From Azolla caroliniana (Eukaryota > Plantae > Polypodiophyta), in the NCBI GenBank assembly GCA_043228905.1, contig JBHGNT010000022.1, positions 5,456,001 to 5,520,000 on the forward strand: a stretch of 64,000 nucleotides of DNA, in the 5' to 3' direction. Shown here piece by piece: positions 1-64,000 of this stretch; position 1 is the stretch's first letter; every line of letters begins with the position of its first letter. The position numbers and the translations under genes are program-made. Below the pieces are notes generated by a model. It searched no databases and was not told the origin of the DNA. It was given only the letters and a program-made list of their open reading frames with translations.

Positions 1-1602
1 GCATATGTTAAGTCACTTAATCCGGAGGTAAGACACATCTCCGGAAAAGACAACGCTGTAGCGGATATGCTATCAAGGGTGCGGTTCGGAGATGACATAA
101 CCAAATCCGATAATGAAGAAGTTTCCGAAGACTACTTTGCTTCGGAGCACATATGTTGGGTGGAAGTAATCCAAGAATTCCGGGAAGAAGAATACGAGGG
201 AGAAAGCTTGTTAATTGGGAAAATGCTACGAGAAATCAAGGAATCATTTGACAATAAAGATCCGAAGTAAGAAACGGCAAGTCCGAAAGTTCTTCTTGAA
301 AATGGATTTTTATGGAGGGAGTCGAAAAGACCGGGTGGCATACCACTTCGAGTAGTCGGGACAAAAGAGCAACGAAACCAGGTAATGTCCGAATTTCACG
401 AATCTGATTGGGCTGGACATCGGGGAACATGGGCAACATTTGGGAAGATCAAGCAAAGATATTGGTGGAAGAATATGTATAAAGATGTCGCGGAGTTCAC
501 GGAAAGCTGCGAGAAGTGTCAAATCTACTCCAGAGTTCAACACCGAGATGAGTTACATCCGACATTCTCACCGACAATCAACTTCAAATGGATGGTTGAC
601 ATTGTAGCCATGCCAACCGGGATCAGACAAAAGAAGTACTTGGTGTTAGCTCGGGAAGATCTCACAAACCAAGTAGAAGGTCGGGCGCTACGGAGGAAAA
701 CATGTTCTACGGTATGCCAATTCCTTTTGGAAGAAGTGTTTTGTAGGTACGGGTGCGTAGGACAAGTGATTGCGGATCGGGGAGAACTCGACTCTGATAA
801 AGCTAAGGAATTCTTCACTAAACATGGAGTTCGGTTAACACTGACAACGGCATACAATCCAGAAGCCAATGGGAAGATCGAACGAGGACATAGTCCGATT
901 GTCAAAGCACTTGCGAAGGCATGCAATGGAAGGGTCAAGGATTGGCCATAGATGCTTCCGTATGCACTATGGGGGGATCGGACGACACATAGCTCCGTAA
1001 CCGGTTACATGCCGGCAGAACTTATGACCGGACAAGCACCGGTAATGCCGACGGAAACCGCAATCGCAACATGGACAATGCTACCATGGAAGGAAGAGAT
1101 GAGCCGGGAAGAACTACTAGCGGTTCGGATATGACAACTGGAGGGAAGACCGGAAGACATAGCGGAAGCAATACGCCGACAACAAGAAGCGCGATTCCGG
1201 AATAAAAGCCGGTTCGACACAAAGCACCGACTACGACCGCAGAAGATTGAAGAAGGAGATTGGGTGATTGTCTACGACAGTAGTTTGGATCATCAACATA
1301 CAACGATGCGGAAGTTCGCGAAAAGGTGGTTCGAGCCATATGAGGTTCGGAAAGTTTTCGATAACGGAACTTACCGACTATGCAAGTTGGATGGAACGAC
1401 GCTACGAGTGCCTATAGCCAGGAAACGGGTGAAGATTTTCAAGAAGCGGACTGAAGAAGAAGCCTATGTGATCCTAGACAAGACCGACAAGAAGGAGCAA
1501 TCAGACGAAGATCGCGGTGATGCGGAAAGCGAGGAAAGTGGATTACAACTCATAGTCGACTTAAGGGGAGAATTGGAGGAAGCTTCGGATGAAGGTGAAT
1601 AG
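1..1602 (+). pseudogene. Ty3/gypsy pol 3' part (end of RNase H + integrase), degenerate, runs in from the window edge
   Basis: RNase H tail ISGKDNAVADMLSR; integrase H..AGH...C..C zinc motif; core motifs DIVAM / ADRGE / ANGKIERGH; GPY/F-like RWFEPYEV. In-frame stops at 949-951 and 1132-1134. Confidence 0.9.
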
Positions 1603-1646
1603 CAAGCATCGGGGACTTCGGCACATACCGGAGGATGTGCGGGTTT

Positions 1647-1967
1647 GGAGGGGGCGAGTGTCGTAGTGTAATTTGCACACTACATGAAAAATTACATTTT
1701 TGGTTTCTCCAGATAGGATATGGAGTACCCAGTGAGAACTGGAAGGAAGAACCGGTGAGGACCGAAACCGGTAAGGAGACCGGCAAGAGCCGGATGAAGA
1801 AGGCCGGTGAAAGTCGGTGAGAAACGGACGAAGAGGACCGGTAACAGGGATCCGGTAAGAATCGGATAAAGAAAATTGGCGAGAATCGGATGAAGCAGAA
1901 CCGGCAAGAGCCGGATGAAGAAGGCCGGTGAGAGTCTCTCACCAGATGAAGAGACATATTTGTAAAT
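1647..1967 (+). repeat. Polypurine tract plus start of a 3' LTR (TG at 1659) with GA-rich tandem subrepeats; right end not recognisable
   Basis: ggagggggcgag directly followed by tgtcgtagtg; repeated ccggcaagagccggatgaagaaggccggtga units at ~1780-1812 and ~1901-1931. Confidence 0.6.
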
Positions 1968-2001
1968 AGAAGAAAGTATAAAATTATATATTACATGCAT
2001 A

Positions 2002-2061
2002 GGGCAAGAATCAAACCTTGCACCTCCATGTTAATAATGTTAAGCCTTATCATTATACTAG
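2002..2061 (-). other. Possible degenerate tRNA-derived (SINE-like) head
   Basis: Minus strand reads tagtataatgata (A-box-like) ... ggtttgattc (B-box-like) at tRNA-like spacing; no complete cloverleaf. Confidence 0.3.
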
Positions 2062-2514
2062 CGTATTATGAATTTTAAAGTTATACTAAACTTTATCCCA
2101 TGTAAAATTTCTAGACATGCATGGTACAAAAAGTTATTCATGCATAGACACTCGAGTTAAAAGAAAAGATGAGATAGAAAGCTAATCATGCACATGCAGT
2201 GTGCATGAAAACTAAAGATAGGAAAAGTATGATTCTTGCATGTGATAAACTTAGACTCTTCCAACACTATATAAGGAAGAGAGAAAGATGTATAGAGGTT
2301 GTTGATTATTTTACAAGGATTTTGATCAATCTAAGATATTCGTGGGATTCACGATTTTTTTTCCATCTATTTCTCTCTTACATTCTAAGTATCAATTAAT
2401 ACACTATACTCGTGGGATTCACGAGGTTCATATCTTCTTTCAAATATTTCTCTTTCTTGCAATCGATTCATAAGGAGCCTTATCTCATATTCTTCTTTCT
2501 CCTAGTCCAAAACC

Positions 2515-2982
2515 TCAGCGGTTCCCACCCGACTCACGCAACGATCCGGAGCCGAAAGGCATGACAGCGTAATCGGTCATAACCGATATCGAGGTCTTCT
2601 CGGCCGACGCGGACTTCTCTCTTGAAGACCTGTCATCGCTTCCCTCGGAGTCGGACTCGCGTCGGTCTAACTCGTTCCTATCCGTGCCGGAATCCGACAC
2701 CTTCTTCTTCCCTTTCTCTTTGCGTGTAAGCCGTCTCCTCGGCTTCCTGCGCGGGGAATGCACGGCCGAGTCTGCACCACTAGTCGGCTCGTAATCGGAC
2801 TGGTCGAACCGACACAGTCATCCATTCGGTCCACTTAACTAAAATGAAACTGGACTCTCTTCGTCAGTCCCGATTTCAGGCTCATCCAGAGGCATCTCGG
2901 CCTCGCTGACCTCATCGTCAGAACTCGGATTGGAGGTGAGGTCCGGAGTCGGAGGAAAGTACCAGGACATGGACTCATCAAA
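2515..2982 (-). mobile_element. Fragment of Ty1/copia family B (integrase-RT linker)
   Basis: Peptide HSPRRKPRRRLTRKEKGKKK matches the same region at 27556-27852 and 47323-47775. Confidence 0.85.
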
Positions 2983-3073
2983 CCTCTACTAATAGGCTTT
3001 GATGAAATGGAACCTAAACTAGGTTGTACAAATCTAGGGTTGTCCAACCAAATGGCCCCTATTTTGGCTGAAC

Positions 3074-4236
3074 TTATTCATTTGACTCCTCTTCTAATTG
3101 GCTTAGGACTTGAAACTTATTGGACAAGGGTGGATTATTCATAATATTAGAATCACTAAGTGCTTCTAAAATGTTGGAGTCATTTTTATTGTCATAGTGA
3201 ATTTGATTTACCTGACGTTCGGCCTTCGGGAACAATGAATGGCTATATGTCCTACACCTCCGCAATATAAGCAGAGACAGTTTGCTTGGTGTCATTACTT
3301 CTCTTCCTCCGACAATGGTCCTCATCGTTAGGTCATATTGATCCCCATGGGTGTAGGCCTATCCATTGGGGCTGGACTACGTGTCTGCCTTGGAGTTGGA
3401 GTAGGGCTATATGTTTTCCTTGGAGATGATTGCGCCGTTACTAATGCATAAGTTGGTGTGAATGTTGATCTTGTTATTTGTTGTTGTCGTTCACATCGAC
3501 GCTCAAAAAGACGATTATCACACCGTATTGCTTGACTAATAGCTTATGTAAGTGATTTTGGATCCTCGGGAAAGGTAAGAAGTAAGTCCTTCACATCACT
3601 ACAAAGACTAGAACGAAATTGCTCCATTAGGGTTTTGTTTATCCCAAGGAACATTGGTTGCGATGAGACAAAAATTGGTTGCATATGTCGATGTTGGTTG
3701 ATTACCTTGACATAGTGTAGAATCTTGTCGATTGTTGTTCTTGCCCCATCTGTATCTCCAAACGAAGCTTCAAATTCTTTGATAAACTCCTCGAAATTAT
3801 GCAGTAGAGGAGAGTTTGTCTGTCGTAATGGAGCAAACCATGAGAATGTTATGCCAATGAATAAGGTGCCCATTAACCCAACTTGTGATGCATCTGTTGG
3901 ATAACGCGTGGAATGCATTTGAACTACCAACCACACTTGATTCAAGAAACCTCGGATTTGCACCCTCGAACCAACAAATTTAGTTGGGAGGCTTATTTTG
4001 GGCTCCTTGATAATTCCTTGACCTTTGACCCTTTATTGTTGTAAAACTACAATTTTCAATTCTAATTGTTGCACCCGTCGTGTAAACTCCTATTCTTGTT
4101 GTTGCTTCTCCATAGTAACCTTTTGTAGATCTCCAAGAAGATGTTGATTCTCTAATTCAAGAGATTCAAACTTGGATTTAAGATTCTCCATTTTTGCAAC
4201 AAGGGTGAGATATTCTTCTGAGTTGATCGTGGCCAT
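3074..4236 (-). pseudogene. Chromovirus-like (Tcn1/Tf1-type) Ty3/gypsy gag, frameshifted
   Basis: ATG at 4236; N-terminal coiled coil; KISLPTKFVGSRVQIRGFLNQV capsid-like start; PMGINMT motif; CCHC knuckle LCLYCGGVGHIAIHC at ~3232-3276. Confidence 0.8.
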
Positions 4237-4293
4237 GGTTTCGTGATGTTTATAGAGGAGGATAAAGGAGAGAGAGATAAATTCGAATCAAAC

Positions 4294-4633
4294 TATCAGA
4301 ACCAAGAGAAAAGATAGAGTGACAGAAGAAAGATGTAAAGAGATCACAAGAAGAGAGGAATGAAATGATAAGAGAAGAATGAATGTATTAAATGAGAATG
4401 AAAACAAGATAGGTGATGAGAGCTTAAGACTGGTGTTGATTCGAATTGGTTTGAAAGAATTGTATGCCTATATTTATAGGTTCCTATAGAATAGCCTAGA
4501 GATTTCTATAATGTTCTGGAATGTTCTAGACCTAGAATATTCTAAGATGTTCTAGGATATTCTAGAATGTTTTAGAATGTTCCAGAGTAGTAAATAATCA
4601 GTTTATTATAAGAAGTACCTTTTATCATCTCAT
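4294..4633 (-). repeat. 5' LTR (part) of the chromovirus-like element, interrupted by the 4634-18607 insertion; a short remainder follows 18612
   Basis: Lies upstream of gag; minus-strand TATAAATA at 4471-4478; ttctaga tandem motifs at 4495-4585; the ctcat TSD shows the interruption. Confidence 0.65.
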
Positions 4634-5072
4634 TGTTGTCCACCGGAATAGTAACCGACGGACAAGAGCTTAGGAATAAGAAATAATATAAGATCATAAC
4701 GCATGTAACGGTTCACTCAGGAAGCGTGAACGGCTAAATAGACCCTGCGTATATAAAGGGCATAAAACCTCTGATAGAGGGAGCGTGTAATTTTGGGAAT
4801 GTAAGAAACGTCTCATAGTAGAATTCTATCTTCTCTGATTCTCTATGTATAGCTACGGCTAATCCACTGTGTATATCTTGAAGACCTAAGCGTGTAAGAA
4901 CATAAGTGTAACCTTTGCTAAGGATTCAGTTGTAGTCATATCCCTTATATGCTGATAGGTTACAAGGAACATTCCCCTACACATTACGCTTAGACGCCTA
5001 TTCATTGTTCCACACCCACCTGGAGGTCTAGGTCGAAGGACTGACCGCGGACTGTGTTCCTAATCGGCAACA
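4634..5072 (+). repeat. 5' LTR of the gypsy element
   Basis: Direct repeat of 18169-18607; TG...CA termini; TATATAAA at ~4749-4757. Confidence 0.95.
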
Positions 5073-5076
5073 CTTT

Positions 5077-5090
5077 CGGCACGCTTGGTG
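5077..5090 (+). promoter_or_regulatory. Degenerate primer binding site, tRNA-Arg type
   Basis: cggcacgcttggtg, 4 nt after the LTR; 11/14 match to TGGCACGCCCGGTG, the recalled complement of the plant tRNA-Arg(UCU) 3' end; all mismatches are transitions. Confidence 0.65.
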
Positions 5091-5108
5091 ATCTGTGTCT
5101 TCCCATAG

Positions 5109-6234
5109 ATGAACAACGACGAATGGATGTTTAGCCGCAGACGTCCCAGAGAACCAACACGACAAGACCAACCAATAACAAGGTCCGTCACACGCCAGGC
5201 AGAAGAACACGCACGACACAAGCCGTGCCTCAGCAACCTCAGTACTACCTATCGTGAGTACAAAGGTGATTCTTCGCTCTCCAAATACCTTGACGAGACG
5301 CGGGGACTACACTCATCACAGCCACCCGGTGGTCTTTCCCGACCCGCCGTAGCCCCCACCATGGCCTTTGCCTACCCCCACTTTAACGGCGAAACCGACG
5401 CCGCAACGCATATTCGCATGTTCCTGAATGTCTGGAATGCGAACCACATGGCGCAGAGCCTTTCGGAGGCGGTAGCACACCAGTCGAAAATGACGGAGTT
5501 CAGGTTAAAATTAGATGGGCGAGCGGCGTTTTGGCATTCACAGATGGATTTACCAGCAATAACAATCTTCGATCAGCTACAGTCCGCGTTCTTGCGATTC
5601 TTCCATCGGAGGGTTCCACAACGTGAAATCCTCAGACAGCTTTATACGATTAAGCAACTGCCGATCGAGACGATAGCGGACTTCAGCTTACGTTTCCAAA
5701 ATCTACGACGGAAACTGGAACGGAGCCCTGCGGAAGACGAGGCTCGGGAAACATTTATGGCAACTTTACGCCGGCCCATCCGGGCAACGCTCAACAACAA
5801 TAGCGTGAAAGGGGAAATGACGGATATGGTAATTGAACGAGCCTTACAGCTCGAGTTGGATGACGAGGAGGAAAGGTTTTCTATATCCTCCTTACGACAA
5901 GCGTTACCTCAGGATGAGGAACGCCAGTTTCGTCAAGCAATCCAGTGCATGATTTGCTTGAAATCGGGGCATTCCGCAGTGGACTGCAATATGCGAATCC
6001 ACTACCCAATCTACCACTCGAAGGCTCACACAATCAACCAATGCGAATACAATATGTTAAACAGAGCCACTCCTGCAGTCCGCAACATGGACACATAACG
6101 TCAACCACACCGGACTGAACAAAGGAGGCAAGAAGACCGACCCCGGTATAAGGATCACAACCCACGGGAGGACCAGTACCACCGAAATCGCCGAAATCAC
6201 AACGATTCCGAGGAGGACGAACTAGAGGACAAGG
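5109..6234 (+). pseudogene. Gypsy gag, 5' part (continues after 11562)
   Basis: Capsid-like region (YPHFNGETDAATHIRMF...AAFWHSQ...ETIADFSLRF); CCHC CMICLKSGHSAVDC and a degenerate second knuckle; a third knuckle CFICQQPGHYATQC at ~11848-11892. Confidence 0.85.
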
Positions 6235-9200
6235 TGTTGGGATTACGGTCCCTTCGGATGGGATGGTCGGATATCGGAGATGAATGCCGACAAGCCCGGT
6301 TTCGGTTTCGGATCCGGATGACGAAGACCCCGGTTTCGGTACCGGATGACGAATGTACCCGGAGAGCGATCCGGATGCAGGGACATATCCGTGAATATGT
6401 TCGCTATGGGCCCCTGAGGCTACAGTTGTAAATAGCCCAAAGTCATATAAGTATAAATATGACTTAGGGCAAACAGTTTTACTGTTGCTTCTCATTTTTT
6501 TGTTTTTCCACTTTAGAGGAGTGAAGAGAGAGCAACCGTGAGAGAGATAGAGTGCGAGAGAGGAAGAGGTAGACGCCTCTGTGTATTTCCGCCGCCTGTG
6601 GCGAGGACAGCGAGCTCAAGGTCGTCGCCTTGCAGCTCGCCATTGTATACTTCTCTGTATAGTGTTGGTTTGGAGTCTTGTACTCCCGTGGTTTTTCCCG
6701 TCTAGGGTTTTCCACGTTAATCCCTGTGTACTCGCGTTTTTTGTTTCTCCGTGTGGTTCCTATTTTCTGCTGCATTGATTCGCGATTACTCGGTTGTGGC
6801 CGAGTGGTGAAGGTGAATCGAAGCGTCGATTCCCAACAAACTGGTATCAGAGCGAACTGCTGCAGAAAATGGAAGGCGGCGGCAGCGGGCAGCCGGGGAT
6901 GATGGTGCTAAATGCACAGAATTACGCCGACTGGAAGATCAAGATGGAGGATCTTCTGATTGTTCGGGACCTGTACGAACCGATTGACAGGTCGGAAATA
7001 CCGAAGGGGGTACTTGAGTCGGAATGGAGGCTTCTGAACCGGAAAGCCGTTGCAACCATTCGGCAATACGTCGACGTGAGCGTTCTACAACATGTGGCGA
7101 ACGACACCAACGCATATGAGATGTGGCGGAAGCTGTCGGGCCTCTATGAGAGGAAGAATGCGTTGAACCGAACCTCCCTGATGAGGAAGATCGTGAATCT
7201 CAAGTACCGGGATGGCGAGAGTATGGTGGAACACGTAAGCACGTTCATGGGATTCGTGAATCAGCTTGCGGCGATCAAGTTCCCGTTGGAGGATGCAATG
7301 CAAGCCATCATCCTGATGTGTACATTGCCGGAAAGCTGGGAGAACTTGGTGGTAACTCTCAGCACCTCCTGCGCCGAAGATAACTTGTCCTTACAAACGG
7401 TAAAGACAAGTATTTTGAATGAAGAAGCGCGTCGGAGAGATAAGGAACCGGCCTCCGACCCGAAGATGTTGTTTACCGAATCCGATCGGGGAAGACAATG
7501 GAACCGGAGTCCGCAAAGACGGGAGAAGTCGGGGACCCGGTCGCAGTCAAGAGGAAGGCCCACATGCTTCCACTGTGGGAAGCCCGGGCACTTCCGAAAG
7601 AATTGTCGGCATTACCGAAAGGACAATGGAACCGACAACACCGATTCGAAGAAGTCACCGGAGAGAAACGGTGCATACCGGGGAGCCACGGACCGGAGAG
7701 GTCCGGATCGGCGAGGGCAGGACCGGAAAGGAACGACGGCACTCGCGGCAAGTGAAGAGGAGATCATGCTCATCACCGAAGAAGGTGAACTAAACATTGC
7801 CGGCGATGAGACGACCTGGGTGGTCGATTCCGGAGCATCGTTCCACCTGACCCCGGAGAGAAGATACTTCTCATCCTACACAGCCGGCGAGCATGGCTGT
7901 GTTCGGATGGGAAACGAAGGTACGTGCCGGATTGCCGGCATAGGAGACGTGTGGTTGACAACCCCGACGGGATGCAAAATGCTGCTGAAGAATGTCCGAC
8001 ACGTTCCGGAGGTCCGACTGAACCTGATTTCGGCCGGGAGGCTAGATGATGAAGGCTACACGGGTAGCATCCGGAACGGTGTCATGAAGTTCAGCAAGGG
8101 GAGCTTGATAGTGGCTCGGGCCCGGAAGGTCAACACATTGTACCTGATGAATGCTTGGTTATGTCCGGAAGAGCTGAATGTGGCAGCCGACACTGCCGGT
8201 GAGCTGTGGCACAAAAGACTGTGCCACATGAGTGAGAAGGGGATGAAGAGGCTTGCAAAAGACAACCTTATTCCAGTGAAGCACGTGCACCTGGAGAAGT
8301 GCACCGATTGCCTGGCCGGTAAGCAGAACCGAGCCTCCTTCCACTCAAGGCCACCGAAGAGACGTAGTGTACCATTGGAGTTGGTACACACTGATGTGTG
8401 TCAAGTAGAAACGAAGTCACATGGCGGAGCCCAGTACTTCGTGACATTCATTGATGACCACAGCCGGAAGCTGTGGACGGCACCGATGAAGACAAAGGAC
8501 CAAGTGTTGTGCGTCTTCAAAGAACTCCACGCGAGAGTGGAAAGGGAATCCGGCAAGAAGCTGAAAGCGATACGAGCGGATAACGGAGGGGAATACCGGG
8601 GGCAGTTCCAGGAGTACTGTCGCTCGAAGGGAATCCGACTCGAGTTTACTATGCCGAAGACGCCGGAACTGAACGGGCTGGCCGAGAGGATGAACCGGAC
8701 CATAATGGAGAGGGTCCGGAGTATGCTGGCGCATGCGAAATTACCCAAGGGGTTTTGGGCTGAGGCAATGTCGACGGCGACATACGTGATAAACAGATCA
8801 CCCTCAGTACCTTTGGACGGAGACACGCCGCAGAGAGTGTGGACCGGTAGGGAAGTATCCTACCGGCATCTGAAGGTGTTCGGGTGTCTCGCATACGTGC
8901 ATGTGGCAAAGGACCGGAGAGGAAAGCTAGATCCAAAGACCCGGCCATGCATATTCCTCGGATACGGCGACGACGAGTTCGGCTACCGAGTATGGGACCC
9001 GGTTGACAAGAAGATATTCAGGAGTCGAGACATCATCTTCATGGAGGACAAGACACTCGCCGACTGGGAGTCGGAGAAGAAGATGAAGAGCTCCAAGTCA
9101 ACCGGTGAGGATAAACTCTACGAGGAGCAGTCCCGACCGGCAAGGGACCGGTTAGCACTCGAGGATCCGGCCGAAGACGGTGAAGAAACCGAACCGGTCG

Positions 9201-11557
9201 AAGAAGACGAAAATGATACCGGAACCGGCCCCGATCCCGAAATGGATTCGGATGAAGAAGAATCGGAAGAACCGGTTACCGAAGCTCCGGAACGGAGATA
9301 TCCTCTAAGAGAGAGAAGGGCCCCCCGGAGATTTCCGGAACCAGAGCACGTGCTGCTAACCGACGAGGGGGAGCCGGAGAGCTTTGAAGAAGCAAAACAT
9401 GACACCCAGAGCCGCAGGTGGTTGAGTGCCATGCAGGACGAGATGGATTCCCTGCATGAGAACCACACATATGAACTTGTGGAGTTGCCGAAAGGAAAGC
9501 GGGCACTTCGAAACAAGTGGGTGTTCAAGCTGAAACCGGGAGATGCCGGAAACCCCCCGAGATACAAAGCCAGGATCGTGGTGAAGGGGTTTCAGCAGAA
9601 GAAGGGCGTCGACTTCGACGAGATATTTGCCCCGGTAGTGAAGATGACCTCCATCCGGACGGTGCTGAGCATAGCGGCAAGCATGGACCTCGAGGTAGAA
9701 CAGATGGACGTGAAGACGGCATTCCTTCACGGTGACCTCGATGAAGAGATCTACATGCAGCAACCGGAAGGATTCGAGAAGAAAGGGAAGGAGCACCTGG
9801 TATGCCGGTTGAAGAAGAGCCTTTACGGACTGAAGCAGGCTCCCCGGCAATGGTACCGGAAGTTCGACTCCTTCATGACCGACGAAGGGTACCTCAAAAC
9901 ACAGTCCGACCACTGCGTGTTTGTGAAGAAGTTCGAAGGAGGAGACTCTCTAATACTCCTCCTGTACGTGGACGACATGTTGATCGTCGGACGGGATCAG
10001 GTCAAGATACGGATGCTGAAGAAGGCTCTTCACCGAACCTTCTCAATGAAGGACCTGGGTCCGGCGAGGCAAATACTAGGGATGCACATCATCCGGGACC
10101 GGAAGAAGAAGCAGTTGTGGCTGTCACAGGAGAAGTACGTGACGAAGGTGCTTCACCGGTTCAACATGTCGGAAGCAAGACCGGTCGGATCGACCCTCCC
10201 GACAAACTGCAAGCTGTCCAGCAAGCAAAGTCCCAAGACAAAGGCTGAAAAGGAGGATATGATGAAAGTACCGTATGCCTCAGCTGTCGGGAGCTTGATG
10301 TACGCCATGGTGTGTACGAGACCGGACATCGGATATGCAGTCGGAGTGGTGAGCCGGTACATGAGCAATCCCGGCAAAGAGCATTGGAACGCGGCCAAGT
10401 GGATACTCCGATACCTGAAGGGCACGGCAAACGTGTGCCTCCGATTCGGCTCCGGAAAGCCCGAACTCGACGGCTTTACCGATTCGGATATGTCGGCTGA
10501 TGCAGATACCAGCCGGTCCACATCAGGGTATGTGATGACGTATGCAGGGGGAGCTGTTTCCTGGCAGTCGAGGCTGCAGAAGACGGTTGCGTTGTCAACC
10601 ACGGAGGCGGAGTACATGGCGGCTGTTGAAGCCGGCAAGGAAATAATATGGATGAAGGACTTCATTAGAGAGCTCGGTATCCAACAGGAGGAGTACCGAC
10701 TCTACTGCGACAGTCAGAGTGCAATCCACCTTGCGAAGAACGCGGCCTATCACTCCCGGACGAAGCACATCCAGCGAAGATATCACTGGATCCGGGAAAG
10801 GATAGAAGACAAGGAGTTCGTGCTGACAAAGATCCACACGGACGAGAACGGGTCGGATATGCTGACCAAGGTGCTCACACCCGACAAGCTGGAAGCATGC
10901 CGGAAGAGGATCGGATTGGAGAGACATCCCATGCCGAAGTGAAGGGGGAGTTTGTTGGGATTACGGTCCCTTCGGATGGGATGGTCGGATATCGGAGTTG
11001 AATGCCGACAAGCCCGGTTTCGGTTTCGGATCCGGATGACGAAGACCCCGGTTTCGGTACCGGATGACGAATGTACCCGGAGAGCGATCCGGATGCAGGG
11101 ACATATCCGTGAATATGTTCGCTATGGGCCCCTGAGGCTACAGTTGTAAATAGCCCAAAGTCATATAAGTATAAATATGACTTAGGGCAAACAGTTTTAC
11201 TGTTGCTTCTCATTTTTTTTGTTTTTCCACTTTAGAGGAGTGAAGAGAGAGCAGCCGTGAGAGAGATAGAGCGCGAGAGAGGAAGAGGTAGACGCCTCTG
11301 TGTATTTCCGCCGCCTGTGGCGAGGACAGCGAGCTCAAGGTCGTCGCCTTGCAGCTCGCCATTGTATACTTCTCTGTATAGTGTTGGTTTGGAGTCTTGT
11401 ACTCCCGTGGTTTTTCCCGTCTAGGGTTTTCCACGTTAATCCCTGTGTACTCGCGTTTTTTGTTTCTCCGTGTGGTTCCTATTTTCTGCTGCATTGATTC
11501 GCGATTACTCGGTTGTGGCCGAGTGGTGAAGGTGAATCGAAGCGTCGATTCCCAACA
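6235..11557 (+). mobile_element. Intact Ty1/copia LTR retrotransposon, family A copy 1, inserted in the gypsy gag
   Basis: LTRs 6235-6838 and 10953-11557 differ by ~3 substitutions and 1 poly-T indel; TSD caagg (6230-6234 / 11558-11562); tRNA-iMet PBS tggtatcagagc at 6842-6853; PPT gaagggggag at 10941-10950. Confidence 0.98.
6869..10942 (+). CDS. Copia gag-pol polyprotein (Gag, CCHC, protease, GAG-pre-integrase, integrase, RT, RNase H), 1357 aa, uninterrupted
   Basis: CFHCGKPGHFRKNC; WVVDSGAS; LWHKRLCH; HTDVC / RADNGGEY / NGLAERMN; QMDVKTAFLHG; LLLYVDDML; DSDMS...AEYMA...CDSQSAI. ATG lies 15 nt after the PBS. Confidence 0.97.
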   Translation: MEGGGSGQPGMMVLNAQNYADWKIKMEDLLIVRDLYEPIDRSEIPKGVLESEWRLLNRKAVATIRQYVDVSVLQHVANDTNAYEMWRKLSGLYERKNALNRTSLMRKIVNLKYRDGESMVEHVSTFMGFVNQLAAIKFPLEDAMQAIILMCTLPESWENLVVTLSTSCAEDNLSLQTVKTSILNEEARRRDKEPASDPKMLFTESDRGRQWNRSPQRREKSGTRSQSRGRPTCFHCGKPGHFRKNCRHYRKDNGTDNTDSKKSPERNGAYRGATDRRGPDRRGQDRKGTTALAASEEEIMLITEEGELNIAGDETTWVVDSGASFHLTPERRYFSSYTAGEHGCVRMGNEGTCRIAGIGDVWLTTPTGCKMLLKNVRHVPEVRLNLISAGRLDDEGYTGSIRNGVMKFSKGSLIVARARKVNTLYLMNAWLCPEELNVAADTAGELWHKRLCHMSEKGMKRLAKDNLIPVKHVHLEKCTDCLAGKQNRASFHSRPPKRRSVPLELVHTDVCQVETKSHGGAQYFVTFIDDHSRKLWTAPMKTKDQVLCVFKELHARVERESGKKLKAIRADNGGEYRGQFQEYCRSKGIRLEFTMPKTPELNGLAERMNRTIMERVRSMLAHAKLPKGFWAEAMSTATYVINRSPSVPLDGDTPQRVWTGREVSYRHLKVFGCLAYVHVAKDRRGKLDPKTRPCIFLGYGDDEFGYRVWDPVDKKIFRSRDIIFMEDKTLADWESEKKMKSSKSTGEDKLYEEQSRPARDRLALEDPAEDGEETEPVEEDENDTGTGPDPEMDSDEEESEEPVTEAPERRYPLRERRAPRRFPEPEHVLLTDEGEPESFEEAKHDTQSRRWLSAMQDEMDSLHENHTYELVELPKGKRALRNKWVFKLKPGDAGNPPRYKARIVVKGFQQKKGVDFDEIFAPVVKMTSIRTVLSIAASMDLEVEQMDVKTAFLHGDLDEEIYMQQPEGFEKKGKEHLVCRLKKSLYGLKQAPRQWYRKFDSFMTDEGYLKTQSDHCVFVKKFEGGDSLILLLYVDDMLIVGRDQVKIRMLKKALHRTFSMKDLGPARQILGMHIIRDRKKKQLWLSQEKYVTKVLHRFNMSEARPVGSTLPTNCKLSSKQSPKTKAEKEDMMKVPYASAVGSLMYAMVCTRPDIGYAVGVVSRYMSNPGKEHWNAAKWILRYLKGTANVCLRFGSGKPELDGFTDSDMSADADTSRSTSGYVMTYAGGAVSWQSRLQKTVALSTTEAEYMAAVEAGKEIIWMKDFIRELGIQQEEYRLYCDSQSAIHLAKNAAYHSRTKHIQRRYHWIRERIEDKEFVLTKIHTDENGSDMLTKVLTPDKLEACRKRIGLERHPMPK

Positions 11558-11562
11558 CAAGG

Positions 11563-14500
11563 ATTATCGTGGACATCCGAGTTACGCCAAAGGGGGTCAG
11601 CGCTACGAGAATCAACAGCTGACAAAGAAACGGGGCGGCTTCAATGGTTATCATGGTAAGCCACGGCAATATCAACATCACCGGCGTTACGACGAAAGCT
11701 CGGGGGATCAGCTGCACCAAGAACAACGATGGGACCAACAGCAGCCACCGCGTACATTCCGATAAACGAGGCCGGACCGCGAGGAGCAAGTAGCACCTAC
11801 GGAGCGGCACACACCACCAGGAGCCGAGAAGGGTGAATCAAGCATCCATTGTTTTATTTGTCAGCAACCCGGACATTATGCCACGCAATGCCCAACACGC
11901 AAGGGAAAGGGGCCCACTGTCAATACGATTACGGCGGAAGTGCAGCAAGTCACGACACGCCAACAAACAAAAACAGTTGATTGGGTTGCGCAAGACGGGG
12001 TACGCCGACATGCCCAAGCGTGGCTGGAAAAAGCAAACGTAACAAATACAGAATGTATGCGGAAGGAGTCCGCGAACACAATGGAGCAAGCAGAGGACGA
12101 AAGACCGGTCCCAGACCCCATTTGACAGGCGTTAGCGGGCTGTGAGATAACGTTAATCATGGAGAAACTGCTGCAGCTAGTCCCACACTTCCGCCAGACC
12201 ATGGAAGAACGGGTGACAGGCATAGCCGGGGTGAATATCGCTACAAACCTTACTGACGTTAGCAATGGACCACCGGTAGTGGATCAGCACAACCTGACTA
12301 TTACATTAATATTACACGGATAGGAAATTCCTGGATGTGTAATCGACGGCGGCTCAGGCGTCAATGTAATTAGCGCAAAAACTTGCGAGCAGTTAGGCAT
12401 TTCAGAATGGGAGACTTGCCCATTCTGGCTCTGAATGGCAGATACCCGCTCAGTACGACCGTTAGGGTTAATTCGCAAAATAGGCATTATCGTGGGCGGA
12501 CACCGATTCAACATCTCGGCGGTCGTCCTCGCATTGGACGCCCTAGGGGTGTACCCAGTGCTTCTGGGCACACCATGGCTTCGGGCAACAAATATCAAGC
12601 AGAGCTGGCAACACAAGTGTATTAGTTTCCGACACGGATGCACGAAGGTTCGCGTACCTATGGAAGGAAGCACGCCACAACCGAAGGGTATAACACCATT
12701 ATACGCAGAAGATATAAATATGTTGGTTGGGGTGGAGGATGCAAAATTAGAGGCATACCTCGACGAGCACCCTCGGATTATTCCGTTGTTTGAAATAGAC
12801 GTCATCGCAACCGCGGCAGAATATGCCACGACCACTGTTCTCCACGATGAGCCTTACGAACCAAACCCAGAGTCCATATTGGAACTCAGCAGAGCACGGG
12901 CGGCATTCGAAAGGGAAATGGAGATTTCACGACGAGTCACCACTTCCGCCCTCGAAGAAGTAAATATGGGTACGGAATCGGAGCCTCGTTTCCTCTCCAT
13001 CGCAAAGGAATTAAGGCCGAACCAGCAAAAAACGATGATCGCGCGCTACTCACAGAATATAAGGATGTGTTCGCTTGGGTTCATGAGGACATGAAGGGGT
13101 TAGATCCCAAGTTCTATCAGCATAAGATCAATTTAGCAACCGACGCGAAACCCGTCCAACAGCGCCGCTACCGCATGAACCCGAACTACGCGACCCACGT
13201 GAAAGAAGAACTTGACAAACTCCTGAAGGCAGGGTTCATACGACTAGTTAAACAAGCAACATGGTTAAGCCCGATAGTGGTTGTTCCAAAGAAAAACGGC
13301 AAAATACGGGTATGTGTAGATTATGGAAAATTAAACACCGTCACCATTACGGACGCATTTCCCTTACACTTCACCGATAGCGTACTGGACGCCGTCGCAG
13401 GCCATGAGATGTACAGTTTTTTAGATGGCTTCAGTGGCTATAACCAGGTACGCATGCATCCCGAGGACCAAGAAAAGACGGCATTTTTCACGGACTGGGG
13501 AGTATATGTGGCAATCGTCATGATGTTCGGGCTAAAGACGGCGCTGGCAACATTTCAACAGACAATTACGGAGATCTTTGGGGAATACATTCCGGCGTTC
13601 ATGCAAGTTTTTTTAGATGACTTTGCGGTATATGGGAGAACAATAGACCATTTTTCGCACTTACAACTGTGCCTGGAACGTTGCCGCACCACACGCTTAA
13701 GCCTGAATCCCGCGAAATGTGCTTTCGGTGTGACCAATGGGACTCTCTTGGGCCATATAGTCAGCAAGGAGGGAATAGCGGTTGACCCGAACAAAATCTC
13801 CACGATTACGCAAGCCAACACTCTGACAAACGCCAAATCACTCAACCGGTTTTTGGGACAAATACGGTGGCATAGTCGGATGATACGGTATTTGGCGGAC
13901 TTCGCCGTTACATGTTGTCGTACATCGGACTCCTTTCCAATGGACTACAACGGAGGATAAGGCCTACGAGGCACTTAAGATAATGCTCACACAGGCTCCC
14001 GTCATACAACCACCAGTTTGGGCAAAGCCATTCCACGTGTTCGTCGACACCTCGGACATAGCAATAGGAAGTGCACTAATGCAGCTCACCGAACCAAGTC
14101 GGTACCGGCCAGTATACTACGCTAGTCGCAAATTATCAACAACAGAGCATAAGTACTCCACAACGGAGCGGGAGGCACTAGGGATGATCTATAGCATCAA
14201 TAAATTCCGGCACTATTTATTAGGAAGGAAATTCACGTTCCACATGGATCATTCGGCGCTACTGTATTCGGTGGAGAAACAAGCCTTGACAGGGAAATTG
14301 GCACGGTGGAAGCTGTTGCTCCAGGAATTCGATTTCGTAATCCAACACCGACTAGGGACGCAACACGCAGTGGCGGATTTTTTGAGCAGACTCGAGGATG
14401 GAGAAACAGTACAGAAAGATGACGACGATTTTCCGGACGCCGATATCCTGCGGGTAGCGACACTAGCAGAAAGAACGGAATCGACCTTTCCAGAACGGTG

Positions 14501-15808
14501 GCTTATGGAAATGACGTACTTTTTGACTACGGGACTACCTCCACCACAATTACGCACGGACGAGAAGAAAAGACTAGCCATCCGAAGCCGTCACTTCTGC
14601 CTCGTCGAAGGCGTTTATATCACAAAGGAAGTGACGGCATTTGGCGACGTGGGGTACGGCAAGATGAGAAGCAAGCAGTTTTACGGGAGGCACACTGCGG
14701 CACGGCAGGCGGCCATTACGCAGGCGATGTTACAGCTCGGAAAGTATGGCAGGTGGGCCTATGGTGGCCAACAACGTAGAAGGACGCATCCACGTATTGT
14801 AGAAAGTGTGATTTGTGTCAACGGATGGGACAACCCACAGAGGGCGCAAGGATGCCACACCAGCCCGTATTACCGCTAGACTCCTTCCAAAAGTGGGGAT
14901 TGGATTTTCTGGGGCCCTTCACACCAGCGGCAGCCCGTACGAGCAATAAATACATATTGGTAGCCACGGATTATTGCACAAAATGGGTAGAAGCAAAGGC
15001 ACTACGTGAAAATACGGCGGCCATCACAGCCAGATTCCTTTACGGGCACATCTGGTGCCGGTTTGGCTGTCCGATTGAGCTTATCAGTGACCAAGGGAGC
15101 CACTTTCTCAATACGGTTGTTCGAGAATTAACACATCATTACGTCATAGTCCATAAGAAGAGTACTCCATATTATCCGCAGGCGAATGGATTAGCAGAAT
15201 CCACCAACAAGACGTTGCAGACCATTTTGAAGAAAATCGTCAATGAAAATAGAACGGACTGGGATACCAAACTACAGAGTGCGTTATGGGCGTACAGAAC
15301 CAGCTACAAAACAAGCATACAGTCAACACTGTTTCGACTAGCGTTTGGGCTGGAGGCTGTGATGTCGGTCGAATTTGAGGTACCTAGTTTGCGAATTTAG
15401 GTACGGAACAGACTATCAGAAGCCAAGTCGGAGGAAGTACGGCTCCACCAACTCCTCGAACTAGGAGAAAAACGCGTCCACAGCATAGCTATGTTGGAAC
15501 AGGAACAACGACGGCGTAAAGCGTTTGTTGATTGACATCGGAACGCAAGGGAAAAGGAGTTCTCCGTGGGTCGAGCAGTGGTGGTTTTCCAAACTCGCAT
15601 GGGCCATATGCCGGGGAAGTTACGATTCCGCTGAACCGGCCCATACTGGATAATTGGAGCGGAACAAGGCACGTTCCAACTAGGTACGCTGGCCGGGGAA
15701 GTAGTCCGGCAAAAGGTGAATGGGTTTCGGTTCAAACCTTACCTGGGCCCTACGCCACCTAACCCATTCATCGCCGAACAGGACAGAGCCGGAGAACCCG
15801 CACCGTAA
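11563..15808 (+). pseudogene. Gypsy gag 3' end + pol (protease, RT, RNase H, integrase) with several stops and frameshifts
   Basis: Protease VIDGGSGVNVI (~12340); RT SFLDGFSGYNQV / FLDDFAVY; RNase H FVDTSDIAIG / EREALGM; integrase KWGLDFLGP / ISDQGSHF / ANGLAESTN; GPY motif near 15637. Confidence 0.95.
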
Positions 15809-15965
15809 ATGAGCGGCCCCACTTGTACCATAATGTATAAATAGGTTGTAGATAACCATTACGAAAAAAGAAAAAAAAGAAAGAAAAAAAACGGGAGAAC
15901 ATAACGACTATTAAAACAACTAAAGACATGCACAAACTCCTAGTTCAAGAACACGCGGCACCACG

Positions 15966-17905
15966 ATGGCTCACCGCCCAATGAACCCTAAGCCACAAAA
16001 AGAAGGAAACAGAAGATTTTCTACACAAAACAGAAACTCATCTTCTAACTATCAACGCTTCCATCGCTCCTCCCCCTCACCTTCTCCTCCATCCTATCAC
16101 ACAGCTACAACCCACTGCAACCACCAGTCTCCTTCCCACGAACCTCCTCTAGCGATGACGATCTTCATCTCTACTGCCTTATGCCGATGGCTCATGGAGA
16201 AATGCTTGGATGGGTACATTCGGGTCGCAGAAACACCCCCACACTCGGATGCCATGGACATCGCCAGGACACTTAACATCGACACGATCACCAACTCCTC
16301 CATCCGGAAGAAGTTGGACCTGTCATCGCTAGGCGAAAGGCATTTTGACATCCCTCCTACAGACACGCTACAGCGATATTTCGGGCCATATTCCTCCTCC
16401 GCCAAGGCCTATAGAATGAAGCAGATTCCGGATCCCTTCTTCCGTGAAGTTGCCAAGTTCCTGCTAGAAGTCGAGTGCGTACATGTCAACGCATATGGGA
16501 TGCCTAAGCAGAAGGCAGGCACCATTATCGATACCTTTGAGTGGGGATGGAGATACCCCCATTAAACACGGCCCTAGTCGAAGTCCATTGGGAACTGGCA
16601 AAGGTCAGGACGGGCGCCAAGGAAATGGCCATAAAAAATAAGAATGTCTGGAAGAAGGTGAAATTGACCCAAGTTGAACTACAAAAAGCTAATGAACGCA
16701 TCGCAGAGTTGGAAGCTCACACGGCTACGGCGCAACACGCAACTCCGCCACCAAACCAAGCCATCGACGCTTTAAAGGAAGAAATTGAGGCTCAGACCGC
16801 CATCGCCTCAAAAGCGAAAAGGGTCGTGCAACTAGCGGAATCAGAAATTAACCGCCTTCGAGCGGAACTACGCCAATCCTCAGACAAAGAAAAGGAGAGA
16901 CGGGCTAACGGCCGGAAGGCAGTAAAAACCCTTGAAGAGAAACTCACTACGGAGGTAGCTCAGCACATCCGGACAAAAGACGACAACGCCCAATTATGGG
17001 AGGACGCGAAGAAATCGGAGGCGGCAATCGCGGGACTCTGGGCCTGATTAGAAAAAAAGAAGGTATGGTTCGACGAGCAGTTGGTGGTCGAACAAGACAG
17101 AAGGCATCAGCTCGAAATCCGCCTAAACAATGAAATGGGGAAATTAGAAGAACAACGTGCAAAGGAATCCCAGTTGTGGACGGGCCTGAAGGCCACGTAC
17201 GAAGAAGCGGCGGCGGTTAATCAGCAAGAAATCGCAAATCTCCAGAAGTCGATGGAAGATGCACGCAACCGTTGCCAAGCCATCACAGATAACGTGTGTA
17301 TCCTTCTCCAAACAAATCGGGAGAGGTTCACAACGCAATTGAAAATGGCGTTGGACAAAGGATGGATGGCGTGGGCAACCCAAGCAGCGGAATTGCACGC
17401 GTATCGTGCAGACTGGGAGAACCGGCGAAAAGACGACCGAGGTTTCTATAAACTAAATGAGGAAAGCATTGCGGGCATACGAGAGGACCTAGCACAAGAC
17501 TATCGTGCGCTAGCGGACCAACACTCCGAAGAACTCGCACAGCTCTTAGATGATTTTGGTGAAAGCCAGGAGGAGCTATTTCACCATATCACACAAGCCG
17601 GCAACACGCACACAAACGAGGAATCCAACGCGACGCCAATTCCGGGCACGGCCGAAGAAGAGGAACCTCAGGCCCGATCACCAGAAATGACAACGATGGA
17701 GAACAGAGCGGACCGACGAGCAGAGTCCCCCACAGGACCAGACAGCGAAACCACTGCACAAGAGGAGGTTCATCTGCACGAGCCCATGCTATCATCGGGC
17801 CACACGGAGGACGGTGCGGGCCAGGCGGACTCTCCGCCCCACTCCCCGGAACGTACAAAAACGGCCGACACCACGGACGACGTAACAATAGAGGCAGAGT
17901 CGTAG
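15966..17905 (+). pseudogene. Extra ORF 3' of integrase, ~600 aa, coiled-coil rich with acidic tail, function unknown
   Basis: Three consecutive ORF pieces (199, 168, 274 aa). The last two are in one frame, separated by a single TGA at 17045-17047; frameshift near 16540-16565. Confidence 0.7.
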
Positions 17906-18168
17906 CCGATTGCAAGCACGACAACGGCAGAGCCCAACCCACTAGCTCAAGAAGAGCCCATCGTACCCGGACTGCCCACACATGGCGATTGAGACTCCGG
18001 GAGAAACTAGCCCGACCAAATAGGGGAGCCACACCACGATGCACCTACGGGCCCTACGTCACCTCCGAACGCGGACACCGCAGCAGAGCCAAACATCCGG
18101 GCCATTTTGGAAGAGGATTAACGGGATGGGTCCGACGTGCCAGGGCACTGTCCCACAGGCGTGCCAGG

Positions 18169-18607
18169 TGTTGTCCGCCGGAATAGTAACCGACGGACAA
18201 GAGCGTAGGAATAAGAAATAATATAAGATCATAACGCATGTAACGGTTCACACAGGAAGCATGAACGGCAAAATTGACCCTACGTATATAAAGGGCAGAA
18301 AACCTCTGATAGAGGGAGCGTGTAATTTTGTGAATGTAAGAAACGTCTCATAATAGAATTCTATCTTCTCTGATTCTCTGTGTATAGCTACGGCTAATCC
18401 ACTGTGTATATCTTGAAGACCTAAGCGTGTAAGAACATAAGTGTAACCTTTGCTAAGGATTCGGTTGTAGCCGTCTCCCTTATACGCTGATAGGTTACAA
18501 GGAACATTCCCCTATGCATTACGCTTAGACGCCTATTCGTTGTTCCACAACCACCTGGAGGTCTAGGTCGAAGGACTGACCGCGGACCGTGTTCCTAATC
18601 GGCAACA
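18169..18607 (+). repeat. 3' LTR of the gypsy element
   Basis: Direct repeat of 4634-5072, followed by TSD ctcat. Confidence 0.95.
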
Positions 18608-18621
18608 CTCATATTATCATA

Positions 18622-18690
18622 GGCTATCTTAATGGTTAGGTTCTTGCCTTGATTGTGTATTACAAGGTCTTGGGTTCAAGCCCAGGTATC
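18622..18690 (+). other. Possible degenerate tRNA-derived (SINE-like) head
   Basis: tatcttaatggttagg (A-box-like) and gggttcaagccc (B-box / T-arm-like) at tRNA-like spacing. Confidence 0.3.
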
Positions 18691-19459
18691 CATGACAACC
18701 CCCGGAAGTAACACTTTGTTCACATATTAGCCAAAAACCATAGGAGAGTAACTAACATGCATCTTCCATTTCACAATCGCACATAAAGTGGCCATGCATC
18801 TAACATTTAGCTTCTATATCACAATTTACTGCACATAGATGAGCACTCATTTCTATGTAATGTAAGAATGAGCTAGGGTAGATACATAATCACTAGATGT
18901 TTGGAAAACAAGCGAAATATCTTGTGAGATATGCGGAATGTGGTTGAAGAGCTCTTGCAACGACAAGAGTTACCTCACTAATTGTAGACATTGGCACCGC
19001 CATCTATATGTTTGTCTATTCACAAACAACATACGTAGAAGAAAAGAAAACTTCTTGGCTCCCTCGACTATATGGAACCGTTGCTCTGATAAACACAGTT
19101 GGAGGGAGAAAAAAGAAATACACAATAGAAAAGACACACCAAAAACACAAGCACACAACATACCTTTTTGGTAGCATGGGCTTTTGCATCACACTTTTGG
19201 CCAATTCATACTTGACCTATTTTAGAGGATATTATGTTTTTGGCCTTTCACACTGTATAACAATTCTTTTTGAGATACCTCTAGGATTTTTAGATTATTT
19301 TTTTCCGAAATGTCTAAGCTATGTAAGGGCAAGGGACATCGAATGGAGCATAGAAACAAAATGATCAGAAGAGAAGATGCGAGAGTGTGATGAGATTGAT
19401 GATGGGACCTCAAGTGTATTTGGGGGGAAGAAAATTTTGGGCATCATATAATCACAACA

Positions 19460-19640
19460 CGTACATACATGCATACATATACATACATACACATACATAC
19501 ATCACATAAGACAAACATATATAAATACATACATACATTACATAGATCACATATAATACAAACATATATAAAGACATACGTACTTACATACATACATCAT
19601 GCATGCATGCATGTATATATACAAGTTTACATACATACAT
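19460..19640. repeat. (ACAT)n-type low-complexity tract upstream of the host gene
   Basis: Repeated catacatac / atatata. Confidence 0.8.
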
Positions 19641-19703
19641 GAAATACAGAGAACATATGGAGAAATAGACGTGGCGAGGTGGCGAGGTTGAGGAAGGAAG
19701 GAT

Positions 19704-22413
19704 ATGGAAGAGCAGAAAAAGCAGCAGCAGGAGCATTATCCGCCACCACAAGAGTACTACAACTACTCTTCTCCACAACAGCAGCAGCAGCATGAGAAGA
19801 ATCAACAAGAAGGACAACATTATGGGACCTTCCACGGAACTCCTCAATACACTACCATTCCTTCTGCACAACAACATGATCATCATGCTATTCCAGGTAT
19901 ATATCATCATCATCATCATCATCATTTATATCATCCGCATGGTCACCCTAATCTTCATGTGTATTATGTATAAGCTTGTTTCAAATTGATCTCATATGAG
20001 CACATGTTCATGTTGCATAGTTAAGAGATTGCATGCTCCATGTTCATACTTATATTACCACAATTTCGTGTATGAGGTACAACTAACAAAAAGGAAAGAA
20101 ATGTGGTCTATGTATACACCATAATATCCATAAATTCATGTTCTGACGCACACACATATACATCATTTTGTGATCAATCGAACATATGCAACAAGGTGCC
20201 ATGCTATATAACAATTGTACATCTCTACACACACAATAGTATGTATGTATGTATGTATATCTATGTACACTTGATATATACATCTACATATAATTATTTG
20301 CACAATATACCCATGCACACACATCTACAGATGTAAGCTAGTAAAATGGCTCTAATTTCCTTCATTTGTATGCATTTTTGTTTGGTATGTGTCTTTCTCT
20401 TAATGTGTGTGTCTGTATGTTTGTGTTTATAGGTGTTTGTATGAGTGGATAAAATAATTGTCTATATTGATGTCTGTATTTATTGTCTCCCTTGATATAT
20501 GTACATATGTGATTTTAAAGTGATCTATGTGAGCTGTGCAATTTGTGTTTATGGTAGAACTATCTCATATCATAAAAAAATGTTTTTAATAATAGTTTAT
20601 GTTGGTTATTTGTTCTCTAGTATACCCTGTTTTGGAAGAACATTTAGAAGACCTTCCACCGCTTCCTTGTTGTGGTATCGGGATTGGCTGGTTTTTGTAA
20701 GTCATCCTAACTATGTATCCTTCCATCTCATTTGAGAAGACAAAAAAGGAAGAACACAAAAGCAACATGTCCTTTCGGAATTCATGAATGTCTTGTCTTA
20801 ACTATGTGAAGAATGAACATTTACATTATGCACATGCCAGTTTCTAATAACATTAAATTAATGCTTAAACTTACAATGAATCAAAACTATGTTTATATTT
20901 TTTCAGAAAACAAAAACACATGAGACTTAGTTTGTAACCATGAGACCTACGAAGATTTTTGACTTGTTTGGAGTTAATAGGGAAATAATACATTTCACTG
21001 GACATTGAGTGAAGGAATGTAGCTTTTATTCTAGAATAAAGGTGGAAATACTAACATTGTTTTTGACCCCTTGTGTAAGTTACAAGAAGATGTAGGCATT
21101 CAACAATAAGTTTTGGTTAAGGTTCCTTATTCCACCTCAAAGGCAAAGTATAAAGAAAACGATCAAGGTTTCTTTTTTTACTATCCCTAACAAGTAATAG
21201 GGCTTGTGGCAGTAACTCAGAGATATGATCATTGTATGTCATGCAAACGAAGGCTCTAGTCCACAAATCATGTAAATATATTTAATGTTCCCTTTCCCTC
21301 TCTCTTTCTTGATACTTATAGGGCCCAACTTCACTCAAGGTGACCACAACCCATAGAAGACATCCCGTACATAGGATCATATAATGTCAAAACTTTTTAG
21401 AGATTAGGTGATCGCTATTGACATGGGGTGATTCCCATGAGATCCGTGTGAATTAGGAGAAGCAATATAAAAATCTTTTTCGCGACTTAAGAAATTGGCC
21501 AGAGTCCATAAAAACTAGATTCTTGATTCAAAATGGCACTAGTCATCAACTACAATGAGAGTCCAAAGGTAGAATTTGGCTTCATGATCTAGACAAACAA
21601 TTTACAATGGGAAGACTTAAGTGTAGTGTATGATGTTTCTATCTAGTTATCTCTTCAATATTCATGATATCAATGTATATCGGTAATAGTTAAGCACATT
21701 GTAACTTATAAGTTATTTACAATCACTTATGATGCATTATTCATCATATAGCAAGAAGGTATAACATCAACTACTATACATTTTCTAGATGTTGGAGTTA
21801 GGTACTTGGTGCTTTTGATGCAATAAAAAAGCACATTGAATGTTATTCACCAACTTCTAGTAGAGCCATAAAATTCATAATTTAATCTTACTGATTAACA
21901 ATGGTTAGAGATATAAACTCTACTAGGGACTACGTTCTCAATGGTTATTATGAAACAAAACCAATCATTAAGTCTTTCAACCTTGTAATATTGTACTAAG
22001 TGTACAAAGCTGTTTGTGTGAAATAAACACATTCTCAAACTCATATTTGTGAATTAAAAAGGATTGTGCCTAAGTTTGTAAGCGATAATGGTTACCTTTT
22101 AGTTCTAAACCATTCTTTATGATCAAAATGTTATATTCGTAGAGGCAATAAAGGGTTTCAATTTTAATTTTTTATTGGGTATGATTAGATTCATTCTTGG
22201 CTTTTTTATCGCATTTGTTCCATGGTATGCCGGAGCAATACTTCTTTTATGTACAAGACCGGATCCACGCGAAAGAATTGGTTTCATATGTTGTACCATA
22301 GCGGTAAGTGTTTGTGTTAACGACCCAAATCCATTGTTTTCAGTTGACCAATATCTAGCTAGTATACATTAATGTTACACACACATATTGTGTGTGTGTG
22401 TGTGTGTGTATAC

Positions 22414-22444
<31 letters not shown>

Positions 22445-22599
22445 TGCATGCATGCATGTGCATGTGTATGTATGTATATTGTCAAACTAGAATGAGTGCT
22501 CACATTTTGGAACTTCTATTTTGGAAATGATTTGTTGAATTTCAGGCTATTCTCTCCCTTATTGCTGCGATTATTGGAGGTACAACTACAACATATTGA
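19704..22599 (+). CDS. Host gene, 4 exons (19704-19896, 20621-20696, 22189-22303, 22546-22599), 145 aa; plant '60S ribosomal protein L18a-like' small Cys-rich membrane protein family (not the true eL20)
   Basis: All introns are GT-AG with consistent phases 1, 2, 0. Spliced protein: Q/P/Y-rich N-terminus (QHYGTFHG), then LPCCGIGIGWFLFILGFFIAFVPWYAGAILLLCTRPDPRERIGFICCTIAAILSLIAAIIGGTTTTY*. The LPCCG.G.GWF.F, PWY and D.RER motifs are the family signature as recalled. Confidence 0.92.
22389..22445. repeat. Compound microsatellite (TG)n(TA)n(GA)n in intron 3
   Basis: Seen directly. Confidence 0.95.
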
Positions 22600-23253
22600 A
22601 CTACCTTTAAAAATATGTCAAATAAATAAATAAAAACATATTGTGAGCGGATAGGTCTGGATCATGGGACTTTGGATAAAATTAAAGATGCATGCATCCA
22701 TGTCTAGTATGATAATCACATACATTTCCTTTACATACAATGACATTTTGTAGATCTAGAACCATGTAGTCTTTGTATAGTGATTGTTGTCGTGCGATAC
22801 ATAAATATTGTTTTATTGAAGTTTGATGTGCAAATAGTTAAGCATCATAAGAAGGCTATCAATGAGTAACAACCATGAGTAGTTCAATATGTTTCCTCTT
22901 CAATTAATATTAAGTAGTTGAATATATGCCACATAGTTTACCTATCTCGTTACAAATAGTTTTTCTTTGGTTTCTTCTTCTTTTGCGTTCTCTATCAAGT
23001 TGTAACATCTCATTTTTCCTATGGATACAATATTTGGTAGTGGTTTGATAATACTATTAACCTCTTTATATCCATTTCTAACATCAAGATCACCTTTGGA
23101 CAATCCTCAAGTATTTAGTTACATTGTCATATTCAAAGTCATTCATAGTATTAATGCCTTCCACGCACAATAGAATTCCTTCACCCTATTTTCGATACCT
23201 TCACATTTGTTTCGGCACTATGGAACTTGATTATATTTTGTTGCCAATTATGT

Positions 23254-23613
23254 TTAATAATTGAAATTTCTAGCCATGGTCTTTAATGTAGTATGAGGTA
23301 CACATCTTGTGATCCAAATCATAGCACTACCTACTATGAATATTTTGAATGGTATCTCTCTCCACATGTACCAAGCTAACCATTTGGAACCAAAATGGGG
23401 AATGTTCCATGTTGTAAGTTTAAACTTCTTGCATGTATAGTCACTAATTAGGTTCATGTTGGATGAACTGTCAAACAACACACGTAACAAATCTTTGTTT
23501 GCATGGATATTGTGACAATGGGAACTTGCTTGTTTATAGAAGTTTCTCAACAAATTGAGGAGGTTCTTGCCAACCCCCAATTTCTCCCTTTTGTATACCA
23601 TGATTTTCCACAC
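23254..23613 (-). pseudogene. Very old Ty3/gypsy protease-like remnant
   Basis: LLRVLFDSSSNMNLIS resembles the retroelement aspartic protease motif; surroundings are AT-rich and decayed. Confidence 0.5.
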
Positions 23614-23685
23614 CCTGGTTCTTTAAATTTTTTTTTTGCTAAAAATGAGGTTACACTTGTATGAGGGTTTTTCATGATAACGTTA

Positions 23686-23855
23686 CAATTGGGTTTGGTT
23701 TGGTTTTAGAAGATTTAATGTATATCCTCTTTTTTGAAGGAAGGGGTTTAAAGTACATTTTCCTCTTGGTAAGGTGACAATGGGTTTGGTTTGGCTTTAG
23801 AAAATTTAATGTATATCCTCTTTTTTGAAGGAAGGGATTTAAAGTACATTTTCCC
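23686..23855. repeat. Two-copy tandem duplication (~75-bp unit, ~92-bp period)
   Basis: gggtttggtttgg.tttagaa.atttaatgtatatcctcttttttgaaggaaggg.tttaaagtacattttcc occurs twice. Confidence 0.9.
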
Positions 23856-24299
23856 CATTAGTGCATGTTGTAGTGGATGTTCGACTATAATTTCAATCGC
23901 CATAATTGCCATAAATGTTAAACAATTGGTTTTTCACAATGTTAAAAAAGACAAGAATTGTTGTCACATGTTTGATGTGATTTTCACTTTTGTTTCTTCT
24001 ATTTCAATAACTATTAAGAGAAGTGTGAATTATCCCTATATGTAGATCATCCTCAAAATTTACCCCTTTTTGCAATTGCCTTAAATGATTACTTTCATTC
24101 ATGATAATTTCAAATAGGATGTTGCTCAATTCCTTCTCCAATATTAGTTTTGTTACCAAATTAAGAGATAACAATACCATCTCAATGGATTACCTCATGT
24201 TGATATGATTTTTTTTTCTTTTATTGAAAAGATACCCATTCATTAGTGTAAACAATTTACAAAGTTCTGATTCCTAAGTAACTGGCTGAAGGAATAACT

Positions 24300-25049
24300 T
24301 GTTGGCATAAAAGGTCGATTCCTTCCACTTTGTATCTTTAGTGTGAACACGTCCTTGAGTTAGGGCTTGAGTATATAAAGCTCAACCCTAACATTGTATA
24401 CACTCGGAGAGAAAAGAGTTACAGAGAAGAGAATAAGAGAGAACTTCCATTGAAGCTTAAACTCTGACTATTGTCTACCTTTCTTCCTCTTCTTCTTGTT
24501 CCATATATGTGTTGTTTGTTGTACACATCTTCCTACAAGTCCTAACCATCCGATGCCCACCACCACCATATCTCCAGCAAGTGGTATCAGAGCGACTTGT
24601 TGTCCAAGGGCAGTGAAAAGCAGAAAAGACTGAGAAGGGAAGCTATCTAGCTGAAAGAAAAGACCAGGTCAATATCTACTTACCAAAAAATGGCAACACA
24701 ATCCGGCACAAAAGTGGAAATCGAGAAGTTCGATGAGAAGAACTTAGCTCTATGGAAAGAGATGATGCAGGATGTACTTATCATCCGATGCCAAATTGAG
24801 GTTATACGAAAGAACAACAAACCAACCTCGATGAAACCAGAAGAATGACGTTCATTGGACGAGATAGCCAAATCGACCATTCGAATGCATCTGGCTAAGA
24901 ACGTCTATTTTAACATTGCAAAGGAGACCACAACATTCTCTTTGTGAGAAATGTTACAGGCTTTGTACGAGAAAAAGTCCTCCTCTCCAAAGTTGATACT
25001 GATCCGACAGTTATTCAACATGAAGATGAGAGAGGCGGATCTAGCAACG
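24300..25049 (+). mobile_element. Truncated Ty1/copia (third family): 5' LTR ~24300-24579, PBS, gag N-terminus
   Basis: tgttgg...ccagca; PBS tggtatcagagc at 24582-24593; gag from ATG 24690, MATQSGTKVEIEKFDEKNLALWKEMMQD, with stops. Confidence 0.8.
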
Positions 25050-28000
25050 TGAGATGAGAGAGTTGTGTTTCTGTGCTTCTGTTTTCTGTTTGTCTTTGTA
25101 AAGAATAGCGTGCAGAAGCTTGTAGACAAACCGGCTCAGCTAGATTACAACAATAAAACAGAGAAAGAACGTTTAATGGAAGCTTAAGAACAGATAATAC
25201 ATAGGAGAGACATAGAGAGCAGATACCATCTGAACATCGATCTGATTCTTCGTTCCGGATCCGGTTAAGCTTGTCCGCTAAACACTGCCCATCAAGCTCC
25301 ATTTGAGGTTGGATCGTAGTGTTTGTGTCTGCCAGTCCTCTTCTCTGGCTCCACTTGGTGTCTTCCCGCCTGGCTCGGGCTCCACGTCCGGTCCGGTTCT
25401 GCTTCCCGCGACACATCCGGTTCCGCGCACCTCGACCTTCTCAATCGGCTTGTCTGCTCAGAAGGCCCATCTCAGCTCCTTTGCAATTACGACTCTGACA
25501 CGTCTCCACCCGTGGGTTCTGTCGTGTCAGTGTCGACTTCTCCGAATCAGGTGCCTCCGATTCATTCCAACTCTTGTTCGAATTGGTTGTCTCCAATTCG
25601 TCTTCAATCATCAAGCCCTTTACCACATTGAACCACATCCGGGTCTTGGCCTTCTGATCGGCTCTGTCCGTCTTGACTCTACCGTCGTCACTGCTTGTTC
25701 TGACTTTATCAGATGTGTCGACTTCTTTAGTCGACCCGGCTTCCTTTTTCTTCTTCTTGTCTCCCCCTGCTTTGGTTGTTTCCTTCTTTTCTGCTGCTTG
25801 TGTTTTCCCGGTTTCCGTTCCAATTTCCTCGTTTATCCCCCTCAAATGTGACATGTCTAGATGCTAAAGACCAAGCATTTCCAAAAAATGCTGCAACTTG
25901 TCGGTTCCAATGGCCTTGGTGAAGATGTCGGCAACATACCGATCCATTCGGACAGACCGGAGTTCTACTTCACCGTGGAGGACCTGCTCGCGCACAAAGT
26001 GATAATGCACTTGTATGTACTTTGTCCGAGCATGGAACACAGGGTTCTTGGCAAGCTAGATGCTACTCATGTTGTCGCAGTAGATCGAGATCAGAGTCGG
26101 GACTACGATCCAGAGGTCTTGCAACAACCACCGAAGCTAGATGGCTTCACTAGTGGAAACCGTAGCGCGCCCCAATACTCAGCCTCAATGCTCGATAGAG
26201 CCATAGTTGGCTACTTTTTGCTATTCCATGCAACAGCTGCGCTACCTAGAGAAAACATGAACCCAAAAACAAACCGTCGATCCGACGCATCTCTGGCCCA
26301 GTTGGCATCGGTATATTCGACTAGCTTCTTGGTTATACCATCTCGGTATAACAGGCCCCAGTCCTTCATGCCGCTCACATACCTCAGTATTCGGTGCACG
26401 CATTGAAGGTGTTTCACGGTCGGCTTCTGCATAAACTGACTGATCACACCAACCGGATAGGTAATGTCGGCTCAAGTGATTGTCAGATAAATAAGGCTTC
26501 CAACAATTTGTCGGAACCATTTCTCGTCGTACGCCAATCTATAGTCAGGATGAAGCTTTAGGTTTCGGTCTAGGGGTGTGGTGATTGACCGACAATCCGT
26601 CATGCCGAACTTGTGAAGCATATTCAATACATAATGTCGTTGTGAGAGCAATATGCCGTCGGGGGTATGGATCACTCCGATTCCGAGGAAGTAATGAAGG
26701 TCCCCAAGATCCTTCATGTCAAATGATGCCGCAAGTTGGGATTTGACGCTTGTGTCCAGGTCGGCACCGGCGATGACTAAATCATCAACATAAAGTAAAA
26801 TACTAATCGGCCCATTCTAACCTTGCCAGATGAAGAGAGAAGAATCTAATTTCGACGGAGCAAACCCCATCTGACACAGTCTCTGCGTGATCTTCGCATT
26901 CCAGGCGCGCGGGGTTTGCTTGAGTCCGTAGAGGGACTTCTTCAATCGGCATACAATGGATGTGTTAAATTCGAACTGAAAACTAAGGGGCTATATACAC
27001 ATGTTCCCCAAGATCACCTTGTAGGAATGCGTTTTTTACATCCATCTAATGTAAATGCCATCCCTTCGCCGCTGCCACCACAAGCAGGACATGGACGGTT
27101 GTCATCTTTGCGCCCGGCACGAATGTCTTATCATAATCGATGCCGTGCTGTCGCGGATAGCCTTTTGCCACTAACCGGGCCTTGTACCGGTTGATGGAGC
27201 CGTTGATGTTATATTTGACCTTGTATACCCAACGGCAACCAATCGGCTTCACTCTTTCCAGTACGTCCACTAAATCCCATGTCTCATTTTCCGTGAGTGC
27301 GTGCATCGCTTCCTCCATAGCGCCATGCTAATTTGCGTCCATCATCGCTTCTGCGTAGCTCTTTGGCTCACGCAATTCCGCCACCTTTGTCATATACGCA
27401 TAGTGATGTGCCATGTACTTATTATATCTGTACCTTTTGATGGGGTTCTTCTGGAGTGTGGATCGACATAACTTCTCCTTCGCTGATTTCAGGGCCCTCT
27501 TAGCCGGCTCGAACCTCGGCTCTTAACGTCCGTCTTTGTTCTTTCCGGAGTTAGATTAGCTCTGTTCCGGCTCGTCTTTGCGTGTGGCATATTCCGACAT
27601 CTTCTTCTTCCTCTTCTCTTTGCGTGTGAACCATCTCCTCGGTTCCTTGCACGGGGAGAGCACGATCGAGTGTCCACTACTCACCGGCTTCTCATTTGAC
27701 TGGTCATTCCGACTCAGTCGCTCATTCGGCCCACTTAGCCGGAATGTGATAGAACTCTCATCTAGTTTAACGAATCCTTCAAGTTCATCTTCTGCCCGGA
27801 TCATTTCGGGATCACTGGCCTCATCCTCCAGAATCGGGTTGGAGTCTGACATCGGAGCCGGTAGAGAGTACCATGATGCCGACTCATCAAATTCGAAAAC
27901 TCAGCTCACTCGAACTTGTTTTGTTTGGGGATTATAGCACTTATAACCCTTTTGCTCATGTTAGTTGCCGATAAGGGTGCAGTTCTCCGACTTCGGGTCC

Positions 28001-30561
28001 AACTTTCTCCGCTTCTCATTCGTCACATGCACATATGCAATGCTACCAAATATCTTAAGGTCCCTTAAGTTTGGTTTCCGCCTGACATACAACTCATGTG
28101 CTAACACCTTATCCCCGATCTAGTTTTGGATGTAAACCGCTGTCCGGACCGCTTCGGCCCAGTAGAACATAGGCATGCTATTCTCTTCCAACAATGCAAA
28201 TGTCACCTCCACAAATAACAGGTTCTTCCTTCCCGCCACACCGTTTTGTTCCAGTGTGTATTGGAAGCCGAATTCCCTCCGAATACCTTTTTGCTTCAGA
28301 TAACTATTGAATTGGCCGGAAAAATATTCTTTTCCACCATCCGACCGTAGACACTCGATCTTCCTCTCCATTTCCCGTCCCACAAGACTTTGCAGGTTCC
28401 AAAAACAGTTGAAAACTTCGCTTTTCCTTTCGATTAGGTAGATCCATGTGTGCCGGATGGAGTCGTCGATGAAGGAGACGAAATATTGGCTCCTGACAAG
28501 ACTTACGTTCTGTGTTGGTCCCCATACATTTGAATGTATTAGATCGAGCTTGTTATAACTCCAGTTTCTTTCGATGGGGAATTGAAGCTAGTGTTGTTTC
28601 CCGAACTGGTAGGCTTCACAAATTTCGGCCTTCCGGCCACTAAATTTTGGCAATCCGAAAACAACCTGTTTCGATTGTAGGACTTGAAGCCTCTGATAAT
28701 TGACGTGGCCTATTCGCTTGTGCCATAGATCAATATCCGACTTGATCTTTTGACCATCTGTGAACAAAGCGGTGCCTACGTTGTGGGTGTTGAGGATGAA
28801 CATCGTCCCATCCCGGAACCTTTGCGCAGTAATTTGGCCCTCTTCCTGAATGAAGCACTTGAGGTGCGTAAACCGTACTTGCATGCCTTGATCGACGAGC
28901 TGCCCGACTGACACCAAGTTCTTTGCGATTGTCGAAACATGTAAGACGTTCATCAACTTTCCCTTCTATCCGACATGGCTTAAAGGGACTTCTCCGACAT
29001 GCACAATCGGGTGAGGAGTGTCGTCTCTAGTTTCGACAACTCCCGGTTGCTCCGGTTTTTCCAGAAATGAGAACCACTCTTCGTGGTTCATCATGTGGTT
29101 AGATGCTCCAGAGTCAATGTACCATACTTCCTCCGATCCGGAAGTGGTTTTCTTGTGCTTCATCATGAAGCTGGCCCTTGTCCGGTCTTTCCAGTTTCAG
29201 ACCCTTCCGATCCTTAAGCATAGTGCGAGCTTTGGTGGTTCCTTTGTCCAGTCTTGCAAGATCTAGATTTATCCAAATCGGTGCGCTTCTTCCAACACTC
29301 ACTCTCTTTGTGGCCCTTTCGGCCACAATACCAGCATACCGAGTCGGCCTTCGATTACCGGTTTTCGGCGCCGCCTTGACTCCCCCTACTTGTGGAGGGT
29401 CTGGAACTGTTGTCGGCACCATATCCGTGCCTCCAATTCTACTCTTGTCGGCCGTCGCTATTGCGTGCTGAGTCTTCACGTCCTCCATGTGCACGGGGCC
29501 GATCTGCCTCTGTGTACAACATCTGATTGTCCGATTGCGTGGTCCTTGACCCACTCGCATGGTTTTCTTCGACCATGAGCATCGATTGCAGGTCGAAGGA
29601 TGATGGCTTCTCCCGTGTGCAAATTGTCGTTCGTATTGGCCCGTACCTGTCTGCAATACCACCGAGGCAGATCTAAACCATCTTGTCTTCATCCACCGTC
29701 ACGTTGATGGACCTGACCGCGTCGTAGATCTCCTTGATCTTGGTGGTGTAATCGATGACCGACATGTCCCATTGCCTAATATTGTTGAGCTCTTGCCAGA
29801 GCTACAACTTCTGAGTCATGGTACTTGCAGCGAAAATCTTTTGGAGATTTTCCCAGTCCTCCTTCGGTGATTTTGCATCTCTGATGTAGCCAAGCATCTG
29901 GTTGTGCACACAGGATGCGAGGTAGTACAATACCTTCCTCGCTCCTTGCTCCCATACCGGGAAGTCTTTGTGTGCCGAATCCGGCGCTGCTTCATTCGCC
30001 CCTTCCACGTAGCTCCAGTATCCATGCCCCATCAAGTATTGGTGCATTTTATACGACCTTGACGCATAGTTTCTTTGATCGAGCTTTTCTATAGGAAGTG
30101 AGCTCACTATGCTTCTGTCCATTTCTTTTCTCTTCGGTCTGTCCTTTTCAAGAAGTTACGGTTTGTCTGTTTCGAGTAGTTGTCGGGAATAGAGGTTCTC
30201 AACCCTCGTGCTTTGATACCATGTGAAGAATAGCGTGGGGAAGCTTGTAGACAAACCGGCTCAGTCGGATTACAACAATGGAACAGAGAAAGAAGGTTTA
30301 ATCGAAGCTTAAGAATAGAGAATACACAGGAGAGACATAGAGAGAGAGCAGAAAGCATAAACTCAATTCAAAATATTAATGCTCTGTACATACAATGTGC
30401 TAAGTGAGAACTTTTATACATGTCCATGAAAGTATTGATAGAAGTACTGATAAATACTTTAATGCTCATACGAGCGATAAGCACCAACTCCCAAAAATAT
30501 GCCTACGTACTAGGCTAGATCTGTAGTCCTCTAACGGCCTACCTGTTACAATCCAATCCAG

Positions 30562-33500
30562 TGTAGAGGAATCGACGCTCCGATTAACCTTCACCGCTCG
30601 GCCACAACCGAGTAAGCACGAATCAATGCAGCAGAAAATAGGAACCACAGAGAAAGAACACGAATACACAGGGATTAACGTGGAAAACCCTAAACGGGAA
30701 AAACCACGGGAGTACAAGACTCCAACCAAAACTATGCACAGAGAAATATACAATGGCGAGCTGCAAGGCGACGACCTTGAGCTCGTTGTCCTCGCCACAG
30801 GCGGCGGAAATACACAGAGGCGTCGACCTCCTCCTCTCTCACGCTCTATCTCTCTCACGGCTGCTCTCTCTTCACTCCTCTTGAGTGGAAAAACAGAAAA
30901 ATGAGTAGCAACATCAAAACTGTTTGCCCTAAGTCATATTTATACACATATGACTTTGGGGCTATTTACAACTATAGCCTCAAGGGCCCTTGGCAAACAT
31001 ATTCACAGATATGTCCCCGCATCCGGATCTCGCTCCGGGTACATTCGTCATCCGGCTCCGAAGCCGGGGTCTTTATCATCCGGTTCCGAAACCGAAACCG
31101 GGCTTGTCGGCATTCATCTCCGATATCCGACCATCCCATCCGAAAGGGACCGTAATCCCAACAAACTCCCCCTTCACTTCGGCATGGGATGTCTCTCCAA
31201 TCCGATCCTCTTCCGGCATGCTTCCAGCTTGTCGGGCGTGAGCACCTTGGTCAGCATATCCGACCCGTTCTCGTCCGTGTGGACCTTCGTCAGCACGAAC
31301 TCCTTGTCTTCTATCCTTTCCCGGATCCAGTGATATCTTCGCTGGATGTGCTTCGTCCGGGAGTGATAGGCCGCGTTCTTTGCAAGGTGGATTGCACTCT
31401 GACTGTCGCAGTAGAGTCGGTACTCCTCCTGCCGGATACCGAGCTCTCTAATGAAGTCCTTCATCCATATTATTTCCTTGCCGGCTTCAACAGCCGCCAT
31501 GTACTCCGCCTCCGTGGTCGACAACGCAACCGTCTTCTGCAGCCTCGACTGCCATGAAACAGCTCCCCCTGCATACGTCATCACATACCCTGATGTGGAC
31601 CGGCTGGTATCAGCATCAGCCGACATATCCGAATCGGTGAAGCCATCGAGTTCGGGCTTACCGAAGCCGAATCGGAGGCACACGTTTGCCGTGCCCTTCA
31701 GGTATCGGAGTATCCACTTGGCCGCGTTCCAATGCTCTTTGCCGGGATTGCTCATGTACCGGCTCACCACTCCGACTGCATATCCTATGTCCGGTCTCGT
31801 ACACACCATGGCGTACATCAAGCTCCCGACGGCTGAGGCATACAACACTTTCATCATATCCTCCTTTTCAGCCTTTGTCTTGGGACTTTGCTTGTTGGAC
31901 AGCTTGCAGTTTGCCGGGAGGGTCGATCCGACCGGCCTTGCTTCCGACATGTTGAACCGTTTAAGCAGCTTTGTCACGTACTTCTCCTGTGACAGCCACA
32001 ACTGCTTCTTGCTCCGGTCCCGGATAATGTGCATCCCTAGTATTTGTCTCGCCGGACCCAAGTCCTTCATTGAGAAGGTTCGGTTAAGAGCCTTCTTCAG
32101 CATCCGTATCTTGACCTGGTCCCGTCCGACGATCAACATGTCGTCCACGTACAGGAGGAGTATTAGAAAGTCTCCTCCTTCGAACTTCTTCACAAACACG
32201 CAGTGGTCGGACTGCGTTTTGAGGTACCCTTCGTCGGTCATGAAGGAGTCGAACTTCCGGTACCATTGCCGGGGAGCCTGCTTCAGTCCGTAAAGGCTCT
32301 TCTTCAACCGGCATACCAGGTGCTCCTTCCCTTTCTTCTCGAATCCTTCCGGTTGCTGCATGTAGATCTCTTCTTCGAGGTCACCGTGAAGGAATGCCGT
32401 CTTCACGTCCATCTATTCTACCTCGAGGTCCATGCTTGCCGCTATGCTCAGCACCGTCCGGATGGAGGTCATCTTCACTACCGAGGCAAATATCTCGTCG
32501 AAGTCGACGCCCTTCTTCTGCTGAAACCCCTTCACCACGATCCTGGCTTTGTATCTCGGGGGGTTTCCGGCATCTCCCGGTTTCAGCTTGAACACCCACT
32601 TGTTTCGAAGTGCCCGCTTTCCTTTCGGCAACTCCACAAGTTCATATGTGTGGTTCTCATGCAGGGAATCCATCTCGTCCTGCATGGCACTCAACCACCT
32701 GCGGCTCTGGGTGTCATGCTTTGCTTCTTCAAAGTTCTCCGGCTCCCCTTCGTCGGTTAGCAGCACGTGCTCTGGTTCCGGAAATCTCCGGGGGGCCCTT
32801 CTCTCTCTTAGAGGATATCTCCGTTCCGGAGCTTCGGTAACCGGTTCTTCCGATTCTTCTTCATCCGAATCCATTTCGGGATCGGGGCCGGTTCCGGTAT
32901 CATTTTCATCTTCTTCGGCCGGTTCTGTTTCTTCACCGTCTTCGGCCGGATCCTCGAGTGCTAACCGGTCCCTTGCCGGTCGGGACTGCTCCTCGTAGAG
33001 TTGATCCTCACCGGTCGACTTGGAGCTCTTCATCTTCTTCTCCGACTCCCAGTCGGCGAGTGTCTTGTTCTCCATGAAGATGATATCTCGACTCCAGAAT
33101 ATCTTCTTGTCGACCGGGTCCCATACTCGGTAGCCGAACTCGTCGTCGCCGTAACCGAGGAATATGCATGGCCGGGTCTTTGGATCTAGCTTTCCTCTCC
33201 GGTCCTTTGCCACATGCACGTATGCGAGACACCCGATCACCTTCAGATGCCGGTAAGATACTTCCCTACCGGTCCACACTCTCTGCGGCGTGTCTCCGTC
33301 CAAAGGTACTGAGGGTGATCGGTTTATCACATATGTCGCCGTCGACATTGCCTCAGCCCAAAACCCCTTGGGTAATTTCGCATGCGCCAGCATACTCCGG
33401 ACCCTCTCCATTATGGTCCGGTTCATCCTCTCGGCCAGCCCGTTCAGTTCCGGCGTCTTCGGCACAGTAAACTCGAGCCGGATTCCCTTCGAGCGACAGT

Positions 33501-35878
33501 ACTCCTGGAACTGTCCCCGGTATTCCCCTCCGTTATCCGCTCGTATCGCTTTCAGCTTCTTGCCGGATTCTCTTTGCACTCTCGCGTGGAGTTCTTTGAA
33601 GACGCACAACACTTGGTCCTTTGTCTTCAACGGTGCCGACCACAGCTTCCGGTTGTGATCATCAATGAATGTTACGAAGTACTGGGCTCCGCCATGTGAC
33701 TTCGTTTCTACCTGACACACATCAGTGTGTACCAACTCCAATGGTGCGCAACGTCTCGTCGGTGGCCTTGAGTGGAAGGAGGTTCGAATCTGCTTACCGG
33801 CCAGGCAATCGGTGCACTTCTCTAGGTGCACATGCTTCACTGGAATAAGGTTGTCTTCTGCAAGCCTCTTCATCCCCTTCTCACTCATGTGGCACAGTCT
33901 CTTGTGCCACAGCTCACCGGCAGTGTCGGCTGCCACGTTCAACTCCTCTGGACACAACCAGGCATTCATCAGGTACAGTGTGTTGACCTTCCGGGCCCGA
34001 GCCACTATCAGGCTCCCCTTGCTGAACTTCATTACGCCGTTCCGGATGCTACCCGTGTAGCCTTCATCGTCTAGCCTCCCGGCCGAAATCAGGTTCAATC
34101 GAACCTCCGGAACGTGTCGGACATCCTTCAGCAGCATTTTGCATCCGGTCGGGGTTGTCAACCACACGTCTCCTGTGCCGGAATTCCGGCACGTACCTTC
34201 ATTTCCCATCCGAACACAGCCATGCTCACCGGCTGTGTAGGATGAGAAGTATCTTCTCTCCGGGGTCAGGTGGAACGATGCTCCGGAATCGACCACCCAG
34301 GTCGTCTCATCGCCGGCAATGTTTAGTTCACCTTCTTCGGTGATGAGCATGATCTCCTCTTCACTTGCCGCGAGTGCCGTCGTTCCTTTCCGGTCCTGCC
34401 CTCGCCGATCCGAACCATTCCGGTCCGTGGCTCCCCGGTAAGCACCGTTCCGTTCCGAAGACTTCTTCGAATCGGTGTCGTCGGTTCTGTTGTCTTTTCG
34501 GTAATGCCGACAATTCTTTCGGAAGTGCCCCGGCTTCCCACAGTGGAAGCATGTGGGCCTTCCTCTTGACTGCGACCGGGTCCCCGACTTCTCCCGTCTT
34601 TGCGGACTCCGGTTCCGTTGTCTTCCCCGATCCGATTCGGTAAACAACATCTTCGGATCGGAGGCCGGTTCTTTATCTCTCCGACGCGGTTCTTCGTTCA
34701 AAATACTTGTCTTTACCGTTTGTAGGGACAAGTTATCTTCGGTGCAGGAGGTGCTGAGAGTCACCACCAAGTTCTCCCAACTTTCCGGCAATGTACACAT
34801 CAGAATGATGGCTTGCATTGCATCCTCCAGCGGGAACTTGATCGCCGCAAGCTGGTTCACGAATCCCATGAACGTGCTTACGTGTTCCACCATACTCTCG
34901 CCGTCCCGGTACTTGAGGTTCACTATCTTCCTCATCAGGGAGGTCCGGTTCAACGCATTCTTCCTCTCGTAGAGGCCCGACAGCTTCCGCCACATCTCAT
35001 ATGCGTTGGTGTCGTTCGCCACATGTTGTAGAACGCTCACGTCGACGTATTGCCGAATGGTTGCAACGGCTTTCCGGTTTAGAAGCCTCCATTCCGACTC
35101 AAGTACCCCCTTCGGTATTTCCGACCTGTCGATCGGTTCGTACAGGTCCCGAACAATCAGAAGATCCTCCATCTTGATCTTCCAGTCGGCGTAATTCTGC
35201 GCATTCAGCACCATCATCCCCGGCTGCCCGCTGCCGCCGCCTTCCATTTTCTGCAGCAGTCGCTCTGATACCAGTTTGTAGAGGAATCGACGCTCCGATT
35301 AACCTTCACCGCTCGGCCACAACCGAGTAAGCACGAATCAATGCAGCAGAAAATAGGAACCACAGAGAAAGAACACGAATACACAGGGATTAACGTGGAA
35401 AACCCTAGACGGGAAAAACCACGGGAGTACAAGACTCCAACCAAAACTATGCACAGAGAAATATACAATGGCGAGCTGCAAGGCGACGACCTTGAGCTCG
35501 TTGTCCTCGCCACAGGCGGCGGAAATACACAGAGGCGTCGACCTCCTCCTCTCTCACGCTCTATCTCTCTCACGGCTGCTCTCTCTTCACTCCTCTTGAG
35601 TGGAAAAACAGAAAAATGAGTAGCAACATCAAAACTGTTTGCCCTAAGTCATATTTATACACATATGACTTTGGGGCTATTTACAACTATAGCCTCAAGG
35701 GCCCTTGGCAAACATATTCACAGATATGTCCCCGCATCCGGATCTCGCTCCGGGTACATTCGTCATCCGGCTCCGAAGCCGGGGTCTTTATCATCCGGTT
35801 CCGAAACCGAAACCGGGCTTGTCGGCATTCATCTCCGATATCCGACCATCCCATCCGAAAGGGACCGTAATCGCAACA
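30562..35878 (-). mobile_element. Ty1/copia family A copy 2, full length, very young
   Basis: 602-bp LTRs at 30562-31163 and 35277-35878 with ~2 substitutions; TSD tccag (30557-30561 / 35879-35883); iMet PBS; PPT. Confidence 0.98.
31174..35247 (-). pseudogene. Copia gag-pol with one premature stop (CAG>TAG at 32413-32415, in RT)
   Basis: The 944-aa and 412-aa ORFs are in one frame and collinear with the intact copy at 6869-10942. Confidence 0.95.
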
Positions 35879-38800
35879 TCCAGCTCCTAGTTTCGGATAG
35901 CATCTGGACACCAATTTGGTTCTTCGTTCTGGATACTGATCCGGCTCTGACTTTTTCAACCGATCCGGATCCGGTTGAGCTTGTCCGCTCAACAATCTTT
36001 CTATCTCTACACTGTCTTACTCAATCTTTGCACCCCGAATATACAGACGAGAAACCGGTTGTGCCTGGTTACAATACTAACAAAGTGGTATTAGTGTTCA
36101 AGTTAATCGGCTCCAATGACTCAGTGTGGAAGTTGAAGATGCAGGATATGCTCGTGTGCAAAGTCCTGTGGCTGTCAGTGCAATATGGCAAGACGAACCT
36201 AGACAAGAGCGATGCATCCACTTCGGAAGTCATCCATCTGAAGGCGGCGACATACGTGAGGTGTTTTATAGACATGAGACTATATAACAACTTGAATGAG
36301 GAGAAAAATGCCGAAGTTCTTTAGAAGAAGATTAGGTTCATGTTCGAAATCAAGAACAATGTAAATAGAGTCTCAGTCTTCAGAAAGATAGTGAGACTGA
36401 GGTATCAGGATGGCTCTACCATGGCGGAGCACCTGAATGGCTTCCAAGGACTCATAAATCAAACCACCTCTCTAGAAGTACCTCTTGCCGGGGATCCCTT
36501 CCGGACTATTGGGAGACACTCATTGTCACATTGGGCAACGCCGGTCCAGAAGGGAAGCATCTATTACTAGAGCAGGTGAAGTTAAGGTTACTAAATGAGG
36601 AAGCTCACCAAAAGGATAGGGACTCCATTGCCGACACAAAGGCCTTCGTCACGAAAAGTGACATGAATCGAGGAAGAGGCCGAAATAGAAGTCCCCAGAA
36701 TCGAGATAACTCGGGGAAAGGGTTGAAATCGAAGGGGAGGCCCACATGTTCTATTGCGGGAAGCCGGGGCACTTCCAGGAAAATTGCTAACACTTTCGAA
36801 AAGAGAAAGGAGGAGTCGACGATGTTCAACGAAAAACCGTGAAGTTTTGTAAGGGAAGCCTGATTTTGGCTCAAGCCCAAAAAACCAACACACTGTATTT
36901 GATGCATGCTCGATTATGCCGGGAGGAAGTAAATGTGGCAACCGACAGAACTGGTGAGTTGTGGCACAAGAGGCTATGCCACATGAGCCAGATGGGGATG
37001 TGAAGACTTGTCGATGATAGCCTCATTCTGGAGGTGAAGAAGGTGCAACTTGAGAAGTGCACACATTGCTTGGCGGACAAGCAGAATCAAACCTCCTTCC
37101 GAACAAGGCACCAGATGAGGAAAAGGAATCCATTGGAACTCATGCATATGGACGTATGCTATGTGAACACAGAGTCTCATGTAGGTTCATAGTACTTCGT
37201 GACCTTCATAGATGACTGTAGTTGGAAGTTGTGGGCTTCTGTCTTGAAAACAAAGGACCAAGTTGTCCGCTCAGACTGCCTTCAATTTTCAGCCGGTTTC
37301 TCTCTTGGATCTAGCTTGGAACTCCTTGAAAACAGATGAATACTGAGGGCAGTTTGAGGAGTATTGCCAATCAAAGGGAACCCAACTCGAATACACTATG
37401 CTGAAGATGCCAGACCTAATTGGGCTGGCCGAGAGGATGAATTGGACCATTATGGAAAGGGTCTGAAGTATGCTAGCACATGCAAAGTTGTCCAAGAAGC
37501 TATGTGCTGAGGCACTGATGACAATGGTGTATGGACAAATAGATCACCCTCAGCACCCTTGGACGAAGATGTTCCACAGAGAGTGTGCACCAGCAAAGAC
37601 ATATCGTACTGACATCTGAAGGTGTTCGGCTATCTTGCTTATGTGCATGTAGCTAAGGACCAAAGGGGGAATTTGGATACGAAAACTTGGCCATGCATAT
37701 TTCTCGGCTACGGTGATGACGAATTCGGCTATCGGCTATGGGACTTAACCGAGAAGAGAGTGATCCGGAGCCGAGAGATTGTCTTTATGGAGAAAAAGAC
37801 AATAGTCGACTGGGAGAAAGAAAAAACGAATGCATCTTCCCGACCAGTCGGAAGCCGAACATCGACTTAGGAACAAGGGGAATCGTAACCGAATTCAGAC
37901 CGAGAGTCGATTCGGTCGTAGGCCAGTCGAGAGTCGAAAACAAACCAGTCGGTCGAGGAAATAATTGGCGAAATTGAGAGCCGATTGAAGAACAAGGAGA
38001 ACCGTCTGAACAAGGAATCAAATTCGACTTGACTGAAGAAGTTGAAGAAGAACCGACTATGTTGAATGGAGGCAGAACATATCCCTTGAGAGAGAGGAAG
38101 GCCCCCCTGTAGATTTCCGAAGAAAGAATATGTGCTGCTAACCAATGAGAGGGAGCTGGAAAGCTTCGAGGAAGCAAAGAGAGACACCCACAACCGTGAG
38201 TGGTTGAGTGCCATGCAAGAAGAGATGGATTCCTTGCATGAGAACCACACATACGAATTGACCGAGCTACCAAAAGAAAAGAAGACACTTCAGAACAAGT
38301 GGGTATATAAATTGAAGCTAGGAGAGAGCAGAAATCCACCTTGATATAAAGCCTGAATCGTGGTGAAAGGATTTCAACAAAAGAAGGGTGTCAATTTCGA
38401 TGAAATATTTGCCCCGGTCGTGAAGATGACATCAATTTGAACAGTGTTGAGCATAATAGCCAGCATGAACCTCGAAGTCGAGCAACTAGACGTCAAGACT
38501 ACCTTCCTACATGCAGATTTGGAGGAAGAGATTTATATGTCATAGCCGAAAGGATTCGTGGAGAAAGGTAAAGAAAACCTAGTATGCCGATTGAGAAAGA
38601 GCCTGTATGGGCTGAAGCAGGCACCTCGAAAATGGTACTGAAATTTTGAATCCTTCATGGTGGATCATGGTTTCGACAAGACACAAGTTGAACATTGTGT
38701 CTTTGTAATGAAATATGATGGAGGAGATTTTCTCATCCTCCTGTTGTATTTTGATGACATGCTGATTGTTGGACAGGACCCAAAGAAAATTGGAAGTTCA

Positions 38801-39311
38801 AAGAAGGCCGTGAGCAAGTCATTCTCGATGAAGGACATGGGATTGGCATAGCAAATCCTGGGAATGCACATTTTCCTAGATAGGATAAAGAGATTGTTGT
38901 GGCTGTCATAGGAGAAATACGTGACAAAGGTGTTCCAGAGATTCAACATGCAGAACGTGAAATTGAAGAAAAAAAAGTAGTTATCTTTTTATTTCTTCAA
39001 CAAAAGATTATCTATTCATTGAACCAGATTGGTTGCTCCGAGTCACTCACCCATATCAAAATCTTTCAGGGGATTATTCTCACAATTTAACTACCTTTCT
39101 GACTCCTCTGAAGTCTTCATCTGGGAACCCCCGGCTATCGGTCGTCTCGACACTGCCAACAAACTGCATGCTAAGTAAAAGTCAATGTCCGTAGAGAAAA
39201 GTAGGGAAAGCTGAGATGATGAAGGTCCCCTCTGCCTCAACAGTCAGAAGCCTAATTTACGTGATGGTATGTACTAGGCCAGACATTCGATACGCAGTAG
39301 GAGTTGTCATC

Positions 39312-41480
39312 TGAGGAAAAGAGTTATGTGCGAAAGCTTGTAGACACAACTGGCCTTGCCGGATAGCAACATAAAATAGAACTAAGGTTTAATCGAAATC
39401 TTGAATCACACATAGAGAGTACACGTGAGAGACAAAGAGAGTAGAACAATAAACTCTATTTGAATAATAAACTCGATACTCTGTACATCGAATGTGCTCA
39501 GAGAGCACTTTTATACGAGTCCTTAACAGGACTGACACAAGTACCATCAGTACTTGAATGCTCATAAAGGAGCTCCTACACTAACTCCCAAATATATCCC
39601 TTCAAGGGATATCTTTCCAATGGCCTTCTGGCTCTTGCCGATCCTGGCCTAACTGATTGGTCTAACCCGATCTGGTCCTCAGCTTCTTCAGTCGATCTGT
39701 CCCAAGTTGAGCTTGCTCGCTCAACACTCCCCCTCAAGCTCAACTTGAGGTTCTCCTGGAGTCAGCATCCAACTCTTCCTAGCATCTCCATGCCTTGCTT
39801 GCGCCCCTCGTCTAGTATGGTTATGCGTTCCTTGATCCTTTTGGTCCTTCACTTTTTGAACCCTCCAGTTCTGTGTATCTTGACCCTCTCAATCGGTTTG
39901 TCTACTGGTAAGGCCCATCTCAGCTCCTTCGTTGCTTCTCGACCCGTCAATTCCTTTGTGTTGGTTTTGACTTCCATTGTCTTCTCGTCCGTTTGGCCTT
40001 CAGTTGATTCGGCTCCACCGAATTGAACACCTCTTCCAAATCGGTTGCCTCCGATTCGTTCCAACTCTTGTCCGAGTTGGTTGTATCCAACTTGTCCTCG
40101 ATCTTGAGGCCCTATACCACATCAAACCATGTCCAGGTCTTGGACTTCTTCTTCTAGTGGGCTCTGTCCTTCTTGACTCTTCCACCGCCGTCGCTCGTTC
40201 TGAATTTTTCGAATGTGCCGGCTTCTTCAGTCAACTTGGCTCCCTTTTTCTTCTTGCCTCCCCCTATTTCGGTCTTTTACTCCTCGTCTCCGGTGCCTGC
40301 ACCTCTTTTCTCATTTTCTATTTGAGTTCTCCCCCTCAAGCGCAGAATGTCAACAGGTTGCAACCCAAGCATCTCTGATGTTGTAACTTGTCTGATCCGA
40401 GTGGCTTGGTGAAGACGTTGGCAACCTGTAGACCCGTGTGAACATACAAGAGTTAGAATTCACCGCCCAGGACCCGCTTGCACACAAAGTGATAATGCAC
40501 TTCGATGTGCTTTATGCAAGCATGCAACATAGGGTTCTTGGCCAGTTGCATGCTACTTATGTTGTCGTAGTAAATCGGGATCAGAGTCGGTACTTTGATA
40601 TCTAAAGATCTTGTAGTAGCCGCCGAAGCCATATGGCTTCACAGGTGGCGATGGTAGGTCCACGATACTCGGCCTCAATGCTCCATAGAGCCACTATTGG
40701 ACTACTCCACACAACAGACGTACTACCTAGAGAAAACATAAAACCAGATGTTGATCGACGATTCGACGGGTCACTAGCCCAGTCGGCATCCGTATAATCG
40801 ACTACCTTTTCGGTTATACCATTTTGGTACAACAATCCCTGATCCTTAGTGCCACTCACATATCTTAAGAGGTCTCTACATAAGCTGACTGATCACTCCA
40901 ACCACAGCTAATTTCGTGTCAGGTTATTGTCAAATATATATAGCTTCCAGCAATTTGTCAGAACCGTTTCTCATTGCACATTGGTCCGGAGTCAGGACAT
41001 GACTGGAGATTCCGGTCCAGGGGTGTTGAGATTGGTCGACATTCGGTCATGCCAAACTTGTACAAATGTCGTCGGCAGTGTGGATCACTTTGATCTTGAG
41101 GAAATAATGAAGGTCCCCTAGATCCTTCATTTCTAATGCTTACGACCGTTGGGACTTCACTCGGCCGATTTCAGGGAGGTCAGGTCCGGTGACGACCAAG
41201 TCATCGACATATAGTAGAATGCATACCGGACCTTTCGAACCCTTTCAGATGAACAATGATGAGTTGGATTTGGAGGCAACAGACCCCATCTTACGCAACC
41301 GGTGCATGATCTTCGAATTCCAAGCTTGGGGGGATTGCTTCAAGCTATAGACCAACTTCTTGAGTCGGCACACTGCCGACGTGTTCATCTCCGACTGAAA
41401 TCTGGGGGGCTAGATCATAGAGACTTGTTCTTCAAGATCGCCTTCAAGAAACACATTCTTCATGTCCATTTGGTGAAGGG
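39312..41480 (-). mobile_element. Ty1/copia family B copy 2, 5'-truncated (3' LTR 39312-39726, PPT, RT/RNase H remnant)
   Basis: LTR shares aagcttgtagac and gagcttg..cgctcaaca with the B1 LTRs; ctccccctcaag PPT complement; YTDADWASDPSNRRSTSG. Confidence 0.88.
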
Positions 41481-41779
41481 TTAAAGCACGCTACGATATA
41501 CCAAAAAGTATTGTTTTTGGCAAAAAAAACATGTCTAGTTTTTATACTATTAGTACTAAAAAATAATAATTTCGACAAAAATAAAATTTAAGAGTGATGT
41601 GGGAATAGTACATAGTGCAATAATGAGAGAAAATGGGAGGAAAGTGATATGAGAGAATTTTACCATATTTGGGAGTATTTCTCCCTTCACATTAAAGTCT
41701 TTCACTTTTTCAAGTTTTCAAATTTTTCATTTTTGATGCTTTTTCTTCTCATCGTTCTTTTTCCAACCAAGCCAGAACC

Positions 41780-42720
41780 TTACTTAGATCTGAACCTTAT
41801 TTCTAAACCGTTCTCCTATCTCTGATTTGAACCTTATGCATGAATCATTGTCCTACCTTTGATTTCATGCTTCATCTTTCAATAGTTCTCATAACAACAT
41901 GGTTGAAGCTTCTTCCATGAATCATTATTCTAACTCAGATTTGAAGCTTCGTCCAACACAAATCTTCTGCACTCAGATTTGAAGCTTTGGCCAACATGAA
42001 TCCTCCTATCTTTGATTTGAAGATTCTTTCATGAACCGTATGTAGTTCATTGATTAGGAAACTTCTTCCTCATGTTCATATTTCTTCTCATATTCTCATG
42101 TAGATTTCTTTCATGTTCTTCTTTCTTCTCATATTCTCATGTCCAACACGAGTCTTCCTATCTTTGATTTAAAGTTTCTTCCATGAATAGTAAGTGGTTT
42201 ATAGATAGAGGAGATTTTTCCTTATATTTATCTTTCTTCTCATCTTCTCATGTTCATCTTTTTTCCATGTATATTTTTTGTTAATATTCATTTTTCTCAT
42301 GTAAATCGTTTTCATGTTCATCTTTCTTCTCTTATTCTCATGTAGATCTTTTCCATGTTCATCTTCCTTCTCTTATTCTCATGTTCATCTTTCTCTTGTA
42401 GGTTTTTTTCATATTCATCTTTCTTCACTTATTCTCATGTAGATCTTTTTCATGTTCATCTTCCTTCTCTTATTCTCATGTCCAATATAAGTATTCCAAT
42501 CTTCGATTTCAAGCTTCTTCCATGAATCATAAGGATTTCAAGCTTCTTCCATGAATCATAAGCGGTTCATACATCGAGGAGCTTCTTCCGCATTTCATCT
42601 TATTTTTCATATTCTCATGTAGATTATTTTCATGCTCATCATTTTTCTCGTATTCTCATGTTCATCTTTGTCATGTAGATTCTTTGCATGTTCACCATTC
42701 TTCTTATATTTCATCGTTTT
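41780..42720. repeat. Degenerate AT-rich tandem repeat array (units built from ttcatctttcttctc.tattctcatgtagat and tttgaagcttcttccatgaatc)
   Basis: Many imperfect copies visible by eye. Confidence 0.8.
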
Positions 42721-43671
42721 AATATATAAAACCATGGTTTTCTTTTATATGATTTTTTTATGTGATTCCTTGTCATATTCAAATTTTTATGTTGCATGTT
42801 TATCTTTCTTCCTTTATCTCTTGCTTTTCATATTTGAAATCATGTTATCATTGGTTATGAAATTACTAATACAAAGAGTCGTTGATTTATTATGCTTGCA
42901 GGTCCCATTGGGTAATATTAGTCTACAACTAATTGTACCCTTCATTACTTTAATTACTTTCCTTGGTATTCTTTTTTAAATAATACATATAATTGAAAAT
43001 GGTAGTCATCAATTAGATTGGCATGACTTGTTTACCAATAGACAATATATAGTATGTATAATGCTGAAAATATGATCTATTAATCAATCTTTCATTTCTT
43101 TTAAGTAGATGTAAGTTTTGCCCACAACCCTTATTCGGTATAGTGAGCTTGATGTGGTAACTATCATATTGTGAAATGGAAGCAAATTTAGGGTATGTAG
43201 TAGAAAATATAGGGAATAGACTAGTTAAGAAAAATATTGAGTAGGCATATAAGGACACATGTGTTACTATGCTTGTCTTAGAGTTTCAAAAGTAACTCTA
43301 CGAGTTCATTCCACATAAATTTAGGAGTTATGGGCAAAATTCAAAGTTTAAGAAATGTTACATAACAAATTAATAATCTACATTTCATATAATAAAAAAC
43401 ATTATACACTTTTTGTTTAACATTGGTTTGACCTTGACCATGCAAATTTACTATTTCTTGGTCTTACCTTTAATCAAAATTTAGTCTAGTTTGATGGTGT
43501 AGCCTCACAATTTATGGTGGCATGATACTTCTTTATTGCAAGGTAAATTGATTATTGTAGTTGTTAAGAGTCTACTACTAATCAAAAGACCAAAATAAAG
43601 TAAAAAGAAGGAAAATAGGTTGGATAAATGAACTCGTTCCACCCAACCACCCCTGAGCTATGATCTAGACA

Positions 43672-44416
43672 TCGATGTCGTGCCCTCTCAGCTGACTTCA
43701 ACCTTGTTTTCTAAGGTCCTTCCTTGCTTTTTCCAAAGTCAGATTCGCTTTGGTCCGACTCTTCCCTGCCGGTGTCGTATTCATGCATCTTCTTCTTCCC
43801 CTTCTCCTTGCGCGGGGACAATACGACCGAGTCTCCACTACTCGCCGGCTTACCATTCGACTGGTCAATCCGACTGAGTTGCTCATTCGGCCCACTTAGC
43901 TAGAATGAGATCAGACTCTCTTCTAGAGCTCTGATTTCTTCTCTGTTCGGAGGCATATCAGGCTCACTGGCCTCATCTTCCAAAATCGGAGGGTCGGAGT
44001 CAGTAAAGAGTACCATGAGGCCGACTATTCGAATGCTCTGTTACTTACATAGTGCTTATGTGCACTTTATATATATATGCCCATTTGTCAGGGCCATTTA
44101 GAAGTACGAACATGTACTTCAATGCTTTTAAAAGAGCATTTGACACTAATTGCCTATGTTGGACCTATTTAATAATGTAGGTCTACTCGGCACGTGTGAC
44201 ATTTTGGACGGCTTCTATAGTTGCTCCGTCATCTAGTCTGGATCTGTCATCCGGATCCGGTACCCAGCTTCTTTAGCCGATCCGGCATTCGGTCCAGAAC
44301 CCAGTCCAGAGCTCAAGCTTATCACCCTAACTGGGCCTAGCCAACCGGATCGATTCAAGTTCGGCCTACCTTCTTGTCCAGTCGGTTCATCCAATGTTGA
44401 GCTTGCTCGCTCAACA
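43672..44416 (-). mobile_element. Internally deleted family B copia remnant (linker fragment + partial LTR ending at 44416)
   Basis: Linker similar to 47323-47775; LTR terminus gttgagcttgctcgctcaaca. Confidence 0.75.
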
Positions 44417-44775
44417 CGAACTGTTGTTGATCCCTAACTAAGACTACATGCCACAATGTAGACAAGAGCACATGGTTAGCTACTATGGTCTTGCTAGATT
44501 CACCCTTGACTTGATGCGTATTTTGTCACAAATTTTAATTTTAATTTGTTTCAATTGTATTCCTTTGTCAGTATCTACACCAATCCACATTTCTAGATAT
44601 CCAATCACGGCTTCCCCTTTTGCAATCTATTTGAATTCAACATTTGGTTTCCATACTGGCTCTACCTCTGAGCTAATCCAGAAGCCCCTGGACTTATTCC
44701 AATTGATGGAGGCTCCTGATGCTTTGCAAAAGGAATCGATAGAAACATGTGCCCTCTCAATATTTGGTTCATTAC

Positions 44776-47700
44776 TGTTCAAAAAACAACGTGCAGAAGC
44801 AATAGAAAACTGATTGTAAGAGAAAACACAGGTTTAATGGCGAGATCGGACATACACAGTATGCAGGAGAGACAGAGAGAGAAAGAGTCGATACACACAA
44901 CTCTATTCAAAATAATAATGCTCAATCTGTACATAGGATGTGCTCAATCAACACTTTTATACAAGTCCATACGAACTGACAGAAGTATTGACACGTACTT
45001 CAATGCTCATAAATGAGCTCTATACTAACTCCCAAAATATATTCCTATGTGGAATATCTTTCCAACGGCCTCGCGGTTTATGCACCGCTATGGCTTCTTG
45101 TTGCACACCGGTTTACACACCCGGTTTACGCACCTGTCCGGCCTAACTTATTGGTCCCAACTGATCTGGTTCTCGGCTTGCACAGCCGATCCAGCCAATG
45201 TTGAGCTTGTATCTCAAGACTCCCCCTCAAGCTCAACTTGAGGTTGTTCTGGTTCTTCTAGATCACTACTCCGGTTTCTTCTGGCTTCATGCCTTGCTTG
45301 CGCTCCTCGTCCTATTCGATTCTGCGCGCCTCGACCCTTTCGGTCAGCGTGTGTGCTCGTGTGGCCCTTCTTAGCTCCCTTGCTGTCGGGTGTTGGTACC
45401 TCTTCGGCTGCCCTTTCTTCCGCTTGGCCCTCGATTGATTCGGCGTCTCCAAATCAAACATCTAAACCAAATTAGCTTCCTTCGATCGGTTTTCGCTCTC
45501 GTCCAAGTTGGCTTCATCTCCCCCATGCTTGGCTAGCTTCGGCTCTTTCTTTCGGTTGGTTCCCTCACGTCCGCTTTCGGACTCTTTCTTCAGCCGACCC
45601 GAAATCAAATTCATCATTCGACTCGGGGTCACAGTCTCTTCCGCTCCTTTCTTGCTCCCTTCTTTGGTCTTTTGGAACTTTTCTCCCCCCGAAGTTTGGC
45701 ACATCGAGGTGTCGCAATCCAAGCGCACCCGAGAATTGCCGCAACTTGTCAAGACCAAGGGGCTTGGTGAAAATGTCAGCGGTTTGCCGATCTGTCGGAA
45801 CATACTGAATGAAGTTTGACTTCACTGGAGAGGACACGCTCGTGGGCAAAGTGGTAGTGCACCTCAATGTGCTTAGTCTGGGCGTGGAAGACAGGGTTCT
45901 TCGCTAACTGGATGCTGCTGAGGTTGTCAGAGTAGATCGTCATCGGATTGGACACCTCCACCTACAGGTCCTTAAGAAGCCGTTTCAGCCAGATGGCTTC
46001 GCATGTAGCGACAACCGCTCCTCTATACTCGGCTTTGGTGCTCGAAAGTGCAACTGTCGGCTGCTTCTTGCTACTCCACGCGATCGCAGCGCTCCCAAGA
46101 GAGAACGCGAATCCAAATGTGGATCGACGGTCGCCGACGTTTTCGGCCCAATCAGCATCGGTGTAGTTGACTAACTGCATGGCAATATCGGTCTGATATA
46201 GTAGCCCCCGGTCCTTAGTACCACTGATGTACCAGAGTACACGTTGTACGCACTGAAGGTGCTCCTCGGTTGGCTGCGCTATGAACTGACTAATCACACC
46301 GACTGGGTAACAGACGTCTGGTCGAGTGATAGTCAAGTATATGAGGCTTTTGACAATCTGTCGGAACCTCTTCAGGTCGCAAACCTTTCCGGAGTCAGGG
46401 CGAAGCTTGACAGTTCTATCCAGAGGAGTCGAGACGGACTTACAATCTACCATCCCGAACTTGACGAGCATACACAACATGTAATGTCGTTGGCTGATCA
46501 GTATTCCTTTGGGGGTATGGATCACTTCGATCCCGAGGAAGTAATGAAGGTCCCCCAAGTCCTTCATGTCAAATGATGCCGCGAGCTGGAGTTTTACGCA
46601 GTCAATTTCACCTAGGTCGGTGCCGCTGATGACCAAGTCATCAACATAAAGTAAAATACTAATCGGTCCGAGTCGACCTTTCCGAATGAATAGTGAAGGG
46701 TCCGATTTGGACGTCGCAAATCCCAGCCGACGCAATCGCTGCGTGATTTTCGCATTACAAGCACGCGGGGCTTGCTCTAGTCCGTAAAGGGACTTCTTCA
46801 ACCGGCAGACCGCCGAGGTGTTCATTCCGGAGTAAAATCCGGGGGTTGTACCATGTACACCTGTTCCTCAAGCTCGCCTTGCAAGAATGCATTCTTGACA
46901 TCCATCTGATGTAAATGCCACCCCTTCGCCGTAGCTACCGCAAGCAAAACACGGACGGTCGTCATCTTTGCGATCGGTGCAAACGTCTCATCGTAGTCGA
47001 TGTTGTGTTGCTGCATGTAGCCTTTCGCTACTAACCGGGCCTTGTATCGGTTGACCGAGATGTCAGTGTTGTACTTGACCTTGTACATCCACCTACATCC
47101 GATCGGCTTCACACCCTTCGATGCGTCAACTAGGTCCCAGGTTTCATTCTCCGACAGTGCGTGCATCTCTTCCTCCATTGCGGCACGCCAATTTGCGTCC
47201 TTCGCCGCTTCTGCGTAGCTCTCCAGCTCACACACTTCCGCTACACGCATCAAGTACTCATAGTGATGTGCCATGTACTCGTTGTAACCGAACTGCATAA
47301 CAGGGCTCTTCTGGCGGGTAGATCAGTGTAATTGCTCATTAGCCGATGTTGAGGCTTTCTTGGTCGACGCGGACTTCGCTTTCAAAGGCCCGCCATTGCT
47401 CTTATCAGAGTCAGATTCACGTCGATCCAAGTTTCCTTTATCCGTGCCGTACTCCGGCATCTTCTTCTTCCCTTTTTCCTTGTGCGTAAACCATCTCCTC
47501 GGCTTCCTACGCGGGGAATGCACGGCCAAGTCTCCACTACTCGCCGGCTCTTCTTCGGATTGGTCAAACCGACCCAGTCGCTCGTTCGGTCCACTTAGCC
47601 GAAATGAAATTGGACTCTCATCGAGGGTCTTGATCTCGCGGTCATCCGCAGTCATTTCAGCCTCGTTGACCTCATCGTCAGAACTCGGGTCCAGAGGTTC

Positions 47701-50145
47701 GGAGTTAGAGTTGAGGTTCGGAGTCGGAGGCAAGTACCAGGACGCGGACTCATCAAACAGAACATCGTGGCTCACGTGAGCTTGTTTGGTTCAGGGGTTA
47801 TAACACTTATAACCCTTCTATTCATCCGAATAGCTGACCAAGATACACTTCTCGGCTTTCGTGTCCAACTTCCTCCGTTTCTCCTTCGGCACATGTACAT
47901 ATTCAATGCTACCAAAAACACTTAAGTGTCGTAGATTCGGTTTCCTTCCGAAATACAGCTCATGCACTAACACCTTGTCTCCAATCCAATTCTAGATGTA
48001 GACCATGGTTCATACTGCTTCGGCCCAATAGAACTTGGGCAAGCTCTTTTCTTCTAGCATTGCTCGTGCCGCTTCCACAACCGACCAATTTTTCCTTTCG
48101 GCTACGCCGTTTTGCTTCGGCATATACCTGCAACTGAATTTGAGCCGAATTTCCATTTGTTGCAAATAACTGTTGAATGGGCGGGAAAAGTACTCTTTTC
48201 CGCCATCCAACTATAGGCACATGATCTTTCTCCTTGTTTCCCTTTCTACGAAGCTTGTGAGGTACCGGAAACAGTCGAAGACTTCACTCTTCTTTTCAAT
48301 GAGATAGATCCACGTGTGCCGCGTGTAGTCATCAATGAAGGAGACAAAATATCAACTCCCGCCAAGACTAACGTTCTGTGTCGTCCCCCATACATCCGAA
48401 TGTATCAAGTCGAGCTTGTTCCGGCTCTGGTTACGCTCGTTGGGGAAAGGAAGTCGGTGTTGCTTCCCTAGCTGGCAGGCTTCACAAATTTGGACCTTCC
48501 GGCCACTAAAATTGGGCAATCCGAACACAACTTGGTTCGATTGCAAGTCCTGAAGCCTTTGATAGTTGACGTGTCCTATCTGCTTGTGCCACAAGTCAAT
48601 ATCCGACTCGACTTTTTGTCCTTTTGCGAACATTGCGGTGCCAACGTCATTGGTGTCGAGGATAAACATCCTCCCATCTCTGCGCCCTTGCGCAATAACT
48701 TGGACTTCCTCCTTGATGAAGCACCTGAGATGCATGAACTAGACTTGCATCCCTCGTCGACGATCTGCCCAACCAACACCAGATTCTTCATGATTGTCGA
48801 GACGTGTAGCACGTTCATGCGTTTCCCTTTTTGCCAAACATGGCTCAGGGGAACTTCATCGACATTGTCGATCGGTTCTGGAGTGTCGTCTGCTGTTGCG
48901 ACTACTCCCGGTTGCATCAGTTTCTCAAGGTATGAGAACCACTCCTTATGGCTCGTCATGTGGTTTGACGTGCCGGAGTCAACGTACCACACCTCGTCCA
49001 ATTTCGGGGTGGTGTTTTTCATCGAGTTCGCTTCGTGTCTTGTCACGAAGGCTGCCCCCTTTTCGACTTTTTCGGATCCTTCGGTGTAGTGCGATTGCTG
49101 CTGATTTCCTTTGTCGGTTTGTCTGGATCCGGATCCGGTTCTCTCCGAATCGGCGTGCTTCTTCCAGCACTCGCTCTCCTTGTGGCCTTTCTTGCCACAG
49201 TACCAGCATTCCGCGACGGATTTCCCTTGCCAGTTCTCGTCACCTTGACTCCCCTTGTTTCCGGAGGGTCTGGAATTGATGTCGGCATCACTTCGGTGCC
49301 TTCTTCCTTGATCCCGTCGGCCGCCTCCATTGCGCACGGACTCGCCTTGTCCGCCATGACCACGGGGCCTATCTCCCTCTGTGTACAACATCTTGCTATC
49401 GGTGTGCATACTCGTCGATGCACCCACGTGGTTCTCCTCTATAAGGAGGATCGACTGTAGGTCGAAAAACGATGGCATATTCTCATGTGTGCACACAACA
49501 GTTCGGAACGCTCCGAACTTCGACGCCAGTCCCCCAAGACAGATCTGCACCATTTTGCCTTCCTCGACGTTCACATCGATGGAGGCTAAGGTGTAATCAG
49601 CCATCGACAAATCAAGTTGTCGCAAGTTGCCTAACACCTGTCGGAGTTGGAGCTTTCTAGTTGTGGTGCTTGCAACGAAAATCTTTTTCAGATTTCCCCA
49701 AGCATCCTTCGGCGTTTTCACATCCCGAATATAGCTCAGAAGCTGTTTGCCCACACAAGATCTGAAGCATTAGAGAACTCTACTCGTCGACTGTTCCCAA
49801 GCCAGGAAGTCTCTGTGTGTCGAATCAAGTGTTGTGTCATTTGCTCTGTCGACATAGCTCCAATATCCATGCCCGAGCAGGTATTGGTGCATCTTGTACG
49901 ACCAAGACGTGTAGTTGTTTCCGTCGAGCTTCTCGGTTGAAAGCGAGCTAGCCATGGCTCTATCCATTCTGTTTTTCTTGTTCTTTTCGAAGGTTAGGTT
50001 TTCTTCTCGAGCTAAGGTCGGTTGCAGAGGTTCTCAACCCTCACGCTCTGATACCATGTTTGAAGAACAATGTGCGGAAGCAATAGAAAACTGATCGTAA
50101 GAGAAAACACAGGTTTAATGGAGAGATCAGACATACACAATACGT

Positions 50146-50182
<37 letters not shown>

Positions 50183-50513
50183 TCGATACACACAACTCTA
50201 TTCAAAATAGTAATGCTCAATCTGTACATAGGATGTGCTCAGTGAGCACTTTTATACAAGTCCATACGGACTGACAAAAGTACTGACACATACTTCAATG
50301 CTCATAAATGAGCTCTACACCAACTCCCAAAATATATTCCTACGCGGAATATCTTTCCAACGGCCTCGCGGTTTACGCACCGCTATGGCTTCTTGTTGCG
50401 CACCGGTTTGCGCACTGGTTTACGCACCGGTCCGGCCTAACCGATCGGTCCCAACCGATCCGGTTCTCGGCTTGCATAGCCGATCCAGCCAATGTTGAGC
50501 TTGTATCTCAACA
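44776..50513 (-). mobile_element. Ty1/copia family B copy 3, full length but decayed, inserted in the LINE RT
   Basis: LTRs 44776-45219 and 50057-50513; perfect TSD attac (44771-44775 / 50514-50518); iMet PBS directly abutting the LTR; gag ATG 49967; CWYCGKKGHKESEC, WYVDSGTS, LLYVDDLVI. Confidence 0.95.
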
Positions 50514-51667
50514 ATTACCTTGGAGTTACAACATTGTATTGTCCGTGAACTTCGAGTCCAGTAGGAACTTCCCTGAGTTAGGGATCGAAAGACCATGTAA
50601 ATTTGCCACATGATTATTCAAAAAGATAGACATTGCTTCAATAATAAAGAGGAACAAAAAGGGGACGAGAGGACAACCCTGGATGATGGATCTAGTTAGA
50701 GAGATTCTAACTCCTTTCCTCCGTGCAATCAACACCTTACTTGAGCCATTCCTATACAAGGCTTGAGTACTACAACTCCATTCGCACAGTAGCTCAATGA
50801 CCTTCATCACTTCTTCAAGGAACGACCATTGCACTCAATCATAGGCTTTCTCGAAGTCTACCATTAGACAGGTTAAGTTTTGCTTGGTCTCCCTTGTCGT
50901 CGCAATAACCTCCTAGAATAATATCATGTTGTTCATCATAGACCGATACTCCATGAAACTGGTTTGATTGGTCTGGATGATATCTTCCAAAAAAGGCTCG
51001 ACTCTCACCACTAGTGTGTTAGCAAATGTTTTATAAATTAGATTTAAAATTGTAATGGGCATCCACTGTCTAATCTCATGCGATGCATTCTCATATTTAG
51101 GAATCAAGTATATCAAGTCTTCATTGAAGCTTCTTGGTATCCTTCCTGTTCTCCATATCTCTTGCAATCTTGCTTCCAAACTTGGAAACTTTTGCTCCCA
51201 AAATTCCTCGAAGAAGGATTTGGGAAGGCCATCAACTCCAAGACAAGCCATACTACGTATCCTCTCTAGCCCCGCTACAATCTCTTCCTTCTCTATGGCC
51301 ATTGACAACTGAGTTTTGGCTACCTCTCCAATCCTATTCTTCATGCATGCGACTACATGACACATCAAGTTAATCGGTGGGGCTTCTGTCAAAGTTAGAG
51401 CTAAAAGGTAATAATTAGTTGCTATTTGTAGGATTTCATCTTGATCAATCGCCATTGAATCATCCTCTTGCTTGAGACTTTGAATATGTGTCCCCCTCAG
51501 TTTCAGAGCGTTGCTAAGAAAAAATTCCCTGTTAACTTTATCGCCCTTGACAACCCACCATGTTGCTGACTTTCTGAAGAGGAATTTCTCAAGTTGTTGC
51601 CCAATCTCCTGCATCACCCTTGTGGTCACTTGCGGTTTGTCTTTCACCCAAGAACAATATGCATGTG

Positions 51668-51789
51668 GACTTCCGTCCTTAGATGTTGCAATCATTATTG
51701 ACACCTTACTAGCTCCTCCCTAGTTGAGATGACTTCCGTCCTTAGATGTTGCAATCATTATTGACACCTTACTAGCTCCTCCCTAGTTG
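51668..51789. repeat. Exact 59-bp tandem duplication with a 4-nt spacer inside the LINE
   Basis: gacttccgtcc...ccctagttg at 51668-51726 and 51731-51789. Confidence 0.95.
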
Positions 51790-53177
51790 CGTTCTGAAGA
51801 ACATATGAAGAATTAATAATCTTTTCCTCTAGTACCTATATCAGGTCATCGAATGATGGGGATGCCACCCAAATGTTATTCACTACATCCATAACCTTTT
51901 GGATACCAAACATCTTCTGAGGAATCCTCAAATTGCACTTATTCTTTCTCTTATGAATAGGATCGAGAATCAAGGAAACTAGAAGGTGATGTGAGTAGGT
52001 AAAGCCAACTAGAATGGACATGTAGCTGCTCCAATCCTCTATTTTGGGGCTCACATAGATGTGGTCCAATCTAGAGTGACATCCTTCACTCTCCTTCCAA
52101 CCAAATCATGAAAACCTTAAGGAATTCGCCTGAACCGCCATACTAGAATACCATGAATCCCGGATTCCAAGCATAGAAATTAAGAAACCCCATGATCTAA
52201 GCTCCTCTCCATGTAACAAGTTGAGTGAACCCCCAAAAATCTTCAATTCTCCTATCATATTAAAATCCCCTGCCGCTATCCAGTTCTCGAAGGAGGGAAT
52301 TGTGTTCGCCAGCACACTCCAAAATGAGGTCCTCTCGCTGCCACTATTTAGTGAATAGACATTCAACACCCCAAATTTTACATTCCTCCACTCCAGGTAG
52401 TTGAACATGGCCCTGCCTTCTATCAATATGCCATGATCTAAAATGGCAACATCAGTCGATTTCCCCACCGAAATACAGACTACACCTCTCCTCTCTAACT
52501 TACTGTGAGCGGGAGCCCACCATGTGTACCAATCCTCTGTCAACAGATCTTTGAAAAGTTTTGTTCTTTCCCATCCAAGGTGATGCTCTTGTAAGAGCAA
52601 AATGTCAATCGTCCTACATAAGCTAGCGACATCAAACCCCCTACTAAAAATTCGCTTCTCTAGCAGATGTTTGTGACCCACCAAGTTCATGCACATTCCA
52701 AGAGCAAATTCTCATTGACTTGGGTTCAAGAAAAACACCAAGGGGGATTCTCCCTTGCTCGACAAATATGTCTCCACCATAATCCATATAAATTCCCACT
52801 CCATTCTTATTTTACACTTTCGATCCATGGGTAATTCACCACAATGGAAGTGGAACAAACCAGTCTTGAAAAGGGTCCATAAACTCCCCTTATATTGGGG
52901 AGCTCTTCCACAACGTCTGTAGCCCCTCAACCTTGTTTTCAGATGTAAGGTACCGGATACACATTGGTGCCCTACTACAAAACGTCTATAAGTTTGAATC
53001 TTCTCCCCTTTCATCTTCCAAATCAGGCTCCAAGTCAAAAGAGCATCCGATCTCCGGTCTACCTGACTTATAATTGATGAGGAACATATGTGCTCTACTC
53101 CAACCGTGAACTCTTCCCCTAAGATTACTAATGCTCACCGCAACCTTGGTTACTTGCATAACTTGCATCTTCCATCC

Positions 53178-53575
53178 TGTTAGTTAGCCAACTAGCCAAG
53201 TATAGGGGTTGACAAGCTAGTCAGAGTCGGAGTTGGAGTCAAAGTCGTGGACTAATGTGTAAGGAAATAATCGAAATAGTATTTTAGCTGAGTAGGAAAA
53301 TAGAATAGCTAAAAAAATAAAATTGTTAGTGTAAATCTAGGTTCTTGCCGAACGGTAAGTGTATTATCTTGGAAGAGTCTCTCAGGTCACCTATAAAAGC
53401 GGAGTGGGAGCATTGTAACAACATCAGTCTACTTTGGTTATAAGTAATATAAATTTATAGTTGCTATTATGGTGTGTTGTGTACTCTTATTCATTATCTC
53501 TATTACGCAGATTATATATATATATATATATATAACTATTAATTGATCATAATAGTATTCCATAATCGTATTACA
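53178..53575 (+). repeat. Possible solo or partial LTR of an unrelated family
   Basis: Starts tgttag; cctataaaag TATA followed by ttgtaac; ends ...attaca. No TSD or partner LTR found. Confidence 0.35.
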
Positions 53576-53939
53576 TTTAAGAAAGCATTAAGCAAATGCG
53601 ACGGTATTCCATCTCCGATCACAATCCGCTTGACAGAATGACTTAGTGATTAAGACGTTCAACGCTTTGTGTCGGTCAACAGTGCCAACACATTCTTTCA
53701 ACATAACAAACTCAACTCCCACAATCGAGGGATTTCCGGCCACAATCCGTACGATCATATTAGTAGCTACGAGTAGAGCCATCGTACCACCCACTAGCTC
53801 TCACCATAGATGAGTAGGTGTTTTTTCAAGTTTGGAAGTACACTTGATTGTAAAGGGGTATTTAGAGCATAAGACCTTCTATCTTGTTTATGTGGTTATC
53901 ACAAATCAATTGTCTCAGTCGCAAGAAACAATAGTCGAT

Positions 53940-54310
53940 TATCCTTATGTTATGGAACATGATAAGGGTAATAGGATATGTTGATCACAATTGTTATATT
54001 GAGCCACTGATAGAGAATATAAGGTCAAATTGTAAGTTATGGGTGTTGGATAAACAACATTTGTTCATATTAGCATGGGACCCAGTTGATTATCAATGGG
54101 CAGTTGGGAAGACATGTTTTGTCGGATAAACGGGATATGTTACCAATTGCCTTTCAATACTGGAGTCAGTAGGGTATTACTCTGAAATTTCTTGCTAAGT
54201 TCTAGGTTAACCTATGGGCAAGAAAATAGTCATGACAAGGAATTCATGCATAGTGGTTACTTGTGCATCAAGCCTTGCTTGTTCGCACATGGCTACATAA
54301 GATGGGTGTA
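53940..54310 (+). pseudogene. LINE ORF2 C-terminal (zf-RVT-like) remnant, opposite orientation to the 44420-53170 LINE
   Basis: WLLVHQALLVRTWLHKMG at ~54255-54308 resembles the zf-RVT motif; upstream WDPVDYQW. Confidence 0.5.
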
Positions 54311-54462
54311 TGCTCTAGTTAGATCCACTTAGATCCATCATAAGCAAGGACCCTTATTTTTGAGAATGTAGGATATTGCAAGATCTTTGGTTGTATCGTT
54401 GCTCTACATATAACGCCATCTTCCTCCACACCATAGTCTTGATTACACACATATATTATTAT

Positions 54463-57400
54463 TGATGGAAATAATCGACACTTTCCAAACTTCACCTCTC
54501 GGCCACAACCAAGGAAACACACGAATCGTTGTTGCAGAAAATGGGTAATGCAAAAGTAAATAAGTGGACACACAATTTAACGTGGAAAACCCTGTACGGG
54601 AAAAAAACCACGGGAGTACAAGACTCCGAACCAAAACTATGCACAGAGAAATATACAATGGCGAGTTGCAAGGTGACGACCTTGAGCTCGCTGTCCTCGC
54701 CACAGGCGGCGGAATTACACAGAGGCGTCGACCTCTTCGTCTCTCACGCTCTATCTCTCTCACGGCTGCTCTCTCTTCACTCCTCTTGAGTGGAAAAACA
54801 GAAAAATGAGTAGCAACATCAAAACTGTTTGCCCTAAGTCATATTTATACACATATGACTTTAGGGCTATTTACAACTATAGCCTCAAGGGCCCTTGGCA
54901 AACATATTCACAGATATGTCCCCGCATCCGGATCTCTCTCCGGGTACATTCGTCGTCCGGCTCCGAAGTCGGGGTCTTCATCATCCGGTTCCGAAACCGC
55001 AACCGCGCTTGTCGTCATTCATCTCCGGACATCCGACCATCCCATCCGGAGGGACCGTAATCCCAACAAACTCCCCCTTCACTTCGGCATGGGATGTCTC
55101 TCCAATCCGATCCTCTTCCGGCATGCTTCCAGCTTGTCGGGTGTGAGCACCTTGGTCAGCATATCCGACCCGTTCTCGTCCGTGTGGATCTTCGTCAGCA
55201 CGAACTCCTTGTCTTCTATCCTTTCCCGGATCCAGTGATATCTTCGCTGGATGTGCTTCGTCCGGGAGTGATAGGCCGCGTTCTTCGCAAGGTGGATTGC
55301 ACTCTGACTGTCACAGTAGAGTCGGTACTCCTCCTGCCGGATACCGAGCTCTCTAATGAAGTCCTTCATCCATATTATTTCCTTGCCGGCTTCAACAGCC
55401 GCCATGTACTCCGCCTCCGTGGTGGACAACACAACCGTCTTCTGCAGCCTCGACTGCCATGAAACAGCTCCCCTTGCATACGTCATCACATACCCTGATG
55501 TGGACCGGCTGGTATCTGCATCAGCCGATATATCCGAATCGGTGAAGCCGTCGAGTTCGGGCTTACCGGAGCCGAATCGGAGGCACACGTTTGCCGTGCC
55601 CTTCAGGTATCGGAGTATCCACTTGGCCGCGTTCCAATGCTCTTTGCCGGGATTGCTCATGTACCGGCTCACCACTCCGACTGCATATCCTATGTCCGAT
55701 CGGGTACACACCATTGCGTACATCAAGCTCCCGACGGCAGAGGCATATGGTACTTTCATCATGTCCTCCTTCTCAGCCTTTGTCTTGGGGCTTTGCTTGC
55801 TGGACAACTTGCAGTTTGCCGGGAGGGGTGACCCGACCGGTCTTGCTTCCGACATGTTGAACCGGTGAAGCACCTTTGTCACGTACTTCTCCTGTGACAG
55901 CCACAACTGCTTCTTCTTCCGGTCCCGGATGATGTGCATCCCTAGTATTTGCCTCGCCGGACCCAGGTCCTTCATTGAGAAGGTTCGGTGAAGCGCTTTG
56001 TTCAGCATCCGTATCTTGACCTGGTCCCGTCCGACGATCAACATGTCGTCCACGTACAGGAGGAGTATTAGAAAGTCTCCTCCTTCGAACTTCTTCACAA
56101 ACACGCAATGATCGGACTGCGTTTTGTGGTACCCTTCGTCGGTCATGAAAGAGTCGAACTTCCGGTACCATTGCCGGGGAGCCTGCTTCAGTCCGTAAAG
56201 GCTCTTCTTCAACCGGCATACCAGGTGCTCCTTCCCTTTCTTCTCGAATCCTTCCGGTTGCTGCATGTAGATCTCTTCTTCGAGGTCACCGTGAAGGAAT
56301 GCCGTCTTCACGTCCATCTGTTCTACCTCGAGGTCCACGCTTGCCGCTATGCTCAGCACCGTCCGGATGGAGGTCATCTTCACTACCGGGGCAAATATCT
56401 CGTCGAAGTCGACGCCCTTCTTCTGCTGGAACCCCTTCACTACGATCCTGGCTTTCTATCTCAGGGGGTTTCCGACATCTCCCGGTTTCAGCTTGAACAC
56501 CCACTTGTTTCGAAGTGCCCGCTTTCCTTTCGGCAACTCCACAAGTTCATATGTGTGGTTCTCATGCAGGGAATCCATCTCCTCCTGCATGGCACTTAAC
56601 CACCTGCGGCTATGGGTGTCATGCTTCGCTTCTTCAAAGCTCTCGGGCTCCCCCTCGTCGGTTAGCAGCACGTGCTCTGGTTCCGGAAATCTCCGGGGAG
56701 CCCTTCTCTCTCTTAGAGGATATCTCCGTTCCGAAGCTTCGGTAACCGGTTCTTCCGATTCTTCTTCATCCGAATCCATTTCGGGATCGGGTCCGGTTCC
56801 GGTATCATTTTCATCTTCTTCGGCCGGTTCTGTTTCTTCACCGTCTTCGGCCGGATCTTCGAGTGTTAACCGGTCCCTTGCCGGTCGGGACTGCTCCTCG
56901 TAGAGTTTATCCTCACCGGTCGACTTGGAGCTCTTCATCTTCTTCTCCGACTCCCAGTCGGCGAGTGTCTTGTTCTCCATGAAGATGATATCACGACTCC
57001 GGAATATCTTCTTGTCGACCGGGTCCCATACTCGATAGCCGAACTCGTCATCGCCGTAACCGAGGAATATGCATGGCTGGGTCTTTGGATCTAGCTTTCC
57101 TCTCCGGTCCTTTGCCACATGCACGTATGCGAGACACCCGAACACCTTCAGATGCCGGTAGGATACTTCCCTACCGGTCCACACTCTCTGCGGCGTGTCT
57201 CCGTCCAAAGGTACTGAGGGTGATCTGTTTATCACGTATGTCGCCGTTGACATCGCCTCAGCCCAAAACCCCTTGGGTAATTCCGCATGCGCCAGCATAC
57301 TCCGGACCCTCACCATTATGGTCCGGTTCATCCTCTCGGCCAGCCCGTTCAGTTCCGGCGTCTTCGGCACAGTAAACTCGAGCCGGATTCCCTTCGAGCG

Positions 57401-59784
57401 ACAGTACTCCGCGAACTGCCCCCGGTATTCCCCTCCGTTATCTGCTCGTATCGCTTTCAGCTTCTTGCCGGATTCCCTTTCCACTCTCGCGTGGAGTTCT
57501 TTGAAGACGCACAACACTTGGTCCTTTGTCTTCAACGGTGCCGTCCACAGCTTCCGGCTGTGATCATCAATGAATGTTACGAAGTATTGGGCTCCGCCAT
57601 GTGACTTCGTTTCTACCTGACACACATCAGTGTGCACCAACTCCAATGGTGCGCTACGTCTCGTCGGTGGCCTTGAGTGGAAGGAGGTTCGGTTCTGCTT
57701 ACCGGCCAGGCAATCGGTGCACTTCTCCAGGTGCACATGCTTCACTGGAATAAGGTTGTCTTCTGCAAGCCTCTTCATCCCCTTCTCACTCATGTGGCAC
57801 AGTCTCTTGTGCCACAGCTCACCGACAGTGTCAGCTGCCACGTTCAGCTCCTCCGGACATAGCCGGGAATTCATCAGGTACAGTGTGTTGACCTTCCGGG
57901 CCCGAGCCACTATCAGGCTCCCTTTGCTGAACTTCATGACACCGTTCCGGATGCTACCCGTGTAGCCTTCATCGTCTAGCCTCCCGGCCGAAATCAGGTT
58001 CAATCGAACCTCCGGAACGTGTCGAACATCCTTCAGCAGCATCTTGCATCCGGTTGATGTCATTAGCCACACGTCTCCTATGCCGGCAATCCGGCATGTA
58101 CCTTCATTTCCCATCCGGACACAGCCGTGCTCACCGGCTGTGTAGGATGAGAAGTATTTCTTCTCCGGGGTCAGGTGGAACGACGCTCCGGAATCGACCA
58201 CCCAGGTCATCTCTTCACCGGCAAGGTTCAACTCCCTCTCTTCGGTAATGAGCATTATCTCTTCTTCACTTGCCGCGAGTGCCGTCGTTCCTTTCCGGTC
58301 CTGCCCTCGCCGATCCGGACCTCTCCGGTCCGTGGCTCCCCGGTATGCACCGTTTCTCTCCGGTGACTTCTTCGAATCGGTGTCGTCGGCTCCGTTGTCC
58401 TTTCGGTAATGCCGACAATTCTTCCGGAAGTGCCCCGGCTTCCCACAGTGGAAGCATGTGGGTCTTCCTCTTGACTGCGACCGGGTCCCCGACTTCTCCC
58501 GTCTTTGCGGACTCCGGTTCCATTGTCTTCCCCGTTCCGATTCGGTAAGCAGCGCCTTCGAGTCGGAGGCCGGTTCTTTATCTCTCCGACGCGCTTCTTC
58601 GTTCAAAATACTTGTCTTTACCGTTTGTAGGGACAAGTTATCTTCCGTGCAGGAGGTGCTGAGAGTCACCACCAAGTTCTCCCAGCTTTTCGGCAATGTA
58701 CACATCAGAATGATGGCTTGCATTGCATCCTCCAGCGGGAACTTGATCGCCGCAAGCTGGTTCACGAATCCCATGAACGTGCTTACGTGTTCCACCATAC
58801 TCTCGCTGTCCCGGTACTTGAGGTTCACTATCTTCCTCATCAGGGAGGTCCGGTTCAACGCATTCTTCCTCTCGTAGAGGCCCGACAGCTTCCGCCACAT
58901 CTCATATGCGTTGATGTCGTTCGCCACATGTTGTAGAACGCTCACGTCGACGTATTGCCGAATGGTTGCAACGGCTTTCCAGTTCAGAAGCCTCCATTCC
59001 GACTCAAGTACCCCCTTCGGTATTTCCGACCTGTCAATCGGTTCGTACAGGTCCCGAACAATCAGAAGATCCTCCATCTTGATCTTCCAGTCGGCGTAAT
59101 TCTGCGCATTCAGCACCATCATCCCCGGCTGCCCGCTGCCGCCTTCCATTTTCTGCAGCAGCTCGCTCTGATACCAAATTGATGGAAATAATCGACACTT
59201 TCCAAACTTCACCTCTTGGCCACAACCAAGGAAACACACGAATCGTTGTTGCAGAAAATGGGTAATGCAAAAGTAAATAAGTGGACACACGATTTAACGT
59301 GGAAAACCCTGTACGGGAAAAAACCACGGGAGTACAAGACTCCGAACCAAAACTATGCACAGAGAAATATACAATGGCGAGCTGCAAGGCGACGACCTTG
59401 AGCTCGCTATCCTCGCCACAGGCGGCGGAATTACACAGAGGCGTCGACCTCTTCGTCTCTCACGCTCTATCTCTCTCACGGTTGCTCTCTCTTCACTCCT
59501 CTTGAGTGGAAAAACAGAAAAATGAGTAGCAACATCAAAACTGTTTGCCCTAAGTCATATTTATACACATATGACTTTAGGGCTATTTACAACTATAGCC
59601 TCAAGGGCCCTTGGCAAACATATTCACAGATATGTCCCCGCATCCGGATCTCTCTCCGGGTACATTCGTCGTCCGGCTCCGAAGTCGGGGTCTTCATCAT
59701 CCGGTTCCGAAACCGCAACCGGGCTTGTCGTCATTCATCTCCGGACATCCGACCATCCCATCCGGAGGGACCGTAATCCCAACA
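54463..59784 (-). mobile_element. Ty1/copia family A copy 3, full length
   Basis: LTRs 54463-55068 and 59180-59784 with ~7 substitutions and 1 indel; iMet PBS; PPT; flanks attat/atata are not a perfect TSD. Confidence 0.96.
55079..59149 (-). pseudogene. Copia gag-pol with one premature stop (TAC>TAG at 56456-56458)
   Basis: Two same-frame ORFs collinear with the intact copy 1; ATG at 59149. Confidence 0.95.
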
Positions 59785-59939
59785 ATATACACACAAATAT
59801 ACAAATGCATATATACATACCAAACACAAAAAATATACATGCATGAATAAATTACATATTGTATATATCCACATACACATACATACATAAGATTACATAT
59901 TATATGTATTATAAATCTACATACATACAAACAAGTTAC

Positions 59940-59979
<40 letters not shown>

Positions 59980-60464
59980 AATAAATTAGATACTACATAT
60001 CATATAATCCATTCATATTACAGAATATACAAATTTACATACACATACATACATACATAGATATATTACATATGTACATACATATTCCACATATCACCAT
60101 ATATATAGGTTATACGAAACCATAGAAACTATAGTACTTACATATATACACATACATACACACACATTAGATATATGTATACTTACACATACATTGGATA
60201 TATACATATTACTACGTACATATTACAAACACACATCCATAAACGAGCCATACACATAGTAAACATGAAAATATCCCGAAAATATATATACATAAATACA
60301 TTTCATGTATACACATACATATCACCACATACACACACATACATATACACATGGTCATACACACTACAATACATATATACAAACACATACATACATATTA
60401 TGCACATCTTACAAACACACATACAAACACATTGACATGTAAATATATGCATACACATACATAC
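59785..60464. repeat. ~680-bp CA/TA-rich low-complexity tract including a (CA)n microsatellite
   Basis: Seen directly; almost no G on the + strand. Confidence 0.9.
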
Positions 60465-60934
60465 TGTTGAGGATACTACTGCCCACAACCGGTTGATACA
60501 CATCCATATGCGGGTGTAAGATTGAACCGATAGAAAACATTGAAGAACAAAAACAAAAGTACAGAGACACAAGTATTTTACGTGGAAAACCCAGAAAGGA
60601 AAAAACCATGGGAATCCACAGACTCTGAACTATATCACTATAGTAGGAGGAATATACACAGGAGACTCTAAGGCAAGAACCTTGAGCTCCTCTTCGTCAG
60701 AGGACGATTACAATAGAGTTACAACTCTTACTCACTCTCTCTCCTAAACACTTAGTTACAGAGGCCACTACCAATTATAACTTTTCCTCACCATAATGAC
60801 TTGCCCTAGTTGTATTTATACTAATACACATTTAGGGCAATTTACAATTCCAGCCCAAAATAGGCACGATAAAACCTATTTACAAATATGGTCATTTCCA
60901 TATACTTCATCTGGAACCAATCTGGATCTAGTCT
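60465..60934 (-). repeat. Partial LTR related to family A
   Basis: Shares ccacaaccg, acgtggaaaaccc...gaaaaacca and ttgcccta motifs with the family A LTRs. Confidence 0.75.
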
Positions 60935-62013
60935 TGAAGAGAAATGCATGGAATATCGCTCGACCACAACCGAGTAGTAAGTCACTTCTATAAGAATCAA
61001 ACACAGAAATGGGAAGTGGGGAGTACACAAGAAAAATGACACAGGATGTTTACGTGGAAAACCCTAATAGGGAAAAACCACGGGATCCCACAGACTCCGA
61101 ACTATCACTATGAAGAGAAGGGGTACAATTAGAGACTCAGAGGCAACGACCTCGAGCTCTGTTTCTTCGCACAATGGCGGTTACAACAGAGTATCACTCT
61201 GTATCTCTCTCTCTCTCTCTCTCTCTCTCCCTCTCACTCTGTACAACAGTTACAACAATATGACAACAACACAATCATCACACTAAAGTGATTGCCCGAA
61301 GTCATATTTATAGTTATATGAACTTACAGCTATTTACAAAAATAGCCTCAATGGGCTTATTCAAGACATTTTTACAAATCTGTCTTCTCTTCCGGTTCTC
61401 ACCGGGTCTTCTTTATTTATCACCGGATCCATCTGGAGAGACCGATTTCCCAACAAGTCTTTCTTCTTCCTCAGATCCGACTGATCCGGCTCATCCTCAC
61501 TTCCCATTTGGAGGGACTTGTTTCCTAACAAACTCTCCATTCACTCTAGCATGGGATGCTTTGTCAATCTGACCCGTCTCTAGCACGAGTCCAACTTCTT
61601 TTCCGACAACATCTTCGTCAACATGTCTAATCCATTCTCCGTTGTGTGGATCTTGATCAAAGAAAAATCCTTTTCTTCTACCCTCTCCGGGAGCCAATAG
61701 TATCTCCTATGGATGTGATTGGTCCTCGAGTGGTAGGCGACATTCTTCGCAAGGTGGATGACACTTTGGTTGTCATAGTAGAGTCAAAATTCCTCTTGCC
61801 AAATTCCCAGCTCTCCGATGAACTCCTTCATCTAGATGATCTCCTTACTTGCTTCAACAGTACTCCACTTTTGTGGTCGATATGGCCACACCCTTCTACA
61901 ACCTCAATTGCCACGAGACGACCCCACATGCATATGTCATTACATATCCAAACGTGGACCGGTTGGTATCCACATCAGCCAACATGTTCGAATCAGTAAA
62001 ACCTTCTCATATG
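60935..62013 (-). mobile_element. Family-A-related copia 3' end: LTR ~60935-61530, PPT and decayed RNase H
   Basis: LTR motifs as above, ending tttcctaaca; RNase H-like sequence follows until interrupted by the next LTR. Confidence 0.8.
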
Positions 62014-64000
62014 TGACAGGAATACACGTTCCCGATGAACAACGCTCGGCCACAACCGAGCCTAGGATCAAACACAGAAAACGGGTAATGAACGCACGAC
62101 ACAGTGAAGAGAAGAGTACACAGGATGTTAACGTGGAAAACCCAAACTAGGGAAAAACCACGACAGCCCACAGACTGCAAACTATCACTATATCACAATG
62201 TACAATAGTAAAGCACCAAGGCAACGACCTCGGGCTTGCTATCTACGCCACAGGTGGTGGTTACAACAGAGGCAACGACCTCTTCCTCTCTCTCTCTCTC
62301 TCTGTACACAGTTACGTGCTCAAATCTTGCACCAACAAGAATGACAACTACTCAACACAAAGTTTGCCCTAAGTCATATTTATATTAGTATGACATTTTG
62401 GCTATTTACAAATATAGCCCCAATGGACTCTCAGAAGCATATTTACGAATATGTCCCTTCATCCGGTGAGCACTTCTCACCGGGCCTTCCCCATCCGGCT
62501 CTTGCCGGACACTCGTCATCTGGTTCTCACCAGGCCTTCCTTACCGGGTACTCCACATTCGGTTCTCACCGGTTCTTCTGTTGCCGGGTACTCGTCATCC
62601 AGTTCTCACTGGGTCTTCCGTTGCCGGGTACTCCACTTCCGGTTCTCACTGGGTCTTCCGTTGCCGGGTACTCCACATCCAGTTTCTCACTGTTCTTCTC
62701 ACTTCCCATCCGGAGGGACCTGTTTCCTAACAAACACCCCCTTCACTCCTGCATGGGATGTCTTACTAGTCCGACCCGCTTCCGACATGCATCCAGCTTG
62801 TCAAGTATCAGTGTTTTGGTCAACATATCTGACCCATTCTCGGTCGTGTGGATCTTCATCAGCGCGAACTCTCGATCTTCTACTCGCTCTCGGATCCAGT
62901 GATACCTACGCTGGATGTGCTTTGTCCTAGAGTGATATGTTGCGTTCTTAGCAAGGTGGATCACACTTTGACTGTCACAATAGAGCCGGTATTCATCTTG
63001 CCAGATACTGAGCTCTCCGATGAAGTCCTTCATCCATAGTATTTCCTTGCCGGCTTCCACAACCGCCATGTACTCCGCTTCCGTGGTTGACAACGCAACC
63101 GTCTTCTGCAGCCTCGATTGCCACGAAACGTCTCCCCTGGCATATGTCATTACATACCCGGATGTAGACCGTCTGGTATCCACATCAGCCGACATGTTCG
63201 AATAGGTAAAACCGTCAAGTTGAGGTTTACCGGAGCCGAATCGGAGACACATATCGAAAGTTCCCTTCAAGTACCGGAGTATCCATTTGACCGCGTTCCA
63301 GTGCTCCTTGTCGGGATTGCTCATAAACTGGCTGACCACTCTGATTGCATATCCTATATCCGGTCGGGTACACACCATTGCGTACATTAAGCTCTTGATG
63401 GCAAAGGCATATGGAACCTTCATCATATCACCCTTCTCTGCTTTCGTCTTCGGGCTTTGCTTACTGGATAATCTACAGTTTGCCGGGAGTGTCGATCCGA
63501 CTGATTTCGCTTCTAACATGTTGAACCGTTGAAGCACCTTTGTCACGTATTTCTCATGTGATAGCCACAATTGCTTCGTTGGCCAGTTCCGGATGATATG
63601 CATCCCCAGTGTTTGTCTTGCCGGACCCAAGTCTTTCATCGCGAAAGTTCAGTTGAGAGCCTTCTTCAGCATCCGTATTCTGGCTTGGTTCCATCCGACG
63701 ATCAACATGTCGTCCACGTACAGAAGGAGTATCAGGAAGTCGCCTCCTTCGAACTTCTTCACAAATATGCAGTGATCGGCCTGCGTCTTGTGGTACCCTT
63801 GATCAGTCATGAAGGAGTCGAACTTCCGGTACCATTGTGGGGGAGCCTGCTTCACTCCGTACAAGCTCTTCTTCAACCAGCAAACCAGGTGCTCCTTCCA
63901 TTTCTCCACGAATCCTTCCGGTTGCTGCATGTAGATCATCTCTTCGAGGTCACCGTGAAGGAATGTCGTCTTCACGTCCAATTGCTCTACCTCGAGGTCC
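62014..64000 (-). mobile_element. Family-A-related copia 3' part: LTR ~62014-62732 (with ~38-bp tandem U3 repeats) and RT/RNase H 62743-64000, continuing past the window
   Basis: MDVKTTFLHG, LLLYVDDML, MKDLGPARQ, HSRTKHIQRRYHW; one stop at ~63649; PPT complement acccccttc. Confidence 0.92.

What the first reader, a model, noticed from the sequence alone, without database searches (positions are those of the whole stretch)
18150..18170. Ty3/gypsy element with no PPT: an inverted tRNA-Arg PBS-like site sits where the plus-strand primer should be
Seen: the 3' LTR (TG at 18169) is preceded by gtcccacaggcgtgcca+gg, not by a purine run. On the minus strand this reads LTR-CA, cc, TGGCACGCCTGTGGGAC, which has the form of a PBS 2 nt from the LTR. 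The other end carries a related, more decayed site (cggcacgcttggtg, 5077-5090), so the internal region is bracketed by two inward-facing PBS-like inverted repeats. Known: LTR elements normally prime the minus strand from a tRNA at the PBS and the plus strand from a PPT. The plant tRNA-Arg(UCU) 3' end as I recall it is GTCCCACCGGGCGTGCCA, one gap and one mismatch from this sequence. Inference: the family may prime both strands with tRNA, use a genome-encoded tRNA-end mimic as primer, or circularise its RNA by pairing the two sites. I do not know of a described case, but I cannot search the literature.
Basis: partly seen in the sequence, partly recalled or inferred. Interest (0 to 1): 0.85.

Follow-up and report, generated by a model that had tools for sequence, protein, structure and literature searches.

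The report
tRNA-end site replaces retrotransposon polypurine tract
A very abundant plant jumping-gene family and two distant relatives lack the purine-rich patch that normally starts the second DNA strand and carry at that spot a sequence shaped like the end of a tRNA, so a second host tRNA likely primes that strand, a route we did not find described.

Summary
Confirmed and widened. The element (LTRs 4634-5072 and 18169-18607, 5-bp TSD) is a Ty3/gypsy copy with no purine tract; a 17-nt tRNA-3'-end-like site (18150-18166) ends 2 nt before the 3' LTR. It is not a copy accident. Contigs of 4 of 4 runs (4 studies, 2 species labels) cover it at very high summed depth, with one listed variant position. 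Both clade relatives whose 3' junction could be read (L002, RT 76%; L081, RT 65%) carry a like site behind a small hairpin, although their LTRs differ from the window's. Their 5' primer sites are of other tRNA types, which argues against RNA circularisation as the role. The 5' site is an intact PBS in the family; only this copy has lost its first T. Best reading: a host tRNA or its 3' fragment anneals to minus-strand DNA and primes the plus strand (inferred, 0.55). Main rival: the element's own tRNA-like RNA is the primer (0.25). The host tRNA could not be fetched and no cDNA ends were seen. Ten literature searches found no precedent. This scan noted the same feature on three other pieces of this genome and similar single fungal copies.

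The parts
4629..4633 (.). left target-site duplication CTCAT
4634..5072 (+). 5' LTR, 439 bp, TG...CA, TATA-like box near LTR position 117 on the + strand
   Evidence: 21 differences from the 3' LTR
5077..5090 (+). 5' primer-binding site after a 4-nt spacer; pairs over about 13 nt with a tRNA end of the L019 type; this copy's first base is private, other copies start TGG
5109..6234 (+). gag, 5' part (Retrotrans_gag); broken by stops and interrupted by the nested copia
6235..11557 (+). nested, younger Ty1/copia element (LTRs 99.3% identical, TSD CAAGG, ordinary PBS and ordinary PPT); internal control
11558..15809 (+). rest of gag, protease-like stretch, RT, RNase H (four acidic catalytic-type residues present), integrase; broken by stops and frameshifts; no extra archaeal-type RNase H seen
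16155..18117 (+). extra forward ORF after pol (broken), no Pfam family; 13 unnamed homologues at 57-68%; weak likeness to the 3' ORF of L081
18126..18135 (+). G-rich stretch plus TCCGA, resembling the 5' strand and loop of a tRNA T-arm; predicted to pair with 18150-18156
   Evidence: fold not better than shuffles
18136..18149 (+). short hairpin-forming insert directly 5' of the tRNA-like site; hairpins of other sequence sit at the same place in L002 and L081
18150..18166 (+). 17-nt tRNA-3'-end-like site ending CCA (an inward-facing PBS on the minus strand), in place of the PPT; one base shorter than an 18-nt tRNA end
18167..18168 (+). 2-nt spacer between CCA and the LTR
18169..18607 (+). 3' LTR
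18608..18612 (.). right target-site duplication CTCAT

Best explanation
This lineage of plant Ty3/gypsy elements has no polypurine tract and carries a conserved tRNA-end-like site just before its 3' LTR, and it likely primes its second (plus) DNA strand with a host tRNA, or an 18-nt 3' fragment of one, that would anneal to this site on the newly made minus-strand DNA. Steps: (1) a tRNA primes the minus strand at the normal 5' PBS (PBS shown; priming follows from known biology). (2) After strand transfer RT copies the site, and RNase H would clear the RNA and expose a PBS-like stretch of single-stranded DNA; the adjacent hairpin may pause RT or keep the site from pairing with the 5' PBS in the RNA (inferred). 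(3) A tRNA ending ...GUGCCA would pair over 15-17 nt and be extended through the 2-nt spacer into U3 (geometry shown, event inferred). (4) RNase H would cut the primer off at the RNA-DNA junction as it does a PPT, leaving a 2-nt extension of the kind integrases trim (inferred from known biology).
For: Position and polarity are those of a plus-strand primer: CCA ends 2 nt before TG in the window (TSD-defined) and in L081 (defined by its LTR pair). There is no purine run over 4 nt in 3 of 3 clade members, against 9-10 in controls. The site is family-wide in 4 of 4 runs, with one listed variable position (18157, 9-31% of depth) in 18144-18170. It is kept while the LTRs (53% in a global alignment, 439 versus 1655 bp) and the 300 nt upstream (53%) diverge. 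The 3' site stays of one tRNA type while the 5' PBS is of three different types, which points to a constraint from outside the element. Predicted duplex energies with a stand-in tRNA end are -34.6 (window), -32.8 (L002) and -26.9 (L081) kcal/mol, against a background mean of -10.3 and a minimum of -23.2 in 5130 windows. The site resembles the 3' arm of a real tRNA gene (L111).
Against: No host tRNA sequence was obtained, so the match and the Arg assignment rest on stand-ins (the L019 PBS, a phage tRNA-Glu found with a pattern built for it) and on recall. L002 reads CTA instead of CCA, and its LTR may start 2 nt earlier (best terminal repeat 8 of 10 at 456-919), which would make its spacer 0 nt. 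The window and L002 sites are one base short, which would bulge a tRNA base. L081 differs from the L019-type end by more than 4 edits. Only three families were read, and L002 is one low-coverage, circularly permuted contig. No cDNA intermediate was seen. 92 variant rows were not shown.
Confidence: 0.55

Rival explanations
1. Cis mimic: the genomic RNA itself folds here into a T-arm-like stem with a free 3' strand, survives RNase H, is cut after CCA and serves as an atypical, non-purine plus-strand primer.
For: In all three families the lowest-energy RNA fold pairs an upstream G-rich strand with the first half of the site and leaves the last bases free. The window and L002 have T-arm-like letters upstream, interrupted where an 18-nt tRNA end begins. 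It needs no second tRNA, and it tolerates the 1-nt deletion and the CTA of L002.
Against: None of the three folds beats its shuffles (z 0.52, -0.46, 0.30), and Rfam gave no tRNA hit. A mimic need not keep the sequence of one tRNA type across 35% RT divergence, and it does not follow the element's own 5' primer type. The upstream T-arm-like letters could equally extend pairing with a real tRNA.
Confidence: 0.25
2. The site pairs with the 5' PBS to circularise or regulate the RNA, and the plus strand is primed by some other route.
For: The window's two sites pair at -24.4 and those of L081 at -19.8 kcal/mol, at or beyond the 1% tail of background. 5'-3' RNA bridging is known in Ty3 and Drosophila gypsy (PMC1635307, passages).
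Against: In L002 self-pairing is at background (-9.5 versus a mean of -11.1). The 3' site does not co-vary with the 5' PBS. It leaves the fixed distance to the LTR and the missing PPT unexplained.
Confidence: 0.1
3. The site is a relic of an old inverted LTR-plus-PBS accident, or a packaging or small-RNA target signal; the plus strand starts from random RNA remnants or from the purine-rich ORF end about 50 nt upstream and the end is trimmed.
For: The terminal repeats of the LTR make the two junctions look like one long inverted repeat. A purine-rich coding stretch lies at about 18110-18130 in this and sister subfamilies. Earlier notes report such inversions as single-copy accidents in other genomes (unchecked).
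Against: A functionless relic would not outlast complete LTR turnover. The 3' site is not a copy of the element's own PBS in any of the three families. The TSD fixes the integrated end exactly at 18169/4634.
Confidence: 0.08
4. Copy-specific rearrangement, assembly artefact or chance.
For: The window copy is dead and mutated; L081 lies in a chimeric MAG contig and its TSD is ambiguous.
Against: Contigs from four studies bridge the junction (table 8), two independent relatives have the site, and the background rate is 2 sites in 1.86 Mb, both at an LTR junction.
Confidence: 0.02

Closest known systems
Canonical LTR-retroelement priming (tRNA at the PBS, RNase H-resistant PPT), e.g. yeast Ty3 and HIV-1 (PMC5371799, passages)
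   Same: LTRs, TSD, domain order RT-RNase H-integrase, tRNA-type 5' PBS, a primer site ending just upstream of U3.
   Different: No purine tract; the site is about half pyrimidine and reads as a tRNA 3' end.
Plant non-chromovirus Ty3/gypsy: Athila, Tat (TatI-III, Ogre, Retand), Phygy, Selgy (PMC6317226, passages and supplement file 3)
   Same: RT 38-48% identical to Athila-like and Tat-like loci; 5-bp TSD; extra ORF; tRNA-type PBS; AT-rich spacer before the PBS as in Athila (bioRxiv 10.64898/2026.03.20.713144, passages).
   Different: No aRH (unlike Tat); PBS not of the Asp/Asn type and no PPT (unlike Athila); 5-bp TSD and an extra ORF (unlike Phygy and Selgy); own branch in the RT tree. That survey scored only the 50 bp after the 5' LTR, so it would not have seen this site.
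Bipartite or second PBS of Ty3 and Drosophila gypsy (PMC1635307 and PMC5371799, passages)
   Same: A tRNA-related sequence near the 3' end of the genome.
   Different: Those sites are complementary to tRNA in the RNA, bind other tRNA arms, and the elements keep a PPT. Here the site has the same sense as the tRNA, so a tRNA could bind only the minus strand.
Helenus TRIMs (PMC10886601, passages) and tRNA-like structures of plant RNA viruses (PMC4810235, passages)
   Same: tRNA-like sequence inside a mobile or viral genome.
   Different: Helenus carries it inside the LTR, keeps PBS and PPT, and the author excludes a priming role. Viral structures are at the RNA's very end and are aminoacylated. 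A tRNA-like stretch in HIV-1 U3-R that aids strand transfer is recalled, not read.

Membership tests
Ty3/gypsy LTR retrotransposon | gag, then RT, RNase H, integrase in that order | tested here: met
   window ORFs; P0001, L081; protease only a weak hit (E 0.024 in P0001)
Ty3/gypsy LTR retrotransposon | direct LTRs TG...CA with a target-site duplication | tested here: met
Ty3/gypsy LTR retrotransposon | PBS just after the 5' LTR | tested here: met
   TGG start in 99.8-100% of depth in the 3 of 4 runs that laid
Canonical PPT-primed LTR elements | purine tract directly before the 3' LTR | tested here: not met
   longest run 4 or less in 3 of 3 clade members, 9-10 in 3 of 3 controls
Tat (TatI-III, Ogre, Retand) | extra archaeal-type RNase H domain | tested here: not met
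   and the Pfam columns for the closest hits; definition
Athila | PBS for tRNA-Asp/Asn/Ala and a conserved PPT junction | tested here: not met
   loci with the Asp/Asn PBS (L011, L013) fall on another branch
Phygy / Selgy | 4-bp TSD, no extra ORF, PBS for tRNA-Trp or tRNA-Ala | tested here: not met
   5-bp TSD and a 3' ORF
Named REXdb clades | phylogenetic placement with reference RT-RH-INT sequences | not testable with these tools
   no REXdb references held; the tree (quick method, RT only, 131 rows) uses unnamed or database-named rows
Ty3/gypsy bipartite PBS | 3' site complementary to tRNA in the genomic RNA | tested here: not met
   the site has tRNA sense on the + strand
tRNA-primed plus strand (proposed) | a host tRNA whose 3' end pairs with the site | tested here: inconclusive
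   no genome; no tRNA in the window or 40 loci; four supplements gave no sequence; stand-ins pair strongly
tRNA-primed plus strand (proposed) | tRNA found on the 5' end of nascent plus-strand DNA | not testable with these tools
   needs extrachromosomal cDNA or an in vitro assay

The most novel reading that the evidence does not exclude
A whole, successful lineage of plant LTR retrotransposons primes both DNA strands with host tRNAs, often two different ones, and has dropped the polypurine tract. Its two internal ends are then mirror images, so an antisense transcript could in principle be reverse transcribed as well, and 3' tRNA fragments could act on both steps.
Probability: 0.55. Interest if true: 0.9.

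Novelty: new variant of a known kind. Interest (0 to 1): 0.8.

Why it matters
The RNase H-resistant purine tract is treated as the standard second primer of retroviruses and LTR retrotransposons; variation has been described almost only for the first primer (half tRNAs, self-priming, bipartite sites). A high-copy lineage that replaces the tract with a tRNA-end site would show that plus-strand priming can be rewired, and would test what RNase H and integrase need at the U3 end. The 1-nt difference between the genomic site and a full tRNA end gives a built-in marker that can tell a host primer from a self-primer. It also matters for annotation: tools that require a PPT would miss or misorient these elements.

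Tried and rejected
Runs X12 and X13 were laid only on the 5' junction: X12 laid nothing, X13 shares the LTR end and PBS, and neither was tested at the 3' site. Exact-pattern scans for the site found nothing in genome contigs or viral contigs. Protein-guided scans of viral contigs gave no clade member. A search of 401 genomes of one phylum found only the MAG already known; the 3' ORF profile found nothing in 3 MAGs. The pattern search in those 3 MAGs found only L081, and its backwards control also matched once, so the short pattern alone is not rare at genome scale; position is what counts. Host tRNA-Arg: not found in the window, in 40 loci or in 4 more stretches, nor in supplements of PMC5389709, PMC7544208, PMC6874348 and PMC8166872 (9 of 20 files of the last were not searched); one paper was not held. 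Rfam gave no tRNA match. Folding energies of the cassette do not exceed shuffles (one exception, z -2.05 for a 91-nt minus strand driven by an LTR hairpin), so a conserved structure is suggested, not shown. The Atlas gave only leads under 0.9 for the 3' ORF. Rejected: a reversed element (gag-pol and a TATA-like box are on + in all three families); a wrong LTR boundary (TSD); 'decayed 5' PBS' as a family trait.

Full report
Observation. The 3' LTR begins at 18169 and is preceded by GTCCCACAGGCGTGCCA (18150-18166) and GG. The LTRs span 4634-5072 and 18169-18607, differ at 21 of 439 positions, and are flanked by CTCAT on both sides. The site is therefore internal, at the place of the polypurine tract (PPT). 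The 30 nt before the LTR hold no purine run over 4 nt; three controls have runs of 9-10. Between the LTRs lie a broken gag, a nested young copia element (6235-11557) with an ordinary PBS and PPT, RT, RNase H, integrase and an extra forward ORF. The four acidic residues typical of the RNase H active site are present in the window, P0001 and L081 (motif positions recalled). The nearest named RT relatives are mostly from Riccia, Adiantum and Marchantia at about 41-56%, so the host is probably a non-seed plant (inference).

Is it family-wide? No genome is held, so I laid public contigs on both junctions. On 17950-18330, 4 of 4 runs (four studies, two species labels) laid 576-2622 contigs each. Summed depth in X2 is about 195,000-225,000 over 18145-18170, as high as or higher than anywhere upstream. 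Among the 41 rows shown, the only one inside 18144-18170 is A>G at 18157 (9-31% of depth); 92 weaker rows were not shown, so low-level variation in the motif is not excluded. No insertion or deletion at 3% or more was listed there. The loose ends shown before 18169 agree at only 0.38, as expected of mixed insertion flanks, and no purine-tract consensus appears among them (358 loose-end rows not shown). Other subfamilies diverge upstream of about 18124 but share the last 45 nt. On the 5' side, T replaces this copy's C at 5077 in 99.8-100% of depth in the 3 of 4 runs that laid. Summed depth is not a copy number.

Is it lineage-wide? An RT-guided scan gave 79 metagenome loci, 1 viral locus and 18 MAG loci. 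I looked for LTR pairs in the 44 of the first 80 that are at least 4 kb and in 9 of the 18, and scanned all for the motif. In a quick RT tree of 131 rows the window falls in a 21-row group (SH-aLRT 99, no bootstrap). Only two loci of that group include the 3' junction, and both have the site. L002 (RT 76%) is a circularly permuted contig: 3' ORF end, GTCCCACGGGCGTGCTA at 439-455, LTR, then a PBS starting TGGCGACCAC. Its last 43 nt before the LTR are 78% identical to the window's, against 53% for the LTR, 53% for the 300 nt upstream and 48 +/- 4% for random 44-mers. L081 (RT 65%) is a full element with 1.65-kb LTRs, an 18-nt PBS starting TGGCGACTCC, and GCTCCACCAGGTGTGCCA, AG, TG at its 3' junction; its 3' ORF is barely detectable with the window-type profile (E 0.002 at Z = 1000). 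Outside the group, L011, L022, L038, L084, L087 and the chromovirus-like element in L106 show purine tracts, and L063 is unclear. Caveats: L002 reads CTA, is one 5.5-fold contig, and its LTR may start at 456 rather than 458, so its spacer is 0 or 2 nt; the TSD of L081 is ambiguous.

Chance. In 1.86 Mb, only the window and L002 sites lay within 2 edits of the reverse complement of the canonical PBS of L019. L081 is further away: 4 edits from the window motif, a level reached at 23 places in the 18 MAG loci. It is the exact position before TG that makes it count.

Anatomy. The conserved block is longer than the finding. In the window and L002 a G-rich pentamer and a T(C/T)CGA stretch lie upstream, like the T-arm of the tRNA gene in L111, separated from the 17-mer by a 13-14-nt insert that can form a hairpin; L081 has a 7-bp hairpin of other sequence at the same place. 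About 60-66% of family depth has T at 18143, which makes that insert palindromic. These folds are not more stable than shuffles, so the structure is a lead only. L111 was found with a pattern designed for such ends and is a phage tRNA-Glu. It shows that the letters fit a tRNA 3' arm, not which tRNA. The Arg label rests on recall and on Ogre and Retand commonly using tRNA-Arg.

Mechanism. On the + strand the site has tRNA sense, so a tRNA cannot bind it in the genomic RNA but can bind its copy in minus-strand DNA, with the 3' OH pointing into U3. That is the geometry of a plus-strand primer. Stand-in tRNA ends pair with the three sites at -27 to -35 kcal/mol, beyond all 5130 background windows (minimum -23.2; RNA parameters used as a proxy). 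The 5' PBS is of a different type in each family while the 3' site keeps ...GTGC(C/T)A. This argues against circularisation through the two sites (L002 self-pairing is at background) and against an inverted copy of the element's own PBS. It favours a constraint from an invariant host molecule, hence trans priming (0.55) over a cis mimic (0.25). Against trans priming stand the missing base in two families, the CTA in L002, and the lack of any host tRNA or cDNA data. All steps after the sequence anatomy are inferred.

Comparison with the known. Reviews describe the PPT as the plus-strand primer of Ty3 and retroviruses (PMC5371799, passages; PMC3185511, passages, no occurrence of 'tRNA'). The second PBS of gypsy and Ty3 is complementary to tRNA and coexists with a PPT (PMC1635307, passages). 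The plant survey PMC6317226 (passages and supplement file 3) defines the non-chromovirus clades and scored only the 5' side; the element fails a defining feature of each named clade. Athila keeps a conserved PPT junction (bioRxiv 10.64898/2026.03.20.713144, passages). Helenus carries tRNA sequence inside its LTR and keeps a PPT (PMC10886601, passages). Ten searches (seven aimed at precedent or the motif, three at tRNA sequences or non-seed-plant elements; listings seen, several cut to 25-35 rows) showed no description of a tRNA-end site replacing the PPT. The library lacks most subscription journals and Repbase; bioRxiv supplements are closed; the per-element table of PMC6317226 was not seen. 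A prior mention there cannot be excluded.

Earlier notes of this scan. Looked up after my reading was written down (notes): three unreviewed notes on other pieces of this genome reach the same reading, and two describe single fungal copies with a mirrored primer site. They are not independent evidence and were not used for the score.

Verdict. Real, conserved across a lineage, and apparently undescribed. It is a Ty3/gypsy element by its domains, with a likely new way of starting the second strand. Interest 0.8; novelty: new variant of a known kind.

Noticed in passing
window 6235-11557 (+), 30562-35878 (-), 54461-59785 (-): Three copies of one young copia family, 93-96% alike, LTR pairs 98.7-99.7% identical; the first keeps a 1387-aa open frame and sits inside the gypsy gag.
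   Followed up: partly
window 16155-18117: Extra forward ORF with no Pfam family; 13 unnamed homologues, full-length ones about 800 aa; the Atlas gave a weak lead (0.80) to a plant mobile domain cluster.
   Followed up: partly
L081 9323-16654: In this relative the 3' ORF is in one 2444-aa frame with pol, and a further frame runs across the tRNA-like site into the LTR.
   Followed up: no
L081 / G001:C10: A contig filed in a bacterial MAG carries over 20 kb of plant retrotransposon DNA, apparently joined to bacterial-looking DNA; G002 and G003 also hold plant-type gypsy sequence.
   Followed up: partly
window 18126 and 18157: The two A>G variants have similar shares in three of four runs (about 9-10/11-13% and 29/31%), suggesting a subfamily closer to L002 that is more common under the second species label.
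   Followed up: no
window 25097-30507 and 44776-50511: Two older LTR elements on the minus strand, about 71% alike, with ordinary PBS-like sites and, in the second, an ordinary purine tract.
   Followed up: partly
window 271-1056: Integrase of another, distant gypsy element (29% to the element's integrase).
   Followed up: no
window 41988-42714: Degenerate tandem repeat array with units of about 15 and 41 nt.
   Followed up: no
L052 1-1730 and 9216-10945: The same 121-nt repeat occurs four times, in two inverted pairs, around an Athila-like pol.
   Followed up: no
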